Of a DNA stretch of 64,000 nucleotides, positions 1 to 64,000 are shown one piece after another. A model generated the notes under the pieces. The model did no database searches and was not told the DNA's origin. It saw only the letters and a program-made list of their open reading frames with translations. A program made the translations under genes and the position numbers. The DNA lies in the NCBI GenBank assembly GCA_029570375.1, contig JAKPXB010000038.1, positions 5,899-69,898 on the forward strand, written 5' to 3'. Positions within the stretch are counted from its first letter, which is position 1. The number at the start of each line of letters is the position of its first letter. Origin of the DNA: Bacillota bacterium (lineage in GTDB: Bacteria; Bacillota; Clostridia; Saccharofermentanales; DTU023).

Positions 1-12
1 ACCTAGGTTTGT

Positions 13-42
13 TTGACAATTCCGACCGTCGGTCGTTATACT
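13..42 (+). promoter_or_regulatory. candidate SigA-type promoter upstream of the TPP riboswitch
   Basis: TTGACA (13-18), 18-nt spacer, TATACT (37-42). The exact relation to the riboswitch P1 helix is not resolved. Confidence 0.4.
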
Positions 43-132
43 CAGAGGCGTCAGGGGAGCCGCCGCGGGCGGCTGAGAGGACAGATGTCGACCCTTGAAC
101 CTGATCCAGGTCATGCTGGCGAAGGGAGTACA
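39..132 (+). promoter_or_regulatory. TPP (THI-box) riboswitch
   Basis: Conserved THI-box elements are read directly: AGGGGAGC...GCTGAGAGG...ACCCTTGAACCTGATCCAGGTCATGCTGGCGAAGGGA. It lies immediately upstream of an NMT1/THI5-type ABC importer. Confidence 0.88.
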
Positions 133-188
133 GCTTGCGTCGTTTTTCTCGTACACAAAGACAGCTCTATCTGAGCGCGGGGCGTCAG

Positions 189-995
189 ATGGCGGCAAGA
201 ATTCTGTCACCTCTGCTTCTTATTATGATGCTTCTTCTGGCCGTGCAGTGGCTGTCCGACGCGGGGATCATCCGCCGTTTTATCCTGCCCGCGCCTTCCG
301 AAGTCGCGCAGTCTCTTATACACGATACGCGCGAGATGAAGACGCATCTCTTTCATACGCTGAGAATTGCGCTGGTCGGGTATTTTCTGAGCACGCTGAC
401 CGGTATCGCGTTCGCTTTGTTGATGGATCGATTTACCATCCTTTACCGCGCTTTTTATCCTCTGATCGTCATTACGCAAACCATTCCCACACTGATCATC
501 ACGCCTGTGATCGTTCTGATTTTCGGTTACGGCGATATACCGCGCCTGTTCGTTGTGATCCTGACGTGCTTTTTCCCTATTACAATCAGCCTGTACCAAG
601 GGCTCAAAATGATCGATCCCGATACCATCCGCCTCATGCAGTCAATGGGGGCTTCGAGACGGGAGATCCTCCGTCATGTCAAAATACCCGGCAGCCTTCC
701 CTCATTCTTCTCGGGACTGCGCATCTCCGCGACATACTCCGTGATGGCGGTGGTGCTGGCTGAATGGGCAGGCGGGGGGGATGGCCTCGGGATCTACATG
801 CTGCGGACGAAAAGGTCCTTCCGGTTCGACGCGATGTTCGCTTCGATCATCTGGATTGTCATCCTGAGTCTGCTCTTTTATGTTTCGGCGCTCGCGCTCG
901 AATACGTGTGTATGCCGTGGGAATCGGCAGTCAGAAAAGAAGGCCCGCCCCGCGCGGGCATAAACATACACGGATCGAAACAGCCGCCGGGTTAA
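189..995 (+). CDS. thiX: ABC transporter permease, NitT/TauT/ThiX family (HMP/thiamine-precursor importer)
   Basis: Multi-TM BPD-type permease ORF directly after the THI-box. ATG at 189 is preferred because the track start at 135 is a TTG inside the riboswitch expression platform. Confidence 0.8.
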   Translation: MAARILSPLLLIMMLLLAVQWLSDAGIIRRFILPAPSEVAQSLIHDTREMKTHLFHTLRIALVGYFLSTLTGIAFALLMDRFTILYRAFYPLIVITQTIPTLIITPVIVLIFGYGDIPRLFVVILTCFFPITISLYQGLKMIDPDTIRLMQSMGASRREILRHVKIPGSLPSFFSGLRISATYSVMAVVLAEWAGGGDGLGIYMLRTKRSFRFDAMFASIIWIVILSLLFYVSALALEYVCMPWESAVRKEGPPRAGINIHGSKQPPG

Positions 996-1029
996 ACGGC
1001 GCTGCCAGAAAAGGAAAGGGGAACATCCC

Positions 1030-2064
1030 ATGAAAAAGAACAAAAACGTAAGGAACAGAAATTCTTTAATACGGTCTATCGTTATCATTCTCGTTCTCGC
1101 GGCCGGAATGCTGGCAGCGTGCGGCGGGAATCATCAAGGCGGAGACAATCCGCCGGCAAATGACAACAGGGACGAGGTCGTATTCGCGCTTGACTGGACG
1201 CCCAACACGAACCATTCGGGCCTCTTTCTGGCGAAGGATAAAGGGTACTACGCCGCCGAATCGATGGAGGTCGATTTTCAGGAATCCGATATGAATTTTA
1301 TTGAGATGGTCGCCAACGGGACCGCCGCGTTTGGCATTGCCGCGCAGGAACAGGTTCTTCAGGCGCGCGCTTCCGACGCGAAAATACCGATCGTTGCGAT
1401 CGCGGCCATATTGCAGCATAACACATCCGGTTTCGCTTCACCGGAGGCGCGCGGCATCCGGTCACCCAAAGATTTCGAAGGGAAAACGTACAGCGGTTGG
1501 GGAACTGAGCTTGAACTCGCGATTATGAAAACGCTCATGCAAAAAGAGGGGGCTGACTTCAGCAAAGTGAAAATCATCAATCAGTCAGCGAGCAACTTCA
1601 TGGCGAGTATGGAGACGGAAGCGGATTTTGCCTGGATCTATTATGGATGGGACGGCGTCAGTTGTGAAACATCCGGTTTCGGGATCAACTTTATCCTCCT
1701 GCAGGATATCGACGAAAGGCTCGATTTTTACTCTCCGCTGATTATCACGAACGAAAAAACGATTGAGGAAAATCCTGATCTCGTCAGGCGTTTTCTGAGG
1801 GCGACGGCCAAAGGTTACACGCTCGCGATCAGTGACCCTGAGGCGGCAGTCGAAAGCCTGATGAAGGTGGCTCCCGAGCTCGATCGGAAACTCGTCGCGG
1901 AAAGCCAGAAATACTTGAACCAACGCTATATGTCCGACGCGCCACGCTGGGGGGATATGGAGAGCCGCGTCTGGGAAGGATTTGCGGCGTGGATGGAAGA
2001 GCATGGACTGCTTAATCACCGCATTGATCCCGCGGACGCATTTGACACGAGCTTTTTGCCATGA
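1030..2064 (+). CDS. thiY: NMT1/THI5-like substrate-binding lipoprotein of the ABC importer
   Basis: Signal peptide with lipobox (LAAGMLAACGG). NMT1/THI5-type periplasmic binding fold. Sits between the permease and ATPase genes under the TPP riboswitch. Confidence 0.8.
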   Translation: MKKNKNVRNRNSLIRSIVIILVLAAGMLAACGGNHQGGDNPPANDNRDEVVFALDWTPNTNHSGLFLAKDKGYYAAESMEVDFQESDMNFIEMVANGTAAFGIAAQEQVLQARASDAKIPIVAIAAILQHNTSGFASPEARGIRSPKDFEGKTYSGWGTELELAIMKTLMQKEGADFSKVKIINQSASNFMASMETEADFAWIYYGWDGVSCETSGFGINFILLQDIDERLDFYSPLIITNEKTIEENPDLVRRFLRATAKGYTLAISDPEAAVESLMKVAPELDRKLVAESQKYLNQRYMSDAPRWGDMESRVWEGFAAWMEEHGLLNHRIDPADAFDTSFLP

Positions 2065-2095
2065 GGCTCCGGTTTGTCTCTTTGGATTCCGGCGG

Positions 2096-2920
2096 ATGGC
2101 AGATGTGATCAACAGGCAGGGTTTGGGAATGGATGACATGGCAGCCGGCAGGGAAAATGTTTTATCCTGCAATGCGATCAATAAACGTTATGGCGACGAC
2201 CTGATTCTTCGGGATGTCCATCTGACATTGAAAAGAGGGGAAATCGTCTCCGTCCTCGGACAGAGTGGCAGCGGCAAAACAACGCTGTTCAATATTCTCG
2301 CCGGGTTGGAAAGCGATTTCAGCGGAGAGGTGTCACGTCCTTTGCGCGTCGGCTATATGCTGCAAAAAGACTTGCTGCTCCCATGGAAGCGCGTGATCGA
2401 TAACATCGCGCTTCCGCTCCTTCTCAAGGGAACCGGCAGAAAAGAAGCGCGATCCCAGGCCGGCGCCTACCTTGAGACATTCGGTCTCACAGGACTTGCT
2501 CACCGCTATCCCGCCACGATTTCAGGAGGGCAGCGGCAGCGCGCCGCACTCCTGCGCACCTATCTTTATTCGCGGGATCTGATGCTTCTGGATGAACCTT
2601 TTTCCGGGCTCGATGCGATCACGAGGGAACAACTTTATCAATGGCTTCTAAGCCATCAGGAGACGCTGGGGATGTCGATCCTGCTCATCACGCACGACAT
2701 CGAGGAGGCGATCGCTCTATCTGACCGCGTCTATGTAATGACGCAGGGGCCTGCCGCTACGCTGTGGCCATCGGTCGGAGTGCCTCATGACGCCCGCATG
2801 CGTCCGCGGAACGAGATAGCCGATGCGTATCTCAGCGAAGAACAGCTGGCGCAGGTTGGCCGGATACGCGTCGAAATCCGGCGCAGGCTTTTTTCTTCTG
2901 AGCCTGATAATCCCGCCTGA
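2096..2920 (+). CDS. thiZ: ABC transporter ATP-binding protein
   Basis: Walker A GQSGSGKTT, signature SGGQRQR, Walker B LMLLDEPFSGLD. The track start at 1982 overlaps the upstream gene, so the ATG at 2096 (or 2129) is more plausible. Confidence 0.85.
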   Translation: MADVINRQGLGMDDMAAGRENVLSCNAINKRYGDDLILRDVHLTLKRGEIVSVLGQSGSGKTTLFNILAGLESDFSGEVSRPLRVGYMLQKDLLLPWKRVIDNIALPLLLKGTGRKEARSQAGAYLETFGLTGLAHRYPATISGGQRQRAALLRTYLYSRDLMLLDEPFSGLDAITREQLYQWLLSHQETLGMSILLITHDIEEAIALSDRVYVMTQGPAATLWPSVGVPHDARMRPRNEIADAYLSEEQLAQVGRIRVEIRRRLFSSEPDNPA

Positions 2921-3022
2921 TATTCCCGCGCCCGGTTCAATGGCCGGTAACGCCTTTTCGCAAGTTTAGTATATACTTAACTGATCGTATGACTGCATTT
3001 TAAACGGTCGGTAAGGAGGCGC

Positions 3023-4171
3023 ATGCTATTTCAGTTATCCATACCTTTGATGAGCGATAAGGCTGCCGCCATGCTTCCTCCCGGTTTAGCCGCCGCTGAA
3101 CTCGGGAGCAAACTGGCGATGGCTGATCCGTGGATATTCGAGGACTGGCTGCCGAGCGCTGTCTTCCTCGGGCTTGGGCTCATCGTGTTTTTTATCAGAA
3201 GGCCGATAGCCAAAGCTCTGCTGCGTATTTTTCTCGCAGGAACCAAACGGCGCCATCCCCACGCGTACGATCTCATGTGTTCGGAGATGATCCGTCCGTT
3301 AGGTATGCTGTTTCCGACTGTGCTCCTCTCGATTGCCGCCAGGCTGGCGGTTTTTATCCCGGATCCGTGGATCACCTTTCTTATCCGTCTGACCGATTCG
3401 CTGACGACGGCTGTCGCTTTCTGGCTTCTCTATAAAACAGCGATGTTTACCGGTGTGCTTGTCATGCGCCGGCAGGCTAAGACCGATATGCCGATTGGTG
3501 TCACCGGAGCGAAGTTTGTTGTGTCGATGATCCGTGTTTCAATTGTCGTCATCGGTATCTTTGTTCTCCTGTCCCTCTGGGTGAAGAATGTCACCGGTCT
3601 AGTGACAGGCCTTGGCATCGGCGGTCTCGCGATATCGCTCGCCGCGCAGGATACGCTTGCAAACTTTCTCGGAAGTCTGGCGCTGTTGCTCGATGAGCCG
3701 TTTAAAGTAGGCGACTGGATTTCGACGACCGGCGGCGAAGGAGTGGTCGAGGAAATCGGACTCCGTTCCAGTAAACTGCGTTCGTTGGACGGCGCCCTCC
3801 TTTCGATGCCCAATAAGGAACTGGCAAGCGCCGTAATCACAAATCACTCGAACCGCGAGTTGCGGCGCACCGAATTCACCCTGACCCTTCCGTGGGATGT
3901 CACGTCAGAGCAGTTTGACGAATTTCGCGAACGCGCTGCCTTGATGCTTGAAGAATGTGAAGCGATCAGCTCTGTTCAGCTTATTGAGCTGCAGGAACTC
4001 AAACCGGAGGGAATGGAGCTGTTTGTGCGTTATTTCACGGGCCCTCTCTACGAGGAATCATGGAAGACGAGGAGCGAGATTAACCGTGGCCTGATGCGGA
4101 TCGCGGACGACATGCATATCCACCTTTATATCCCAAACCGTATTCTGTTGACGGGAGAGGAGCACTCATGA
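3023..4171 (+). CDS. mechanosensitive ion channel family protein (MscS-like)
   Basis: N-terminal TM helices followed by the conserved MscS core (AAQDTLANFLGSLALLLDEPFKVGDWI...GVVEEIGLRSSKLRSLDG). Confidence 0.9.
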   Translation: MLFQLSIPLMSDKAAAMLPPGLAAAELGSKLAMADPWIFEDWLPSAVFLGLGLIVFFIRRPIAKALLRIFLAGTKRRHPHAYDLMCSEMIRPLGMLFPTVLLSIAARLAVFIPDPWITFLIRLTDSLTTAVAFWLLYKTAMFTGVLVMRRQAKTDMPIGVTGAKFVVSMIRVSIVVIGIFVLLSLWVKNVTGLVTGLGIGGLAISLAAQDTLANFLGSLALLLDEPFKVGDWISTTGGEGVVEEIGLRSSKLRSLDGALLSMPNKELASAVITNHSNRELRRTEFTLTLPWDVTSEQFDEFRERAALMLEECEAISSVQLIELQELKPEGMELFVRYFTGPLYEESWKTRSEINRGLMRIADDMHIHLYIPNRILLTGEEHS

Positions 4172-4542
4172 TAATAATTAGACTGATGTCACCTCACGAT
4201 GATCACCCGGGTTTTATCTCTTCTCCGGAGAGAGAGCACCGATGCCCGCCAAAGGTCAGGAATCACACCATCGCACAGGAAGGGGTGGATGGCACATCCA
4301 CGGAGCGTGGCTGTGCTCCGTGCCCGGGGCAGAGCGTCCGAGGCGAAAGGGATCGAATCATCCGGAAACCTGAATCGGGAGCACGGTCGGCGGTGAACGG
4401 ATCGGGCGGACCGGCTCCTCTGGATCAAAGCAGAAGAACCCGTGCGGTTGATCGGAAGGCGGTTCCGGGGGGAATGCGGACAAACAAACGGCCGGAACAA
4501 TCGCCCGGAGAGGCGGGACATAGTCCTCAAGGGATTACGCTT

Positions 4543-4812
4543 ATGCGCCAGAGAGTTCGTTTCATTTATCTGACGCTCATGGTTCTCTCCTTAATTGTGA
4601 TTGCCGTTTTCGCTGTGCTGCTTCATGGCAAGCTGAAAGCAGTCAAAGAGATGCCAACTGAGCCGCCCGGCTATCGGGAATTCATCGTTCATCCGCGGAT
4701 AACGCTGCCGACGGAGGGTGATTCCGCTCTCCACGGGGAGAACGAGGAGAATGAAGAGATAGGGCAGGAGGATGACGAGGAGGGGCAGGCGTCCAATACA
4801 GATCAGCCTTAA
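4543..4812 (+). CDS. small hypothetical membrane protein (one TM, acidic C-terminus)
   Basis: ATG at 4543 precedes a clear TM helix (FIYLTLMVLSLIVIAVFAVLL) and an acidic tail. The track ORF extends upstream to 4168, but that part lacks third-position GC enrichment (see findings). The start is uncertain. Confidence 0.5.
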   Translation: MRQRVRFIYLTLMVLSLIVIAVFAVLLHGKLKAVKEMPTEPPGYREFIVHPRITLPTEGDSALHGENEENEEIGQEDDEEGQASNTDQP

Positions 4813-4911
4813 CAGCCGGTTTGCTGTTCGAAGAGGGCGGATGGCGCCTTATGAAGAATTTTATCAATCAAATATATCACGCGGTTATACTGCGGATCAA
4901 AGGAGAGTTAT

Positions 4912-5484
4912 ATGCCTGAACAAAAACGCCGGAGCCCGATATTTATCGCGATTATTGCAATCGTCGTGATCGCTCTACTCATCGGCGGTTCATTCATTAT
5001 GTATCACAACAGTTTTGTCAGGTCCGATGAAAAGATAAACGCGGCGTGGGGGCAGGTTCAAACCCAGTATCAGCGCCGTGCCGATCTCATCCCCAATCTG
5101 GTAAATACAGTCAAAGGGTATGCCGCGCATGAAGCGAAGATCCTGACGGATCTGACTGCGCTCCGTTCAAGACACCAGCAGGCCTCTACGCCGGAGGAGC
5201 TTGAAGCTGTGGATCGCGAGCTGCGGGCGGCGATCAATGTCGCGGTGGAAGCGTACCCGGATCTGAAAGCGAATCAGAACTTCCTGGCGCTTCAGGACGA
5301 ACTGGCCGGCACAGAGAATCGCATCGCCGTGGCGAGACGCGATTACAATACAGCCGTCGCGAGTTACAATCACTCCGTGCGGACAATCCCGGGGAAATGG
5401 TTCGCCGGCCTCTTCGGATTCGCCCCGCGGCCGATGTTTGAAGCGCAGCCCGGAACCGATACGCCCCCGACTGTCAGTTTCTAG
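4912..5484 (+). CDS. LemA family protein
   Basis: N-terminal TM helix plus the LemA core (NAAWGQVQTQYQRRADLIPNLVNTVKGYAAHE). Confidence 0.9.
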   Translation: MPEQKRRSPIFIAIIAIVVIALLIGGSFIMYHNSFVRSDEKINAAWGQVQTQYQRRADLIPNLVNTVKGYAAHEAKILTDLTALRSRHQQASTPEELEAVDRELRAAINVAVEAYPDLKANQNFLALQDELAGTENRIAVARRDYNTAVASYNHSVRTIPGKWFAGLFGFAPRPMFEAQPGTDTPPTVSF

Positions 5485-5492
5485 AGGTTCCC

Positions 5493-6269
5493 ATGATTGG
5501 AGCGGAAGGTTATTCCGGCCGATGGCGGGCACTGATCGCGATAGCGGCGCTGTTGTTAACTGTGCCGCTGCTGATGGCGTTTGATGTTCCGCGCAATCCA
5601 GGCGACGATTTCGCTTTTGACACGACAGCGACGCTCTCTGAGTCAACGCGCCGCACCATCCGGGAGACGAACCGCCAGATCGCTCCTTCAGGAGCGCAGG
5701 TAGTGGTTGCCGTCATCCCGACGCTCGGAAGTGACAGTATCGAGGACGCGGCGAACGAGATTTTCCGAACATGGGGGATCGGGAGCCGGGAGAAGAATAA
5801 CGGCGTGCTGCTGCTTGTCGCGAAGGAAGACAGAAAGATGAGAATTGAGGTCGGCTACGGACTGGAAGGCGCGATCACCGACGCCGCTGCCGGCCGCATT
5901 ATCCGCGAAATCATCGCGCCCCGTTTTAAGGAAGATGATTATGACCGCGGCGTTCTGGACGGTTTTAACGCGATCATCACGCTTATTGCGAAAGAGTATG
6001 ATCTGAAGGTTGACGCGGACGGCTATGTGCAGAAACGACTGCCTTCCGATGATATGGAGAAGTATTACGTGTATCTGGCTTGTTTCGTACCTTTCCTCAT
6101 TATCCTCGCTGTAGTAGGCTGGCTAAGAAGGGGCAGCTCAGGCGGAGGCTCTCTCGGCGGGGGCAGCGGCAGCGGCGGTTCATCCTGGGGAGGCCACAGC
6201 AGCGGCTCATCGGGCGGCGGCTTCGGCGGCGGTTCGTCCGGAGGAGGCGGCGCGTCCGGCGGCTGGTAA
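5493..6269 (+). CDS. TPM-domain protein (YgcG-like) with Gly/Ser-rich tail
   Basis: Signal/TM segment, TPM domain (NNGVLLLVAKEDRKMRIEVGYGLEG), a second TM helix and a GGS-rich C-terminus. This is the usual LemA-TPM gene pair. Confidence 0.85.
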   Translation: MIGAEGYSGRWRALIAIAALLLTVPLLMAFDVPRNPGDDFAFDTTATLSESTRRTIRETNRQIAPSGAQVVVAVIPTLGSDSIEDAANEIFRTWGIGSREKNNGVLLLVAKEDRKMRIEVGYGLEGAITDAAAGRIIREIIAPRFKEDDYDRGVLDGFNAIITLIAKEYDLKVDADGYVQKRLPSDDMEKYYVYLACFVPFLIILAVVGWLRRGSSGGGSLGGGSGSGGSSWGGHSSGSSGGGFGGGSSGGGGASGGW

Positions 6270-6305
6270 TGGCTTCGCGCGCGGAGACTTTCGGGGGATA
6301 ATCAG

Positions 6306-7298
6306 ATGGCAGAGTTTTCAGACCTGATTGTATTAACGGTTGATGATCTTGAGGGAAATCTCGGAGCCGCGAAATTTCGCGAGTTTGTGAGTAAATCCGA
6401 GGCGTTCTTTGTTGACCAGGTGACAAAGATTGCGAATCACATACTGTCTCACCCTTCGATCCGGGCGATCTTTATTTCCGGGCCAACGTCCTCAGGGAAA
6501 ACGACATCAACGAAACTGATGACGCGCCGGTTAACGGACGCGGGGCTTCAGGCGCACCATCTGGAACTCGACGACTATTACCGGCCGGCAGAACTGCGTT
6601 ACGACAAAGACGGGCGTCCCGACTTTGAGAGCATCGACACCATTGACCTTGAACTGCTCGGAAGCGATCTGGAGCGCCTGTTCGCGGGAGAAGAAGTCGC
6701 GATCCCGACATTCGATTTCAAGGTGAGAGAACGGCGCTTTGATCCGGAAAAGAGGCTTAAGCTCACCGCTAATGATGTGCTTCTGGTCGAAGGGCTTCAT
6801 GGCCTGTCTGATGTAGTCATGAACAAAGTACCGCGCGATCAACGGCTCAGCTATTTCATCATGCCCCACGCGCGCGTGCTTTCGGACAGGCGCATGCTGT
6901 CCGGAAGTGATATCAGAATTCTGCGGCGGATCAGCCGCGATGTCCGCAAACGCGCGACGACAGCGATTGACACGATCGATTACTGGCCGATGATCGACCA
7001 GTCGGAGCGCGATTTTATCCCCCGCTATCTTGAAGCGGCTGATTTCTATATCAATTCCGTTCTGATGTATGAGTTTGCGGTGATCGCGCCGATGGCGCGG
7101 TCGGAGATTGAGAAATCTCTGGATCTCTTTTTTCAGGGCGATCTCCCACCGTCACGCTACGTGATCAACGGAGCCGAACACTCCGATCTCAAAAGAGCGG
7201 TCAAGGAAGCGGTCCGCCTCTCATATGTCTGCGAGCAGCTGCCGACAGCGGATCCCTCTTTTGTCCCGGAAGACTCCATACTTCAGGAGTTTATCTGA
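6306..7298 (+). CDS. uridine kinase / phosphoribulokinase-family P-loop nucleoside kinase-like protein
   Basis: P-loop ISGPTSSGKTT and PRK/uridine-kinase-like layout. Substrate unknown. Confidence 0.65.
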   Translation: MAEFSDLIVLTVDDLEGNLGAAKFREFVSKSEAFFVDQVTKIANHILSHPSIRAIFISGPTSSGKTTSTKLMTRRLTDAGLQAHHLELDDYYRPAELRYDKDGRPDFESIDTIDLELLGSDLERLFAGEEVAIPTFDFKVRERRFDPEKRLKLTANDVLLVEGLHGLSDVVMNKVPRDQRLSYFIMPHARVLSDRRMLSGSDIRILRRISRDVRKRATTAIDTIDYWPMIDQSERDFIPRYLEAADFYINSVLMYEFAVIAPMARSEIEKSLDLFFQGDLPPSRYVINGAEHSDLKRAVKEAVRLSYVCEQLPTADPSFVPEDSILQEFI

Positions 7299-7470
7299 TC
7301 CCCTTTCTCCCAGCAGGTGGAGCCTGACAGGAACCGTGAAGGCGGCAAAAGAACCGGTACCGCGGTAACGCGTGAAACTACGGTGAGACGGAATTTGCTC
7401 TATCATGCAACCAAAGCGCGCCGGGAAAATCAAAGGCGTAACACAATGAAACGAATAGGAGAACAAGCGA

Positions 7471-7791
7471 ATGGCTACGACATTAACAAAACAAAATTTC
7501 CAGGAGATGGTTATCCAAGGAGATAAACCGGCTCTCGTCGATTTTTGGGCAGTCTGGTGCGGTCCCTGTAAAACGCTTACGCCAGTGATTGATGAACTGG
7601 CAAAGAACTATGAGGGGAAGGCGCTCGTCGGGAAAGTGAATGTCGATGAAGAGCGCGCGCTCGCCCAGGAGTACCGTGTATTCAGTATTCCCACCATGTT
7701 CTTCTTTAAAGACGGAAAGGTTGTCAAGCAAATCGTCGGTGCGCGTCCGTATGAGGAGATCGCAAAGATTCTCGATAATTATATCGACTGA
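7471..7791 (+). CDS. trxA: thioredoxin
   Basis: 106 aa with the WCGPC active site. Confidence 0.96.
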   Translation: MATTLTKQNFQEMVIQGDKPALVDFWAVWCGPCKTLTPVIDELAKNYEGKALVGKVNVDEERALAQEYRVFSIPTMFFFKDGKVVKQIVGARPYEEIAKILDNYID

Positions 7792-7810
7792 CTGTCAGAC
7801 GAAATGTGAC

Positions 7811-7848
7811 AAACCCACGCGGACCTGATGGAATGCGTGGGTTTTTTT
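7811..7848 (+). terminator. rho-independent terminator after trxA
   Basis: AAACCCACGC...GCGTGGGTTT stem followed by a T-run. Confidence 0.8.
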
Positions 7849-7977
7849 GGTATTAGCGGCGGCGTAAATGCGCCAGCCAGGACAACAGTGGCCGCAGGCA
7901 CAGAACTTTCGTCTTCCAGACAGATGATCTGTGCCTGTGGCAGTTTCCATTGATCACAGAGCCTGAGGAGAGAGAAG

Positions 7978-9531
7978 ATGACACGGTTACTCACGAGAGA
8001 ACAGCAGAAGACGCTCGACGGCCGGTTCTGTACGTTGACAGGGCTTCCGTCGGTTCTTTTAATGGAGCAGGCGGCATCGGGCATGTCCGGGATGATCGCC
8101 GAAATAGTGAACGCGTTTGATGATGAAAGGGTTGCGTATGATGCTGTCTATTTCACAGGCGCGGGGAACAATGGCGGAGATGGATGGGCGAGCGCGAGAC
8201 AATTGATGGCGAGCGGTTATCGCGTGGCAGTCTTTGACGTATACCCGGACAGGGAACTATCCGGAGACGCCGCGATCAATCGCGAGGCTTACCGCAGACT
8301 CGGAGGTGAGGTGATCACTGATCCGGCTCTCCTGCCCGGCAAAAAAGCGCGTGTTGTCATTGACGCGGTTTATGGAACCGGCTTCGAAGCCAAAAGGCCG
8401 CTTGCCGGACCTGCTAAAGAAGCCCTCGGCGCGATCAGCGCGATGAAAGAGAACGGCGCGCTGGTGATTGCCTGCGATATCCCGAGCGGTGTTGACGCCA
8501 ATACGGGATGCGCCGCGGAGGAAGCTGTGGCGGCGGATATTACCTGTACTTTCGGCCGGCGTAAGATTGGGAATGTCACGCATCCCGGCTGTATGATGGC
8601 GGGTGAAGTGATCGTGTATCCGATCAGTATGACGGATCGGTTCATCGATGATGTGCTGGGTGAGGGCCCCCGTGTCCGCGTACTGGAAGAAGGGGCGGAC
8701 GGCTGCGCCGGCTGCGACCGCGCAAAAGACGGGCACAAAGGGCAATTTGGCCGCGTGCTGCTGATCGGCGGCGCGGAGGGTATGGCAGGCGCTCTCATCC
8801 TCGCGGCGCGCGCGAGTGAAAAGACGGGCGCCGGTTATACGATGGTGCGTGCTCCGGAAGCCTCACTGCCTGTGATCGCCTCGGCGATTCCGTCCGCGCT
8901 CCTGTCAGCTGTGCCGGAAGAGGGTGGGGAAGTCAAAAAAGACCTCCCGAAGCCCTCTGTCATTGCCATCGGCACGGGCGCGGGGAAGGATCCCTGGGTC
9001 AAAAAAGCCATCAGCCATGTGCTTCAGCTGAGTGTTTCTGTGATTATAGACGCAGAAGGCCTGAACGCGCTCGCAGGCATGCCGGAGGCTTATGATCTTC
9101 TGCGCAGCCGCAGCAGAAACGGATTCCCTCCGGCAGTTTTGACACCGCACCCGGGAGAGTTTTTGCGTCTTGCTCCTGAACGGGCGCAGCTTCTTCGTGA
9201 AAATCGCTTAGAGGCGGCGCGCACCCTGGCGGAAGAAACACAGTCAATCATTGTTTTGAAGGGGATGGCGACTGTCATCGCGATGCCGGATGGCGACGCC
9301 TACATCAATACCAGCGGTAATGTGGGACTCGCCAAAGGCGGTTCAGGCGATGTTCTGACAGGGATGATCGCCGGACTCGCAGCTCAATCTGATTCGATCG
9401 GCGGGGCGGTGACGCGGGCTGTGTACCTCCACGGTCTGGCAGCGGATATCGCCGCGGAGAAGCTCTCATCGGAGACCGTTGTCACGCCGGAGGATGTGAT
9501 CGACGCATTGGGAGAGGCCATCAGCGGGTGA
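7978..9531 (+). CDS. nnr: bifunctional NAD(P)H-hydrate repair enzyme (epimerase / ADP-dependent dehydratase)
   Basis: 517 aa. YjeF_N-type N-domain (GAGNNGGDG) fused to a carbohydrate-kinase-like C-domain (GGSGDVLTG). Confidence 0.9.
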   Translation: MTRLLTREQQKTLDGRFCTLTGLPSVLLMEQAASGMSGMIAEIVNAFDDERVAYDAVYFTGAGNNGGDGWASARQLMASGYRVAVFDVYPDRELSGDAAINREAYRRLGGEVITDPALLPGKKARVVIDAVYGTGFEAKRPLAGPAKEALGAISAMKENGALVIACDIPSGVDANTGCAAEEAVAADITCTFGRRKIGNVTHPGCMMAGEVIVYPISMTDRFIDDVLGEGPRVRVLEEGADGCAGCDRAKDGHKGQFGRVLLIGGAEGMAGALILAARASEKTGAGYTMVRAPEASLPVIASAIPSALLSAVPEEGGEVKKDLPKPSVIAIGTGAGKDPWVKKAISHVLQLSVSVIIDAEGLNALAGMPEAYDLLRSRSRNGFPPAVLTPHPGEFLRLAPERAQLLRENRLEAARTLAEETQSIIVLKGMATVIAMPDGDAYINTSGNVGLAKGGSGDVLTGMIAGLAAQSDSIGGAVTRAVYLHGLAADIAAEKLSSETVVTPEDVIDALGEAISG

Positions 9532-9564
9532 TTTATTATACTGTTTTGTATTGTGATACAATAG

Positions 9565-9697
9565 ATGTGTTTCCGGGGCGGGGTGTGATTCCCGATCGGC
9601 GGTGATGCCTCATTGGAGGACAAGCCCGCGAGCGTTCCGCATGACTGGGTGAGAATCCCGGGCCGGCAGTATAGTCTGAATGGGAGGGAACAGAGAT
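9565..9697 (+). promoter_or_regulatory. FMN riboswitch (RFN element)
   Basis: RFN core is read directly: CGGGGCGGGGTGTGATTCCCGATCGGCGGT...AGCCCGCGAGCG...GGTGAGAATCCCGGGCCGGCAGTATAGTCTGAATGGGAGGGAA. Confidence 0.9.
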
Positions 9698-9714
9698 CTT
9701 CTGATGATGGTCTT

Positions 9715-9739
9715 CGCCCCGAGTATACGGGGCTTTTTT
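9715..9739 (+). terminator. FMN-riboswitch expression-platform terminator
   Basis: GCCCCGAGTATACGGGGC stem followed by TTTTTTG, just before the ribU RBS. Confidence 0.75.
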
Positions 9740-9767
9740 GTTCCGGAGAATTGTGAGGAATGTACAG

Positions 9768-10406
9768 ATGAATGAACAAAAAGCAGTGGGCGAAAGTGCC
9801 CTCCACTGCGTCAGGAACAAGCGCTCGGCAGGCGCCGTGTGGATTGCGAAAGCCGGGATTCTGTCGGCAGCCGCGATCGCTCTTATGTATTTTGAATTTG
9901 CCCTTCCGCTGTTCCCGGCTTTCCTGAAATTTGATTTCGCGGATATTCCGGCGCTGTTGGCCGCTTTTTCCATGGGACCGTGGGCAGGCATCGCTGTTCA
10001 ATTTGTCAGAAACTTAGTTCATCTTCCCGCGACAAACACAATGATGGTCGGCGAATTGGCCAACTTTGTGATGGGCAGCTTCTTCGTCGGTGTCGCGGGG
10101 CTGTTCTACCGCCGGATGAAGACGAGAAAAGGGGCGCTGCTGGCGATGGCGGCGGGAACTGTCTCTCTCACTGTCTCGGGCGCGCTTATCAATTATTTTT
10201 TTACGATCCCGTTCTATATCGCAGTGATGGGGTTCTCAATGGACGCAATCATCGGCATGACGAAAACAGCCGGGAATACGCTCGTCAACGATCTGCCTTC
10301 GTTGATTCTATGGGTTTTTGTTCCTTTCAACATTCTGAAAGGGACAGTGGTATCCGTGCTCGTCGGCCTGATCTATAAGAAACTTAGTCCGCTGCTTCAC
10401 CGTTGA
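9768..10406 (+). CDS. ribU: ECF transporter S component, riboflavin-type (RibU-like)
   Basis: Multi-TM S-component (FEFALPLFPAFLKFDFADIPALLAAFSMGPWAG) directly behind the FMN riboswitch. ATG at 9768 has a GAGGAA RBS, whereas the track start at 9738 lies in the terminator. Confidence 0.85.
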   Translation: MNEQKAVGESALHCVRNKRSAGAVWIAKAGILSAAAIALMYFEFALPLFPAFLKFDFADIPALLAAFSMGPWAGIAVQFVRNLVHLPATNTMMVGELANFVMGSFFVGVAGLFYRRMKTRKGALLAMAAGTVSLTVSGALINYFFTIPFYIAVMGFSMDAIIGMTKTAGNTLVNDLPSLILWVFVPFNILKGTVVSVLVGLIYKKLSPLLHR

Positions 10407-11965
10407 TCGCTGTTCATTTCTCTGTAGAGACGCCGATCCTCCTCGCGAAGGCCGTCTTCGGTCAGTCGGAGGACGCGCGTACAGACGGCGCGCAGGAATG
10501 AGCGGTCATGTGAAATGCTGATCACGCAGCCGGGGTACTCTGCGATGCTTTCGCGGAAGGCGGGGTTGCTCAGGGGAGAGAGGTGGCGGCTCGGTTCGTC
10601 GAGAAGCAGGATATGGGGCTTGATCAGGCGCAGTCTGGCAAAAACCAGCTTCACCTTTTGGCCGCCGGAAAGCGTCTCGAACGGACGGATCATCTCTTCC
10701 CGCGAGAAGTTCAGGCTTCCCAGAAGGTCGGACGCCTCCTGGCGGACGCTCGATCCGCAGCCCGCGGCGAGGTAATCGAGAGCACTTCCACCCGTATCGG
10801 GAAGTTCTTTCCAGTCCTGCGGCAGATAAAAGACCGTGAGATCGTTTCTCTCCCGCAGGGTTGAGCGGATAAAACGAAGAAGCGTGCTCTTGCCGCAGCC
10901 GTTCTCCCCGGTGATTGCCACGCGCTCCGGGCCGCGGACGAGGAGAATGATGTTTCGCGCCAGGACTCTGTCCCCTGTGCTCAGATGAGGCATATAGATG
11001 TCCAGGACCTGTTTGTTATGGGGGATGCCGGGCATATCCGCGAGGAAAAAACCGATATCATCTTCCCGGTCCGTCTTTTTTGTCATCTCGTCGTGCTCGC
11101 GCTCCAGTCTCCTCCCTGTCGATTTCACAGAATGCATTTTCTTTTTGAGAAGGCGTGCTCCCGCGGGATCTTTCCGCGAGATGTTCTCCTGCGCGCGGTG
11201 CACTTTCTCCTGAATTTCCAGATGGCGGCGCCTCTTATCCTGATAGTCCTTTTCCTCCTTCGCCGCGAGCTGATTCTGCCGGTCAATGCGGCGGGAAAAC
11301 TGTTCCATGTAATCGCGGAATCCGAGGCCGCTGAATGTCGCCCGCGGCTCTGTCCGCCTCCATATCTGTTCGATATGCAGTATTTTTGTGGCGGTGCGTT
11401 CCAGTAGCGTCTCGTCATGAGAGACGAAGAGAACAGGTTCCGGACAATCGCGTATGAACGATTCAACCACACCGATTCCCTCGAGATCCAGATCATTGGC
11501 CGGTTCGTCCAGAACGAAGATGTCCGGCCGCGCCAGGCGGATTAACAGAAAACGCAGTTTCATCCGTTCCCCCCCAGAGAGTGTTCTCAGGGGGCGCGTG
11601 GTGAAGAGAAGATCCGATCGGAGGCTGAGGGTGTCCGCCGCGCGGTACAAATCGCTGTCCTCGATGAATGGCTGTGTGAGTTCTGCCGGTGATTTATCCA
11701 GCAGCGGGGAAGGGCATTCCTGTTCAAGGTAGCCAAGCTGGTAAGGGGCGTAATCAACAAATCCCTCCCAACTCAGGTAGCGCGAGGCGATATCAGGGCG
11801 GCAGATAATGCGGAGAAGGGCGGTTTTCCCGTTTCCTTCCGCGCCTATCACAGCGAGCTTGTCGCGTTTTTGCAGGCTGAAGCTGAGGTCGGCTATAAGC
11901 GTTTTTCGGTCGCGGTTCTGCGTGACGGTGAGGTGATTGACTTGCAGCATAAGGACTCCAATCAT
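10397..11965 (-). CDS. ABC-F family ATPase (soluble, two NBDs); possibly the ribosomal-protection (ARE) type
   Basis: Two NBDs (GAEGNGKT / LSGGERMK and GENGCGKST / LSGGQKVK) with no TM helix. They are joined by a Lys/Arg/Glu-rich linker (...RKDPAGARLLKKKMHSVKSTGRRLERE...). Confidence 0.85.
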   Translation of the reverse strand: MIGVLMLQVNHLTVTQNRDRKTLIADLSFSLQKRDKLAVIGAEGNGKTALLRIICRPDIASRYLSWEGFVDYAPYQLGYLEQECPSPLLDKSPAELTQPFIEDSDLYRAADTLSLRSDLLFTTRPLRTLSGGERMKLRFLLIRLARPDIFVLDEPANDLDLEGIGVVESFIRDCPEPVLFVSHDETLLERTATKILHIEQIWRRTEPRATFSGLGFRDYMEQFSRRIDRQNQLAAKEEKDYQDKRRRHLEIQEKVHRAQENISRKDPAGARLLKKKMHSVKSTGRRLEREHDEMTKKTDREDDIGFFLADMPGIPHNKQVLDIYMPHLSTGDRVLARNIILLVRGPERVAITGENGCGKSTLLRFIRSTLRERNDLTVFYLPQDWKELPDTGGSALDYLAAGCGSSVRQEASDLLGSLNFSREEMIRPFETLSGGQKVKLVFARLRLIKPHILLLDEPSRHLSPLSNPAFRESIAEYPGCVISISHDRSFLRAVCTRVLRLTEDGLREEDRRLYREMNSDQR

Positions 11966-12335
11966 TGAAAGACTGCCAGTTACCGGCAGATCGATCAGGT
12001 TTTTTCTTCCAAGTCCTTAGCTGTTCATTCGTTGATAGACCTCACGTGAGAAATGATGTGTCAACCCAGCTGATAATCACTTCATTGACACTAAACAGGT
12101 TAGCAGGTTGGGTCAGCTTCCGTCAAGTTTTCTCAAAGGCGGCGGGATGCGGGATACATAAAGCGGCGTATCGCACCATACGCATCGTTCTCTATTCTAT
12201 ACCGTCGGGAACGTGAACAGATTGACGCAGATTCATTGGTTGAACAGAGGAAGCGCCAGTCGTGTCTGTGTTAGAATATTCTGATACGATGCTGTCTGCC
12301 GCGATTGATGAAACGCATAGAAAAAGGAGGCTGCC

Positions 12336-13646
12336 ATGAACCTCAACGCCCCGCGCGGGACAAAAGATATTTTACCGGAAGAAGCCGAGCGAAGGCGCGC
12401 GCTTGAGCGCACGTTTGCGGAAGTCTGCGAAAGGTATGGATTCGGAGAGATCCGCGTTCCCACGTTTGAACATACGGAGCTGTTTGTACGCGGTGTCGGC
12501 GACGCGAGCGATATCGTCCGCAAGGAGATGTACACTTTCCTCGACAAGGGCGACCGCAGCCTGACATTGCGTCCTGAGGGGACGGCGGGTGTTGCGCGGG
12601 CTTATATCGAGCAGGGGATGTCATCCTGGCCTGCGCCGGTGAAGCTCTGGTATAACATGAACATGTTCCGGTACGAAAAAATGCAGAAGGGGCGGTACCG
12701 CGAGTTCTGGCAGCTCGGCTGTGAGATCTTCGGAAGCGCTTGTCCGCAGGCTGATGCGCAGCTCATCGGCATGCTGGTGACGTTTTTTGATGATCTTGGA
12801 CTCGACGAGGTCAATCTCGAGATCAACAGCATCGGATGTCCCGCGTGCCGCGCCGCCTACCACCAGGCGCTGCGCGACTATTACGCGCCGAAGCTGAAAG
12901 ATATGTGCGATGACTGCCATGAGCGGTTCGAGAAAAACCCGCTCCGTATGCTCGACTGCAAAGAGGCGTATTGTCACTCCCTGGCGGAGGAGGCGCCGGC
13001 TCAGCTGGATTATTTATGTGATGATTGCAAAGAGCATTTTGACAAAGTGAAATCGTATCTCTCGATGATGGAGATCCCCTATAATCTGAATCCGCGCCTT
13101 GTCCGCGGCCTCGATTACTACACGAGGACGGTATTCGAATTTGTGTCTTCGCATGTGGGGACGCAGGGGACAATCTGCGGCGGCGGCCGCTATGACGGTC
13201 TCATCCGGGAGATCGGGAACATTGATGTTCCCGGTGTCGGTTTCGCGCTGGGTGTGGAACGGCTTCTTCTGGAGCTTGACGCGCAGGGCATTCCATTCGG
13301 CAAGGCGGCGAGGCCCGACCTTTATATCGCGTCGTTTCCGTCGACAGCGGCGAACGCGCTCGATCTGGCGCAGTCGCTGATCCGTTCCGGCCTGAAGGTT
13401 GAGACAGACGTCATGGACCGCAGCCTGAAAGCGCAGTTCAAAGCGGCGGACAGAATGGAAGCGCACTATGTGCTCGTTCTGGGCGACACGGAGGTATCGC
13501 TCTCGAGAGGGAAACTGCGCCGCTTATCTGACGGAAGCGAACAGGATGTCCCTCTGACCGCTGTGGGAACGCTGCTTCACGATTACCGGAAGAAGCTGGC
13601 GAGCGCGAAGGAAAACGACCGTCAAAGTACTTTGTTTAAACTGTAA
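12336..13646 (+). CDS. hisS: histidine--tRNA ligase
   Basis: 436 aa class II aaRS. Typical HisRS N-terminus (PRGTKDILPEE...RYGFGEIRVPTFEHTELF) and motifs. Confidence 0.95.
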   Translation: MNLNAPRGTKDILPEEAERRRALERTFAEVCERYGFGEIRVPTFEHTELFVRGVGDASDIVRKEMYTFLDKGDRSLTLRPEGTAGVARAYIEQGMSSWPAPVKLWYNMNMFRYEKMQKGRYREFWQLGCEIFGSACPQADAQLIGMLVTFFDDLGLDEVNLEINSIGCPACRAAYHQALRDYYAPKLKDMCDDCHERFEKNPLRMLDCKEAYCHSLAEEAPAQLDYLCDDCKEHFDKVKSYLSMMEIPYNLNPRLVRGLDYYTRTVFEFVSSHVGTQGTICGGGRYDGLIREIGNIDVPGVGFALGVERLLLELDAQGIPFGKAARPDLYIASFPSTAANALDLAQSLIRSGLKVETDVMDRSLKAQFKAADRMEAHYVLVLGDTEVSLSRGKLRRLSDGSEQDVPLTAVGTLLHDYRKKLASAKENDRQSTLFKL

Positions 13647-13757
13647 GTATTCGGCTTTCGGCAGCGAAGAGATACGCTTTTTCGCGCCGGGAGGCTTGAT
13701 GACAAATAAACACGATATCTTTTTTATAAATAACAGGAAAAATCCATGGAGGGATTT

Positions 13758-15569
13758 ATGAGTGAATCGATGGGAGAATGGAGACGCAGTTCTCTATGCG
13801 GTGACGTCACAGAAGAGATGATCGGCCTGGAATTGACGCTGATGGGGTGGTGCCACAAGCAGCGCGACCTCGGCGGAGTGCTATTCATGACGCTGCGGGA
13901 TATTGCCGGGGAAGTACAGCTTGTTGTCGACGGGGATTCTCCGGACGAGGTGCGCGAGAAAGCGAAAACAGTGCGCGGGGAGTATGTTCTCGCCTGTCGG
14001 GGTACGCTTCGCCGGCGCGCCGCGATCAACCCCGAAATGAAGACAGGCCTTGTTGAACTGCACGCACAGGAGCTCCGCATCCTTTCCCCGTCAGAAACGC
14101 CGCCGATCTATATCGAGGAGGACATCGATGTCAATGAGTCGGTCCGCCTGAAATACCGCTTTCTCGATCTCCGCCGCCCCGACATGCAGCGCAAAATGCT
14201 GGCGCGCCACCGTATTACGAGGATCACGCGCGAGTATTTCGACAAAGAGGGATTTATTGATGTGGAGACACCGACACTCATTAAGAGTACGCCGGAAGGC
14301 GCCCGGGATTATCTGGTTCCATCGCGCGTTTTCCCGGGAAAATTCTTCGCTCTTCCCCAGTCACCGCAGTTATTCAAGCAGCTCCTGATGCTGGCCGGCT
14401 ATAACAAGTACATGCAGATTGCCCGCTGTTATCGCGATGAAGATCTCCGCGCCGACCGGCAGCCTGAGTTCACACAGGTCGATATCGAGATGGCGTTCGT
14501 CGGAGAAGACGACGTGATGGCGGCCAATGAAGGTTATCTCGCGGCCCTGATGAGGGAATTTAAGGGAATCGAGATTGATCGGCCGATCAGGAGGATCACG
14601 TGGCGCGAAGCGATGAGACGCTACGGTACAGATAAGCCTGATTTGCGCTATGGCATGGAACTGATCGACCTGTCTGATCTTGTGGCGGACGGGGCGTTCA
14701 AGGTCTTTGCAGAAGCGGTGGAAGCAGGCGGTATGGTCGCTGCGATCGCGGTGCCGGGCGGTTCCGACATGTCGCGCCGTGAACTCGATGATCTCGCCAC
14801 ATATGTGAAAGGGAACACGAGAGCAAAAGGGCTCGCCTGGCTGAGCCTCAGTGACGGCGCCAGCCGCGGTTCTGTTGCAAGGTTCTTCGACGCGGATTTC
14901 GTCCGCGAGGCGTTAAAAAGAGCGGGAGAAGAGGAGTCGGCGCAGCTGCTAATTGTCTCAGACGCCGATCAGATGACAGTTCTCGAGGCACTTGGCGATT
15001 TGCGCATCGAGATGGCAAAACGCCGCGGATTGATCCCGGAAGGCCGCTTTGAATTTTGCTGGGTCACGGAGTTCCCTCTCCTCGAGTGGTCGGAAGACGA
15101 CGGGCGCTATGTCGCGAAACACCACCCGTTTACGGCGCCGATGGATGAAGATATCGCCATGCTGGACACGAACCCCGGTGAAGTGCGGGCGCGCGCCTAT
15201 GATATTGTTCTGAACGGAACAGAATTGGGCGGCGGCAGTATTCGTATCCACCAACAGGATTTGCAGCAGCGTATGTTCAGGCTTCTCGGATTCAGCGATG
15301 AGCAGGCCCAGCGCCAATTCGGTTTTCTGCTCAGCGCTTTCCGCTACGGCGTGCCTCCTCACGGCGGCCTCGCTTACGGCCTGGACCGTATCGTGATGCT
15401 GCTGACTGGTGAAGAGAGTATCCGGGAAGTGATCGCGTTTCCGAAAGTTCAGAACTCATCTTGTCTGATGACAGAGGCGCCCGATGTAGTCGCGGATCAT
15501 CAGCTGGAGGAGCTGGGACTCGCGATTGTGAGCGGTTCGCATACAGTCGGGGAGTCCTCCGAGGGATAA
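13758..15569 (+). CDS. aspS: aspartate--tRNA ligase
   Basis: About 600 aa with an OB-fold N-domain, QSPQLFKQLLM, the bacterial insertion domain and GGGSIRIH. ATG at 13758 follows GGAGGG; 13746 is an alternative start. Confidence 0.95.
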   Translation: MSESMGEWRRSSLCGDVTEEMIGLELTLMGWCHKQRDLGGVLFMTLRDIAGEVQLVVDGDSPDEVREKAKTVRGEYVLACRGTLRRRAAINPEMKTGLVELHAQELRILSPSETPPIYIEEDIDVNESVRLKYRFLDLRRPDMQRKMLARHRITRITREYFDKEGFIDVETPTLIKSTPEGARDYLVPSRVFPGKFFALPQSPQLFKQLLMLAGYNKYMQIARCYRDEDLRADRQPEFTQVDIEMAFVGEDDVMAANEGYLAALMREFKGIEIDRPIRRITWREAMRRYGTDKPDLRYGMELIDLSDLVADGAFKVFAEAVEAGGMVAAIAVPGGSDMSRRELDDLATYVKGNTRAKGLAWLSLSDGASRGSVARFFDADFVREALKRAGEEESAQLLIVSDADQMTVLEALGDLRIEMAKRRGLIPEGRFEFCWVTEFPLLEWSEDDGRYVAKHHPFTAPMDEDIAMLDTNPGEVRARAYDIVLNGTELGGGSIRIHQQDLQQRMFRLLGFSDEQAQRQFGFLLSAFRYGVPPHGGLAYGLDRIVMLLTGEESIREVIAFPKVQNSSCLMTEAPDVVADHQLEELGLAIVSGSHTVGESSEG

Positions 15570-15574
15570 AGCCG

Positions 15575-16282
15575 ATGACTTCCCGATTTGACTGTCAGGG
15601 TCAGACTCCTCGTGCCGCTGACTATGAAGACACACGTGTGAGGAAGATGGACCCGTATCATCAGGATTCGTCCAATGTGAGCCTGGAAGATTATTTCTCA
15701 TCGAAAGCGTCCGCGGGCAAACCCGCAAAAGACAGACCGAAACGATCGTTAGTCCGCCGGGTTCTCGAATTTATAGTCACCGTCGCGATCGGCGTAGCGC
15801 TCGCGCTGCTGCTGACCCGTTTTGTGATTCAGCGCAATACGGTAATCGGATCCTCTATGGTTCCGACACTTTCTGACCGGGATGAGGTTTTTGTCGAGAA
15901 GATATCGAGGCTCTTTGAATCCGGACTCAAACGCGGGGATATCGTGACGGCGGATATGCACGAGAAAACGCCGAAAGGTGATGAGGTGATCATTATCAAA
16001 CGCGTGATCGGCCTTCCCGGCGAGCGAATTACGATCAAAGAGGGGGGCGTGTACATCGACGGGGTGCTTCTGGAAGAACCATATCTCGCGGAGGGGGTGC
16101 GCACCGCGCCTCACAACGCGGTGTACGCCGATGTGACACTGGGGAAAGACCAGTATTTCCTGCTCGGAGATAATCGGACGAACAGCCGGGACAGCCGGGA
16201 TATCGGTCCGGTGGCTCGTTCAGAGATCGAGGGCAAGCTCATTCTGCGTCTGTATCCTTTCAGTAAGTTTGGGAAACCATAA
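15575..16282 (+). CDS. lepB: signal peptidase I
   Basis: TM anchor, catalytic Ser box (GSSMVPTL), KRVIGLPGE and the [11 protein letters not shown] box. ATG at 15575 follows GAGGGA just after the aspS stop. Confidence 0.92.
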
Positions 16283-16334
16283 GAGCTTTAGCAACGAAAG
16301 CATAGACAACGACGAAAGGTTTGACATCGTTTTC

Positions 16335-18149
16335 ATGGAAAGAGTTCCGGCGGAGTTCATTCGCAATTTCTGTGTTATCGCGCATATCGACCACGGTAAA
16401 TCAACCCTGGCAGACCGTCTGATTGAGCACACAGGTGCTCTTTCTTCGCGCACCATGCAGCATCAGGTTCTCGACAACATGGATATTGAGCGGGAGCGCG
16501 GCATTACGATCAAGGCGCGCGCTGTCCGGATGGAGTATAAGGCGCGCGACGGCCGGAAGTATATTTACAATTTGATTGATACGCCCGGCCATGTCGATTT
16601 CAACTATGAAGTTTCCCGCTCGCTTGCCGCCTGCGACGGAGCGATCCTGATTGTTGATGCTTCGCAGGGGGTTGAAGCTCAGACGCTCGCCAACGCGTAC
16701 CTGGCGATCGACGCGGGACTGGAAATTCTGCCTGTTATCAACAAGATCGATCTCCCATCAGCGCGTCCTGAAGAAGTGCGCCGTGAGATTGAAGATGTTG
16801 TCGGACTGGACGCGTCAGAGGCGCCGCTGATTTCGGCGAAAGACGATATCAACATTGAAGAAGTCCTCGAGAAAATCGCCGTGTTTTTGCCGCCACCGAA
16901 GGGTGACGACAAGAAACCCTTGCGCGCGCTGGTATTTGACTCCATCTACGACGCGTACTTGGGTGTTATTACGCATGTCAACATCCGCGAAGGGAAGCTG
17001 TCAAAAGGGGACGCCATCCTGCTCATGCACTCGATGAAAGAGTTTACGGTGACATCTCTCGGCACATTCTCTCCGACTTCACTGCAGCCGGCGGAGACGC
17101 TCTTTGCCGGCGACGTCGGCTATGTCACCGCGAGTATCAAAAGTGTCAGCGACACGGCGCCCGGCGATACGATCACATGGGCGGAGAATCCCGCCGATGA
17201 ACCGCTTCCGGGGTATAAGCCTGTGCGGCAGATGGTTTTCTGCGGGATGTATCCGGTCGATGGCGCCGATTATCCCGATCTGCGCGACGCGCTCGAGCGG
17301 CTTCAGCTAAATGACGCGGCGCTCTCTTTTGAACCGGAGACATCGACGGCACTCGGCTTTGGTTTCCGCTGCGGTTTCCTCGGCCTGCTCCACTATGAGA
17401 TCGTTCAGGAACGCCTGGAGCGTGAATTTGACCTCGATATTATATCGACCGCCCCCTCCGTCGCCTACAAACTTAATATGGCGGACGGCAGTTCGGTCAT
17501 GCTGGAAAACCCGACGAATATGCCTCCGCCCGACCGCATCGCGAGTATTGAGGAGCCCGTTGTCGCCGCCTCTATCATGACGCCGAAGGAATACATCGGG
17601 AATGTGATGGAACTCTGCCACAACTACAGAGGTCTGTACGTCAACACACAGTATGTCGATGACAAACGCGTCAATATGCACTTTGACATGCCGCTGAATG
17701 AGATTATCTACGATTTCTTTGACGCGCTGAAATCGAATTCGAAGGGGTACGCGTCACTCGACTACGAGTTCAAAGGCTGGCAGGTATCAGAGCTTGTCAA
17801 GCTCGATATCATGATCAACAACGAGCAGGTGGATGCGCTGACCTTTATTCTTCACAAGAACGACGCTTACCGCCGCGGCCGCGCCATGGCGGAGAAACTG
17901 CGCGACAATATCCCGCGTCAGCAATTCGAGATTCCGATTCAGGCGTGCGTCGGAGGGCGCATCATCGCGCGCGAAACAGTCCGCGCGTATCGCAAGGACG
18001 TGACGGCGAAATGTTACGGCGGCGATATTACAAGGAAAAAGAAACTCCTCGAGAAACAGAAAGAAGGGAAGAAGCGCATGCGCCAGGTCGGAAGCGTTGA
18101 AGTTCCGCAGGAAGCATTTATGAGTGTGCTCCGCCTGAGTGATAACTAG
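16335..18149 (+). CDS. lepA: translation elongation factor 4
   Basis: GTPase motifs [18 protein letters not shown] and NKID, plus the LepA C-terminal domain. Confidence 0.96.
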
Positions 18150-18211
18150 ACCGGCCGTTTTAGTGTATGATAGTGCCACTTAGCGGGATGTCCGATACGG
18201 CTGAACGATAC

Positions 18212-18294
18212 GCGGACATGGTGGAATTGGCAGACACGCTGGATTTAGGTTCCAGTGGGAAACCATGCAGGTTCGAGTCCTGTTGTCCGCACCA
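18212..18294 (+). tRNA. tRNA-Leu (anticodon UAG), type II with long variable arm, encoded CCA
   Basis: Acceptor GCGGACA/TGTCCGC. Anticodon stem CTGGA/TCCAG with loop TTTAGGT (TAG at 18246-18248). T-loop TTCGAGT. Ends in ACCA. Confidence 0.93.
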
Positions 18295-18303
18295 GATATC
18301 CTT

Positions 18304-18336
18304 GAAAGCCCCTTGTTTGGGGCTTTCGACTTCTTG
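18304..18336 (+). terminator. rho-independent terminator after tRNA-Leu
   Basis: GAAAGCCCC TTGTT GGGGCTTTC stem. The downstream T content is modest. Confidence 0.6.
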
Positions 18337-18478
18337 TGACACTAGTTTGATACTTATTATCGCAGTCGCGGAAATCATTTGCGGATGAATCGAATTGGTG
18401 CGAAAATAGCATTGACTGCCAGCGCGATGGCAAAGTATCTCACTGTTTTAAAAATCATTTTATGAAAGCGTCTGTATC

Positions 18479-19639
18479 ATGAATAAACCCAAACCAGACC
18501 GTTGTGTTTCCATCCTGCGCGAGCTGGTGGCCACGGATACGCGGCAGCCGGAAGGGAGAGAGCGCCGGCTGACGGATTATATCGAGCGGATATTCGCGGG
18601 GTTCGATGTCGAGACTCGGCGTATAGACCACAGCGAGGAGAGAAGTTCTCTGGTCGTGAAACTCCCGGGCGTTTGTCCGGACGGGGGTATCGGGTTCTTT
18701 GCCCACCTCGATACCGTCGCGTTTGGCGATGAAGCCATTTGGACAGATGAGCCGCTGAGCGCGGTGATCCGGAATGGGGTGATGTATGGGCGGGGGACGG
18801 CCGACATGAAAGGCGGAGCGGCCGCGATGCTTGAAATGGCGCTCTGCCTTCTCGAATCCGGTACTATGCCGCCCAAACCTGTCTATCTCTGTTTCACCGC
18901 GGATGAAGAAAAGGGAGGGACCGGCGCCGCGAGTCTGCTTGATCTGCCGTGGATACGGGAGTTGGAATGCGGAGTCTTCTGTGAACCGAGCGCTGAACGC
19001 ATCGGTGTCAGGGAGAAAGGAGCGCTTTGGATGCGTGTCAGCATCCGGGGCGTACAATCGCACAGCTCCAACCCGGCCATCGCTGTCAATGCATTGGATA
19101 AGGCCTTCGAGTTTTATCATCGGCTGATTGAGCGCATTGATTTCGGGCCGGCCGATCCGCTTCTCGGCCGGACGACAGCGGCAATGACACAGATGCACGG
19201 AGGGGTCATGACCAATGTCATCCCGGGAGAAGCATGGTGTGAAATCGACATCCGGATGCTGCCTGGACAGCCGACTCATGTCTTTCTCGACGAAGCATTC
19301 GAGGCGAAGCGGGAACTTGAAAAACAGGAACCGCGCCTGAAGGTTGATATTACCGTGCTCAGCCGTCATGAAGCAAACAGCACGCCTGAGGATCACCCGT
19401 TTGTCCGGCGCGTCCAGCGTGTGTGCAGTGCCGGAGGGTTCAACAGTTCACTCAGAGGATTGCTGTTTTTCACCGACGCCGGCCGCGTCACGCCGACACT
19501 GAAGATTCCCTATGTCATCTGGGGGCCCGGCGACGACAGGGAAGCCCACCAGATCGACGAGAAAATTGAGCTCTCTTCCGTTCACCGGATGGCAGGTCTT
19601 TACCTGGACTTAGTCATGTTTAGCCAATCGTCTTCTTAG
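18479..19639 (+). CDS. M20 family metallopeptidase (ArgE/DapE-like)
   Basis: M20 motifs HLDTV, GRGTADMKGG and ADEEKGG. Composition is GC-rich like the host. Confidence 0.85.
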   Translation: MNKPKPDRCVSILRELVATDTRQPEGRERRLTDYIERIFAGFDVETRRIDHSEERSSLVVKLPGVCPDGGIGFFAHLDTVAFGDEAIWTDEPLSAVIRNGVMYGRGTADMKGGAAAMLEMALCLLESGTMPPKPVYLCFTADEEKGGTGAASLLDLPWIRELECGVFCEPSAERIGVREKGALWMRVSIRGVQSHSSNPAIAVNALDKAFEFYHRLIERIDFGPADPLLGRTTAAMTQMHGGVMTNVIPGEAWCEIDIRMLPGQPTHVFLDEAFEAKRELEKQEPRLKVDITVLSRHEANSTPEDHPFVRRVQRVCSAGGFNSSLRGLLFFTDAGRVTPTLKIPYVIWGPGDDREAHQIDEKIELSSVHRMAGLYLDLVMFSQSSS

Positions 19640-19674
19640 TGGCTTTGATAGTACATTACCGAATAGCCAGTTGC

Positions 19675-20433
19675 TTAAAGAGTCATTAAAATATCGACCA
19701 ACTGTTCGGCAAGCAATGACGCATATGTTTGTCCTTTTTCAACGGAGGCGAGGCAGGGGTTCCCGATCGTTCCGTTGTCCGGAGATAATTCACCGGTCTG
19801 CCAGCCTGAATAATATGGTTGAAAATCGAGCTCATTGCAGCGGTTAGCTGAGATTTCATCTTTTTTTACCAAATTCTCTCTGTAGAACAACATAAGTGAT
19901 GTTTCTCTTTCGCCAGCATGAATATCAGAAAGAGAACAGGATTCAAAGATATGTGTGTTTTCTGATGAAGAAAAGGTATTAGACCAAAGGCTAATTAAAA
20001 ACACTTTTGTTCCATACTTTTGCTCCCATTCCTGTGAGCAGGCATTAATCAGATCCGTATTGCCGCCGTGTGAATTAAACACAACAAGTTTTTTAAACCC
20101 ATGAATAGATAGGCTTTCAATAACATTTTCTATAATGGATGCAATCGTACGACAGTTCAGGGAAACCGTTCCCGGGAAAGATAAGTGCTCGTGGCTGTTT
20201 CCGTAAAGTAACGGGGGAAGGCACAGGATATTTTTTAAAAGATTGTTATGCATTGAATTTCGCTGACAAATTGATTGCGCTTGCTTTAACACTTCCATGA
20301 GAATCAGATTATCTGTTCCGAGAGGTAAATGCCTGCCATGTTGCTCAAACGCACCAATAGGGAAAAGAATGAGTGATCGGCTCCGATCAATTTTATCAAT
20401 ATCCGCCCACGTAAATTCTGATAAATTGTCCAT
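19675..20433 (-). CDS. creatininase-family (creatinine amidohydrolase fold) hydrolase
   Basis: Family motifs EQHGRHLPLGTD, NSHGGN and HAGERETS. ATG at 20433 sits 1 nt after the stop of the upstream gene. The longer track ORF to 20712 overlaps that gene. Confidence 0.85.
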   Translation of the reverse strand: MDNLSEFTWADIDKIDRSRSLILFPIGAFEQHGRHLPLGTDNLILMEVLKQAQSICQRNSMHNNLLKNILCLPPLLYGNSHEHLSFPGTVSLNCRTIASIIENVIESLSIHGFKKLVVFNSHGGNTDLINACSQEWEQKYGTKVFLISLWSNTFSSSENTHIFESCSLSDIHAGERETSLMLFYRENLVKKDEISANRCNELDFQPYYSGWQTGELSPDNGTIGNPCLASVEKGQTYASLLAEQLVDILMTL

Positions 20434-20434
20434 G

Positions 20435-21799
20435 TTATAGCCCTGCTCTCTGAAGTATGCTGTCAACTTTTCTGCGGGCGGCTCGTGCTGTTTTCTCCTC
20501 ATCGATTCCGAGGAGAAAACCCTTCTCGGCGACAAGATTTCCATTGACGTATACAAAGTGAGCCGGCTTTGATACACCGACTGTTCCCAGAAGATTCGCT
20601 GCGTCCTTCTCAGAGCAAACAAACTCCAGGGAGGAAGCCTCAACAGCAAAAAAGTCAGCGGCTTTTCCTTCCTCGAGTGATCCGATATCATCGCGTCCAA
20701 GGATTCCGGCACTCCCTCTCGTGGCGATTTTTAACATGTCATATCCTGTAGGGGCTTTATCTGACCAGGTGAGTCGATGTAATAAATAGGCTGCCCGGAT
20801 TTCAGCCATCAGGTTAGAACAATCATTACTGGCGCTTCCGTCGACTCCCAGTCCAAGAGGGACGCCGAGTTCGAGCATTTCGGGGACTCTGCAGACACCT
20901 GAGGAAAGTTTCATATTCGAGACAGGGCAATGAGCGACACCGGTGCCTGTCTTCGCCAGACGCTCTAATTCTTCATCGTCAAAATGGATACCGTGAGCAT
21001 ACCAGACATCATTACCCGTCCACTCGCAGCTCTCCATATAATCGAGAGGTCTTTGTCCGAACAAATCGAGACAGAACTGTTCCTCATCGTGAGTCTCGCA
21101 GAGATGCGTATGCAATCTGACCCCGAGTTTTCGCGCGAGACGAGCGGATTCTTTAAGCAGATCGGTAGTGACGCTGAATGGTGAACAGGGAGCCAGGGCG
21201 ATCTGTCTCATCGAAAAAGGAGAAGGATCGTGGAATTTATTGACGAGTCGTTCGCTATCTTCCAGAATAGTTGTTATATCTTGAACGAGATCATCAGGAG
21301 GCAGTCCTCCCTCACTCTTGCCGCGAGACATACTGCCTCGTGTGGCGTGTAAGCGTATGCCCAGCGCTTCAGCCGCGTCAAACTGCCTGTCAATGAAATT
21401 ACCAGAGTGTTCTTTTGGGAAAACATAGTGATGATCCATCACTGTTGTACAGCCATATCTCAGGAGCTCTCCCATCGCTGTCAAAGAACTATAATAAATA
21501 GATTCTTCATCTAAATAGCGCCATATTTCATACAACGCCTTCAACCAGGGGAACAATTCGAGATTCTGAACTTGAGGAAGGTTTCTTGTAAATGTTTGAT
21601 AAAAATGATGATGTGTGTTGATGAGGCCAGGATATAAAATAAGGCGGCTTGCATCGATTGTGCGATCAGCGCTCACGTCCTCATAACCAATATAATCAAT
21701 GATGTTCCCGTGAATACAAAGGTTTGCATTTGCCAATACACGATTCGAGTCGTCTACTGTCACGATAGCCTTTGCGTTCTTAAATAGCGTTTTACTCAT
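20435..21799 (-). CDS. amidohydrolase, 8-oxoguanine deaminase-like (COG0402 / SsnA-TRZ-ATZ group)
   Basis: PGLINTHHHFYQTFTR, TRGSMS..GGLPP, IALAPCSPFSVT, RLHTHLCETHDEEQFC, HCPVSNMKLSSG and GLGVDGSASND. ATG at 21799 follows GGAG; 21811 is an alternative start. Confidence 0.85.
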   Translation of the reverse strand: MSKTLFKNAKAIVTVDDSNRVLANANLCIHGNIIDYIGYEDVSADRTIDASRLILYPGLINTHHHFYQTFTRNLPQVQNLELFPWLKALYEIWRYLDEESIYYSSLTAMGELLRYGCTTVMDHHYVFPKEHSGNFIDRQFDAAEALGIRLHATRGSMSRGKSEGGLPPDDLVQDITTILEDSERLVNKFHDPSPFSMRQIALAPCSPFSVTTDLLKESARLARKLGVRLHTHLCETHDEEQFCLDLFGQRPLDYMESCEWTGNDVWYAHGIHFDDEELERLAKTGTGVAHCPVSNMKLSSGVCRVPEMLELGVPLGLGVDGSASNDCSNLMAEIRAAYLLHRLTWSDKAPTGYDMLKIATRGSAGILGRDDIGSLEEGKAADFFAVEASSLEFVCSEKDAANLLGTVGVSKPAHFVYVNGNLVAEKGFLLGIDEEKTARAARRKVDSILQRAGL

Positions 21800-21851
21800 T
21801 GCCAACTCCATAATGTGATATTGATGATGCCAATAAACCGTTTTCTTATGA

Positions 21852-21882
21852 CTGCACTTGCCGTTTTAAACGGCAAGTGCAG
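21852..21882 (-). other. intercistronic stem-loop between the two amidohydrolase genes
   Basis: Perfect inverted repeat CTGCACTTGCCGTTT A AAACGGCAAGTGCAG (15-nt arms, so a 13-14 bp stem once a minimal loop opens). No U-tract on either strand. Confidence 0.7.
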
Positions 21883-21899
21883 CTGTCTACTTAAATCAC

Positions 21900-23147
21900 T
21901 TATAAGCCTTCTCTGTGACGTATGACTTGCGGCGGGAAAAATAAATGTTCCGTAATTCCCGTTACGCAGGCGTCAACACCGTCCACTTTGCAATAACGCG
22001 CTGTGGGTCGAGAATCCTTACCCCGGAAAGCGACAATAGCTCCATCTACAATAACCATCGAATTGCCAAATGGATCGCCGTGCTCAATCGAGTCGAGCAC
22101 ATCGTTTCCACATCCTCCCGGCGGTTTATCCAAAACCTGTAAATCTGCTTCACGTCCAACCTCTATTTTCCCGGTGTTTAACCCATATATATCAGCAGGA
22201 TTCCCGGTTGCCATAGCGATACAGTCAACGGCGGATAACTCGTTCAGTGAAGAAGCTTTGACAATCGCTCTATTAATAGCGCCGGACAGAGAAGCTTGTC
22301 CGGTCGGCGCATCGCTGCCGAACAAGACCCGCTTCAGTTGAGATTTTTTATCCAATGACTGAAGGATTTTGTTGAAATTAACAAAGTTGCCATTAACAAC
22401 AAGTTCCAACGGAGTTTCGCACTCATCGATTAAGCGTTGAATATGATAGTACTCGACAGCAGTGGATCCACCATTCGTGTGTGCAACTTTATGAGGCTTG
22501 AGTTTGAGAATTGCTTCAGAGGTAACCCATGAAGAACCGGGAATCGAAGGCGGCGCCAAGTGAATAGAGTAGAAAAAATGATATTTCTTTGCCCACTCGA
22601 GCATAGGGGCGACTTCTTCGGGATCGGAAAGCCCCCCTCCACCTATTTCTGCGATAATCCAAACGCCAGCTTCGGCCATTTCTTTGAAATCCTGTTCCGT
22701 TAATCCGTGCACAAGGACAAGGGCGCCGCCGTGCATTTTCAGAGCTCCTCCAGGTCGAAAGCGATCGAAAACTCTCTTCGCCATAATAGCAGAAGCCTTG
22801 CAACCAATAGGATCATCATAGAAACGAGGCCATCCGGGACCCTGCTCCCCCTCAGAGATCATACTTGTTGTGCCTCCGTATAATGCGTCGGAATAACAAC
22901 CTACTGCATTTCTTTGAGGTGCGTAATCATCAAGTGTGTTATGCACATGGGCATCGATAAAGCCAGGCGCAACACATTGACCATCGGCATCAACGACTGT
23001 TTCGATGTCAGTCTTATCAACTTCGTTGTAATAGCCGATTTCGTGGATTAGTCCATTGCGGACTACAATCGTATCACCGGGTAAGATGCCTTTGCCAAGA
23101 TCGCCACTTATGATCTTGTCAATGTTTTTTACTAATAGATCGTTCAT
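21900..23147 (-). CDS. amidohydrolase, enamidase-like
   Basis: PGFIDAHVH metal site. LKMHGGALVLVHGLTEQDFKEMAEAGVWIIAEIG, IPGSSWVTSEAILKLKPHKVAHTNGG and FGSDAPTG resemble, from memory, the Eubacterium barkeri enamidase family. ATG at 23147 follows AAGGAGGAAT. Confidence 0.75.
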   Translation of the reverse strand: MNDLLVKNIDKIISGDLGKGILPGDTIVVRNGLIHEIGYYNEVDKTDIETVVDADGQCVAPGFIDAHVHNTLDDYAPQRNAVGCYSDALYGGTTSMISEGEQGPGWPRFYDDPIGCKASAIMAKRVFDRFRPGGALKMHGGALVLVHGLTEQDFKEMAEAGVWIIAEIGGGGLSDPEEVAPMLEWAKKYHFFYSIHLAPPSIPGSSWVTSEAILKLKPHKVAHTNGGSTAVEYYHIQRLIDECETPLELVVNGNFVNFNKILQSLDKKSQLKRVLFGSDAPTGQASLSGAINRAIVKASSLNELSAVDCIAMATGNPADIYGLNTGKIEVGREADLQVLDKPPGGCGNDVLDSIEHGDPFGNSMVIVDGAIVAFRGKDSRPTARYCKVDGVDACVTGITEHLFFPPQVIRHREGL

Positions 23148-23217
23148 ATTATTCCTCCTTCTTTTCATTAATGAACAATCGATTATGCAATGATGCATAG
23201 TTAATGTAAGTGTTACC

Positions 23218-24174
23218 TTAGGTGTCAGTCATGGCTTCTCTGTTATAATTTGTGCCTAATGCGGCTGGTGATTTTGAATTTTTGGAAGTCATAATCATAA
23301 CGAGAACGGTTAGCAGGTAAGGAAGCATTAATAGCAGATGGTAAGGAACATTTAATCCTACTGATTGCAGTCTAAGCTGAAAAGCATCCATCGTTCCAAA
23401 AAGAAGCGAACTGAAAAAAACCGGTAATGGTTTCCACCTGCCGAAAATAACGATAGCTAAAGCGATGAACCCCCGGCTCGCTGTAATATTGTCAACAAAT
23501 CGGTTTAAGGACAATACTGACAGAAAAGTCCCTCCCAGACCGGCCAGTACTCCGCAAATCATCATAGAAAGATATCTTGTTCTACAGATATTCACGCCCA
23601 TCGTTTCCGCCGCCAGCGGGTATTCGCCTGCTGATCTGATTTTAAGGCCGAAGAAAGTTCTGTTGAAAACGAAGCGGGAGACTATGACCAAAGCGATGGC
23701 TATGTAAAAAAGGAAGTGCTGACTAAAAAGAATTTCACCGAGGACAGGTATATTGGACAAAAGGGGAACAGGTGTTGAAACACCTCCGGAGACATTCGCC
23801 ATCGGAGGGGCAATGGTCACTCCGAAAACAACCCTGTACCAAAAACTGGTGAATCCCAGGGCAAACATATTTAGAACGATTCCAATCACAACATGTTGAG
23901 TTTTCCACTGGATGCAGGCGGTTGCCATTAGAAGAGCCTGAAGCATTCCAGCCAATGCGCCAGCTAGGAGGGCGAGAACGACACTCCCCGAATAATGGCC
24001 AACTATAAAAGATGCAAACGCACCCATGAGCATCTGTCCTTCGAGATTAATATTCAGGATACCGGATCTTTCTGCATATATTTCGCCGAGCGCGGGCAGC
24101 ATAATCGGAATAGACATCCTGACCCCGGCCGCGAACAAAGAGACTAAGAAATCACGTGTTAACAAAACAGACAT
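23218..24174 (-). CDS. ABC transporter permease (BMP/nucleoside-type system, second permease)
   Basis: 318 aa multi-TM protein in an operon with the BMP-family binding protein. Confidence 0.88.
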   Translation of the reverse strand: MSVLLTRDFLVSLFAAGVRMSIPIMLPALGEIYAERSGILNINLEGQMLMGAFASFIVGHYSGSVVLALLAGALAGMLQALLMATACIQWKTQHVVIGIVLNMFALGFTSFWYRVVFGVTIAPPMANVSGGVSTPVPLLSNIPVLGEILFSQHFLFYIAIALVIVSRFVFNRTFFGLKIRSAGEYPLAAETMGVNICRTRYLSMMICGVLAGLGGTFLSVLSLNRFVDNITASRGFIALAIVIFGRWKPLPVFFSSLLFGTMDAFQLRLQSVGLNVPYHLLLMLPYLLTVLVMIMTSKNSKSPAALGTNYNREAMTDT

Positions 24175-24177
24175 TAA

Positions 24178-25272
24178 TTATGATTCCTCCCTTTCGTCTG
24201 GTGGCAGTCTTTTTCGCTGGGCATGTTGAAAATTTGCACGGATTTTTGGCATGACGAGAATGGAAAAAACCACGACACTCTGGATAACGGTTACGATGCT
24301 CGTTGGTACATTCACCGCTATTTGCATAGAGTTGACCCCAACGGTCAGAGTACTGATGAGTAAACTGCCGACAATTATACCCAGAGGCCGATATCTCGCC
24401 AAAATGGCGATCATAACCGCTGTAAAACCAAAGCTTGAGCTTATTCCTTCTAACACTCGATAGTAGGTGCCGAAAACTTCAATCATCCCCGCGAATCCCG
24501 CAAAGCCGCCCGCGATAAACATAGATGTGACAGACAGTTTTTTAACAGCGATTCCGCCGTATTGTGCGGCTTTTGCAGATTTCCCAATCGTGAGAAGCTG
24601 GAACCCAAAAACAGTACGGTTCATGACAAACCAAACGAATAAAGCCAGTAATGCGACAAAAACAATCCCCCAATGGGCTCTTGAACCTGCGATAAGTTTA
24701 GGTAACTGTACGATCTGGGGGATTGCTCTGGTCTGGGGAATTCCTCCAGGTGCCTGAAGCGGATTCGAAACGAGAAAACCGATCAGGAAGAGGGCGATAT
24801 AGTTCATCATGATAGCGATAATCACTTCACTGGTATCAATTGTTGCCCTTAAAAATCCGGCGAATCCTCCCCATATTCCGCCCGCAAGTATCGATACGCA
24901 GATCGCGGCGATCCAAACAATCCATACGGGTGCTTCCAGGTAAATACCAATAATAGCCGCGGAAATGGCCCCCATATAAAACTGTCCATCACCGCCCAAA
25001 TTTGTCATGCCTGTTGCAGCCGCGATACTTACCCCGAGGCCAATTATTATAATCGGCGTTGATTTCGCGAGTATTTCCAAAACTGAGCTGGTATTTCTGA
25101 AAGCTCCTCGGATAATGAATTCAAAGACTGAAATAGGGTTTTCACCTAGTGATAATATAAATATGATGCTTACAATAATGGCCATTGCGATGGCAAGGCA
25201 GGTATTTGCAACGGAATCCAGAAAACTTGGTCTGTTTTCTCTTTTCTTAAACAAAAACTGTTTCATCGGCAA
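24178..25272 (-). CDS. ABC transporter permease (BMP/nucleoside-type system, first permease)
   Basis: 364 aa multi-TM protein. It overlaps the ATPase gene end by 10 nt. Confidence 0.88.
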   Translation of the reverse strand: MPMKQFLFKKRENRPSFLDSVANTCLAIAMAIIVSIIFILSLGENPISVFEFIIRGAFRNTSSVLEILAKSTPIIIIGLGVSIAAATGMTNLGGDGQFYMGAISAAIIGIYLEAPVWIVWIAAICVSILAGGIWGGFAGFLRATIDTSEVIIAIMMNYIALFLIGFLVSNPLQAPGGIPQTRAIPQIVQLPKLIAGSRAHWGIVFVALLALFVWFVMNRTVFGFQLLTIGKSAKAAQYGGIAVKKLSVTSMFIAGGFAGFAGMIEVFGTYYRVLEGISSSFGFTAVMIAILARYRPLGIIVGSLLISTLTVGVNSMQIAVNVPTSIVTVIQSVVVFSILVMPKIRANFQHAQRKRLPPDEREES

Positions 25273-26810
25273 GCTTCCTCATCCGAGCCCCCCATTAACA
25301 GACCGATCTGACTTAAACTCAGTTCATCAGGTCTGAAAGGGCGTGATAATTTTCCGTTAGATATAACGGCCATCTGATCCGAAAGTGATATTATTTCATC
25401 AAGTTCTGTCGAGATGAGAAGGATTCCCGCTCCGGAAGACAGCAGTTCAAGCAAGCGGGTATGAATAAATTCAATTGCCCCGACATCTAACCCCCTAGTC
25501 GGATGCATGGCGACTAATACAACCGGATCTGATGATATTTCTCTGGCCAGAATTACTTTTTGGATATTCCCCCCTGAAAGCTGTCCTACTAACATGTCGC
25601 GATGGGGGATACGTATGTCATAGTCTTTAATGAGTCGATCACCAAGCATATGCAGCTTTTTTTTGTCAATCTGTCCGAAATGTTTTCTGAACGTCTTTGA
25701 ATCTGAATTTCTGAAAAAAATATTCTGATCTAGAGAATAACTGGCAATAGTTCCCATACTTCGTCTGTCTTCCGGGACAAACGCAAGCCCCATCTGTTTT
25801 ATTGAGCGGGAGCTCCTGTTAGTAATCTCGTTTCCATTTAGAAATATCTTTCCCTTTGTTACATGCCTGAGGCCTGCCAACGCTTCAACTAACTCTGATT
25901 GGCCATTTCCATCAACACCGGCAATCCCAAACAGTTCTCCTCTGTGGATAGTCAGACTCAGGTCTTTTATCGTTTGAGTATTCCGCTTACCATGAACCTC
26001 TATATTTTTTATCTCCAAAACCCGGTCTTTCATTTTGTTATCAAATAACCGGGGGCCTTTCTTTACCGAAAAAACAACGTCGCGGCCAACCATTCGACAA
26101 GCAAGATCTTCTTTGTTCGTTCGATTAGTTGTGACACTATCGACAACTTTTCCTTTGCGAAGAATAACAACGCGGTCACTAATATCCAAAACTTCATCCA
26201 GTTTGTGGGATATGAAGATAATGGATAGACCAGCCGCCTTAAGCTCCTTTAGCGAACTAAATAATTTTATTTTTTCTTGTTCATTTAATACACCTGTGGG
26301 TTCGTCGAGTACGAGGATCCGACATTCCCCAAATAGTGCTTTCAGAATCTCTACCTGCTGCTGTAATCCAACTGGCAAATCCTGAACAATCGTGTCCAGG
26401 ACAATTGATAAATTATATTGAATGGAATGTTTTTTTATCTGCTCCCGAATGACCTGATGATTCACTAAACCGTTTCGTTTCCCTGAGATACTGAGTGCAA
26501 TATTTTCATAAGCATCAAACGCAGGAATAAGCATAAAATGTTGATGTACCATCCCGATCCCTAGAGCAATGGCATCAAGTGGAGAGTTGATCGATACAAC
26601 CTTTCCATCAATGCTTATTTCTCCGTGGTCTGCCTGGTATAAACCAAAAAGAATATTCATTAATGTGCTCTTGCCGGCACCGTTTTCTCCAAGTAAAGCA
26701 ACAATTTCTCCTTCATTCACTTTAAGATCTATTTGATCATTGGCGGGTTTTCCATCAAAAAATTTTGAGATACCCTTCATCTCAAGGATGGTATTTGCGG
26801 GATTAAGCAC
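25263..26810 (-). CDS. ABC transporter ATP-binding protein with duplicated NBD (sugar/nucleoside type)
   Basis: First NBD has GENGAGKSTL. The second NBD is degenerate, with LSGGNIQKV. GTG at 26810 is preferred because the track ATG at 26855 lies inside a 12-bp hairpin. Confidence 0.85.
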   Translation of the reverse strand: MLNPANTILEMKGISKFFDGKPANDQIDLKVNEGEIVALLGENGAGKSTLMNILFGLYQADHGEISIDGKVVSINSPLDAIALGIGMVHQHFMLIPAFDAYENIALSISGKRNGLVNHQVIREQIKKHSIQYNLSIVLDTIVQDLPVGLQQQVEILKALFGECRILVLDEPTGVLNEQEKIKLFSSLKELKAAGLSIIFISHKLDEVLDISDRVVILRKGKVVDSVTTNRTNKEDLACRMVGRDVVFSVKKGPRLFDNKMKDRVLEIKNIEVHGKRNTQTIKDLSLTIHRGELFGIAGVDGNGQSELVEALAGLRHVTKGKIFLNGNEITNRSSRSIKQMGLAFVPEDRRSMGTIASYSLDQNIFFRNSDSKTFRKHFGQIDKKKLHMLGDRLIKDYDIRIPHRDMLVGQLSGGNIQKVILAREISSDPVVLVAMHPTRGLDVGAIEFIHTRLLELLSSGAGILLISTELDEIISLSDQMAVISNGKLSRPFRPDELSLSQIGLLMGGSDEEACR

Positions 26811-26829
26811 GATGATCGCCTTTCTCTTT

Positions 26830-26860
26830 CCACCGTGCCTCTGTAAAGGAGGCACGGTGG
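26830..26860 (-). other. intercistronic stem-loop between the binding-protein and ATPase genes
   Basis: Perfect 12-bp stem CCACCGTGCCTC / GAGGCACGGTGG with a 7-nt loop and no U-tract. Confidence 0.7.
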
Positions 26861-26887
26861 GACTGGTTGTGAAAAAACGGGATTGAA

Positions 26888-27946
26888 CTAATTATCCATC
26901 TTATGGTCGATGCGTTCGAGAATGTAGGGAACTACTAATGTTCCCGCCTTGATCTCTTCAGTTGCTTTAGCCACCATATTCTTTATTTCCTGTGGGATTT
27001 TGCTGTCGAAATTGTGCCATGGGGTAATAAAACACGTACCATCTTGCACCCCCGGTTCCCATAAGCCGCCAAACGATCCGTCAAGAATCCGCTTTGCCTG
27101 TTTGACTATAACGCTCTTATTGTCAGTTACAATACATGTCATGATGAGTTCAGGAGCGATTTCAAACTGGTCAGCACCGTACCCGACAATCTTTATATTT
27201 TTCTCAATACAGGCTTGTATGGCGCCCATTCCCGTGCTGTCAGCTGTTTGACAAATAATATCCGCCCCCAAGTCAATTTGTGCTTTGGCGGCTTCTTGTC
27301 CCTTGTTAGGATCTTCAAAAGTGCCTGTCACGACTCCGTAAATTTTAGCGTCTGGATTGGAAAACTCAACGCCTTTGACAAAAGCAGCCATATTAGAAAG
27401 CTGTGAGGGTATTTCCAGTCCCGCTACGTAACCAATAATGTTAGTTTCAGTCATTCCACCTGCTACGATGCCTGCTAAATAAGCCGCTTCATACTCTTTC
27501 ATGTCCATGAAACCTACATTTTTTGGCATATTATCAACAGTAACGCCATCAGGCATCTTTCCCGAAACGAAAAAATTCACTTCCGGAAAATCGGGTGCCA
27601 CCCTAATAGCAGGCTCACCAAACTCAAACCCATGCCCTATTACGAGATCGAACCCTGAGTTTGCGTAGTTGCGAAAAGCTTCTTCAATTGCTGAGATTTG
27701 AACGCTTTCCGTGAAGGCAACTTTGTATCCTTCCTTCTCCAGTTCCTGAAGTCCTGCATAAGCATTAGCGTTCCATCCCCCGTCGTTAAGTGAGCCGGGG
27801 AGAATCAAGGCAACTTTTAATTCTTTCTTCTGTTTTCCATCCATTGAAGAAGGAGTTGATTGTTCTGGCGTTTTTCCCCCTTTATCACATGCGAAACAGC
27901 TGATAAGCAAGAGCATGCAAAGGATTAATGCAAAAAATCGTTTCAT
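26888..27946 (-). CDS. BMP-family (PnrA/Med/TmpC-like) ABC substrate-binding lipoprotein
   Basis: Lipoprotein signal MKRFFALILCMLLLISCFAC, then the BMP fold (KVALILPGSLNDGGWNANAYAGL). The start is taken at the internal Met of the track ORF. Confidence 0.88.
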   Translation of the reverse strand: MKRFFALILCMLLLISCFACDKGGKTPEQSTPSSMDGKQKKELKVALILPGSLNDGGWNANAYAGLQELEKEGYKVAFTESVQISAIEEAFRNYANSGFDLVIGHGFEFGEPAIRVAPDFPEVNFFVSGKMPDGVTVDNMPKNVGFMDMKEYEAAYLAGIVAGGMTETNIIGYVAGLEIPSQLSNMAAFVKGVEFSNPDAKIYGVVTGTFEDPNKGQEAAKAQIDLGADIICQTADSTGMGAIQACIEKNIKIVGYGADQFEIAPELIMTCIVTDNKSVIVKQAKRILDGSFGGLWEPGVQDGTCFITPWHNFDSKIPQEIKNMVAKATEEIKAGTLVVPYILERIDHKMDN

Positions 27947-28034
27947 TATCTTCTCTCCTTTTTGGTGCGACTCGTGGTTGCCGCGGTTTGAATCATTCGA
28001 TTGTCGAACCGTATACCGTCGACTGTATATTGTT

Positions 28035-28063
28035 AAAGTATCATTGAATTTAAATAAAGTCAA
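28035..28063 (-). promoter_or_regulatory. candidate promoter of the island transport/hydrolase operon
   Basis: On the minus strand: TTGACT, 17-nt spacer, TACTTT. Confidence 0.3.
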
Positions 28064-28074
28064 TGATAATCTTC

Positions 28075-28101
28075 TTGCATTTGGTGTTAATAATGTATAA
28101 T
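28075..28101 (+). promoter_or_regulatory. candidate promoter of the GntR-family gene
   Basis: TTGCAT, 15-nt spacer, perfect TATAAT. It is followed immediately by the palindrome TTGTACAA (28102-28109). Confidence 0.35.
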
Positions 28102-28240
28102 TTGTACAATAACGCTAAGTATGATTGAGTTTAAATTTATAGAAATATGTTTAATCTCCTTAGCATTAAACTAGAATCTATCTTCGCAAATATGGTATAT
28201 CTTTTATTGCAGAAGTAGGATATAGAGACAGGAGATAAGA

Positions 28241-28993
28241 ATGAGTTTTCAGTTCGAAAAAGTCGGAAGAAGTATTACCCTTATCGAGAAGGCGTATAGT
28301 GCGCTTTTAAAAGTAATTGGAGAAACATCACCCAATCACAACAAGCTTCCTTCTGAAGAAGATATTGCCTGTATGCTAGGCGTTAGCAGAACAACCATAC
28401 GCGAAGCATTAAACCAATTAGTTTCTGAAGGTTTGATTTCCAAAGTTCCTGGCAAAGGTTACTATGCCCATCGATCTGTGCATGACCTCAAAAATAGAAT
28501 TGATCTATATCCTGATTTTTATAAATTATTGACTTGTTATTACAGAGAAGCCGTTTTGACAATAGCCAACATTGAGAAAAGAAGTGCATCTCCAAAAACA
28601 GAGATTGAGTTTAAGAAGAATGACATTAAAATTCGGGAAGTTTACGCCATGCGTTGGATTTATTCGGCAAATGGAACGAGAATGTTTGTCGGAGATCTTG
28701 AATTCCCTGTTGAGTATATCGTTAAGCCTTTCCGAGATTTAAATCATATAAAGGGGTTGTCTGATTTTTCAGATCAGTATATGCGTTTTCCTATTACGCA
28801 CTGCACAATGACTCTGGATATATGCACGTGTGTTGAGTCATCACAGGCTCTTGGACTCGGCGATCAGATCAAACCCGCTTTGTGTTGGTTTGAATCGATA
28901 TACAACTTAAATGATGAGATTATTGGTTGTGGCAGATATTTTATAAACCCCGACTCAATGAAATTATCCATCAATGCAGCTATCTTGAAATAA
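28241..28993 (+). CDS. GntR-family transcriptional regulator (HutC/UTRA-like)
   Basis: N-terminal winged HTH (SEEDIACMLGVSRTTIREALNQLVSEGLISKVPGKG) plus a roughly 170-aa effector domain. Divergent from the transport operon. Confidence 0.88.
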   Translation: MSFQFEKVGRSITLIEKAYSALLKVIGETSPNHNKLPSEEDIACMLGVSRTTIREALNQLVSEGLISKVPGKGYYAHRSVHDLKNRIDLYPDFYKLLTCYYREAVLTIANIEKRSASPKTEIEFKKNDIKIREVYAMRWIYSANGTRMFVGDLEFPVEYIVKPFRDLNHIKGLSDFSDQYMRFPITHCTMTLDICTCVESSQALGLGDQIKPALCWFESIYNLNDEIIGCGRYFINPDSMKLSINAAILK

Positions 28994-29001
28994 AGTCACA
29001 G

Positions 29002-29673
29002 TCATTCGATCGTCCAGACAATCCGGACGGTATCTTCCAGCGTGATGTCTTCGGGGTTGATGGCCAGACTCATTTTCTCCGAGTACGTGTCTTCCATCGC
29101 ACGCATTGATTTCATCGGCTCGACGCTGAAGGGCAAATCATCCCACGAGTAGTCGATCAGCGTGATTTCACCCAGTCTGACTCCCGCGGCACGCGCGAGC
29201 TGCTCCGCTTTGGCTTTGCAGTCTTTGATCGCTTCGCTTAGCAGTTCATTCTTTGCCGCCTCCGGATTCTTCAGCGTATAGATGACTCTGAACTCGGCGT
29301 TCGTGCCTGAAGACGCCAGCGCGAGGAGCGCCCGGCTGATCAGCGTGTTATCCGCCTCGAACTCGATCACCAGCTGGTGATTGAACTCGTATCCGATGAA
29401 AATATTGCGGTATTCGCCGCGCTCATCGTGAACGCCGTCATACTTGCTGTCGACAGAAAACCAGGTTGTTTTGAGGTCGGCCTTTCTGAAACCCTGTTCT
29501 GCGAACGCGGCCATGAGGAGATCTGTCGTCGTTGTCGACAGCTCTGTGGCTTCCTCGTAACTCGCTTTTACACCTGTGAGGGTTATCGGCAGCCTGATCA
29601 GATCGGGTACCGCCGAGATCCTGCCCTTCCCCGATACCCGTATGAGCCTTTTCTCCTGCGATTGATAATCCAT
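29002..29673 (-). CDS. SIMPL (DUF541) domain protein
   Basis: SIMPL-like sequence (LIRVSGKGRISAVPDLIRLPITLTG...). Composition returns to host-like GC. Confidence 0.8.
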   Translation of the reverse strand: MDYQSQEKRLIRVSGKGRISAVPDLIRLPITLTGVKASYEEATELSTTTTDLLMAAFAEQGFRKADLKTTWFSVDSKYDGVHDERGEYRNIFIGYEFNHQLVIEFEADNTLISRALLALASSGTNAEFRVIYTLKNPEAAKNELLSEAIKDCKAKAEQLARAAGVRLGEITLIDYSWDDLPFSVEPMKSMRAMEDTYSEKMSLAINPEDITLEDTVRIVWTIE

Positions 29674-29965
29674 CGTCTTTGTCCTTTCACAAATCATTTG
29701 ACAATCGTTCTGCTGATGTCAGACGCCCCTTTGTTTCCGACGCCGGCGCTTCTTTTTCGCGCTGTGTTTCTGCAGCCCTGTCCGTGCGGCTGTTTCTTTC
29801 TATAAAGAAACAGATGCAGGATTCCGGGATTACGCGGATGCCGCGTAATCCCGGCGCCCGTTCTCCATTTCAGCATACTATAAGAAAAGGGAAACAGGAC
29901 AAAAGGCGCGTTATTTGTTATTCTATTTGATGAACTGAATAGCGCTGAATCGAGGAAATCACTCT

Positions 29966-30703
29966 ATGAAAAAAATTTGTGAAACGATGGCGTCTTCGCG
30001 GCTTTTTGCCGGACTTGATCACGAAATCTATCACGATTACTGCAAAACGACCGATATTCATACTTACTGGAAGGGCCAGCTCCTTATCATGGAAGGCGAT
30101 CTCTGCAAAGGGATCGGCATTGTGATTGAGGGGCAGATCGCGCGTCAGAAGTATACGCCGTCCGGCGAGTTTACGACACTTGACCTGTTGAGCACAGGTT
30201 CTGTTTTCGGCGAAGATCTTATCTTCTCTACCCACAAAGTGTATTCTTATTCACTCGAAGCGCTGACGCATGTCAAAACAGTGATCGTTTCCCGCGAAGA
30301 TATTCTGTCGCTTATTTCGAAAAATCCGCGCCTTTTACTCAATTATCTGGCGCTTCTTTCCGATCGCAGCCTTGAGCAGGATCAGAGAATCCATCTTCTC
30401 TCACAGAAAACGCTTCGTCTGAAAATTTCCGGTTATTTGCTGTCACTTCTGGAAGAGCAGTTCAAGCACGAAGGGAAGACTCTTCGTGAAATCGGCAATT
30501 ACCCGTCGACCGCTTCTGTCGAGTTGCCTGTTTCAAAGGAAGTTGTCGCTCATCTTCTGGCCATGCCGCGTCCATCCTTTTCCCGCGAATTGATCAGTAT
30601 GGAAAAAGACGGGCTCATACGCGTCAACGGGCGCATCGTCTGGCTCAAAGATATCCAAAAACTGGCATGCGGTCTCTATGAGGATTGCGAAACGGAGGAG
30701 TGA
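29966..30703 (+). CDS. Crp/Fnr family transcriptional regulator
   Basis: cNMP-binding-like beta-roll N-domain and a C-terminal HTH (SKEVVAHLLAMPRPSFSRELISMEKDGLI). Confidence 0.88.
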   Translation: MKKICETMASSRLFAGLDHEIYHDYCKTTDIHTYWKGQLLIMEGDLCKGIGIVIEGQIARQKYTPSGEFTTLDLLSTGSVFGEDLIFSTHKVYSYSLEALTHVKTVIVSREDILSLISKNPRLLLNYLALLSDRSLEQDQRIHLLSQKTLRLKISGYLLSLLEEQFKHEGKTLREIGNYPSTASVELPVSKEVVAHLLAMPRPSFSRELISMEKDGLIRVNGRIVWLKDIQKLACGLYEDCETEE

Positions 30704-30855
30704 TTTCACCCGTCGCCACGTTTGAATACTTGAATGAGCGCGGAGGAGTTCTGCTCAGGTGTGGTATCTGTCTATCTGCTTGTGAAATCCTCGCGGCCAA
30801 AACTGACTGGTAAAGTGCAGGCGCCCTGAGAGGCTGACCTGATAAGGAGGCATTT

Positions 30856-32535
30856 ATGAGTTATAAACCGGATATTGAGATTGCCCAGGAGGCTGTCTTG
30901 CGTCCGATTGATGAGATCGCTGAAGAAGCGGGTCTCAATCCGAATTATCTCGAGCATTACGGAAAATACAAGGCGAAAGTTTCGCTTGAAGCCCTCAGAG
31001 GGGAAGCCCCCGGGAAGGGCCGGCTTGTCCTGGTGACCGCGATTACACCGACGCCTGCCGGTGAAGGCAAGACGACAACCTCAATCGGGCTGGCGGATGC
31101 TCTGAAGCGGCTGGGCAAGCGCAGTACGCTGGCTCTGCGCGAACCTTCCATGGGACCTGTCTTCGGTATCAAAGGAGGCGCGGCCGGGGGCGGCTATGCG
31201 CAGGTTGTCCCCATGGAAGATCTCAATCTTCACTTTACCGGCGATTTTCACGCGGTAGGCGCCGCGAACAATCTGCTGGCCGCTATGATCGACAATCATA
31301 TCATCAAGGGCAATCAACTGGGCATCGACCCGCGCCAGATCACATGGAAACGCGCCGTTGATATGAATGACCGCCAGCTCCGCTTCATTGTCGACGGACT
31401 CGGCGGGCGTGCGAACGGGACGCCTCGTGAGGATGGATTTGATATAACGGTCGCGTCCGAGGTCATGGCTGTCTTCTGCCTTTCAACATCAATCACAGAC
31501 ATGAAAGAGCGTCTGGGGCGCATCGTCGTAGGCTATACATATAGCGGCCGTCCGGTCACATGCCGCGACATCAAGGCGCAGGGCGCCATGGCTGCCCTTC
31601 TGAAGGATGCGCTGAAGCCCAATCTCGTGCAGACGCTCGAAGGAACGCCGGCCTACGTGCACGGCGGACCTTTCGCCAATATTGCTCACGGCTGCAATAG
31701 CGTCCTCGCGACGAGAATGGGACTTCACTACGCCGATTATCTCGTGACTGAGGCAGGATTCGGCGCCGATCTGGGCGCGGAGAAATTCATCGATATCAAA
31801 TGCCGCGCGGCGGGGCTCGCTCCGGATGCCGTGGTTCTTGTAGCGACCGTGCGCGCTTTGAAAATGCATGGCGGCGCGGCGAAAAATGAACTCAAAAACG
31901 AGAACCTTGAAGCGCTGAAAGCCGGAATCCCGAACTTAACACGGCATGTCAGGAATGTGATTGATGTATTCAGACGTCCCGTTGTTGTGGCGATCAACCG
32001 TTTCCCCGACGATTCGGAAGCGGAACTCGCACTGGTTCGCGAAGAGTGCGGGAAGGCCGGTGTCAACGCCGTACTTTCAGACGTTTGGAGCAGAGGAGGC
32101 GCGGGAGGCCTTGAGCTCGCTGAAGAAGTAGTCCGCCTCTGTGAGCTTCCGGACAAGGGCCCCCTTGGCTTTGCCTACGATATGGAGACAACGGTCGAGC
32201 AGAAGATTGGATCAATCGCCAAACGGATATACCATGCCGACGGTGTGGATTTCACCGGTTCAGCGGTAAAACAGCTGAAACAGATAAAGGAGCATGGTTT
32301 CGGCGGACTGCCTGTCTGTATCGCCAAAACACAGTACTCATTCACAGATGACGCGTCAAAAACCGGTGCGCCTGAGAATTTCAGGATATCGGTTCGCAGT
32401 CTGAAAGTATCGGCCGGCGCGGGCTTTATCGTCGCTTTGACAGGGGAGGTGATGACGATGCCCGGGTTACCCGCGGTGCCGTCCGCCGAGAAGATCGATG
32501 TGGATGAGAACGGGCGTATTTCAGGCTTGTTCTGA
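30856..32535 (+). CDS. fhs: formate--tetrahydrofolate ligase
   Basis: 559 aa with the [11 protein letters not shown]-loop and full-length FTHFS similarity. Confidence 0.96.
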
Positions 32536-32579
32536 TTCAAAATAGTATGGAGCAGCCATGGATCTATCCTGGAATAAAC

Positions 32580-32607
32580 GTGACAGCAGCGCGCGATGTG
32601 GTAAAAT
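32580..32607 (+). promoter_or_regulatory. candidate extended -10 promoter for the PucR-like regulator gene
   Basis: GTGACA, 16-nt spacer ending in TGg, then TAAAAT. Confidence 0.45.
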
Positions 32608-32689
32608 GCGAGAGAAGTAGCTGAGGCTAACGATTGAAAAACAGCGGCGGCGACGCCCCAACCACTTGAGAGAAGAAGAGGGCTCAAAC

Positions 32690-33847
32690 ATGAATGATCT
32701 CCAAATGCAGTTTAAGGAATTAACACTTTCTCCTGACCGCGCCGTCGGCGTCGCGGATGAGAAGGGCATGATTGTTGTCTCCAGCGATGAGAAACTCGTT
32801 GGCAGTCAGGATTCCGCCATCCGCGCGTTTCTCGCTTCAGGCGATATTCAATCATTTGCGGGAGAGCGCACCTACAGGATTGTCGACCGCGCCAACGGGA
32901 CGCGTCTGATTTGTTTTGTGGACGGGACGGATGAGTTTGCCGCCGGATATGTCGAGCTCCTGTCACGCTGGCTCATGGCTGAGCTGAGGCAGCACGATGA
33001 TTTTGAGGAGCGCGGACAGCGCCAGAAGCTGTCTTTCCTTAAGAATGTCCTGCTGGAGAACGAACTCCCAGGGGATATACCGCTGAAAGCACGTGAATAC
33101 CGTGTGAAATACAATGTCCGAAGGCTTCTGGTGATCATGCGCACAAAGCCTGAAGTTTTCAAGGCTTGTTGTGAGGCGCTTGAGGCGCGGTTTGGCGATC
33201 GCGAAGACGATTATATTCTGCCTATGGATGAGGAGAATATTGTCCTTCTGTTCGAGTCGCCGGACGAAGAGGGCTGCGAGGTGAGAGAGGCGCGCTTCCG
33301 GAAGCTTGTTGCCGATATCAAAAAAGACGCCATGGCGGATGTCAAACTCGGCGTCAGCATGAACTTCACCTCATTGAAAGACACCGCCAAAGCGTACAAA
33401 GAAGCTTCGCTGGCGCTGGTCGTCGGGGATATTTTCAAGAGCGGGACCCCCGATGTGATGATGTACTGCAACCTTGGATTAGGGCGTTTGATCTATCAGC
33501 TCCCAATCACGCTCTGCGAGCTGTTCCTGCGTGAAGTGTTCGCGCCGGGGACATACGAAGCACTTGACTCCGAGACGCTGTTGACGATCGATAAATTCTT
33601 CGAGAACAGCCTGAATGGCAGCGAAACATCGCGCCAGCTTTTCGTTCACAGAAACACGCTCGTGTACCGGCTCGACAAAGTCGAGAAAATCACTGGGCTG
33701 GATCTCCGCAATTTCGAAGACGCTGTTTTGTTCAAGCTGGCGGAAATGGTCAGAGACTATCTCACGTACGTCGAAGACAACAAGGTGACGCGTTACGCCC
33801 GCATGAATCTGGAGTTAGGCGCCGAAGACTACCTGCCCATGGTCTAG
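32690..33847 (+). CDS. PucR/CdaR-family transcriptional regulator
   Basis: C-terminal PucR-type HTH (SETSRQLFVHRNTLVYRLDKVEKITGLDLRNFEDAVLFKLA). Confidence 0.82.
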   Translation: MNDLQMQFKELTLSPDRAVGVADEKGMIVVSSDEKLVGSQDSAIRAFLASGDIQSFAGERTYRIVDRANGTRLICFVDGTDEFAAGYVELLSRWLMAELRQHDDFEERGQRQKLSFLKNVLLENELPGDIPLKAREYRVKYNVRRLLVIMRTKPEVFKACCEALEARFGDREDDYILPMDEENIVLLFESPDEEGCEVREARFRKLVADIKKDAMADVKLGVSMNFTSLKDTAKAYKEASLALVVGDIFKSGTPDVMMYCNLGLGRLIYQLPITLCELFLREVFAPGTYEALDSETLLTIDKFFENSLNGSETSRQLFVHRNTLVYRLDKVEKITGLDLRNFEDAVLFKLAEMVRDYLTYVEDNKVTRYARMNLELGAEDYLPMV

Positions 33848-33901
33848 GCAGGGAGGTCTTGCTCTTCATTCGGAAACTGGCGGCGGCAAAAAGGAGCATA
33901 G

Positions 33902-35134
33902 ATGGCATTTATTGACTTCAGAGATGTTTCAAAAGTCTATTCGACTGGAACAAAAGCGTTATCCCATGTATCTTTTTCTGTCGATGAAGGCGAGTTCGTT
34001 TTCTTTATCGGTGAGAGCGGCGCGGGCAAGTCAACTATTTTTAAATTACTCACATGCGAAGAGCGCCCTTCATCCGGGGAAGTTATGCTCGATAACTTCG
34101 ATGTCGGACAGATTAAGAACCGCCATATCCCTTTTCTGCGAAGAAAAATAGGCTTGGTGTTTCAGGAGTTCCGGCTGATCGATACACTCACAGTCGGGGA
34201 GAATGTGGCGTTCGCCATGGAAATCATCGGCGAACCGAAAAAGAAAATCCGCCAGCGTGTTCCGCTGGTGCTCGCGGTTGTCGGCTTGCGGCATAAGATC
34301 AACGATTTCCCCTCGGAGCTTTCCGGCGGGGAGCAGCAGCGCGTCTGTATCGCACGCGCGCTTGTCAATCGCCCGCATCTGATTATCGCGGATGAGCCGA
34401 CCGGAGATCTCGATCCCGCCAACGGGGAGTCCATCATGGCGCTGCTCGACCGCATCAATCGGAACAACGGTACGACGATCATTACATGCTCGCATGACAG
34501 CAGGCTGATCAACAAGATGAATAAGCGCGTCATTGAAGTCCATAACGGCGTGCTGGTGCGCGATGATGCCTGCGGCCAGTATTTCAGCGACAATGAGCGG
34601 TGCAGCCTCATTTCGCGGAACCGAGGTATGCTGGAAGAGCAGCAGGCAGCGATTTCATCCGAAATTCTGGAAGAAGGCGATCGCGCCCTGGAGCAGCTGA
34701 GACAGGAAGACCAGAAAGAACGTGAGCAACGATTGTCCAGGCGCGGCGCGGAAGATATCTTAAGTGTGGATAACCTGCGGGGAGAAGAGTTTTTTGAGGA
34801 ACTCCGCAAAAATCAAACCGAAAGACGAAACCGCCCCGGAACGAGAGAACGCAGAGAACAGCTGAGGAAACGCCTGGAGGACGCGGGGCTGCAGCCGGGG
34901 AACGGCGCCGTTTTAACGGCAGACACGGCGAAGGTTCCGGCTGTGCCGTCTGTGGCCGAGGCAGAAGCCGACAAGCCCGCGGGCGGAGAAGAAAATCTTC
35001 CGGTTGATGAAGCGGTTCATCCGCTTTTGCAGGAACCTCCGTCGGCGATAGGAAAAACATCCCCGTACAACGCAAATGTCATCCGGAAGCGGATTGGGAG
35101 AGGTGAATTAAGCGCAAAGGAGGATCAGGGATGA
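33902..35134 (+). CDS. ftsE: cell division ATP-binding protein FtsE with a long C-terminal extension
   Basis: Walker A GESGAGKST, signature LSGGEQQR, Walker B IIADEPTGDLD. The stop overlaps the ftsX start. 410 aa, against about 225-230 aa for typical FtsE. Confidence 0.88.
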   Translation: MAFIDFRDVSKVYSTGTKALSHVSFSVDEGEFVFFIGESGAGKSTIFKLLTCEERPSSGEVMLDNFDVGQIKNRHIPFLRRKIGLVFQEFRLIDTLTVGENVAFAMEIIGEPKKKIRQRVPLVLAVVGLRHKINDFPSELSGGEQQRVCIARALVNRPHLIIADEPTGDLDPANGESIMALLDRINRNNGTTIITCSHDSRLINKMNKRVIEVHNGVLVRDDACGQYFSDNERCSLISRNRGMLEEQQAAISSEILEEGDRALEQLRQEDQKEREQRLSRRGAEDILSVDNLRGEEFFEELRKNQTERRNRPGTRERREQLRKRLEDAGLQPGNGAVLTADTAKVPAVPSVAEAEADKPAGGEENLPVDEAVHPLLQEPPSAIGKTSPYNANVIRKRIGRGELSAKEDQG

Positions 35135-36033
35135 GACACAATGAGTGGCGATACTCGATAAAAACGGGACTTCAAGGCCTGGGGCGTCACCCCTTACTGT
35201 CCATCGCGGCGATTACGACACTGGCGCTGATGCTGTTCCTGATGAGCGCGTTTGTCGCGTTTTCTCTCAATGCCAATCACTTGTCAGAAGTAGCTTCACA
35301 GCAGCCGCCCATTGAGATTTCGATGCGGATCGGCGCGGAAAAGACTGAGCTCGACAGTGTCGAAGATTATCTGAAGAACAGCGAACTGGTGCAGATGTAC
35401 GAAGCCAGAACACCTCTGGAGAACTATGACCAGTTTAAACAAGAGATGCAGAAAGACGAACTCTGGAAAGATTTCGATTATAAGACATATATTCCGCATA
35501 CCTTTAATGTCCGGCTGGCTGATCCCGCCGCGGGAGACGCTTTCAGACAGGCAATTGCCGACTTTCCCGGTGTCCACGAGGTGATGATGGAGTCTGAGCT
35601 TATGAGCTTTCTCGACGGGGTCAAGCGGTGGACAGCGCGTGTCGGCATTATCGTTTTCATCGTGCTGGCACTGATCTCAACGCTCGTCATGGCCAATACA
35701 GTTCGCATTGCGGCCCTATCCCGTTCCCGCGAGATTAATATCATGAAATACGTCGGGGCCACGAATACCTATATCCGCATTCCTTTCGTCGTGGAAGGCG
35801 CTGTCATCGGACTCGTCGGCGCCCTCCTCGCAAGCTTTACCGCCGCACTTATTTATAGCGAGGTTGTCAAACGATGGAGCCCGGGCCTCACGACGGCGGT
35901 GAGCACTTCCCGGTATGCTTTCCTGCCCGGAGGCCAGGTGACATTCATCGTCTTCGTCATCAATCTGCTGATCGGGTTGACGCTTTGTACGTTGATCAGC
36001 GCCATATCCGTTCGTAAGTACGCAAAAGTATAG
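35131..36033 (+). CDS. ftsX: permease-like cell division protein FtsX
   Basis: FtsX topology: TM1, a large extracytoplasmic loop, then three C-terminal TM helices. Translationally coupled to ftsE. Confidence 0.9.
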   Translation: MRHNEWRYSIKTGLQGLGRHPLLSIAAITTLALMLFLMSAFVAFSLNANHLSEVASQQPPIEISMRIGAEKTELDSVEDYLKNSELVQMYEARTPLENYDQFKQEMQKDELWKDFDYKTYIPHTFNVRLADPAAGDAFRQAIADFPGVHEVMMESELMSFLDGVKRWTARVGIIVFIVLALISTLVMANTVRIAALSRSREINIMKYVGATNTYIRIPFVVEGAVIGLVGALLASFTAALIYSEVVKRWSPGLTTAVSTSRYAFLPGGQVTFIVFVINLLIGLTLCTLISAISVRKYAKV

Positions 36034-36117
36034 CAGGAGGATCAATCTCCGCCTCCGGGGCATACAGCGCGGACTGGCGGCGCGTTCAGCTTTCTCTGTC
36101 ATCACTTTGTCATATCC

Positions 36118-36145
36118 GTGATAGTGGCAGTGTTTTAGCTATAAT
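36118..36145 (+). promoter_or_regulatory. candidate promoter for the M23 peptidase gene
   Basis: GTGATA, 16-nt spacer, TATAAT. Confidence 0.4.
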
Positions 36146-36195
36146 GTTAAAATAATAGAAATTCCGTGTGTGGTTATTGGAGCGGAGGCAGACTC

Positions 36196-37479
36196 ATGAT
36201 TAAGAATGAAGGTTCAAAAAGGTGGATGACGCGGCTGTTAGCGCTGCTCCTCGTTATCCTGGCCTTGTCAGCCGCATATGCTCCCCGGACAGGCCGTGTC
36301 GAAGCCGCTTCCTCCAGGATGACAGAAGCGCAGTCCAAACTCAAGGGAATTCAGGAGCAATTGGCGTCGATACAGGCGGATCGCGAAAAACTGGCCAGTC
36401 GGAAAAATAAACTGACCGGCAATCTCGCCTATCTGGAGAGCCGCTCCGAAGAGCAGCGGAAGCTTTGCGACGAAGCCCTTGAGCAGAAAGAATACGCGCT
36501 TCAGGCGATGGAGATGTACCAGCAGGGCTACGCCAGCGCGCTTGAGAATCTCGATCAAAAACGGGCGCAGTACGAAGAGCGTATCTCCCGGATGTATGAA
36601 TGGAACCAGAAATCCGTCTTCCAGATGCTGTTTACGGCGGAAGACCTGGAGAGTTTTTTCTCAACCCTTCGTTTTATGAAGGTCGTCGCGGATGCGGATG
36701 AACAGGCGCTTGCTGAACTGGAAGCGGCCTCTGCGCTCGCGGAGGAACTGAAGAATGAATCAGAAGCCTCTTACGAAGAGATGACGCGGCTTGTCCAGGA
36801 AGCGGATGCCGTTCTGGCGACGATTGAAAAAGAACAGAAACTGGCGGCGAAAGAGCTGAAAAAACTGTCCGGTTCTCTCGACCTGAACGCACAGAAACAG
36901 GCGCAGCTCGAGAGAGATAAAACGAGTGCCGAGCGCAATATCGCCGCGATCAGAATTGAAGAAGCCGCAGCAGCTGAGCGCGCGAAGAAAGAGGCTGAAG
37001 AAGCGGCAAAGAAAAAGGCCGCCTCCGTCAACAAACCCGTAGTTCCCGCTCCCTCGAGCCCGCTGTATGTGGGTACAGATCGTTTCATCTGGCCGACACC
37101 GGGATCCTACTGGGTAACATCACACTTTGGGTGGCGCGCCAAATACGGGCGTTTCCACTACGGAACAGACATCGGATGCGCGACAGGAACGCGCATCGTC
37201 GCCATGGCTGACGGGCGCGTAACCTATGTCGGGTGGCCGGGGAGCGCCTATCACTGGGCATACGGAAAGATGATAGTCGTCGATCACGGCAATGGAGCCC
37301 AAACGCGTTACGGACACCTGAGCGCGTTTAACTGTTATCCCGGGCAGCAGGTGAAAGCCGGTCAGGTCATCGGCTATACGGGGAACACAGGGCGGTCGTC
37401 TGGTCCTCATCTGCATTTTGAAATTCGTTTTAACGGAACACCCTACAACCCGATGAATTATTTCAGGAAGACGAGATAA
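36196..37479 (+). CDS. M23 family metallopeptidase with N-terminal coiled coil (EnvC-like)
   Basis: Signal anchor and a ~250-aa coiled-coil region. C-terminal M23 motifs HYGTDI and GNTGRSSGPHLHFEI. Confidence 0.9.
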   Translation: MIKNEGSKRWMTRLLALLLVILALSAAYAPRTGRVEAASSRMTEAQSKLKGIQEQLASIQADREKLASRKNKLTGNLAYLESRSEEQRKLCDEALEQKEYALQAMEMYQQGYASALENLDQKRAQYEERISRMYEWNQKSVFQMLFTAEDLESFFSTLRFMKVVADADEQALAELEAASALAEELKNESEASYEEMTRLVQEADAVLATIEKEQKLAAKELKKLSGSLDLNAQKQAQLERDKTSAERNIAAIRIEEAAAAERAKKEAEEAAKKKAASVNKPVVPAPSSPLYVGTDRFIWPTPGSYWVTSHFGWRAKYGRFHYGTDIGCATGTRIVAMADGRVTYVGWPGSAYHWAYGKMIVVDHGNGAQTRYGHLSAFNCYPGQQVKAGQVIGYTGNTGRSSGPHLHFEIRFNGTPYNPMNYFRKTR

Positions 37480-37772
37480 ACAAGGCGGTCGGCCGCCGGA
37501 GGGATGATCCGGTCCATTCCCGGATCACCGCTTATTCAAAGTCTCTACCGTCTATTCCGTATATTCTATTCACTGCTCTCTTTATCAACGGGGTGAAGAT
37601 GGATGGTAGCCGCGCCCTCGTATCGGCGCGCTGTCAGCCGCGCGTCTTCCGGCAGGCGGATGAGATAAACAACGCTTGATGGCAGTGGTATGATATCTAA
37701 AGCGGAAAACCGCCCGTGAGACAACTGAATTGAAGCGAAGGCTTTCATCATAAAACAGAACAGGTATCCATT

Positions 37773-39332
37773 ATGAGCACAAATAATCAGAACTTCGTAA
37801 ATCCGGAAGAACAGCCCGCCGGTGTCGGACCCGATAACAGCGGACAGCCGCAAGGAAGTCCGTTCCCGGATCAGGCGCCACCGAATGACGGCCGTCTGCC
37901 GGGCGGAGGCCACTATATACACCAGGATATGTACAGCCAGCCGCCGAATGTGGTGAATAACGGAAATATGCAGGGCGGGAGGAAAAAGAACCCTTCGTGC
38001 AAATGGCCTGTCTTCTTTGCCGTGCTGCTGACCGCGTCGCTGACTTTTCTCCTTACAGCGGGTATCGGTTATGTGCTGTTCGGTAAAACTATCCTGAATC
38101 GTGCTGCTTCGCAGGGAACAGCCGGCCCCGGTCAGATTGAAGGATCAGCGCCTTCAGATAACGGCAGCGAACCGTCGGGTACGATCGGCGTCCATTCTTC
38201 GAAAGAGGGGCTGTCGCTCACATTCCCGGATCAAAAGGGAGTGAGAGAAGCGCTGGAGAAATTTACATCTGTCTACAACATTCTCCAGGAGAACTACTAT
38301 CGGGAATACTCGGATGCCGAGATGATAGAAAAGATGACTGAAGGGCTCACAAAACAGATGGGCAGTCAGTACACATTCTATCTCACCCCCGAGTACCACG
38401 CGTCTGTCGAAGAATCGATGAAGGGCGAATATGTGGGCATCGGGGCGATTGTGATGCGAGATCAGAACGCGCAGTATATCGTGAACGATCTGATCCCCGG
38501 GGGACCCGCGGAGAAAAATGGCCTCCATGTCGGCGATATTATTACAAAAGTGGACGACAAAGATGTTTCCGCTTTTGAGGATGTCGGTCAGCTGGCTGCA
38601 ATGGTCCGCGGAGAAGCGGGCACAGATGTGACAATTGTTGTCTATCGGTCATCAGAAGCCAGAGAGATGACATTCAAACTGACGCGCGCTTCCATAACCA
38701 ATGTATCGGTCCGCTCCAGGATGCTGGACAGCAAGATCGGCTATGTTCAGGTTTCGGAGTTTTCTGAAAATACGGCCAAAAACTTTGAACAGGCCGTCAG
38801 TGCTTTGAAGGAGCAGGGAGCGGAATCCTATATCTTCGATCTGAGGAATAACGGAGGCGGTTACGCGCACGAATGCATCGGCATGCTCGACGTCCTGCTT
38901 CCCCCGATGGAAGTCGCTTCGCTAAAAGGACGCGAGGCAGGCAAACCGTATACAGAAACATGGAAGACGAGCAAACCCGCGCTTGTTCCGGAGGACACCA
39001 AATTTGTCGTCCTGCTCAATGAAAATTCGGCGAGCGCCAGCGAACTCTTTACCGGTGTTCTGCATGATCTCGGACGGGCAGTGATCGTCGGGCAGAAATC
39101 ATTCGGCAAAGGTGTCGGGACGATCACGTATCAACTGGAAGACAAATCCGCCGTTCAGGTGACGAACTTCGAGTATTACCTGCCAAAGGGCGAGTGTATC
39201 GAGGGAAAAGGCCTCGATCCGGATTATCCGGCCGCGCTCTCGAAAGAAGCCGCGGGCAAACCGATCAGCATGCTCACGATTGAGGAAGATACGCAGCTGT
39301 CGAAGGCGATCGAGATTCTCCGGTCGAAATAG
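37773..39332 (+). CDS. S41 family C-terminal processing peptidase with PDZ domain
   Basis: Pro/Gln/Gly-rich N-terminus, TM helix and PDZ domain (GLHVGDIITKVDD). S41 core (NENSASASE, GQKSFGKG). Confidence 0.9.
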   Translation: MSTNNQNFVNPEEQPAGVGPDNSGQPQGSPFPDQAPPNDGRLPGGGHYIHQDMYSQPPNVVNNGNMQGGRKKNPSCKWPVFFAVLLTASLTFLLTAGIGYVLFGKTILNRAASQGTAGPGQIEGSAPSDNGSEPSGTIGVHSSKEGLSLTFPDQKGVREALEKFTSVYNILQENYYREYSDAEMIEKMTEGLTKQMGSQYTFYLTPEYHASVEESMKGEYVGIGAIVMRDQNAQYIVNDLIPGGPAEKNGLHVGDIITKVDDKDVSAFEDVGQLAAMVRGEAGTDVTIVVYRSSEAREMTFKLTRASITNVSVRSRMLDSKIGYVQVSEFSENTAKNFEQAVSALKEQGAESYIFDLRNNGGGYAHECIGMLDVLLPPMEVASLKGREAGKPYTETWKTSKPALVPEDTKFVVLLNENSASASELFTGVLHDLGRAVIVGQKSFGKGVGTITYQLEDKSAVQVTNFEYYLPKGECIEGKGLDPDYPAALSKEAAGKPISMLTIEEDTQLSKAIEILRSK

Positions 39333-39503
39333 CGCTTTTCTCAGACAGAAAGAACACCTGACTCATAACAATCTAATTGAATCAGCGCCAATTATCTCCC
39401 CAGGGGATTATGTAGCCAGTCTCGAATTGACAGAAGAGCCCGAATATGAGTTTTTTTACGAATAGAGAATCCTGACAGGTGCAGTTCTCTTTCATTCGAG
39501 ACT

Positions 39504-39550
39504 CCCGGGCGCCCGGATTATTCCGGACAGCCCGGGCCACCCATTTTCGG
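39504..39550 (+). terminator. possible terminator after the S41 peptidase gene
   Basis: CCCGGGC...GCCCGGG stem with an inner CCGG/CCGG pairing, followed by a T-containing tract (CATTTTCGGTTT). Confidence 0.3.
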
Positions 39551-39618
39551 TTTGATACGCCATTCAGCTCCCGTACCCGGCAGGTCTGACAGGGCCGGTC
39601 AGACAGCTAAAAACATAC

Positions 39619-39647
39619 TTGCATGCATTGCGATCATGATGTATACT
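39619..39647 (+). promoter_or_regulatory. S10 operon promoter
   Basis: TTGCAT, 17-nt spacer, TATACT, preceded by an A-rich tract. It lies about 255 nt upstream of rpsJ. Confidence 0.6.
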
Positions 39648-39797
39648 TCAACCTGCGTCTTTTGCGCGCCTCATGCGGCGCACAGAAGATAACGTTGACG
39701 GTGGAGATTGCTTCCGGATTTACTGCAATCTGTAAGGTAACTTCACCTGAGCAGCCTGAACCCGATTTCAGGCGCAGAATCCCTTGGCAGTAGGGCT

Positions 39798-39834
39798 CCC
39801 AGCGTTTGCACCGAGCGGTGTTCGACTGGGTTTT
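39798..39834 (+). promoter_or_regulatory. terminator-like hairpin in the S10 leader (possible attenuator)
   Basis: CCCAG...CTGGG with an inner CACC/GGTG helix, followed by TTTT. About 70 nt upstream of the rpsJ ATG. Confidence 0.3.
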
Positions 39835-39904
39835 AAATTGGCAAAGAATGATACGCCCGAGTCAATAGTGATTCTGATAGCAGAATATAGGAGGAATGTA
39901 AGGA

Positions 39905-40216
39905 ATGGCCATCAATCAGAAAATCAGAATTCGCCTCAAAGCGTTTGACAGCCGCATTCTCGATGACAGCGCGCGCCGCATTGTCAGCACGGCGGAGAGA
40001 ACCGGAGCCAGTGTATCCGGTCCGATCCCTCTCCCGACGGAGAAGGAGATCGTCACGATCCTTCGCTCGCCGCATAAGCACAAGGATTCGCGCGAGCAAT
40101 TTGAGATCCGTACGCACAAGCGTCTGATCGACATTCTGGCCCCGACGTCAAAGACAGTGGAGTCGCTGATGCGCCTCGAAATGCCTGCCGGCGTCAATAT
40201 TGAGATTAAATTGTAA
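39905..40216 (+). CDS. rpsJ: 30S ribosomal protein S10
   Basis: 103 aa. IRIRLKAFD...PLPT motif. First gene of the S10 operon. Confidence 0.98.
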
Positions 40217-40282
40217 GCCCGCGCTCACGGGTCAATGTTTGCCGGCATCGATCGGTAAACCAATAACTCAGGAGGTTATAAC

Positions 40283-40909
40283 ATGGCAAAGTTCATGCTC
40301 GGTCGAAAAGCCGGGATGACACAGGTCTTTGATGAAAACGGGTTAGTGATTCCCGTAACTGTCATCGCCTGCGGCCCCTTAACTGTTCTTCAGAATAAAA
40401 CAGTTGAGAAAGAGGGCTACAGCGCAGTCCGTGTCGGTTATGAAGAGACAAAAAAAGGCAACCGTCCGCATCGCGGACAGTTCGAAAAAATCGGTGTCAA
40501 ACCGATGAGAGTGATCCGCGAATTCCGCTCCGATGAAGCGTACGAGCTCGGGCAGGTCATCCCTGTCAGCGAGATGTTCGAGCCTGGCGACGCGGTCGAC
40601 GTGTGCGGCACGTCCAAAGGTAAAGGATACGCCGGTGCGATCCGCCGTCACGGCATGGCGCGCGGTCCGAGGACGCACGGTTCAAAATACCATCGCAAAG
40701 CGGGTCCGATGAGCTCAGCCACCACGCCCGGCAGGGTGTTCAAAGGCAATAAAATGCCCGGCCAGCTCGGATATAAGCGTGTGACCGTTCAGAATCTCTC
40801 CGTCGTTCAGGTCGATGGCGAGCGCCATTTCCTCGTGGTAAAAGGCGCTGTCCCCGGCCCGAGGGGCGGTCTCCTCGAGATACGGTCGACCGTCAAGTCG
40901 AAGAAGTAG
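40283..40909 (+). CDS. rplC: 50S ribosomal protein L3
   Basis: 208 aa. GRKAGMTQVFDENG N-terminus. Confidence 0.98.
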   Translation: MAKFMLGRKAGMTQVFDENGLVIPVTVIACGPLTVLQNKTVEKEGYSAVRVGYEETKKGNRPHRGQFEKIGVKPMRVIREFRSDEAYELGQVIPVSEMFEPGDAVDVCGTSKGKGYAGAIRRHGMARGPRTHGSKYHRKAGPMSSATTPGRVFKGNKMPGQLGYKRVTVQNLSVVQVDGERHFLVVKGAVPGPRGGLLEIRSTVKSKK

Positions 40910-40923
40910 AGGGGGAGAGCACT

Positions 40924-41547
40924 ATGCAATTCGATGTTTACAACATGAAAGGCGACATCGTCGACAAGATCGAATTGTCCGACGAGATTTTCGCCATTGA
41001 ACCCAACGAGGACGCCGTCTACCGCGTCGTCGTCGCGCAGCAGGCGAATAAACGCCAGGGTACGCACAAGACGAAGACAAGAGGCGAGGTCAGAGGCGGT
41101 GGCCGCAAGCCTTTCCGCCAGAAAGGAACAGGGCGCGCGCGCCAGGGCTCCACAAGATCGCCTAAGCATGTCGGAGGCGGTGTCGTTTTCGGTCCCGTAC
41201 CTCGCAGTTATCGCGTGAGGCTGCCGAAGAAGCTCCGCCGTCTCGCACTTTTTTCCGTGTTGTCGGCAAAGGCCGGAAGCGAACAGATCGTCGTACTCGA
41301 CGACCTGACCATCGAAAGCGGAAAAACGCGTGAAATGGTGGAAGTCTTAAAGAACTTAGGCGCCGATACAACGTCGCTGATCGTCACGACTGGCAGGAAT
41401 GAGAATGTGATCCGCTCCGCGCACAACATCCAGGGTGTCAAAACAGCGCCGGTGAACGCTCTGTCCGTTCTTGACCTGCTTAAATACGACCGCCTGATCG
41501 CGACGCGTGAAGCGCTTGAATCCTTCCAGGAGGTTTACGCATCATGA
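40924..41547 (+). CDS. rplD: 50S ribosomal protein L4
   Basis: 207 aa with conserved operon position. [15 protein letters not shown] motif. Confidence 0.98.
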
Positions 41548-41897
41548 AGAACCCGCACGATATTATTCTTGAACCGATCATTACCGAGCAGAGTATGGAA
41601 GAAACCATGCACGGCAAGTACACATTTGTTGTAGCGAAGAACGCCACAAAGACGGAAATCGGCAAAGCCTGTGAGGACATGTTTGAAGTCAAAGTGCTGA
41701 AAGTAAACACGATGCACCTGTCAGGAAAACTTCGCCGTATGGGTAAGAACAGCGGCCGCACGGCTTCGTGGAAAAAGGCCATCGTCACGATTGATCTCGA
41801 TCCGCAGCCGGAAGAGTACAACCTCCCCGGCGGCAAGACAGCAACCAGGTCGAAACGCTACAAGACCGAGATCGCTGAATTCGGATTTGGCCAGTAA
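41544..41897 (+). CDS. rplW: 50S ribosomal protein L23
   Basis: 117 aa. L23 core ([10 protein letters not shown]...KYTFVV) with a C-terminal extension. Confidence 0.96.
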
Positions 41898-41926
41898 GCC
41901 GATCGCGTGAAAGTAAGGAGATAACT

Positions 41927-42763
<837 letters not shown>

Positions 42764-42779
42764 GGATGGAGGAGATATC

Positions 42780-43061
42780 ATGAGCCGTTCCGCAAAAAAA
42801 GGATTTTATGTTGATGAGATTCTTATGAAACGCATCAACGAGCTGAATGAAAAAAACGAGCACCGCGTACTGAAGACCTGGTCGCGTTCCTCCACCATAT
42901 TCCCTGAGATGGTGGGCCATACCATCGCCGTATACGATGGCCGGAAACATGTTCCCGTCTATATTACGGAAGAAATGGTCGGTCACAAACTTGGCGAATT
43001 CGCGCCGACAAGAACTTTTCGTGGCCACGCCGGTTCCGAAAAACGCGCGCGTGCGAGATAA
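42780..43061 (+). CDS. rpsS: 30S ribosomal protein S19
   Basis: 93 aa. [11 protein letters not shown]...[16 protein letters not shown]. Confidence 0.98.
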
Positions 43062-43083
43062 GCGTCGGCTGGGAGGATAGATT

Positions 43084-43569
43084 GTGGCTAAGAAAGTTAT
43101 GAGTAAATCGGAGCTTCTGGAACGCCGCGATGAGATCATCGCGGAATACAGCAAGCCAACCCGTAAAAACGCGAAAAAACGCGTCCTGACAAAGAAAGAA
43201 CGCAAAGTTCTGGGGATCGGCCGGGATCAGGGGAAAGCGACGCTGAAGCATCTTCGGATGAATGCTTTTAAGGTCAATGCCCTGATCAGGCAAGTAGTTG
43301 GCAAGAGTCTTGAAGAAGCCTATGCCATCCTGCTGTACACCCCGCATGGCGCCGCTCAGCCTCTGACGAAATTGCTGAAGTCGGCGGAAGCGAACGCGGT
43401 GAACAACAACGGACTGAACAAGGAAGACCTGTATGTCGCTGAACTGTACGCGATGCAGGGTCCGACGCTGAAGCGCATCCGCCCCCTTTCCAAGGGACAG
43501 GCGAGCTGGATTCTGAAGCGCTCATGCCATGTCCACGTCGTGCTGAAAGAAAAGGAGCAGGAGGTTTAG
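43084..43569 (+). CDS. rplV: 50S ribosomal protein L22 with N-terminal extension
   Basis: L22 core from about residue 50 ([28 protein letters not shown]...). GTG start 7 nt after GGGAGGA. Confidence 0.93.
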
Positions 43570-43570
43570 T

Positions 43571-44254
43571 ATGGGTCAGAAAGTTAATCCGCATGGACTT
43601 CGCGTCGGAGTGATCAAAGACTGGGACTCTCGCTGGTACGCCGATAAAAACAATTTCGCCCGTTACCTCGTCGAGGACAAAAAGATCCGCCAATATGTAA
43701 AAGAGCAGACAGAGCGCGCCGGTGTCTCGCGCATTGAGATCGAGCGCCTGGGCGATGATAAGACGACGATCACGATTACCACGGGCAAGCCCGGCATTGT
43801 AATCGGCCGGGGCGGATCGGAGATTGAAAACCTGAAGAAAAAGCTCGCCAAAGAGTTTGGCAGAACGTTCTTCATCAATGTCAAAGAAGTCCGCAATGTT
43901 GATATCGAAGCGCAGCTCGTCGCCGAGAGTATCGCGAAACAGCTGGAAGAGCGCGTCTCTTTCCGCCGCGCGATGAAGCAGGCGATTAACCGTGCTATGA
44001 AAAACGGGGCCCGTGGGATCAAGACCATGGTGTCCGGACGTCTGGGCGGAGCGGAGATCGCCCGCTTTGAGCAGTACCGCGAAGGGACCATCCCTCTCCA
44101 TACGCTGCGGGCCGATATCGATTACGGATTTGCCGAAGCGAAAACGTCCTACGGTCAGCTCGGCGTGAAAGTTTGGATTTACAAGGGCGAAGTTCTCACC
44201 GTGAAGAACGTCGCGCAGGATGATAAGGAGGCGACCCCAGATGTTAATGCCTAA
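43571..44254 (+). CDS. rpsC: 30S ribosomal protein S3
   Basis: 227 aa. [14 protein letters not shown]-terminus and a KH domain. Confidence 0.98.
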
Positions 44255-44792
44255 ACGCGTGAAACGCAGAAAGCAGCACCGCGGGCGCATGACAGGGAAA
44301 GCGACGCGCGGCAATAAGGTGACGTACGGCCAGTACGGACTGCAGGCGCTCGAACCCGCGTGGATTACAGGCAACCAGATCGAGGCGGCCCGTGTCGCGA
44401 TCAATCGGTATTTCAGACGCGGCGGCACTGTATGGATTAAAATTTTCCCCGACAAGCCTGTCTCGAAAAAACCTGCCGAAACTCGTATGGGTAAAGGTAA
44501 AGGCGCGCCGGAGTACTGGGTCGCTGTCGTCAAACCCGGACGTGTACTCTTCGAGGTTGCCGGCGTGACAGAGAAACAAGCGCGCGAAGCGCTGCGTCTC
44601 GCGAGTCACAAACTCCCGTTGAAAGTGCGTTTCGTCGAGAGTGAGCGCAAGTTCTCGCAAGAGGAAATCGCGAAATTCGCCGAAGTCCAGGTGCTCGAGA
44701 CGCCGGAGGAACTTCTCACTGAAGCGGAGTCAGAGGGCGCCGTGTCAGCGGAAGGTGACGCCGCGGAAGGCGAAGCTCGCGCGGACGAGTAG
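44241..44792 (+). CDS. rplP: 50S ribosomal protein L16 with acidic C-terminal tail
   Basis: [16 protein letters not shown]-terminus. ATG at 44241 follows AAGGAGG and overlaps the rpsC end. Confidence 0.95.
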
Positions 44793-44806
44793 CAGGAGGA
44801 TTGAAA

Positions 44807-45013
44807 ATGAAGGCGAAAGAATTACGTGAGAAAAATCAAGCCGAACTTGAGAAAGAGCTTCAGGAATTAAAAGCTGAACTTTTCAAGCTTCGTTTTCAAC
44901 ACGTCACGAACCAGCTCGCAAACCCGATGGAGCTGAAGCGCGTGAAACGCGACATTGCCCGCGTTAAGACCGTCATGCGCCAGCAAGAGCTCGGCCAAGT
45001 GATCTCAGGGTAA
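44807..45013 (+). CDS. rpmC: 50S ribosomal protein L29
   Basis: [18 protein letters not shown]... The ATG lies 7 nt after GGAGG. Confidence 0.96.
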
Positions 45014-45026
45014 AGGGGGAGAGTAA

Positions 45027-45284
45027 ATGAGCGAGCGTAACGAAAGAAAACAGCGCGTTGGCATCGTGATCAGCGACAAAATGGACAAAACCATTGTCGT
45101 CTCTGTATCGGAGCATATCCGCCACCCGCTTTATAAGAAATACATCAGGCACACCGTCAAGATGAAAGCCCACGACGAGAACAACGAATGTGGCATCGGA
45201 GACCGCGTCCGTCTGATGGAGACAAGACCGTTGAGCCGTGACAAACGCTGGCGTCTCGTGGAAATCATCGAGAAAGCCAGATAA
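45027..45284 (+). CDS. rpsQ: 30S ribosomal protein S17
   Basis: 85 aa. [19 protein letters not shown]. Confidence 0.98.
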
Positions 45285-45311
45285 ACCGGTGGAGTTCAGG
45301 AGGACAGGTCA

Positions 45312-45680
45312 ATGATTCAAGTACAATCCAGGCTTAAATCCGCCGATAACACCGGCGCGAGGCAGCTGATGTGCATCCGCGTGCTCGGCGGGACAGGGCG
45401 CCGCTACGCCAATATTGGCGATGTGATCGTCTGTTCTGTCAAGGAAGCCGCGCCTGGCGGCACTGTCAAGAAAGGCGAAGTCGTTAAAGCTGTTGTCGTC
45501 CGTACAAAAGCGGGCATTCACCGCAAAGACGGCACCGTTATCCGCTTCGACGAGAACGCGGCAGTTATTTTAAAAGATGATGGGAACCCTCAAGGGACAC
45601 GCATCTTCGGCCCCATCGCCCGTGAGCTGCGTGAGAAGAATTACATGCGAATTCTCTCTCTCGCGCCCGAGGTTCTGTAA
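45312..45680 (+). CDS. rplN: 50S ribosomal protein L14
   Basis: 122 aa. [17 protein letters not shown]. Confidence 0.98.
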
Positions 45681-45691
45681 GGAGGAGAAGG

Positions 45692-46042
45692 ATGTCTCGC
45701 AATAAAATACATGTCAAAAAGGATGACCAGGTCTACGTGCTGACAGGAAAAGACGCAGGTAAAACAGGCAAAATTATCGCCGCTTATCCTTCAAAAGGGC
45801 GTGTGATCGTGGAGGGTGTCAACATCGCCACCCGCCATGTAAAACCGAAGTCGCAGCACCAGCAGGGCGGTATCATCCGCCAGGAGATGCCGATCGACGC
45901 GTCCAACGTCATGCTCGTCTGCCCGAAGTGCAAACGCCCGTCGAAGATGGGTGTCAAGGTCGTAGAGAATGGGGACAAAGTGCGTTACTGCAAAGCTTGT
46001 GAGGCCACTGTTTCCGTTATTAGCAAAGGTAAGAAGGGATAA
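45692..46042 (+). CDS. rplX: 50S ribosomal protein L24 (carries a Cys4 insertion)
   Basis: KOW N-terminus (HVKKDDQVYVLTGKDAGKTGKI), then CPKC...CKAC in the C-terminal half. Confidence 0.96.
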   Translation: MSRNKIHVKKDDQVYVLTGKDAGKTGKIIAAYPSKGRVIVEGVNIATRHVKPKSQHQQGGIIRQEMPIDASNVMLVCPKCKRPSKMGVKVVENGDKVRYCKACEATVSVISKGKKG

Positions 46043-46045
46043 CGC

Positions 46046-46585
46046 ATGAACAGATTACGTGATAAATATACTGATGAAGTTCGCGATGCCCTGATGAAAC
46101 AATTCGGCTACCGCTCAGTGATGCAAGTGCCAAAACTCGAGAAAATCGTCCTGAACATGGGTGTCGGCGATACGCGTGAAAACCCGAAGGCGATTGACTC
46201 CGCTGTCCGCGATCTTTCAACGATCGCGGGGCAGAAAGCCATCGTGACGTATGCTCGGAAATCAGTGGCTAACTTCAAGTTGAGAGAAGGGATGGCGAAC
46301 GGCGTCAAGGTGACCATTCGCGGCGACCGTATGTATCACTTCCTCGACAAGTTGATCAATATCGCTCTTCCGCGCGTACGCGACTTCCGCGGTGTGAACC
46401 CGAATTCATTCGACGGACGCGGCAATTATTCTCTCGGGGCGCGCGAGCAGTTGATTTTTCCGGAAATCGATTACGACAGCGTCGACAAGATCAGCGGACT
46501 CGATATCATCATTGTGACAACAGCTGAGACAGATGAAGAAGGCATGGCTCTGCTGTCAGCGCTCGGCATGCCGTTCCGCAAGTAA
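46046..46585 (+). CDS. rplE: 50S ribosomal protein L5
   Basis: 179 aa. [21 protein letters not shown]. Confidence 0.98.
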
Positions 46586-46595
46586 GGGGGAGACC

Positions 46596-46781
46596 ATGGC
46601 AAAAAAATCTCAGATTGTTAGAGCAAAACTCGCGCCGAAATTCAGCACGCGCCAGAAGAACCGCTGTCTGCTTTGCGGCCGTCCGAGATCGTATATACGC
46701 AAATACGGCATCTGCCGCCTTTGTTTCCGCGAGCTCGCGTACAAGGGGCAGATCCCCGGCGTTCGTAAAGCCAGTTGGTAA
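46596..46781 (+). CDS. rpsN: 30S ribosomal protein S14 type Z (zinc-binding)
   Basis: 61 aa. [11 protein letters not shown]..., with CLLCGRP...CRLC. Confidence 0.96.
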
Positions 46782-46793
46782 GGAGGAGTCGTC

Positions 46794-47189
46794 ATGCAAG
46801 TTACTGATCCAATCGCGGATATGCTTACACGCATCCGCAACGCCGCAAGAGCCGGCAAGCTGACTTGTGAGCTGCCCGCTTCGAATATGAAGCGCGCGAT
46901 CGCAGACATTCTCGTCGATGAAGGTTATATCGAGAAAGTCGGCTGCCGTGACGACGGCAAACAGGGAATCCTGACACTGACGTTGAAATACTATGGCAAT
47001 AAACCTGTCATTACAGGAATCAGAAGAATATCCAAGCCCGGACTCCGCGTGTACGCCGATGTTGATCATCTGCCGCGCGTGCAGAATGGTCTTGGTATCG
47101 CGATCATCTCGACTTCAAAAGGCGTGATGACCGATAAATATGCGCGCCGCAGCAAGATCGGCGGCGAAGTGCTGGCCTTTGTCTGGTAA
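46794..47189 (+). CDS. rpsH: 30S ribosomal protein S8
   Basis: 131 aa. [14 protein letters not shown]. Confidence 0.98.
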
Positions 47190-47250
47190 GACAAGCGCCC
47201 GCCACTCTGAAAAGGGCAAAAGCCCGCAATCTTAAGAGCAGGAGGAAATT

Positions 47251-47790
47251 ATGTCGAGAATTGGCAAAAAGCCGATCGCGATCCCGCAGGATATGAAAGT
47301 CGAGATCGTCGGCGACGAAGTCGTCGTGAGCAAGGGACAGCAGTCCTTATCCCAGAAAATTCACGCCGGCATTACCGTTAAGATCGAAGACGGCCGCATA
47401 CTGGTCGGCCGTGAAGATGATACGCGCGAAACGCGGTCACTGCACGGGCTGACGCGGTCCCTGATCAACAATATGGTCGTGGGTCTGAGCGAAGGGTTTA
47501 CGAAAAATCTGGAGATCCAGGGCGTCGGATTCCGCGCGGCCAAAGAGGGCAACAAGCTTGTCATGAATCTGGGTTATTCGCATCAGGTTATTTTTGAGGA
47601 GCCGGAAGGCATCACATTCGAGCTCGCCTCGCCGACGCGCATCGCCGTCAAAGGGGCGGATAAACAACTCGTCGGAGAGATGGCGGCGAAGATCCGCGCC
47701 TCGCGTCTGCCCGACGCATATAAGGGCAAAGGTGTCCGGTATGCCGGTGAGGTTCTGCGCCTCAAGGTCGGCAAATCCGGCGCGAAGTAA
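47251..47790 (+). CDS. rplF: 50S ribosomal protein L6
   Basis: 179 aa. MSRIGKKPIAIP. Confidence 0.98.
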   Translation: MSRIGKKPIAIPQDMKVEIVGDEVVVSKGQQSLSQKIHAGITVKIEDGRILVGREDDTRETRSLHGLTRSLINNMVVGLSEGFTKNLEIQGVGFRAAKEGNKLVMNLGYSHQVIFEEPEGITFELASPTRIAVKGADKQLVGEMAAKIRASRLPDAYKGKGVRYAGEVLRLKVGKSGAK

Positions 47791-47802
47791 GGAGCGTGAA
47801 CG

Positions 47803-48171
47803 ATGATTAAGAAAGAACCACGCAATGATATCCGCCGCCGCCGCCACACGCGCGTTCGCAAGCATGTTGAAGGCACAGCGGATCGTCCGAGACTGAACGT
47901 GTTCAGAAGTACATCTCACATCTATGCGCAAATTATTGACGATGAAAGCCGCCGCACATTGGCAGCCGCTTCTTCGCTTGATCCTTCGATCAAGGCGGAG
48001 CTCAAGAACGGCGGGAATATTGAGGCAGCGAAAGCCGTAGGCAGACTGATCGCCGAACGCGCGCTCGAGCATGGCATCTCAGCTGTCGTATTCGACCGCG
48101 GCGGATACCAGTATCACGGACGTGTGGAAGCGCTGGCGGATGCCGCGCGCGAAGCCGGACTCAGTTTTTAA
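47803..48171 (+). CDS. rplR: 50S ribosomal protein L18
   Basis: 122 aa. [23 protein letters not shown]. Confidence 0.98.
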
Positions 48172-48183
48172 GGAGTGGCTGAT

Positions 48184-48717
48184 ATGAGAAGAGACAACAG
48201 AGATCGGAAAGATCGTGACAAAAGAGATGACAGAGAGCGCGAGAACGAGCTCCAGGAACGCGTCATTCACATCGGCCGTGTCGCCAAAACAGTCAAGGGC
48301 GGGCGCAACTTCCGCTTTACCGCTCTTGTCGTCGTCGGCGACGGCGAGGGACACGTCGGCAAGGGACTCGGTAAATCGGCGGAGATTCCCGACGCCATCC
48401 GCAAGGGAATTGAAGACGCCAAGCGTAATATGATTGAAGTTGCGACCTACAAAGATACCATTCCCTATCAGGTGACCGGCTGCTACGGCGCGGCGAGCGT
48501 CATGCTGAAACCAGCGAGCGCCGGTACCGGCGTTATTGCCGGCGGCGCCGTCCGCGCCGTCTGTGAGCTGGCCGGGATCAAGGATATCCGTACAAAATCA
48601 TTGGGCAGCCCCAATCCCAACAATATCGTCAACGCGACCATCGAAGGATTGAAATCGCTGCGCACGCTGGAAGAAGTGGCGGAGATCCGCGGCAAGAATC
48701 CCCGCGAGATTCTGTAA
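48184..48717 (+). CDS. rpsE: 30S ribosomal protein S5
   Basis: S5 core ([22 protein letters not shown]) behind an Arg/Asp-rich N-terminal segment. ATG at 48184 lies 8 nt after AAGGAG, while the track GTG at 48175 overlaps the RBS. Confidence 0.95.
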
Positions 48718-48729
48718 GAGGAGGGTGAC

Positions 48730-48933
48730 ATGGCTCAATTGAAAGTTACACTGCTCCGCAGCACCAACAGCGCCAACAAGAGTCACAAGGCGACGGTGCA
48801 GGCACTCGGCCTGAGGAAAATCGGGCACACAGTTATTCATCAGGACAACGACGCGATCCGCGGCATGATTCGCAAGGTTCGCCACCTCGTTGTCTGTGAA
48901 CCGTTTGAAGGAGGAGACGATGAAGATAAATGA
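48730..48933 (+). CDS. rpmD: 50S ribosomal protein L30
   Basis: MAQLKVTLLRS...GLRKIGHTV. Confidence 0.96.
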   Translation: MAQLKVTLLRSTNSANKSHKATVQALGLRKIGHTVIHQDNDAIRGMIRKVRHLVVCEPFEGGDDEDK

Positions 48934-49369
48934 TCTGAGACCGATTCCGGGATCTAACCCGAAATCGTCACGCGTCGGCCGCGGAAAAGGTTCAGGCAGC
49001 GGAAAAACAGCCGGCCGTGGAACAAAAGGCCAGAAGTCGCGTTCAGGCGGCAGTGTCCGTCTGCAGTTCGAGGGCGGACAGATGCCCTTGTACCGTCGGC
49101 TCCCTAAGCGCGGTTTTAACAACAAGCGCTTCGCCAAACAGTACATTACCGTCAATGTAGGAGATCTGACGGGGCTGGAAGAAGGCGCCACAGTTGACGC
49201 CGCTTTACTGGCGGAAGCCGGAGTGATCTCCCTCCCGAAGGTCAACGACGGCCTGAAAGTGCTCGGAGACGGCGACCTGACGATCAAACTGAATGTGAAA
49301 GCCAAAGCTTTCACTGCCACGGCCAGAGAAAAAATTGAGAAGGCCGGGGGAACCTGCGAGGTAATCTGA
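48920..49369 (+). CDS. rplO: 50S ribosomal protein L15
   Basis: MKINDLRPIPGSNPKSSRVGRGKGSGSGKTAGRG. ATG at 48920 follows GGAGGAG. Confidence 0.96.
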   Translation: MKINDLRPIPGSNPKSSRVGRGKGSGSGKTAGRGTKGQKSRSGGSVRLQFEGGQMPLYRRLPKRGFNNKRFAKQYITVNVGDLTGLEEGATVDAALLAEAGVISLPKVNDGLKVLGDGDLTIKLNVKAKAFTATAREKIEKAGGTCEVI

Positions 49370-49370
49370 C

Positions 49371-50663
49371 ATGGGCAGCATGCTTCAGACGATGGTGAAC
49401 GCTTGGAGAATTCCCGATCTCAAGAAGAAGATCACATTTACGCTCCTTGCGATTCTTATCTACCGTCTCGGAACAGCTATTCCGGCGCCGATGATTGACA
49501 GTGCGGCCTTTTCCGCGCTCGTCGATCGGTTCGGGCAGCTCGGTCAGTTCCTGGACATTATTTCAGGCGGCGCGTTTAAGTCAGTCTCCGTGCTGGCGCT
49601 CGGAATTTCTCCTTATATCAACGCGTCCATTATCATGCAGCTGCTGACATTCGCGATTCCCGCGCTCGAGCGCTTGTCAAAAGAAGGCGAAGTCGGCCAG
49701 AAAAAAATTCAGAAGATCACGCGCGTCGTGACGCTGGTGCTTTCTCTCGTCATGGCGACATCATACGCGTTGATGACACGCGGGACGACGACCCCCGGGT
49801 TCCCCGAGTGGTTCAGCCTTCTGATCGTCATCCTGAGTTTTGCCGCCGGCGCGTCTTTTGTGGTCTGGCTCGGCGAACAGATTGACGCGCGCGGTGTCGG
49901 CAACGGTATTTCGCTTATTATCTTTATCGGTATCGCGAGCCGGCTTCCGCAGGGTGTCAAGACGCTGTTCCTTTACTTCCAGAGCCTGACCGTGACGAAG
50001 AATATCTTTCTCGCCATCGGGCTGGTGCTCCTCACGGCCTTCGTCTTCCTCGCGATCATCACGGTGGTCGTCTTCGTTCAGAGTGCGGAGAGGCGGATTC
50101 CCGTGCAGTATACAAAACGCGTGGTCGGCCGCAAGGTCTACGGCGGACAGAGCACATACCTTCCGATCAAGGTCAACCAATCCGGCGTTCTGCCGGTCAT
50201 CTTCGCGATGTCCGTGCTGATGGTGCCGTCGACGATCGCGTCATTTACCGGGAGCACCGGGAAGTTCGCGACCTGGCTCATGAACTTCAATCAGAACCCG
50301 CTATACTATGTTGTCTACGTGATCATGATCATCGCTTTCACATTCTTCTACGCGATGATCAGCTTCAACCCCGTTGACATCGCGGGCAACCTGCAGAAGA
50401 ACGGCGGATATATTCTCGGCATTCGTCCGGGGCGCCCCACGGCCGATTTTATCGGCAAAACAGCGCGCCGCCTCAACTGGTTTGAGTCGGTATTTCTGGC
50501 GATTCTCGTCCTGATGCCCTCGCTGCTGGGAATGGCGACAGGCGCGCACGGCATCTGGTTCGGCGGAACAGCCGTTCTGATCCTGGTCGGCGTCGCGATG
50601 GATATTGTGAATCAGCTCGAAGCGCAGATGCTTATGCGCCACTACAAGGGTTTCCTTGATTGA
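49371..50663 (+). CDS. secY: preprotein translocase subunit SecY
   Basis: 430 aa with 10 TM helices, in the conserved position after rplO. Confidence 0.98.
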   Translation: MGSMLQTMVNAWRIPDLKKKITFTLLAILIYRLGTAIPAPMIDSAAFSALVDRFGQLGQFLDIISGGAFKSVSVLALGISPYINASIIMQLLTFAIPALERLSKEGEVGQKKIQKITRVVTLVLSLVMATSYALMTRGTTTPGFPEWFSLLIVILSFAAGASFVVWLGEQIDARGVGNGISLIIFIGIASRLPQGVKTLFLYFQSLTVTKNIFLAIGLVLLTAFVFLAIITVVVFVQSAERRIPVQYTKRVVGRKVYGGQSTYLPIKVNQSGVLPVIFAMSVLMVPSTIASFTGSTGKFATWLMNFNQNPLYYVVYVIMIIAFTFFYAMISFNPVDIAGNLQKNGGYILGIRPGRPTADFIGKTARRLNWFESVFLAILVLMPSLLGMATGAHGIWFGGTAVLILVGVAMDIVNQLEAQMLMRHYKGFLD

Positions 50664-50679
50664 TGAAGGGAGCGTGTTC

Positions 50680-51342
50680 ATGAAAAGAAGAATCATTATG
50701 CTGGGCGCGCCGGGCAGCGGCAAAGGAACGTGGTCGAAGATTATTTCGGACGCGAGAAAGCTGACCCATATCGCCACCGGCGATCTCTTCCGCCGCGAGC
50801 TGGCGGCTGAAACACCGCTCGGACTCGAAGTGAAGTCATACATGGAACGCGGCGCGCTCGTCCCTGACGAGCTGACCATCAGGCTCGTTGAGAAAGCGCT
50901 GACAGGTGAAAACGCCGCCTTAGGCTTCGTCCTGGACGGGTTTCCGCGGACGATTCCACAGGCGGAAGCGCTTGAGGCGATCCTCGCCAAACACGGTTGG
51001 AAGATCGACGCGGTCGTGGATCTCGCGATTGAAGAAGATGTCCTCATTGGACGGACACTCGCGAGGCTCGTCTGCAGCGGGTGCGGCCAGCCGTACAACG
51101 CGGTGAGCATGCAGCCGGCGGTTGAAGGCGTTTGCGACCGCTGCGGAGGCGAAGTGGTCCGCCGAGGCGATGACACGGAAGAGACGATCAAAAAGCGCAT
51201 GGAGACGTATCACGCGAATACAGCGCCTCTGATCGATTATTACCGGGAACGCGATCTGCTCGTCACGTTCTCAAATGAAGGTCCTCCGAATGAGGAAACG
51301 CGCGATCTTCTTTTTGCCATCATCGATGGGGATAAAAGGTAA
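50680..51342 (+). CDS. adk: adenylate kinase (zinc-lid type)
   Basis: P-loop GAPGSGKGT. Lid with CSGCG...CDRCGG. Confidence 0.97.
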   Translation: MKRRIIMLGAPGSGKGTWSKIISDARKLTHIATGDLFRRELAAETPLGLEVKSYMERGALVPDELTIRLVEKALTGENAALGFVLDGFPRTIPQAEALEAILAKHGWKIDAVVDLAIEEDVLIGRTLARLVCSGCGQPYNAVSMQPAVEGVCDRCGGEVVRRGDDTEETIKKRMETYHANTAPLIDYYRERDLLVTFSNEGPPNEETRDLLFAIIDGDKR

Positions 51343-51345
51343 CGC

Positions 51346-52110
51346 ATGATTCGGATCAAGTCAGATGATGAAATAGCCAGGATGAAGGGCGCCGGCGCGG
51401 TTGTCGCGGCTGTCTTCGAGGCGGTTGCCCCGTTGATGAAACCGGGGATATCGACAGGAGAGATCAACCGGACGGCGCACAGGGTTATCGTCGACGCGGG
51501 AGCGACACCGTCCTTTCTGGGATACGGTCCGGCCGAGGCGCCTTTCCCGGCGGCAACCTGCATCTCAATTGACGCGGAAGTCGTCCACGGGATACCGAGC
51601 GATAGCCGCATCCTGGAAGACGGCATGATTGTGTCGGTCGATGTGGGGGCGTGCCTTGACGGATATCACGGCGACGCCGCCAGAACCTACATCATCGGAG
51701 ACGTTCCCCCGCGCGTGAAAGAACTTGTCGAAGTGACAGAAGAAGCATTTTGGAAAGGTCTTGAACAGGCTTTGCCGGGCAAGAGGCTCGGTGACATTTC
51801 GTCCGCTGTGCAGGAACACTGCGAGGCGCACGGATTCGGAATCATCCGCGTGCTCACCGGGCACGGTGTGGGCGCGGAACTGCATGAATCTCCGAATCTG
51901 CCGAATTATGGCAGACGGGGGCGCGGGCTCAGACTCGAGGCCGGGATGACACTGGCGCTTGAGCCCATGGTGACACTCGGGTCTTTCAACGTCGCGATGA
52001 CGGCCAATAACTGGACATTTGAGACGGTGGACGGTCTTCCCGCCTCGCACTACGAGAACACGTTTGTCATCACAGACGACAAACCGGTCGTTCTGACTAT
52101 GCGCTCGTGA
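51346..52110 (+). CDS. map: type I methionine aminopeptidase
   Basis: 254 aa. Metal ligands lie in the DVGACLDGYHGD and HGVG contexts. Confidence 0.97.
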   Translation: MIRIKSDDEIARMKGAGAVVAAVFEAVAPLMKPGISTGEINRTAHRVIVDAGATPSFLGYGPAEAPFPAATCISIDAEVVHGIPSDSRILEDGMIVSVDVGACLDGYHGDAARTYIIGDVPPRVKELVEVTEEAFWKGLEQALPGKRLGDISSAVQEHCEAHGFGIIRVLTGHGVGAELHESPNLPNYGRRGRGLRLEAGMTLALEPMVTLGSFNVAMTANNWTFETVDGLPASHYENTFVITDDKPVVLTMRS

Positions 52111-52124
52111 GACGCCGACAGGCG

Positions 52125-52478
52125 ATGAGCGAATCCGATCGCACGGAAAGGACGCTGCCTGCCCGCTTTAAACCCGGGATGGCGGTCGTATCGCTTTCCG
52201 GCCACGATAGGGGAAGTCTTTACATCGTCATCGGGGTGAAAACGGACAACCGGCTGGTCCTCGCGGATGGCGGAAAGAGAAACCTCGCCAACGCGAAGCA
52301 AAAGAACATAAAACATGTCCGGGTACTCGGACAGGCGATGAGTTCACAAGATCTGGCGGAAGCGCTTCATCAGGAGCCTTGTGAGAGAGAACGCGACACA
52401 TTCATCAGGAAACTGATCCGCCAATGGATGGAGACAGAGCGCGCCGGCTCACAGGATAAGATGTCATCGGAGGAGTAG
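52125..52478 (+). CDS. KOW-domain RNA-binding protein (map-infA spacer gene of Firmicutes)
   Basis: KOW-like GMAVVSLSGHDRGSLYIVIG. Conserved position between map and infA. The start is uncertain (52107, 52125 or 52179). Confidence 0.65.
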   Translation: MSESDRTERTLPARFKPGMAVVSLSGHDRGSLYIVIGVKTDNRLVLADGGKRNLANAKQKNIKHVRVLGQAMSSQDLAEALHQEPCERERDTFIRKLIRQWMETERAGSQDKMSSEE

Positions 52479-52697
52479 ATGCCGAAAGAAGATAAAATCG
52501 AAGTAAAGGGAGTTGTTGTGGATGCCATGCCGAACGCCGTTTTCCGCGTAGAGCTTGAGAACGGTTTCGAAGTGATTGCGCACATTTCAGGCAAGCTGCG
52601 GCAGAATTACATCAAGATTCTGACGGGTGACCAGGTCACCGTCGAACTGTCGCCGTACGATCTGACGAGAGGGCGCATCACGTGGCGCTCTAAGTAA
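52479..52697 (+). CDS. infA: translation initiation factor IF-1
   Basis: 72 aa. [29 protein letters not shown]. Confidence 0.98.
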
Positions 52698-52704
52698 AAA
52701 GAGC

Positions 52705-52733
52705 TTGCATTTTACAGCGTCTCGCGTTACAAT
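52705..52733 (+). promoter_or_regulatory. internal promoter ahead of rpmJ-rpsM-rpsK-rpsD-rpoA-rplQ
   Basis: TTGCAT, 17-nt spacer, TACAAT. Confidence 0.55.
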
Positions 52734-52776
52734 CATTTGCTGTGTATATTGGCACAGAACACTAAGGAGAAGAACC

Positions 52777-52890
52777 ATGAAAGTCAAACCTTCGGTCAAA
52801 CCCATCTGCGAAAAATGCCGTGTGATCAAGCGCCGCGGGCGTGTCATGGTAATCTGCAGTGACCCGAAACACAAGCAGAGACAGGGCTGA
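52777..52890 (+). CDS. rpmJ: 50S ribosomal protein L36
   Basis: 37 aa: [37 protein letters not shown]. Confidence 0.97.
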
Positions 52891-53006
52891 GCTTGCGTCT
52901 CGCCTAACCGAAATGACGCGACAATCCGTCCGGATACAAACAACAAACACGGATGTTTGATTCGTCGCTGATGATAGAAGCATACGAGCATAATTGGAGG
53001 TAGCGA

Positions 53007-53375
53007 ATGGCACGTATTGCCGGGGTAGATTTGCCCAATGATAAACGCGTTGAGATCGGCCTGACCGCCATTTACGGCATTGGCCGCTCACGATCAACTG
53101 AAATCCTCGCGGCGGCTGAAGTCAGCCCCGATACGCGCGTCCGTGATCTGACGGATGACGAAATCACGCGTATCCGCGAGGCGATGGAAGATCATTACAT
53201 CGTTGAAGGTGATTTGCGCCGAGAACGCGCAATGAACATAAAGCGCCTTTCGGAAATTGGCTGTTACCGCGGCCGCCGTCACCGTCTCGGTTTACCGGTC
53301 AGGGGACAGCGCACGCGCACAAACGCGAGAACACGCAAAGGCCCGAAACGCACCATGGCGAAGAAAAAGAGATAA
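53007..53375 (+). CDS. rpsM: 30S ribosomal protein S13
   Basis: 122 aa. [15 protein letters not shown]. Confidence 0.98.
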
Positions 53376-53387
53376 GGAGGACGAACC

Positions 53388-53792
53388 GTGGCTAGTAAAA
53401 AAGGTGGACGTCCGGCGGCCAGAACGAGAAGGCGCGACCGGAAGAATGTCGAACGCGGAGCAGCGCATATTCATTCGTCCTTTAATAATACCATTGTAAC
53501 AATCACTGATCCGGCCGGTAACGTGATATCGTGGTCAAGCGCCGGCGCTCAGGGCATGAAAGGTTCGCGCAAGGGGACGCCGTTCGCGGCGCAGCTCGCA
53601 GCCGAGACAGCCGCTCGTAAAGCCGTCGAACACGGCATGAAGACCATTGAGGTGTTCGTGCGCGGTCCCGGATCGGGGCGTGAGTCTGCCATCCGCGCGC
53701 TCGCGACAGGCGGCCTTGAGATTGTGATGATCAAAGACGTGACACCGATTCCGCACAACGGGTGCCGTCCGCCCAAGCGCAGAAGAGTATAA
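53388..53792 (+). CDS. rpsK: 30S ribosomal protein S11
   Basis: 134 aa. [21 protein letters not shown] start 7 nt after AAGGAGG. Confidence 0.98.
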
Positions 53793-53806
53793 GAGGAGAA
53801 CCAGGC

Positions 53807-54388
53807 ATGGCGAAAGATCGTTCACCCATCATGAAGAGGGCCCGTTCACTTGAAGTGACACCTCAGATGCTGGGAATCAATAAAAAATCGAACAGAAACC
53901 CGAAACAATCGCGCAAGAAGGAAGGCGAGTATGGCCGCCAGCTGCGCGCGAAACAATCAGTTAAATTTATCTACGGCGTACTTGAGAAGCAGTTCCGCAA
54001 CACGTATGACCGCGCGACCAAGATGCCCGGCAAGAGCGGTGAAAATCTGCTGAAGCTGCTGGAGCTCAGACTCGATAACATCGTCTACCGCATGGGGCTC
54101 GCTTCGACGCGCGCGCAGGCGCGTCAGCTGATCGGCCATGGTCACTTTAACGTGAACGGCCGCCGCGCGAGTATTCCCTCGATGATGATATCTCCCGGTG
54201 ATGAGATTTCTGTCCGTGAGAATTCCCGCAGCGCGAAAGTTTTTGACGATCTCCCGAACCCGATCGTTCCGACCTGGATGACTTTTGACGTGTCCGCCCT
54301 CAAAGGCACGGTTCTCAGAATCCCGGAACGTGAAGAGATTGACACCCCCGTCGAAGAGACACTGATTGTCGAGCTTTACTCGAAGTAA
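53807..54388 (+). CDS. rpsD: 30S ribosomal protein S4
   Basis: MAKDRSPIMKRARSLEV... plus an S4 RNA-binding domain. ATG at 53807 follows GAGGAG. Confidence 0.96.
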   Translation: MAKDRSPIMKRARSLEVTPQMLGINKKSNRNPKQSRKKEGEYGRQLRAKQSVKFIYGVLEKQFRNTYDRATKMPGKSGENLLKLLELRLDNIVYRMGLASTRAQARQLIGHGHFNVNGRRASIPSMMISPGDEISVRENSRSAKVFDDLPNPIVPTWMTFDVSALKGTVLRIPEREEIDTPVEETLIVELYSK

Positions 54389-54427
54389 TGCACCGCCTGT
54401 TCATACAGCCCGACCATGGAGGTCCTC

Positions 54428-55381
54428 ATGATTGAAGTCAGAAACACACAAATTGAATATACGACCCATTCAGAAGATGAAACATACGGTCTGTTTGTCG
54501 CCGAGCCGCTCGAGCGCGGTTACGGCATAACGCTGGGCAACGCGCTCCGCCGCGTTCTGCTCTCATCTCTTCCTGGCTGCGCTGTCACTTCCATCCGCAT
54601 TGAAGGGGTATTCCAGGAATACTCGACGATTCCGGGCGTGGTCGAAGATGTCACGGAAATACTGCTGAATATTAAGCAGATCCGCGCGAAACTGCATGTG
54701 CCGGGTCCCAAGACGGTATTCATCAACAAAGAAGCCAACTACTCCGGCCCGGTCCGCGCGGGAGAGTTTATTCAGAGCGATGAACTCGAGATTATGAATC
54801 CTGATCTCGTGATCGCGCACATGAATGGCGAAGGTTCCCTCTTTATGGGGCTGACATTCAATTCCGGCGTGGGGTATAAGAGCGCGGAACAGAACAAAGA
54901 CGCGAACGCGCCGATCGGCGTGATCCCGATTGACAGTATCTTCACCCCCGTCCGCAAGGTAAACTATCATGTGGAAGATACGCGTGTCGGCCAGGTGACT
55001 GACTACGATAAACTGGCGCTTGAAATCTGGACCGACGGAACGATTACAGCGGAAGAATCGCTTTCCAAAGCATCCGAGATCCTGATCGACCATCTGAATC
55101 TTTTTCTGTCGATGACGCACGACAAAGCAGTCCCCGAGACGGAGACAGTGCGGATCGAAGAAAAGGAAAAGAGTATCTACGACGCCCCGATTGAGGAATT
55201 GAAATTCTCAACGCGTATTTTCAATTCGCTCAAGCGCGCGGACATCCATACCGTCGCGGATCTCGTGGCAAAATCACACGAAGACCTGATGAAAGTAAGA
55301 AATCTCGGAACGACTTCGCTTGAAGAACTTATTGACAAGCTGGCCGCGCTGGATCTGAAACTGGCTGACTCAGAAGAATAA
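54428..55381 (+). CDS. rpoA: DNA-directed RNA polymerase subunit alpha
   Basis: N-terminal domain ([18 protein letters not shown]) and C-terminal domain ([20 protein letters not shown]). ATG at 54428 follows GGAGG. Confidence 0.97.
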
Positions 55382-55403
55382 GGAAAAAAAGGAGTACAAA
55401 CTC

Positions 55404-55928
55404 ATGGCAGGATATAGAAGACTCAGCCAGAAGACGGCTGCGAGAAAATCGATGTTGAGGAACCTCGTCACTTCTCTGATCGTGAACGGAAAGGTGACAA
55501 CGACGGAGACGCGCGCGAAAGAAGCGGCGCGCATCGCCGAGCAGATCATTTCACTCGCGGTGAAAGAGCAGAAGAATTTCACCACGAAGACGATCAAAGT
55601 GTCGAGCGCAAAGCTTGACGACAAAGGGCGCAAAGTTCTCCGTTCAGCGACCTCAAAGAACGAGCGGGCTTACGATGTCGTTGAGCGCGAGATGAAGACG
55701 AAGACTGTCCAGGTCGATATGCCTTCCCGTCTTGCCGCCCGCCGTCAGATTCTGAACGTGCTCGTTGAAGCCCGCAATGAAGAAGGCAAGCGTGTCAACA
55801 CGGTGAATCATCTGTTCAATACGGTCGCTCCGCGTTACATCGGACGATCAGGCGGCTTTACGCGCATTACGAAGCTCGGAGCGCGCCGCGGGGACGCTGC
55901 CCCGATGGCGGTTATTGAACTGGTTTAG
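55404..55928 (+). CDS. rplQ: 50S ribosomal protein L17 with internal insertion
   Basis: L17 N-terminus ([18 protein letters not shown]) and C-terminus ([25 protein letters not shown]). Confidence 0.96.
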
Positions 55929-55974
55929 ATTCGCGTTACAGACGATTTCCGTGAAGTGGATCGATGAAGTGCTT

Positions 55975-56009
55975 GGACTGATTGCCTCCGGCTTTCAGTC
56001 CTTTGTTTT
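55975..56009 (+). terminator. rho-independent terminator after rplQ
   Basis: GGACTGATTGCC TCC GGCTTTCAGTCC stem followed by TTTGTTTT. Confidence 0.7.
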
Positions 56010-56128
56010 GGGGGAATATGACCGGCCGGCCGGAAGAGCCGACTGCCGGTTCCCTCTTACGGCAGGACAGCCGGCGTTGAGGCAGCCGGCGTGCGGGGTT
56101 GCGTAACCGCTTGGCAAGAGGAGCAGGC

Positions 56129-58081
56129 ATGATCCAATTCAAAGATGTCAGCTTTACTTACGGGGCTTACGAGGGTCAGCTCCCTGTTCCCGCTGTCGAT
56201 CATGTCTCTTTCCACATCAGAAAAGGCTCCCATGTGGCGTTGCTCGGGCGCAACGGATCGGGCAAATCGACCATCGCCCGCCTGATGAACGGCCTGCTTC
56301 TGCCTGATGAGGGAGAAGTGTTTGTCAGCGGGATGAATACAGCAGATGCGCATGATATCGTGGAGATCCGCCGGCGATGCGGCATGGTCTTCCAGAATCC
56401 GGACAATCAGCTGATTGGCGCGACCGTCGGGGATGACGCGGCGTTCGGTCCCTGCAATCTCGGACTGCCGGTCGGCGAGGTCAAAAGCCGCGTCGAAGAA
56501 TCCCTGAAAAGAGCGGGACTTTATGAGATGCGTGACCGCGCGCCGAGTGATCTCTCCGGCGGACAGAAACAGAAACTTGCGATCGCGTCCATACTGGCGA
56601 TGAAACCCGACTGTATTATCCTGGACGAGGCGACTTCCATGCTCGATCCCGTCGCGCGCCGGGAAGTCATGGCGCTCATCCTCGAACTGAAGAATAAACA
56701 CGGTATTTCAATCGTTCAGATTACACATCATATGGAAGAAGCGGTGCTGGCCGATTATATCTATGTGATCAGCGATGGCCGCGTTGCCCTGCACGGAACA
56801 CCGGCGGATGTTTTTGACCAGGCTGACCGGGTGAGAGCGGAAGGTCTGGCCGTTCCCACCCACATTGAAATCGCTCACCGGATCGCAAAGGCGGCGGGCG
56901 CCGCGTATCACCCGGATGAAATTTTCACATTTGAGGGAGCGGTGGCGTTCACGCGCCACGCGCTTCGCTTCATTGAAGACGACCAGGGCGCGATGGGCCG
57001 CGCGGCCGCGCTGTCTTCGGCGGGGGAGAAGAGCGAAGACAGCTGTCATGTGTCTCTCTCCGGCCAGGGAGCGGGCTGTCTTCGGGAGGAGAAAACAGAC
57101 TGCTCCGCCGGGCCGGCTGCGCACTGTGAGCCGGTGATTGAGGTTGAAAATCTTTCGTATACTTATGATACGCACACGGGAGAGCCGGTAGCCGCACTTA
57201 CGGATGTTTCGCTCACCGTCGGAAGAGGGGAAATCCTGGGGATCGTCGGGCATACGGGTTCGGGGAAGTCGACATTGATCCAGCATATGAACGGAATCAT
57301 TCCTTCAAAGAAGAATACAGTCCGCGTGCTGGGGCGGGATCTTTCGGAGAGGCGGACGGTCCGCGATATCCGCCGCCACGTCGGTCTTCTGTTTCAGTAC
57401 CCCGAAGACCAGCTTTTTGAAGAGACGGTAGCGCTCGACATCGCCTTCGCGCCCAAACAGCTGGAAAGAAACCCTGAAGAGGTCGAGAAGGCTGTTCTGC
57501 GCGCAGCGCGGCGGCTTGGCGTCGAATCCGTGCTGCAGCGGTCTCCCTTCGAACTGTCCGGCGGTCAGAGGAGGCGCGTCGCGATCGCGGGTGTTCTGGC
57601 GGCCGAACCTGACATTATCATTCTTGATGAACCGGCCGCCGGCCTCGACCCCGCGGGGCAGGATGAGTTATTCGCCGATCTTCTGACACTCACTTCGGAA
57701 GGGGCGACGCTTCTGATCGTATCGCACGATATGGAAACTATGGCGCGGCTCTGTCACCGCATGATCGTCATGAAAGACGGCCGGGTCGCCGGTGACGGAT
57801 CACCGAATGAGATTACCGCTTCAGCGGAGTTTCTGGAGAGCGTATCCCTTTCGATGCCGCCTTCCAAGAGTTTTCTCAATTGTTTTACAGACAGATACCC
57901 GGCACTTGACACGAGCTGTTTCACAGCAGCGGATGCCGCGGTGAAACTTCTCCTCGCGGCAGGGGGTGCCGCAAAAGCGGATGAACCGCCAGCCGCGCCG
58001 CCCGGGGAGGTCTCGAACGGCAAAGACAAGACGCACGCGCGCGCCGAATTCCCTTTGAACCGGAGGACACGGCAGCCATGA
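56129..58081 (+). CDS. ecfA: ECF transporter energizing ATPase, fused EcfA1-EcfA2 in one ORF
   Basis: Two complete NBDs in one frame: GRNGSGKST / LSGGQKQK / ILDEATSMLD and GHTGSGKST / LSGGQRRR / ILDEPAAGLD. They are joined by a linker of about 55 aa. Followed by ecfT with an ATGA overlap. Confidence 0.9.
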   Translation: MIQFKDVSFTYGAYEGQLPVPAVDHVSFHIRKGSHVALLGRNGSGKSTIARLMNGLLLPDEGEVFVSGMNTADAHDIVEIRRRCGMVFQNPDNQLIGATVGDDAAFGPCNLGLPVGEVKSRVEESLKRAGLYEMRDRAPSDLSGGQKQKLAIASILAMKPDCIILDEATSMLDPVARREVMALILELKNKHGISIVQITHHMEEAVLADYIYVISDGRVALHGTPADVFDQADRVRAEGLAVPTHIEIAHRIAKAAGAAYHPDEIFTFEGAVAFTRHALRFIEDDQGAMGRAAALSSAGEKSEDSCHVSLSGQGAGCLREEKTDCSAGPAAHCEPVIEVENLSYTYDTHTGEPVAALTDVSLTVGRGEILGIVGHTGSGKSTLIQHMNGIIPSKKNTVRVLGRDLSERRTVRDIRRHVGLLFQYPEDQLFEETVALDIAFAPKQLERNPEEVEKAVLRAARRLGVESVLQRSPFELSGGQRRRVAIAGVLAAEPDIIILDEPAAGLDPAGQDELFADLLTLTSEGATLLIVSHDMETMARLCHRMIVMKDGRVAGDGSPNEITASAEFLESVSLSMPPSKSFLNCFTDRYPALDTSCFTAADAAVKLLLAAGGAAKADEPPAAPPGEVSNGKDKTHARAEFPLNRRTRQP

Positions 58082-58872
58082 GATCGCGGAGTATGCTTGG
58101 AAGATCCGTGCCGGGCACGTCGCTGATTCACCGCCTCGACGCGCGGGTAAAGTTTCTGGGCGCGGTGCTTCTGATGGGCGCGGCACTCATGGTCAGAGAT
58201 GTCCGCGCACTCGGCGTGCTCGCCCTTTGGACAGTGGCGGTCATCATCATTTCGCGGATCAGAGTCATACTGATCCTGCGCAGTATCCGCCCTCTTCTGT
58301 TTGTCATCCTTTTCGCTGTGCTGGTACATGTGCTGACAGCGGAGGGACGCGTCCTCCTCCAGCTGGGAAGCTTCCGCATCACGGAGGAGGGACTGATATC
58401 AGGCGGGTTGTCCGCCCTGAGGCTGGCATTCATGGTGATCAATACCACCATTTTTCTGACGCTGACAACGACTCCTCTCGATATCGCGGATGCATTGGAA
58501 TCGCTGCTGTCACCGCTTCGTTTCCTGAAATTCCCGGTCCACGAATTTGCGATGATGATGTCGATCGCGCTCCGCTTTGTGCCGACGCTGTTGGACGAGT
58601 CGACAAAAATTATGAAGGCGCAGTCTTCGCGCGGCGCCGATTACGACACCGGCGGTATTCTTCACAGAATACGCGGACTCGTGAGTATACTGGTTCCCCT
58701 GTTCGTCTCGAGCTTCCGGCGCGCGGATGACCTCGCCATCGCGATGGAAGCGCGCTGCTATCAGAGCGGGGCGTCGAGAACAAAACTTCATATAGCGAAG
58801 CTGTGTGCGCGTGATATCGTGTTTATTATTCTAGTTATCGCACTCTTCCTCATGGTTCTCTTCGGTATTTAA
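58078..58872 (+). CDS. ecfT: ECF transporter transmembrane (T) component
   Basis: 264 aa multi-TM protein with the conserved ARG motifs (ALRFVPTLLDE, MEARCY). Confidence 0.93.
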   Translation: MRSRSMLGRSVPGTSLIHRLDARVKFLGAVLLMGAALMVRDVRALGVLALWTVAVIIISRIRVILILRSIRPLLFVILFAVLVHVLTAEGRVLLQLGSFRITEEGLISGGLSALRLAFMVINTTIFLTLTTTPLDIADALESLLSPLRFLKFPVHEFAMMMSIALRFVPTLLDESTKIMKAQSSRGADYDTGGILHRIRGLVSILVPLFVSSFRRADDLAIAMEARCYQSGASRTKLHIAKLCARDIVFIILVIALFLMVLFGI

Positions 58873-58954
58873 CGGAAATCCCCTGTTTGGTCACGGATGG
58901 CCCGGAATCAGGCGTCATTTATATCCTCGCGGCGAACAGTGCTATGATGGGTGA

Positions 58955-59836
58955 GTGAATATCTACCCGGACAATGCGATCCAGTACGCAATCATGACTG
59001 AGTTTGACGGTTCCGCTTTTCACGGATGGCAGCGGCAGGTTAATGCGCCGTCTGTTCAGGGGTGTCTGGAGAGCGCCTGGCGGGAACTGACTGGAGAGAG
59101 CGTCGCGCTCATCGGCGGAAGCCGAACGGACGCCGGTGTATCAGCCTCCGGGCATGTCGCGGCTTTTCACTCTGCCACATCAATCCCCGTAGACAGAATC
59201 GCGCGCGCCTGGAACACGAAACTTCCGGAGAGTGTCGCGGTCCGGGCGGTGAGGAAAGTCAGCCGCCTTTTTAACCCTCGGTATGACGCGCTGGGGAAAC
59301 ATTACAGATACACAATCCTTACGGGCGATACACGGCCTGTTCTGAGACGCCGCACGACTGCGTTCATTCCCGGTGAACTGGATGTCGATGCGATGAGATC
59401 CGCGATTCCGTTTCTGCGGGGAACTCACAATTTTTCTTCTTTTATGGACCAGGGTTCGCCGACAAAGCGTTTCGGGAGAACCCTGCACGAGATCACGATA
59501 GAAGGAGAGACGGAACTTGTCATTGCGATGAAAGGCGACGGATTTCTCTACCATATGGCCCGCATCATCGCGGGGACACTCGTGTATATCGGCCAGGGGA
59601 AAATAGCGCCGGATGAACTTCCATCCGTTTTCGCGGCATCAGACAGAACGCTCGCGGGGCCGACCATGCCGGCGGAGGGACTTCTTCTGGAACGCGTTTA
59701 CTTCGCGGCCGATCTGTTCGGAGGCGACCGCTGGCCTTACGAAGACGAGAGGCGGGAAGCGAAGCTCAGGACACTCCTGCCGGGTGAACCATCCTGTTCT
59801 CCACGTGCGGAACAGACGGATGGAACAATAACATGA
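58955..59836 (+). CDS. truA: tRNA pseudouridine(38-40) synthase
   Basis: EFDGSAFHGWQRQ and the GGSRTDAGVSA catalytic Asp motif. GTG start. C-terminal extension of about 40 aa. Confidence 0.93.
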   Translation: MNIYPDNAIQYAIMTEFDGSAFHGWQRQVNAPSVQGCLESAWRELTGESVALIGGSRTDAGVSASGHVAAFHSATSIPVDRIARAWNTKLPESVAVRAVRKVSRLFNPRYDALGKHYRYTILTGDTRPVLRRRTTAFIPGELDVDAMRSAIPFLRGTHNFSSFMDQGSPTKRFGRTLHEITIEGETELVIAMKGDGFLYHMARIIAGTLVYIGQGKIAPDELPSVFAASDRTLAGPTMPAEGLLLERVYFAADLFGGDRWPYEDERREAKLRTLLPGEPSCSPRAEQTDGTIT

Positions 59837-59898
59837 CGTTTACATCAACAATGACACATAGACAGAAATGACATGGATGCCGTAAAGGAGGAATTATT

Positions 59899-61359
59899 GT
59901 GAAAGAATGGAATGACAATCTCAATCTATCGATGCTGACCGATTTCTATGAGATTACGATGTCGAATGCTTACTACAAGATGGGCATGAAAGACACGATT
60001 GCAGTTTTTGACATGTTTTTCAGAGACGTCCCTGAAAGAGGCGGATTTGCGATTATGGCGGGCGTCGAGCAGCTCGTCGGCTATCTCAGAAATCTTCACT
60101 TCTCTGAAGAGGATCTTGCGTATCTCGCCGATATGGGCATTTTTGAGCCGGAATTCCTTGATTACCTGCGCGATTTCAAGTTCGCCTGTGACGTCTGGGC
60201 GGTGCCCGAGGGAATGCCCATTTTCCCCGGAGAACCGATTGTCAAAGTCAAGGGGCCGATTATCCAGGCGCAGATGATTGAAACGATGATCCTGCTTACG
60301 ATCAATCACCAGAGTCTGATCGCCACGAAGTCCTCGCGTATTGTCCGGGCGGCGGAGGGGCGCGCGGTCATGGAGTTCGGCGCGCGCCGCGCCCAGGGCG
60401 TGGAGGCTTCCGTACTCGGAGCCCGCGCCGCGTACATCGCGGGAGTCGACGGGACATCGTGCACGATCGCGGGGGAGATTTTCGGCATTCCCGTTCTGGG
60501 GACGATGGCGCACAGCTGGGTCCAGGCTTTTGATACGGAGTTTGAGGCATTTAAGGCTTACGCGGTCTCCTACCCGGATAACTGCCAGCTGCTTGTCGAT
60601 ACCTACAACACACTGAAGAGCGGCGTTCCGAACGCGATCCGGGCAAGCAGGGAAGTCCTGGAACCGATGGGGAAACGCCTGAAGGCCATCCGTATCGATT
60701 CAGGCGACCTGGCTTACCTGTCGATCAAGGCGCGCGAGATGCTTGACGCGGCAGGGATGACTGACTGTTCCATCACAGTCAGCAGCGCGATCGATGAATA
60801 CCTCATCCGCGATCTGCTCCACCAGGGGGCGAAACTGGACGCGTTCGGCGTCGGCGAACGGCTGATCACATCGCGTTCAGAACCGGTTTTCAGCGGCGTC
60901 TACAAATTATCTCTTGTCGAGGAGAATGGCGTCGGCGAACCGCGGATGAAGTTCTCTGACAATCCGGAGAAAGTGACAAACCCCGGAGAGAAAACGGTGT
61001 ACCGGCTCTATAACCGGGACACGGGGTACTGTGAGGCCGACCTGATCACGCTCGTCGACGAGACAATCGACGAATCGCAGCCTCTGATCATATTCGATCC
61101 CAACCACACGTGGAAGCGCAAGACATTGCACAACTTCCGGGCGGAGTGCATTCTGCAGCCAATTTTTATCAAAGGTAAATCCTGTTATCAGCCGCGCGAT
61201 ATAGAAGAGATCCGCTCCTTCTGTAAGGCACAGATCGCCACATTGTGGGATACGGTGAAGCGCTTTGAGAATCCGCAGGAGTACTATGTCGACCTGTCGC
61301 ACGACCTGTGGTCGCTGAAAGAGAAATTCCTTCACAGCGCGATTGGCCTGAAAGGGTGA
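59899..61359 (+). CDS. pncB: nicotinate phosphoribosyltransferase
   Basis: 486 aa. LTDFYEITMSNAYY N-terminus and GTMAHSWVQ. GTG start after AAGGAGG. Confidence 0.93.
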   Translation: MKEWNDNLNLSMLTDFYEITMSNAYYKMGMKDTIAVFDMFFRDVPERGGFAIMAGVEQLVGYLRNLHFSEEDLAYLADMGIFEPEFLDYLRDFKFACDVWAVPEGMPIFPGEPIVKVKGPIIQAQMIETMILLTINHQSLIATKSSRIVRAAEGRAVMEFGARRAQGVEASVLGARAAYIAGVDGTSCTIAGEIFGIPVLGTMAHSWVQAFDTEFEAFKAYAVSYPDNCQLLVDTYNTLKSGVPNAIRASREVLEPMGKRLKAIRIDSGDLAYLSIKAREMLDAAGMTDCSITVSSAIDEYLIRDLLHQGAKLDAFGVGERLITSRSEPVFSGVYKLSLVEENGVGEPRMKFSDNPEKVTNPGEKTVYRLYNRDTGYCEADLITLVDETIDESQPLIIFDPNHTWKRKTLHNFRAECILQPIFIKGKSCYQPRDIEEIRSFCKAQIATLWDTVKRFENPQEYYVDLSHDLWSLKEKFLHSAIGLKG

Positions 61360-61392
61360 TCATAAGACTTTCCATGACGGGAACAGAGATAC

Positions 61393-62244
61393 ATGAAGCT
61401 GGTAGATACACACAATCATTTGACAGGCTGGTCGCCGGACGCGGAACAGACATTCGGACAATTAACGGCTTCCGCGTGTGAACGCGGTCTTCTGGGGTTT
61501 GCGGTTTCAGATCATTTCGATCTCGATGTGACGGCGGAGTTTGAAGAGAATCCCTGGGTTGTCGACATCCCCGCTTACTTTGACACCTTTTATGAACGAC
61601 GCCGCATGCCTTCCCGGAGAAAAGAAAGCGATCCTCCCGGATTTCTCCTTTCGCTGGAGCTCGGGTGGACGCGTCAGAATGGAAAACAGCTGCAGGAAAT
61701 CAACGCGTCGTATCCTTTTGACTATACCATCGCGGCCGTCCATTTCTATAACGGATATGATCCGTACAGCAATGGAGAGCATATCTACACAGAGAAACTG
61801 GGCCGTCTGTATTCAGACATTATCGGGCTGATCGCTCAATCGGCGGAAGAGCTGGCGGAGTCGAGAATCATCGCACATTATGATTTCTTCTCCAGATACG
61901 CTCCGCAAATGGAATCAAAAATGACATACCGGCACGCGCCGGACGAATTCGACGCGCTTTTCCGGACGATGCGTGAGAACGAGCAAATACTTGAAATCAA
62001 TACCAGGACGATTGACGCCCTGCACCGCCGCACATGCTACTCGCTGGAAGAGGCGATGCCGGACGCCGATATCCTGAGGCGGTACAGGGAGCTCGGCGGG
62101 CGATTCCTGACGGTCGCTTCCGACGCACACTCAATCGGGCAGAACGGACACCTGGCGCCGGAGGCCGTCGCGTATCTCAACAGTCTCGGGTTTCATGAAT
62201 TTGCCTGGTTTGAGGACAAAAAGCTGCATTACAGCAGGGTATAA
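61393..62244 (+). CDS. PHP-family histidinol-phosphatase-like protein
   Basis: PHP motifs (DTHNH at the N-terminus, later SDAH). HisK/HisJ-like length. Confidence 0.75.
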   Translation: MKLVDTHNHLTGWSPDAEQTFGQLTASACERGLLGFAVSDHFDLDVTAEFEENPWVVDIPAYFDTFYERRRMPSRRKESDPPGFLLSLELGWTRQNGKQLQEINASYPFDYTIAAVHFYNGYDPYSNGEHIYTEKLGRLYSDIIGLIAQSAEELAESRIIAHYDFFSRYAPQMESKMTYRHAPDEFDALFRTMRENEQILEINTRTIDALHRRTCYSLEEAMPDADILRRYRELGGRFLTVASDAHSIGQNGHLAPEAVAYLNSLGFHEFAWFEDKKLHYSRV

Positions 62245-62281
62245 CAGGTGCCGGGCGGTCTTTTATCTTTGGAGCAGGGTG

Positions 62282-62320
62282 GGGCCGGTTCTTTCGAATC
62301 AAAGATGAAAGAACCGGCCC
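62282..62320. terminator. bidirectional terminator hairpin between convergent genes
   Basis: GGGCCGGTTCTTTC GAATCAAAGAT GAAAGAACCGGCCC: a 14-bp stem between the PHP phosphatase stop and the aminotransferase stop. Confidence 0.7.
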
Positions 62321-62327
62321 TGTGATT

Positions 62328-63548
62328 CTAAGAGTTAAAGGATTTCAGACACATATCGAAGAGGGGAAGCGAGGACTTGATCCGCTCGAGCGATACGCAG
62401 TAGGAGAGCCTGAGATAGCCCGGGCAGCCGAAGCTCTCAGACGGGACAACGAGCAGGTTGTAGCGCAGACGTGCGTGATCGGAGAAGGCCTGCGCGTCGC
62501 CGCCGGGGGCTTTGACGAACATGTAGAACGCCCCCTCCGGTCTGACGCATTCGTACCCGACAGCCGTCAACCCTTCGTACATGGTTTTCCTGTTCAGATC
62601 GTACGGCTCAAGATTCGGTCTGGTGTTGACACACCGGGCTATTACCCTCTGAATCAGGGAAGGGGCGCAGACATAGCCGAGGGATCTCGCGGATCCGGCG
62701 ATCGCGTCGTAGATGTCGCGCGCTGCTTCGGCACGCGGATTGACGAGGATGTAGCCGATGCGCTCTCCCGGCATTGAGAATACTTTGCTGTAGGAGTAGC
62801 AGATGATGGTATTCTCGTAAATCAGCGGGATGAACGGGGTGACGATACCGTCGTACACGAGCTCGCGATACGGTTCATCCGATACGATGAAGAGCGGGTG
62901 GCCGATAGCGGCTGATTTCTTTCGCAGGAGCGCCGCCAGGGCTTCGAGTTCTTCTTTTTTGTAGACGCGTCCGGTGGGGTTATTCGGGGAATTCAGGATG
63001 ATCGCGCGCGTCGCCGCGGTAATGGCCCTGTCGATCGCTTCGAGGGAGATACCGAAATCGGGCAGTTTCGGCGGGATGATCACGAGTTTCGCACCGTGTC
63101 CTTCGACAAAGCATTTGTATTCCGGGAAGTAAGGGGCTAAAGTGATAAACTCATTCGCCTCGCCGCTGATGGAAAGCGCCCGGAATGTTGTCGAGAGCGC
63201 CGCGGCGGCTCCGCAGGAGATATAAAGCGAGCTCTCGTCGAATGATGTGCCGTATTCGAGATTCAGCTGAGCGGCGATGGCTTTTCTGACTTCGAAATCG
63301 CCCGGCGCGCTTGTGTAGCCGTGGAGCGCGATCGGGTCGCACTCAGCGAGAAGAGACGAAAAAGCCTCATCAACTTGATGAGGCGGCGGAACGCTCGGAT
63401 TTCCAATACTAAAGTCGAAGATATATTCGTTGCCGATTTCGCGCGCTTTCGTCTTTCCGTATTCAAAGAGTTCGCGGATCGCGGAACGCTGACGGCCATA
63501 GGCGAGAGAAAAATCAGAGACGATCGGGTGGCTGTTTTTGTTTGTCAT
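62328..63548 (-). CDS. pyridoxal-phosphate-dependent aminotransferase, class I/II
   Basis: 406 aa. PLP-lysine context YSYSKVFSMPGERIGY and NPSVPPP, NSPNNPTG motifs. Confidence 0.9.
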   Translation of the reverse strand: MTNKNSHPIVSDFSLAYGRQRSAIRELFEYGKTKAREIGNEYIFDFSIGNPSVPPPHQVDEAFSSLLAECDPIALHGYTSAPGDFEVRKAIAAQLNLEYGTSFDESSLYISCGAAAALSTTFRALSISGEANEFITLAPYFPEYKCFVEGHGAKLVIIPPKLPDFGISLEAIDRAITAATRAIILNSPNNPTGRVYKKEELEALAALLRKKSAAIGHPLFIVSDEPYRELVYDGIVTPFIPLIYENTIICYSYSKVFSMPGERIGYILVNPRAEAARDIYDAIAGSARSLGYVCAPSLIQRVIARCVNTRPNLEPYDLNRKTMYEGLTAVGYECVRPEGAFYMFVKAPGGDAQAFSDHARLRYNLLVVPSESFGCPGYLRLSYCVSLERIKSSLPLFDMCLKSFNS

Positions 63549-63566
63549 AGGGGATCCTTTCAGCGA

Positions 63567-64000
63567 TCAGACTTTCCTTCCGGCTAACGCCCGGCCGGCC
63601 TCGAACGCCCGGCGGTTGATGTCCAGAAATTTCGGCGGTACTTGTTTTGCGAGGGCGCTGTCCCAGTCGAACTGTTCCATTTCGAAGGCTTCGACCATCG
63701 CGCCCAGCATAATAATATTCATGACGCGTGCGTTCCCTAACGCCATCGCCGCCTCCCCCGCGTTGAAAGCGATCACGCGGAATGCTTTCGACAAGGCTTC
63801 GATGTAATTGTCAGGGTATTCAGCAGCCCCGGAAGCGACAGGGAGAGGCATGATCTTGTAGTCGTTGACAACGATGATGCCGTCTTTTTTCAGGATGGAA
63901 GAATGGCGCACGGCTTCCATCTGCTCAAAGGCCACGAGGATATCCGCCTCGCCTTTCCCGACCAGAGGGGCGTCCACTTTCTTCCCGTAGCGGACGGTCG
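63567..64000 (-). CDS. iorB: indolepyruvate / 2-oxoacid:ferredoxin oxidoreductase beta-gamma-type subunit, partial (runs off the window)
   Basis: C-terminal part (GEADILVAFEQMEAVR...NIIMLGAMVEAF) typical of IorB / OFOR gamma. The frame stays open upstream of the track start to position 64000. Confidence 0.7.
   Translation of the reverse strand, partial: TVRYGKKVDAPLVGKGEADILVAFEQMEAVRHSSILKKDGIIVVNDYKIMPLPVASGAAEYPDNYIEALSKAFRVIAFNAGEAAMALGNARVMNIIMLGAMVEAFEMEQFDWDSALAKQVPPKFLDINRRAFEAGRALAGRKV

Follow-up and report, generated by a model that had tools for sequence, protein, structure and literature searches.

The block of ~9.3 kb at positions 19640-29001 of the window, by which we mean the whole 64,000-nt stretch of Saccharofermentanales DNA analysed here, is an AT-rich accessory gene cluster at an old, recombination-shuffled variable locus, and is not a fresh insertion of a mobile element. 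The account that we favour, with rather more confidence than doubt, is that the block is a catabolic operon of the accessory genome, exchanged horizontally and gained or lost by homologous recombination and deletion, and that the copy in the window has been re-imported.

The original prediction of an AT-rich block with sharp edges, based on reading the sequence, is borne out by GC content, tetranucleotide usage and GC3 alike. The GC content of the block is 0.435, against 0.550 in the remaining window; in 300-nt windows it drops at the left edge (19350 to 19950) from 0.56 to 0.42, and recovers at the right (28650 to 29400) from 0.39 to 0.56. Tetranucleotide distance to the remaining window is 0.34-0.44 in the block and 0.12-0.17 outside it. 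All eight block genes share the AT-rich style, with GC3 (mean 0.417, range 0.355-0.458) below that of every one of the 45 other genes of the window (mean 0.649, sd 0.037, minimum 0.545), such that there is zero overlap (z = -5.2 to -7.9; Mann-Whitney p = 4e-6), while the genes on both flanks return to the host style. Over the last 50 codons, GC3 is 0.65 and 0.72 in the flanking M20 peptidase and SIMPL genes, but 0.50 and 0.42 in the creatininase-family and GntR genes that face them, and thus the step is abrupt at the gene ends. The GC of the three codon positions in the block is 51.9/38.4/42.0, close to the 54.0/38.6/42.3 expected of a genome of 44% GC by the Muto-Osawa regression, with coefficients that reproduce the host genes of the window.

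The borders lie where they had been placed, as rechecking of the junction coordinates confirmed. On the left, an M20 (ArgE/DapE-type) peptidase gene (18479..19639, + strand; Pfam; GC3 0.651) stops at 19639 and the creatininase-family gene at 19675, leaving a gap of 35 nt; on the right, the GntR gene stops at 28993 and the SIMPL/DUF541 gene (29002..29673, - strand; Pfam PF04402; GC3 0.696) at 29002, leaving 8 nt. Beyond the latter is a backbone of crp-family regulator, formate-tetrahydrofolate ligase (fhs) and PucR-like regulator genes (29966..33847, + strand; assigned by Pfam from the identical genes in a second strain, L083), which anchors the locus across relatives. Scans of the block and its borders uphold the earlier report of no mobility genes, repeats or terminators: we found no integrase or other mobility gene within the block, no direct or inverted repeats at its borders and no terminator-like site at either junction, nor did we find the cassette carried by a plasmid or phage. 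In its atypical GC and codon usage, self-contained accessory function, patchy distribution and proximity to a tRNA gene, the block resembles classical tRNA-linked islands that bear an integrase, and integrative elements. However, it lacks their integrase, terminal repeats and direct repeat of the tRNA 3' end. The only tRNA gene of the window, tRNA-Leu (18212..18294, + strand; ARAGORN; Rfam 55.9 bits), lies 1.35 kb to the left of the block, from which it is separated by the M20 gene of host composition, and no second copy of its 3' end occurs in the window.

Pfam and NCBIfam searches confirm the content as self-contained: one GntR regulator, a four-gene ABC importer and three hydrolases. The seven operon genes, all on the - strand, are packed tightly, with -4 to 88 nt between neighbours, and have ribosome-binding sites. 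The first encodes a BMP/PnrA-type substrate-binding lipoprotein of 352 aa (bmp, 26888..27946; Pfam PF02608 Bmp, 9.6e-54), with an AGGAGAG ribosome-binding site ahead of its ATG and a lipobox, LLISC, in its translation; it matches PDB entries 4p98, 3s99 (the Brucella basic membrane lipoprotein) and 6pi5 (AtzT). There follow a fused double ABC ATPase (25263..26855; two ABC_tran stretches by Pfam), for which an alternative start at 26810 gives 515 aa and both 515-aa and 530-aa calls occur in assemblies, and two BPD_transp_2 permeases, permease 1 (24178..25266; PF02653, 7.5e-38), whose first 4 nt lie within the end of the ATPase gene, and permease 2 (23218..24174; PF02653, 2.3e-34). In combining a Bmp-domain lipoprotein, two such permeases and a fused double ATPase, the block matches the importers of the BMP/PnrA family, among whose binding proteins are also Borrelia BmpD (6shu) and Treponema TmpC (2fqw). 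However, its lipoprotein is only moderately similar to the solved binding proteins (E 1e-35 at best), and the importer falls under the cutoffs of the NCBI 'B6' BMP transporter models: the closest model to the ATPase is NF047930 (451 bits against a cutoff of 670), and that to permease 2 is the BMP-type 'B6' permease 1, again under cutoff.

The remaining three genes encode the hydrolases. AmidoB (21900..23147, 415 aa; Pfam Amidohydro_1 and Amidohydro_3) is an enamidase-like cyclic amidohydrolase, which reaches no NCBIfam equivalog but aligns over its full length with the enamidase of Eubacterium barkeri nicotinate fermentation (PDB 2vun, E 7e-92) and has more than 1250 homologues, many of them labelled enamidase by their sources. 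Unlike the E. barkeri enzyme, amidoB is found without nicotinate-fermentation genes, and its partners are of purine or nucleoside type. AmidoA (20435..21811) belongs to the 8-oxoguanine deaminase family of amidohydrolases, scoring above the cutoff of the NCBIfam equivalog NF006055 (576.6 bits against 532) and matching PDB 7ww2, an 8-oxoguanine deaminase, at E 5e-121, and by sequence it would join the 8-oxoguanine, isoxanthopterin and guanine deaminases (7ww2, 3hpa, 2paj). The characterised enzymes of this branch stand alone, whereas amidoA is embedded with enamidase-like and creatininase-like hydrolases and an importer. Its true start is likely 21799, giving 454 aa, since this start has a GGAG ribosome-binding site and there is none before 21811; most assemblies call the 454-aa form. 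A perfect 15-nt inverted repeat (21852..21882) lies in the 88 nt that separate amidoB from amidoA, and no T-run follows it on the operon strand. The last gene (19675..20433; GC3 0.39) encodes a creatininase-family hydrolase of 252 aa (Pfam PF02633, 1.6e-61), the length called in public assemblies; a 345-aa ORF reaching to 20712, which overlaps amidoA, is an artefact of ORF listing. The protein scores 113 bits with the NCBIfam creatininase model TIGR04448, under the cutoff of 235, and matches PDB 3lub and 1q3k (E 1e-16 to 1e-18).

Judged by family membership and gene context, the operon most likely serves the regulated uptake and hydrolysis of a purine-like compound. One minus-strand transcript would carry bmp, the ABC ATPase, both permeases, amidoB, amidoA and the creatininase-like gene. 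The lipoprotein may bind a purine-like nucleobase or nucleoside for import; amidoA would then deaminate it, amidoB would open the ring, and the creatininase-family enzyme might hydrolyse a further cyclic amide or formamide bond. In other genomes the hydrolase module is accompanied by nucleoside phosphorylase, nucleoside hydrolase, PfkB kinase and SIS genes. Known anaerobic routes of purine degradation are the clostridial 'xanthinase' pathway and the reductive 2,8-dioxopurine pathway (PMC12507026). Like these, the block would cleave a purine-type heterocycle hydrolytically in strict anaerobes, and it adjoins genes for a formate-tetrahydrofolate ligase and a PucR-type regulator; the genes that typify the reductive pathway, XdhD, YgfK, SsnA, HyuA, YgeW, YgeX and YgeY, are absent here.

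The full cassette, its gene order unchanged, was found in at least seven unrelated genomic contexts and host backgrounds, which supports its horizontally exchanged character. Within the Saccharofermentanales/Mageeibacillus group, relatives hold the cluster or its remains at the same locus, beside SIMPL-crp-fhs; one species has the complete set. All eight genes adjoin crp-fhs-pucR in the same order in L018-L020, in which the island proteins are 58-88% identical to those of the window and the flanks 81-85%, and amidoA is kept at the locus in all four nearest relatives. In the nearest, L024 (crp 89% identical), amidoA is followed, 122 nt from its start, by SIMPL (61% identical) and then crp. Across L024-L027 and L019, identity to the window is 75-89% for crp, 78-85% for fhs and 59-85% for pucR, and this backbone adjoins amidoA or the cluster in all but L027. 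AmidoA shows the same pattern of pairwise distances as crp, fhs and pucR, and for each of amidoA, amidoB, bmp and perm2 the four-point sums group the window with L019 against L022 with L029.

Presence of the cluster differs even within one species. L026 is conspecific with L019 (97-99% nucleotide identity), yet only amidoA is left at its locus. In L025 and L026, C-terminal pieces of amidoB broken by many stops lie between amidoA and crp; thus the deaminase-only state was derived by deletion, and the deleted allele is old. Between the amidoA genes of L019 and L026, 25 of the 43 mismatches fall in the last 100 nt, which points to a crossover inside amidoA. In strain L083, SNP density relative to the window is similar in the island (0.28%) and the flanks (0.35-0.7%), so the island must be at least as old as the separation of the two strains; saturation of synonymous sites between the window and L019 prevents dating of its arrival.

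Our favoured explanation of these results is that the cassette has passed horizontally among anaerobic Clostridia, and that the SIMPL-crp-fhs locus has held it or its decaying remains since before the species separated. Gain, loss and replacement would have proceeded by homologous recombination in conserved neighbours (amidoA, crp) together with deletion, which would explain the absence of integrase, transposase and border repeats. Flexible genomic islands, replacement or additive, are known from prokaryotic pangenomes to turn over by homologous recombination without integrases. The block shares with them variability at a fixed locus with conserved neighbours, presence that differs among close relatives and even within a species, a crossover visible in a conserved gene, and a lack of mobility genes or repeats. 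It differs in that only the right side, SIMPL-crp-fhs, is conserved here while the left side differs per lineage, and in that an internal gene, amidoA, is retained while the rest is lost. As the window copy resembles DNA equilibrated at ~44% GC, its likely source is an unsampled relative of lower GC, from which it would have been re-imported in place of the resident copy. Several points sit uneasily with this account. No donor is among the sampled genomes; the M20 gene adjoins the cluster in no other genome, which leaves homologous recombination on the left side unexplained; the island is no younger than the split from L083; and the persistent excess of AT in the cassette across many hosts could be a standing bias of accessory DNA and not the mark of repeated recent transfer.

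The last point is central to an alternative that we regard as unlikely, though deserving of serious weight, in which a single ancestral acquisition was followed by vertical inheritance only, and AT-richness is a property of rarely recombining or weakly selected DNA, through AT-biased mutation and less GC-biased gene conversion or selection, and no sign of recent transfer. The syntenic cluster in L019, the remnants in L025 and L026, distances that agree with the flanks, and island proteins conserved about as well as the flanking ones all suit such a history. So does the composition of the cassette, which in six of the seven hosts is richer in AT than the flanks (at or under flank GC in every background) and whose GC follows that of the host (0.35 to 0.52 while hosts range from 0.36 to 0.64), and so do the polymorphic segments of L019, at GC3 0.42-0.51, beside its fixed amidoA at 0.59. 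No donor was found either: among 5.8 billion proteins, the best non-self matches of amidoB (88%) and GntR (60%) are syntenic copies in a related species, and nothing outside the window's own species exceeds these values. However, amidoA is host-like in relatives at this locus (GC3 0.51-0.59 in L019, L025 and L024) but stands at 0.45 in the window, where the host mean is 0.65 and none of the 45 other genes falls under 0.545. The formate-tetrahydrofolate ligases of L025 and L026 are 96% identical yet differ in GC3 (0.53 and 0.62), so host GC3 shifts fast in this clade and a long-resident gene ought to have equilibrated. Furthermore, the excess of GC3 over GC1 and GC2 that signals partial amelioration is present in L063 but missing in the window island. 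The original prediction had held that phylogenies congruent with the flanks and presence in all relatives would refute it; of this, congruent amidoA distances and presence at the locus in relatives are indeed observed, but not in all relatives, and the composition is still foreign.

We consider it quite improbable that a distant low-GC Firmicute was the source of the block and that it entered in one step, by whatever mechanism, at a previously empty site between M20 and SIMPL, as the original prediction of a block wedged between two convergent host genes implied. The composition step exactly at the gene ends and the gaps of merely 35 and 8 nt would fit such an event, and low-GC organisms do hold a compositionally native copy (in L056, cluster GC 0.349 and flanks 0.357). 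However, no relative has an empty site with M20 directly convergent on SIMPL, homologues of M20 (62-70% identity) being non-syntenic, in unrelated contexts; fresh wedging is contradicted by relatives that already bear amidoA or the whole cluster beside SIMPL and crp; neither repeats nor mobility genes are present; and the nearest homologues of all compared genes are syntenic copies within the clade, not low-GC Firmicutes, of which L055 and L056 are only 44-74% identical. The block is no assembly artefact: a chimera with another organism's DNA might be suspected from the apparently metagenomic source and the abrupt change at both ends, but is extremely improbable, given that both junctions are identical to the base in independent JGI, Logan (several runs) and ENA assemblies (L001-L004) and recur on an 800-kb contig of L083 (99.5% identity, 0.5% divergent), and that related species carry the cluster beside the same crp-fhs genes.

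Divergent from the operon is the GntR-family regulator gene (28241..28993, + strand), which has the lowest GC of the block (GC3 0.355) and a Pfam match confined to the N-terminal wHTH (PF00392, 1.1e-13). A promoter scan and palindrome search delimit an operon control region at 28003..28090 (- strand), with a promoter-like site, TTAACA-16-TATCAT, at 28090-28063, one palindrome at 28039-28068 and another, the imperfect GTCGAACCGTATACCGTCGAC, at 28003-28023, just upstream of bmp; no riboswitch was found. The palindrome at 28003-28023 is probably the operator, to which GntR would bind as a repressor. The same GGTATACCGTCGAC-centred palindrome also precedes bmp in L019 and L022, and is thus common to three hosts; the GntR proteins of L019 and L022 are only 60% and 52% identical to that of the window.

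The block at 19640–29001 is a real compositional island. Its GC content is 0.435, against 0.550 in the remaining window, and when followed in 300-nt windows GC drops at 19350–19950 and recovers at 28650–29400. GC3 was computed for 53 window genes: the 8 in the block average 0.417 (0.355–0.458) and the 45 outside it 0.649 (sd 0.037, minimum 0.545), with z-scores of −5.2 to −7.9 for the block genes and no overlap between the two sets (Mann-Whitney p = 4e-6). Tetranucleotide distance to the remaining window is 0.34–0.44 in the block versus 0.12–0.17 elsewhere, which is 2–3 times background. The sharp AT-rich step of the original prediction is thus confirmed by all three measures. Its coordinates were likewise all right, with stops at 19639 for the M20 peptidase on the left (18479–19639), 19675 for the creatininase-family gene (creat), 28993 for the GntR gene and 29002 for the SIMPL gene on the right (29002–29673; true product 223 aa, not the 231-aa ORF), as were the 8-nt gap between GntR and SIMPL and the absence of terminators, our scan finding a terminator-like site at neither junction. 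The shift in GC3 is abrupt at the gene ends, the final 50 codons giving 0.65 for M20 and 0.72 for SIMPL versus 0.50 for creat and 0.42 for GntR.

Misassembly does not account for the joins: both are base-identical in independent JGI, Logan and ENA assemblies, and an 800-kb contig from a second strain is colinear across them at 99.5% identity. We likewise reject the idea that strand or expression lowers GC3 here, because the plus-strand GntR gene has the lowest GC3 of the block, while the minus-strand host genes SIMPL, 10397–11965 and 62328–63548 have GC3 of 0.68–0.70. Of the 45 host genes, 43 are on the plus strand, and over the window (1–64000) the cumulative GC skew climbs steadily; the skew declines across the block, and the seven-gene operon and SIMPL are on the minus strand. 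The lowest GC3 among host genes (0.545, z −2.8) is that of the crp-family gene at 29966–30703. The same gene has a GC3 of 0.55 in L019, a contig of a related species, so this low value seems to be specific to the gene and outside the island.

The block is a coherent GntR-controlled uptake-and-hydrolysis operon. Its seven minus-strand genes are packed tightly, −4 to 88 nt apart, and a ribosome-binding site precedes most starts. The product of bmp (26888–27946) is a BMP/PnrA-type binding lipoprotein (Pfam Bmp PF02608, 9.6e-54) whose lipobox was read in translation, and whose nearest structures are 4p98, the Brucella basic membrane lipoprotein 3s99 and AtzT 6pi5. A fused double ABC ATPase with two ABC_tran stretches (PF00005) is encoded by atp (25263–26855; the start is possibly 26810, giving 515 aa), and two BPD_transp_2 permeases (PF02653) by perm1 (24178–25266) and perm2 (23218–24174). 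Bmp lipoprotein, two such permeases and double ABC ATPase are together in one operon here, as in BMP/PnrA-type ABC importers; similarity to the BMP-family binding proteins 3s99 and 6pi5 suggests that this importer may take up a nucleoside or purine base.

Three minus-strand hydrolase genes complete the operon. The product of amidoB (21900–23147) is an enamidase-like amidohydrolase that reaches no NCBIfam equivalog, and resembles the Eubacterium barkeri enamidase of nicotinate fermentation over its full length (PDB 2vun, E 7e-92, residues 2–388 of 415). No nicotinate-fermentation gene set surrounds amidoB, which adjoins the importer, the deaminase and the creatininase-like gene, and in other loci PNP, PfkB and SIS genes. 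The product of amidoA (20435–21811; likely start 21799, 454 aa) scores 576.6 bits against the NF006055 equivalog (cutoff 532) and matches PDB 7ww2 (E 5e-121), making it by family score a putative 8-oxoguanine deaminase, which would convert 8-oxoguanine to urate. The 252-aa product of creat (19675–20433) meets only the broad PF02633 (1.6e-61), missing the TIGR04448 creatininase equivalog at 112.9 bits against a cutoff of 235. A longer, 345-aa version of this ORF (19675–20712) is a listing artefact that overlaps amidoA by 278 nt, the real gene starting at 20433. With families assigned to all eight genes, the earlier description of a self-contained set of regulator, importer and three hydrolases holds. 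The 88 nt that separate amidoB from amidoA contain a perfect inverted repeat of 15 nt, CTGCACTTGCCGTTT/AAACGGCAAGTGCAG, at 21852–21882. The operon strand has no T-run there, so the repeat is no canonical terminator; it may serve in RNA stability or processing.

The divergent gntR gene (28241–28993, plus strand) encodes an N-terminal GntR winged helix-turn-helix (PF00392, 1.1e-13), and no Pfam domain was found in its C-terminal ~170 residues by which to place it in an effector-binding subfamily (FadR, HutC, MocR or YtrA). The 294-nt control region contains a promoter-like TTAACA-16-TATCAT at 28090–28063 and an imperfect palindrome, GTCGAACCGTATACCGTCGAC, at 28003–28023, and a search of it for riboswitches found none. 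A palindrome of the type GTCGA(C)GGTATACCGTCGAC is kept upstream of bmp in the window, L019 and a further locus, L022, where the GntR proteins are just 60% (L019) and 52% (L022) identical to that of the window. The palindrome at 28003–28023 is taken to be the putative GntR operator.

The original prediction saw the block as freshly wedged between M20 and SIMPL, and looked for relatives in which these two genes meet at an empty site. No such junction was found; relatives instead hold amidoA or the full cluster beside SIMPL or crp-fhs. Homologues of M20 (70% and 62%; P0002, P0004 and P0007) lie in unrelated neighbourhoods and were uninformative as a route to an empty site. The best non-self homologue of amidoB (88%) is on contigs L018–L020 of the related species, which carry the eight genes in the same order. 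On its GntR side, that cluster directly adjoins a crp-family gene, a formate-tetrahydrofolate ligase gene (fhs) and a PucR-like regulator gene, and the same trio is at 29966–33847 in the window. Flank proteins are 81–85% identical between the window and L019, and island proteins 58–88% (creat 58%, amidoA 84%, amidoB 88%, perm2 85%, perm1 75%, atp 76%, bmp 83%, gntR 60%); the genes left of the L019 cluster have no counterparts in the window.

A scan with the crp protein, taking one genome per species, gave four relatives. An uncultured Mageeibacillus sp. (L024, crp 89%) has amidoA, a 122-nt spacer, SIMPL, one further gene and then crp. Two Clostridiaceae bacterium MAGs (L025, crp 83%; L026, crp 81%) have amidoA followed by crp, and a Saccharofermentanales bacterium (L027, crp 75%) has no island genes. 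In L024, the 17 nt past the SIMPL stop agree, at an identical offset, with the end of the window's GntR gene and its spacer in 11 of 17 positions, which is only suggestive of a leftover. Our conclusion is that the block was not freshly inserted between M20 and SIMPL, but occupies an old flexible locus. A sharp GC step and tight junctions alone do not define an insertion site; here, the cluster and its neighbours on one side have stayed together in several species. The fhs gene and PucR-type regulator gene (30856–33847) are beside amidoA in every relative that has amidoA. PucR is a family of regulators of purine catabolism; this hints that the retained deaminase is functionally linked to purine or one-carbon metabolism.

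How the locus changes is visible in L019 and L026. Both are of one species, with flanks 97–99% identical in nucleotide sequence, and this species is polymorphic for eight genes or amidoA alone. Comparing L019 3915–13606 with L026 8237–9928, the missing segments are replaced by unrelated spacers of 138 and 197 nt, and the breakpoints are at the amidoA start codon and within the last 100 nt of amidoA. Those last 100 nt, beside the creatininase segment, contain 25 of the 43 mismatches between the two amidoA genes, and the left flank is also mosaic; these are direct signs of homologous recombination at the locus. Stop-riddled pieces of the amidoB C-terminus (residues 320–354 and 359–388) persist in the amidoA-crp interval of L025 (9699–9903), and a weaker piece is in the same relative position in L026 (9823–9915). 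Because of these remnants, the deaminase-only state is taken as an old deletion derivative common to two species. The crp-fhs stretch of the window (29500–32500) diverges from the second strain by up to 3.4% per 500 nt, compared with ~0.3% elsewhere, which suggests a recombination patch next to the island.

These features are those of a recombination-driven flexible genomic island, having variable content at the same locus among relatives (the full cluster in the window and L019, amidoA only in L024, L025 and L026, nothing in L027) and, between L019 and L026, breakpoints in conserved flanking or internal genes. With a classical integrase-mediated island the block shares its deviating base composition and codon usage; the integrase, the flanking direct repeats or tRNA 3′ insertion and the empty site are all missing. 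As the original prediction had stated, the block holds no integrase or transposase, nor a recombinase: all eight ORFs belong to regulator, transporter or hydrolase families, and there is no space for a further gene. Direct and inverted repeats at the borders are chance-level matches only. The sole tRNA in the 64 kb, found alone in a search for riboswitches and other RNAs, is a tRNA-Leu (18212–18294) between LepA and M20, 1.35 kb from the block with M20 in between, and no second copy of its 3′ end was found in the window with 3 mismatches allowed. A strong terminator-like hairpin of 11 pairs (18302–18329) lies 3′ of this tRNA. Searches for known carriage of the cassette turned up nothing beyond homologues of <40% identity on plasmids (proteobacterial and actinobacterial) and, for phages, ABC-ATPase noise. 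No mobility machinery is visible, we infer, because recombination and deletion turn the cassette over at a locus that has long been flexible.

The distances of amidoA follow those of host genes: the window is 82–84% identical to L024, L025, L026 and L019 in amidoA and 84–85% in FTHFS (the latter without L024), and L025 and L026 share 94% and 96%, respectively. Four-point sums for amidoA, amidoB, bmp and perm2 all place the window and L019 together, opposite the L022 and L029 clusters. Thus congruence with the flanks, which would speak against import, is seen for amidoA; presence at the locus in all relatives is not, the cluster being missing in some. Among 5.8 billion proteins, the top non-self matches are syntenic L019-type copies (amidoB 88%, GntR 60%), and the 90%-identity clusters of all island proteins contain the window's own species only, always with the M20 junction. 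No donor was found, because proteins of >90% identity are all from that species, and the best matches are syntenic in-clade copies rather than copies from distant low-GC Firmicutes, which the original prediction had asked to look for.

The GC3 of amidoA is 0.59 in L019 and L026, 0.56 in L025 and 0.51 in L024, all native values, but 0.45 in the window, where the host mean is 0.65. Host GC3 moves fast in this clade (0.53 in L025 versus 0.62 in L026, despite 96% identical FTHFS). The Muto-Osawa relation, reportedly used by Lawrence and Ochman, predicts codon-position GC from genome GC. With coefficients that reproduced the window's host genes, it gives 54.0/38.6/42.3 for the island, where 51.9/38.4/42.0 is observed at 44.1% GC; the copy at the metagenome locus L063, unlike the window island, has the excess of GC3 that partial amelioration should leave. 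Vertical descent alone, with AT-richness a standing bias of accessory DNA, is the main alternative. In its favour, the cassette falls below its host in GC nearly everywhere, no donor has been found, the second strain's island has a SNP density (0.28%) near that of typical flanks, and the M20 left junction is without parallel elsewhere. The simplest reconciliation of composition with synteny is nevertheless re-import: through recombination, the window lineage would have acquired the entire cluster, anew or in place of a resident copy, from a lower-GC relative that is unsampled, an event of the kind documented by L019 and L026. At the old flexible locus beside SIMPL-crp-fhs, recombination and deletion bring in, replace and erode the cassette. 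Synonymous sites are saturated between the window and L019 (dS is not computable for the island genes, and is 1.7–2.4 for fhs and pucR), making the arrival undatable.

As an island, then, this is an ordinary accessory catabolic operon of atypical composition at a variable locus. The functional lead is more useful, and the hydrolase trio is what most merits experiment. A metagenome scan gave 55 loci. The full transporter-bearing cluster is present in at least seven host backgrounds, with cluster GC at or below flank GC in all: 0.435 against 0.55 in the window, 0.475 against 0.507 (L019) and 0.576 (L022), 0.422 against 0.484 (L029), 0.522 against 0.63–0.64 (L052 and L063), 0.368 against 0.441 (L055) and 0.349 against 0.357 (L056). 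On its own, the hydrolase module (amidoB-amidoA-creat or amidoB-creat) turns up often in human-gut contigs, at host-like GC, and the trio is widespread in digester and human-gut Clostridia (>50 loci, >1250 amidoB homologues). The module's partners elsewhere include other ABC importers, nucleoside phosphorylase, nucleoside hydrolase, PfkB kinases, SIS and YjbQ; because nucleoside-processing genes accompany it, we take the likely substrate to be a purine-like base or a modified nucleoside. The literature searched contained no description of a pathway for the trio, Barba et al. 2013 proving unrelated. Given this, and its recurrence near nucleoside-processing genes in gut and digester Clostridia, the trio could mark an unrecognised anoxic breakdown route for purine-derived compounds.

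More specifically, and as a tentative proposal that we consider possible rather than probable, the trio would specify an uncharacterised anaerobic route, working by hydrolysis alone, that acts on a purine-derived or modified nucleobase, such as oxidised guanine or an imidazolone-type intermediate. Under this hydrolytic-pathway reading, the importer may vary by host (BMP-, sugar- or PotD-type ABC), together with nucleoside-cleaving and ribose-handling genes, and the trio may move among Clostridia as a cassette without mobility genes. At loci from other metagenomes (L021, L035 and L038), with many of these contigs from the human gut, the module lies beside nucleoside phosphorylase, PfkB kinase, SIS and YjbQ genes, an inosine-uridine nucleoside hydrolase gene and an ADP-ribosylglycohydrolase-family gene, and is paired with three kinds of ABC importer.

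Follow-up and report, generated by a model that had tools for sequence, protein, structure and literature searches.

The window analyzed here is a stretch of DNA of 64,000 nucleotides. It contains an importer operon of the BMP-type ABC class under GntR control, the last genes of which encode three hydrolases on the minus strand, here called EnaL, DeamL and CreL (Table 1). The 9.3-kb block is GC-poor (0.43, versus 0.55 in its flanks). The sequence-only reading had described three consecutive hydrolases at the operon's end and all three ORFs do lie there; the motifs that it quoted (HHHFYQT, LAPCSPFSVT, GVDGSASND, EQHGRHLPLGTD, NSHGGN and HAGERETS) are each present in the translations. The stop of DeamL and the start of CreL are one base apart. 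The Bmp ORF is open up to 28063, its likely start being the ATG at 27946.

Table 1. Features of the operon and its control region.
Feature	Position	Strand	Evidence and remarks
CreL, creatininase-fold (PF02633) metal hydrolase	19675..20433	-	Pfam Creatininase; proposed hydrolysis of the opened-ring amide/ureide or a second lactam
DeamL, 8-oxoguanine/isocytosine deaminase group (COG0402, "AtzB cluster")	20435..21811	-	NF006055, 7ww2, 3hpa
EnaL, amidohydrolase-superfamily cyclic amidohydrolase	21900..23147	-	Amidohydro_1, PDB 2vun; proposed ring-opening step
ABC permease 2 (BPD_transp_2 type)	23218..24174	-	Translation, domain call on same sequence
ABC permease 1 (BPD_transp_2 type)	24178..25272	-	Translation, domain call on same sequence
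ABC transporter ATPase, duplicated ATP-binding domains	25263..26855	-	Translation; two ABC_tran domains in identical gene
BMP/PnrA-family lipoprotein, substrate-binding protein of the importer	26888..27946	-	Pfam Bmp, 183 bits
Divergent control region	27947..28240		Consensus matches only
GntR-family transcriptional regulator	28241..28993	+	Pfam GntR, 1e-13; divergent from operon

The control region holds a putative minus-strand sigma-70-like promoter (28090 to 28063, 10 of 12 consensus matches) and an 8-bp palindrome, TTGTACAA (28102–28109), which is a possible operator. The GntR protein, whose match to the family model is limited to the N-terminal wHTH and whose homologs stand beside the cluster in 10 related loci, would presumably be a repressor of the operon, relieved by the substrate or an intermediate. 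Neither the window nor seven related loci yielded a riboswitch.

The Pfam scan of the window concerned 38 larger ORFs (ten operon or flanking genes and 20 others, with eight ORFs of at least 220 aa left unscanned). The remaining annotated genes are housekeeping ones. As had been claimed, the partner enzymes of characterized pathways are missing: by Pfam the 64-kb window has no xanthine or nicotinate dehydrogenase, ygeW/X/Y, carbamate kinase or N-methylhydantoinase, and its Pfam- or NCBIfam-annotated ORFs include none of the gene sets for the nicotinate, reductive-urate or creatinine pathways.

The three hydrolases and the binding protein

EnaL (415 aa) possesses a Pfam Amidohydro_1 motif [2e-15], and its only close solved relative is enamidase [PDB 2vun; 9e-92, 312 bits], to which it aligns over the full length. 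Its conserved His/Lys/Asp positions match enamidase's in the alignment; since in such cyclic amidohydrolases these positions argue for attack on a ring carbonyl, the same may be argued for EnaL. A putative substrate-side loop reads ISEGEQGPGWPRFYDD in EnaL versus ISAGS--PHFPGRPKD in enamidase. None of the curated equivalogs of NCBIfam (June 2026) was matched. In the tree, 2vun and a homolog from a nicotinate-fermentation cluster lie across a 99% SH-aLRT split from EnaL; this and all other trees (CreL, DeamL) came from quick searches with SH-aLRT support only. The 97% clade that includes the window's EnaL has 39 rows; for 33 of them CreL is encoded within 10 kb, and DeamL too is present for most. 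The solved enamidase groups with homologs that have no CreL neighbor, one of them in a classic nicotinate-fermentation cluster, and CreL was found in none of the 38 loci whose EnaL homologs have 38–43% identity. The identification of EnaL as enamidase was rejected on its separate, well-supported clade (SH-aLRT 99 and 97); the tree indicates a relative of enamidase that is not its ortholog.

DeamL likewise has an Amidohydro_1 motif [2e-59] and exceeds the cut-off of the "8-oxoguanine deaminase" model NF006055 (576.6 bits versus 532). Its similarity to PDB 7ww2 and 3hpa is high [about 1e-121 each], and both references nest inside the cluster-linked DeamL clade (99%). With the pocket residues of the enzyme VCZ as guide (PMC10481359), none of the 15 metal and ligand residues varies among the 27 DeamL sequences. 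Characterized deaminases of this group act on 8-oxoguanine, guanine and isocytosine (PMC6186785; PMC10481359). Tree, score and pocket together indicate that DeamL is orthologous to them, and it is predicted to remove the 2-amino group of a 2-amino-4-oxopyrimidine ring. The link to 8-oxoguanine drawn earlier is thus strengthened at the level of reaction type, an ortholog with an identical pocket; damaged purines are not singled out, because such a pocket also accepts guanine and isocytosine. In place of the CQNN residues found in dimethylguanine hydrolases, DeamL reads C-S..S.

CreL, called at 252 aa on the same sequence in metagenomes, belongs to Pfam Creatininase [208 bits, 2e-61] and reaches none of the NCBIfam equivalog cut-offs: creatininase (113 of 235), MftE (112 of 172), IolN (51) and ArfB (21). 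Residues E30, H32, D41, H122, H172 and E177 are invariant among the cluster-linked copies. Thirty-three of the 36 EnaL-linked copies fall in one group (SH-aLRT 82, inner nodes 92 and 97), and a 98% clade of 55 other creatininase-family proteins has no EnaL-linked member. With moderate support (82), the linked CreLs thus appear to group apart from the other family members sampled.

The best PDB matches of the binding protein are 4p98, 3s99 (adenine-bound), 7x0r and AtzT 6pi5 (guanine-bound), at 101–126 bits; the nucleoside binders BmpD and PnrA reach 75 and 57 bits. By score it is nearer to those BMP members whose ligand is a free purine base. The two base-stacking aromatics of purine binders are kept. 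Three hydrogen-bonding pocket residues differ from those of AtzT (E165 to S, N218 to T, N220 to D), so guanine itself is not implied.

Distribution and gene neighborhood

The trio recurs, with BMP or other importers, in dozens of species-level genomes of several phyla, a co-occurrence far beyond chance. Hosts include Clostridia, Spirochaetes, Chloroflexi and Fusobacteria, among them species of the poultry and human gut, and manure is a habitat of the window's organism. The hosts of the linked clade are, judged by their names, anaerobic lineages. Spirochaetes, Chloroflexi, Fusobacteria and Archaea are all represented in the EnaL clade, which has no Bacilli and no known purinolytic Clostridia.

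Desulfitibacter and a near relative of the window's organism also show the order importer, EnaL, DeamL, CreL. The order varies in many Oscillospiraceae, Spirochaetia, Fusobacteria and Chloroflexi, where the three enzymes are all encoded within 10 kb. Among 40 non-redundant clustered loci (window included), CreL is within 10 kb in 30 and DeamL in 29. The conserved core is the EnaL and CreL pair, with DeamL usual but not universal, and the trees indicate that the pair is co-inherited across phyla. DeamL is absent from the Sphaerochaetaceae loci, from which it follows that deamination is not essential to the chemistry of EnaL and CreL.

The proposed coupling to a BMP importer holds for the window, where the Bmp protein, an ATPase and two permeases are encoded upstream on the same strand, but it is not obligatory: four importer types accompany the same enzymes in related loci, one of them an ECF S-component that is weakly RibU-like. 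Related loci also carry a uridine-phosphorylase-like PNP_UDP_1 gene (12 loci), a PfkB kinase (17), which in Spirochaetes and one Chloroflexi locus is fused or adjacent to a NADAR N-glycosidase, and an ADP-ribosylglycohydrolase (4). These phosphorylase, kinase and glycosidase neighbors, taken with the similarities of the binding protein, suggest that the base may also arrive as a riboside. Corrinoid and methyl-transfer genes (MtmB, B12-binding, Pterin_bind) adjoin the cluster in five of the 40 loci, in three phyla.

Proposed route and alternative substrates

We favor, with moderate confidence, the view that 19675–28993 is a catabolic module of anaerobes, complete in itself and horizontally mobile, which would release nitrogen from a guanine-type N-heterocycle without redox chemistry. 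On the best reading, an imported guanine-type base would be deaminated, its lactam ring opened, and the amide or ureide then hydrolyzed. The importer would take up a planar purine-like compound, here a free base more probably than a nucleoside. DeamL would hydrolyze the 2-amino group (guanine to xanthine, 8-oxoguanine to urate); EnaL, being of the dihydroorotase/hydantoinase/enamidase type, would open the dioxo compound so formed at a lactam or ureide bond; and CreL would hydrolyze either the acyclic amide or ureido group thus exposed or a second ring, freeing further ammonia and CO2 or formate. The order of the EnaL and CreL steps, and the bonds cut, we infer.

Complete hydrolysis is possible without a redox step by atom balance (computed: urate + 4 H2O gives CO2 + urea + NH3 + aminomalonate). 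Against the route, its three-step products would keep much of the nitrogen and the operon encodes no downstream enzymes. The importer-coupled, purely hydrolytic route for an N-heterocycle suggested from the sequence is supported, and it matches no characterized pathway. No described pathway uses these three enzymes together, the xanthinase pathway being set apart by description only, and our literature search found no mention of enamidase together with creatininase or 8-oxoguanine deaminase. Our leading guess for the substrate, a tentative one, is guanine via xanthine. It counts against the proposed route that even the known xanthinase is slow in hydrolyzing an aromatic pyrimidinedione ring directly (kcat 0.1 per s, as quoted in PMC12507026).

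The module might instead be the published xanthinase pathway or its first two steps, and hence already known, with EnaL as xanthine amidohydrolase, CreL as 4-ureido-5-imidazolecarboxylate amidohydrolase and DeamL as the guanine deaminase feeding both. The chemistry fits, in that guanine would give xanthine, from which a lactam hydrolase and then a ureidohydrolase would free nitrogen. That pathway reportedly employs four hydrolases from different families. The first two by themselves are said to let E. coli use xanthine as a nitrogen source, and the whole pathway is said to need a prFMN (UbiD-type) decarboxylase and two more hydrolases. We consider this identity improbable: neither the decarboxylase nor the two further hydrolases occur in the Pfam-annotated related loci or recurrent gene clusters, neither EnaL nor CreL reaches an NCBIfam equivalog (June 2026), and the xanthinase cluster, identified in 2023, is reported from Clostridia and Bacilli (PMC12507026), whereas the EnaL clade is without Bacilli or known purinolytic Clostridia. 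An unlikely alternative is that 8-oxoguanine or urate is the substrate, giving a third, purely hydrolytic anaerobic urate route in which DeamL makes urate, EnaL opens the imidazolone ring with loss of C8 as CO2 to yield 5,6-diaminouracil, and CreL opens or trims the pyrimidine. DeamL, with its identical pocket, lies above the curated 8-oxoguanine deaminase cut-off; the imidazolone of urate is a non-aromatic ene-urea close to the enamide of enamidase, and a lactam nitrogen on a C=C bond would suit EnaL; the oxygen sensitivity of the diaminopyrimidine intermediates would account for a module confined to anaerobes; and the poultry, human gut and manure habitats agree. The NADAR domains beside PfkB match TIGR02464 (YbiA family), which, from its NCBIfam name, we take to cleave 5-amino-6-(phosphoribosylamino)uracil; since a ring-opened urate or xanthine riboside would yield that compound, these neighbors fit as well. 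However, 8-oxoguanine should be scarce in anoxic habitats, yet the deaminase is kept in most loci; we know of no precedent for hydrolytic opening of urate, and CreL would have no obvious role if the carbamate decarboxylates spontaneously.

Other guanine-like heterocycles, such as RNA-derived m7G or m2G, 7-deazaguanines (the queuine/preQ family) or a pterin, would be handled partly at the riboside level, with ribosylamino-pyrimidines deglycosylated by PfkB plus NADAR or by ADP-ribosylglycohydrolase. The kinase and exocyclic-N-glycosidase pairs of several loci and the four importer types, the weakly RibU-like one included, are in keeping with this, the corrinoid and methyl-transfer neighbors hint at N-methylated substrates, and the COG0402 "AtzB cluster" includes enzymes for guanine analogs, e.g., N2,N2-dimethylguanine hydrolase (PMC13054789). 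We give such substrates little credence, as the DeamL pocket is identical to that of enzymes for plain 8-oxoguanine, guanine and isocytosine, without CQNN, methyltransferase neighbors occur in just five of 40 loci, and the window's operon has no ribose-handling gene. Creatinine, finally, carries the acylguanidine motif of DeamL-type substrates, would fit the manure and digester habitat, and would need three hydrolytic steps in an anaerobic route of three non-orthologous enzymes: DeamL as creatinine deaminase, EnaL as ATP-independent N-methylhydantoinase and CreL as N-carbamoylsarcosine amidase. ATP-independent hydrolysis of N-methylhydantoin has a precedent in anaerobic creatinine degraders. 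Even so we regard creatinine as very improbable, for the nucleoside phosphorylase, kinase and N-glycosidase genes in at least 17 related loci make no sense for it, the binding protein retains two purine-type stacking aromatics, CreL is under the creatininase cut-off, and creatinine is unlikely for digester and sediment lineages carrying the module, e.g., Anaerolineaceae and Sphaerochaetaceae. Many anaerobes, human gut species among them, share the module, which on the favored reading of a guanine-type base most likely strips nitrogen by water alone.

Comparison with known systems

Enamidase (Ena, EC 3.5.2.18) of Eubacterium barkeri nicotinate fermentation shares its fold and conserved His/Lys/Asp positions with EnaL but differs in clade and loop; its true orthologs lie among Hgd, DmdAB, Mgm, Mii, Dml and Hnr genes, none of which is in the window. 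DeamL closely resembles Pa0142-type 3hpa, VCZ 7ww2 and NF006055 in score and in its 15 identical metal and ligand residues. Known 8-oxoguanine/isocytosine deaminases have been described as stand-alone detoxifiers of damaged bases or were found by isocytosine selection, whereas DeamL is predicted to catalyze a single step within an importer-coupled multi-hydrolase operon of anaerobes. CreL has the fold, metal and catalytic residues of the creatininase family (PF02633), and is distinguished from creatininase, MftE, ArfB and IolN by scores below all four curated cut-offs and by its own EnaL-linked group. The window's binding protein has AtzT and Brucella 3s99, two BMP proteins that bind purine bases, among its best solved matches and shares both stacking aromatics with them; the residues with which AtzT reads guanine are replaced, so its ligand is probably a different one.

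At the level of pathways, the reductive urate (2,8-dioxopurine) pathway, with XdhD, YgfK/UacX, SsnA, HyuA, YgeW, YgeY and YgeX (PMC12507026; bioRxiv 10.1101/2025.04.24.650524), resembles the module in being anaerobic, in its amidohydrolase-superfamily ring openers and ureide hydrolases, and in its occurrence in gut bacteria. It dearomatizes the ring by molybdenum, selenium and flavin reductases, whose genes are neither in the window nor recurrent in related loci. Compared by description only, the xanthinase pathway of purinolytic Clostridia (Rabinowitz, 1950s; Tong et al. 2023, Cell Chem Biol 30:1104) differs from the module in its UbiD-type decarboxylase, further hydrolases and taxonomic spread. 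Like the proposed module it is redox-free and hydrolytic, cleaving the purine after conversion to a dioxo compound by means of several hydrolase families in anaerobes.

Organization and genomic setting of the operon

Seven co-directional genes, lying between 28063 and 19675 on the minus strand, specify an importer followed by three hydrolases. The combination had been proposed in a sequence-only reading and is confirmed here: the span 19675–23147 corresponds to exactly three hydrolase genes, and all of the motifs which that reading quoted are found in their translations. The products are EnaL (an enamidase-like amidohydrolase), DeamL (an 8-oxoguanine/isocytosine-deaminase-like protein) and CreL (a creatininase-fold hydrolase), one base separating the stop codon of DeamL from the start of CreL. 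The importer is of the BMP/PnrA ABC type, consisting of a Bmp binding protein, an ATPase with a duplicated domain and two BPD_transp_2 permeases.

Coordinates of the operon and of other features in the window
Feature	Position	Strand
Bmp-family lipoprotein	26888–27946	-
ABC ATPase with two ATP-binding domains	25263–26855	-
Permease 1	24178–25272	-
Permease 2	23218–24174	-
EnaL hydrolase	21900–23147	-
DeamL hydrolase	20435–21811	-
CreL hydrolase	19675–20433	-
GntR regulator	28241–28993	divergent from operon
Candidate operator (palindrome)	28102–28109	
Promoter-like site	28090->28063	-
M20 peptidase	18479–19639	
PucR-type regulator (GGDEF_2 + HTH_30)	32666–33847	
TPP riboswitch	43–145	
NMT1/THI5-like binding protein, permease and ATPase	135–2920	
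FMN riboswitch	9565–9695	
ECF S-component	9738–10406	

The block composed of the operon and its regulator (19675–28993) has a G+C content of 43.4% against approximately 55% in both flanks, and is oriented opposite to the neighbouring plus-strand housekeeping genes. These neighbours are HisRS, AspRS, LepA, a tRNA and an M20 peptidase, followed by SIMPL, Crp, formate-tetrahydrofolate ligase, FtsEX and the operon of ribosomal proteins. A relative with an 88%-identical EnaL (L089) possesses the same operon adjoining Crp and Fhs, the genes on its other side being different. Because of the low G+C, the inversion and this shared operon with one differing flank, the block looks like an acquired island which has been kept in the lineage. 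Metagenomes of manure, digesters and sludge contain the identical sequence on long contigs; the stretch was seen in metagenomic DNA only, and in none of the RNA runs.

The divergent promoter region between GntR and BMP contains a candidate operator, the perfect 8-bp palindrome TTGTACAA, which adjoins a minus-strand promoter-like site. Neither at the window's operon nor in seven diverse related loci did Rfam searches reveal a riboswitch. Elsewhere in the window a TPP riboswitch (61 bits) lies upstream of what is probably a thiamine-pyrimidine (ThiXYZ-type) importer, and an FMN riboswitch (96 bits) immediately precedes an ECF S-component which is probably a riboflavin transporter. Just past the formate-tetrahydrofolate ligase gene is that of a PucR-type regulator; this position is kept in the relative's contigs (L089, L090) and in copies of the window's sequence (L091–L093). 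PucR-family proteins regulate purine catabolism in Bacillus. The adjacent M20 peptidase was considered as YgeY or as part of the module and was rejected, scoring 121 bits against the YgeY cut-off of 321 and showing no conserved linkage in relatives.

The hydrolases and the binding protein

The likeness of DeamL to 8-oxoguanine deaminases, suggested earlier from motifs, is borne out by the curated model NF006055 [8-oxoguanine deaminase], whose cut-off it passes (576.6 vs 532 bits), and by retention of all 15 pocket and metal residues. It matches the deaminases VCZ [7ww2] and Pa0142-type [3hpa] at E ~1e-121. The residues concerned (H68, H70, Q73, L87, F88, W90, L91, Y130, C207, F210, H234, E237, H271, D322 and S326) are zinc- or base-binding positions in the complex of VCZ with 5-fluorouracil (PMC10481359), and the VCZ/Pa0142 residues are identical in the window's protein and in 27/27 cluster-linked homologues. 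In the DeamL tree, which like those of EnaL and CreL is a quick search with SH-aLRT support only, the studied enzymes VCZ and 3hpa nest inside the linked clade (99%). Enzymes of this type yield urate from 8-oxoguanine, xanthine from guanine and uracil from isocytosine, and are inactive on cytosine (PMC6186785, PMC10481359); their wider sequence-similarity cluster acts on guanine analogues such as N2,N2-dimethylguanine (PMC13054789). Because of these activities and this range of analogues, DeamL almost certainly strips the 2-amino group from a 2-amino-4-oxopyrimidine ring.

EnaL possesses Pfam matches to general amidohydrolase models only, and aligns over its full length to the solved Eubacterium barkeri enamidase [2vun, 9e-92]. 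Throughout the EnaL alignment there is no variation at H67, H69, K137, H139, H196, H223 and D279 (the His-x-His, Lys, His, His and Asp positions). The description “enamidase-like” is thus apt for the fold and for the His/Lys/Asp positions, which are shared with enamidase, but does not extend to orthology. In the EnaL tree a split with 99% SH-aLRT support places 2vun among homologues that lack CreL, and the window's EnaL belongs to a different clade (97%), in which 33 of the 39 rows have CreL; the six CreL-less rows are two truncated contigs and four archaeal sequences. The nearest neighbour of 2vun is a Tissierellia MAG sequence (L051; SH-aLRT 88, both on long branches), which served as a positive control for true enamidase context. 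Its contig (352–13292) carries a complete E. barkeri-type nicotinate-fermentation cluster around the enamidase, with Hgd, DmdAB, Mgm, Mii, a MutL-like reactivase, Dml and Hnr. The window encodes none of the partners of that fermentation (6-hydroxynicotinate reductase, 2-methyleneglutarate mutase and others). A true enamidase acting in nicotinate fermentation is ruled out by the tree position of EnaL and the comparison with the L051 cluster. An invariant acidic loop, ISEGEQGP, stands where the enamidase loop carries basic residues, and would suit a neutral NH-rich heterocycle more than the anionic nicotinate intermediate.

The subtype which includes dihydroorotase, hydantoinase, allantoinase and enamidase cleaves ring carbonyl–nitrogen bonds. 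This carbonyl chemistry, together with the enamidase-like His/Lys/Asp positions, makes a lactam or ureide bond in the product of deamination the favoured candidate for the target of EnaL.

CreL had been assigned to the creatininase fold, correctly: it matches PF02633 (208 bits) and conserves the metal and catalytic residues of the family (E30, H32, D41, H122, H172 and E177). It scores 112.9 bits against creatininase itself [TIGR04448, EC 3.5.2.10], where the cut-off is 235, and is also under the NCBIfam cut-offs for MftE, IolN and ArfB. The CreLs linked to EnaL, that is, encoded near it, are 27–44% identical to the window's CreL, the same range as unrelated family members among metagenome relatives, so that identity ranking is uninformative on linkage. 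The tree of CreL does resolve it: 33 of the 36 copies linked to EnaL group together (SH-aLRT 82, with 92 and 97 at inner nodes), and 55 other creatininase-family metagenome proteins form a separate 98% clade with zero linked members. Two metagenome contigs have CreL-clade genes without EnaL within 8 kb, following a BMP importer (L096) or followed by a DeamL homolog (L104); the pairing is therefore strong and not absolute. By analogy with family members which cut lactams or formamides, CreL would cleave an exposed amide or ureide, or a second ring.

The importer's binding protein gives its best scores with BMP proteins whose solved structures contain adenine (3s99) or guanine (AtzT, which binds guanine with a Kd of 110 nM), and lower ones with the nucleoside binders BmpD and PnrA and riboflavin-binding RfuA. 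It retains two stacking aromatics, but not the guanine-reading side chains of AtzT.

The EnaL–CreL module in other genomes

The locus belongs to an EnaL–CreL module which is widespread, uncharacterised and horizontally mobile. A protein search returned >1000 EnaL relatives and a one-genome-per-species scan 80 loci; loci were searched with the window's proteins by tblastn and all neighbouring ORFs were clustered, the clustering covering 40 non-redundant loci (the window and relatives at at least 45% identity). Within 10 kb, CreL is present in 30 of these 40 and DeamL in 29; none of 38 loci with 38–43%-identity homologues, mostly from Proteobacteria, has CreL. Hosts of the linked clade are Oscillospiraceae, Blautia, Anaerotruncus colihominis DSM 17241, Peptococcaceae, Sphaerochaetaceae, Fusobacteria and Anaerolineae, all anaerobic lineages judging from their names, and its archaeal members (Bathyarchaeia and Hadarchaeota) have EnaL without CreL. 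The EnaL tree cuts across phyla, a Leptolinea sequence for example lying among Oscillospiraceae, and therefore indicates horizontal transfer. Regulators across the loci are of the GntR or HTH-cupin type. Coupling to a BMP transporter, as previously remarked for the window, recurs in 14 loci, yet three other importer types serve the same enzymes: SBP_bac_8 ABC (12 loci), RbsB-type ABC (4) and ECF (1).

Several accessory genes accompany the module: a uridine-phosphorylase-like PNP_UDP_1 protein in 12 related loci, a PfkB kinase in 17, a GlmS-C-like SIS protein in 9, two small AllA-like cupins in 8 and an ADP-ribosylglycohydrolase in 4. Sphaerochaetaceae (L003, 14976–16334) encode a PfkB–NADAR fusion whose NADAR part passes the cut-off of TIGR02464 [riboflavin biosynthesis intermediates N-glycosidase], and an Anaerolineaceae locus (L038, 17645–19446) a kinase followed by a Glyoxalase–NADAR gene. 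PfkB plus NADAR suggests a ribosylamino compound handled first by the kinase and then by the N-glycosidase. The accessory genes indicate that the base also arrives as the riboside, and raise the possibility that ribosylamino-pyrimidine intermediates occur. None of these accessory genes is in the window's operon. In five loci from Chloroflexi, Bacillota and Hadarchaeota (L005 7115–9202, L008 8432–9322, L013, L038 and L044) corrinoid/methyl-transfer genes (MtmB family, B12-binding protein, Pterin_bind methyltransferase) adjoin the EnaL cluster, a weak hint of N-methylated substrates.

In some genomes the main type is accompanied by another, diverged copy (L037 with L022; L041 with L013). In these copies (L037 9812–15861, L041 9899–13873) an ornithine-cyclodeaminase/mu-crystallin-family protein lies between EnaL2 and CreL2, with an FMN-reductase-like protein directly after CreL2; this variant may include a reduction step. 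The CreL-less archaeal EnaL homologs of L042–L046 (Hadarchaeota and one Methanobacteriota-labelled MAG) neighbour a molybdopterin oxidoreductase with a 4Fe-4S subunit, an aldehyde:ferredoxin oxidoreductase, an arginase-family protein and DUF2284.

Proposed route and comparison with known pathways

The hydrolytic route for an N-heterocycle put forward in the sequence-only reading is supported in a refined form, in which EnaL and CreL are the core and the 8-oxoguanine/isocytosine-type deaminase is the usual companion. By our own atom balance (urate + 4 H2O -> CO2 + urea + NH3 + aminomalonate) a fully hydrolytic route is feasible. On balance we lean, without great confidence, towards redox-free release of nitrogen from an imported guanine-type base as the general mechanism. 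DeamL-type enzymes deaminate both guanine and 8-oxoguanine; passage of guanine via xanthine is a tentative candidate for the substrate route, and passage of urate via 8-oxoguanine an unlikely one. A scheme in which EnaL opens the imidazole ring of guanine or xanthine and CreL serves as a deformylase like ArfB was judged less likely because enzymes of EnaL's amidohydrolase subtype attack carbonyls and are not known to attack amidines, and the CreL–ArfB match is only 21 bits.

For anaerobic purine breakdown two routes have been described, one by xanthinase and the other by the reductive 2,8-dioxopurine pathway. It is conceivable, if rather doubtful, that EnaL and CreL represent a third strategy of anaerobic purine ring cleavage, wholly hydrolytic and independent of Mo, Se and flavin, in which the enamidase-related enzyme would open xanthine, urate or their ribosides and the creatininase-fold enzyme would complete the cut, the module having spread horizontally between anaerobes of guts, digesters and sediments, with Blautia and Anaerotruncus of the human gut among them. 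Anaerobic breakdown of purines and urate by gut bacteria has recently been linked to host urate levels and gout. Such a widespread, cofactor-simple enzyme pair for the guanine-type ring, needing no redox partner, would supply a missing piece in the recycling of nucleic-acid nitrogen in gut, digester and sediment habitats, give two large and so far unannotated protein clades a function, and offer simple enzymes for engineered purine-clearing probiotics. Through the cultured carrier A. colihominis DSM 17241 the question is open to direct test.

The absence of partners of known pathways, also claimed earlier, was upheld by a Pfam scan of 38 larger ORFs of the window (eight ORFs of at least 220 aa lay outside it), which revealed no xanthine or nicotinate dehydrogenase, ygeW/X/Y, carbamate kinase or N-methylhydantoinase. 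The reductive urate/2,8-dioxopurine pathway employs XdhD, YgfK or UacX, SsnA, HyuA, YgeW, YgeY and YgeX together (PMC12507026; bioRxiv 10.1101/2025.04.24.650524), and none of its genes is in the window. Creatinine routes would leave the ribose-handling genes of the related loci unexplained. A literature search found nothing combining enamidase with creatininase or with 8-oxoguanine deaminase.

Nearest in spirit is the classical hydrolytic xanthinase pathway, compared here by description. The cluster of Tong et al. 2023 (Cell Chem Biol 30:1104) reportedly comprises a prFMN-dependent (UbiD-type) decarboxylase and four hydrolases. That the module is this pathway, already described, is improbable: no UbiD-type decarboxylase or extra hydrolases appear in the Pfam-annotated related loci or among the recurrent neighbour clusters, and neither EnaL nor CreL reaches an NCBIfam equivalog, which together with taxonomic range argues indirectly against identity. 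The xanthinase pathway genes date from a report of 2023 (PMC12507026), the citing papers examined here do not name the families of its enzymes, and the taxonomic range of that pathway differs from that of the EnaL–CreL module.
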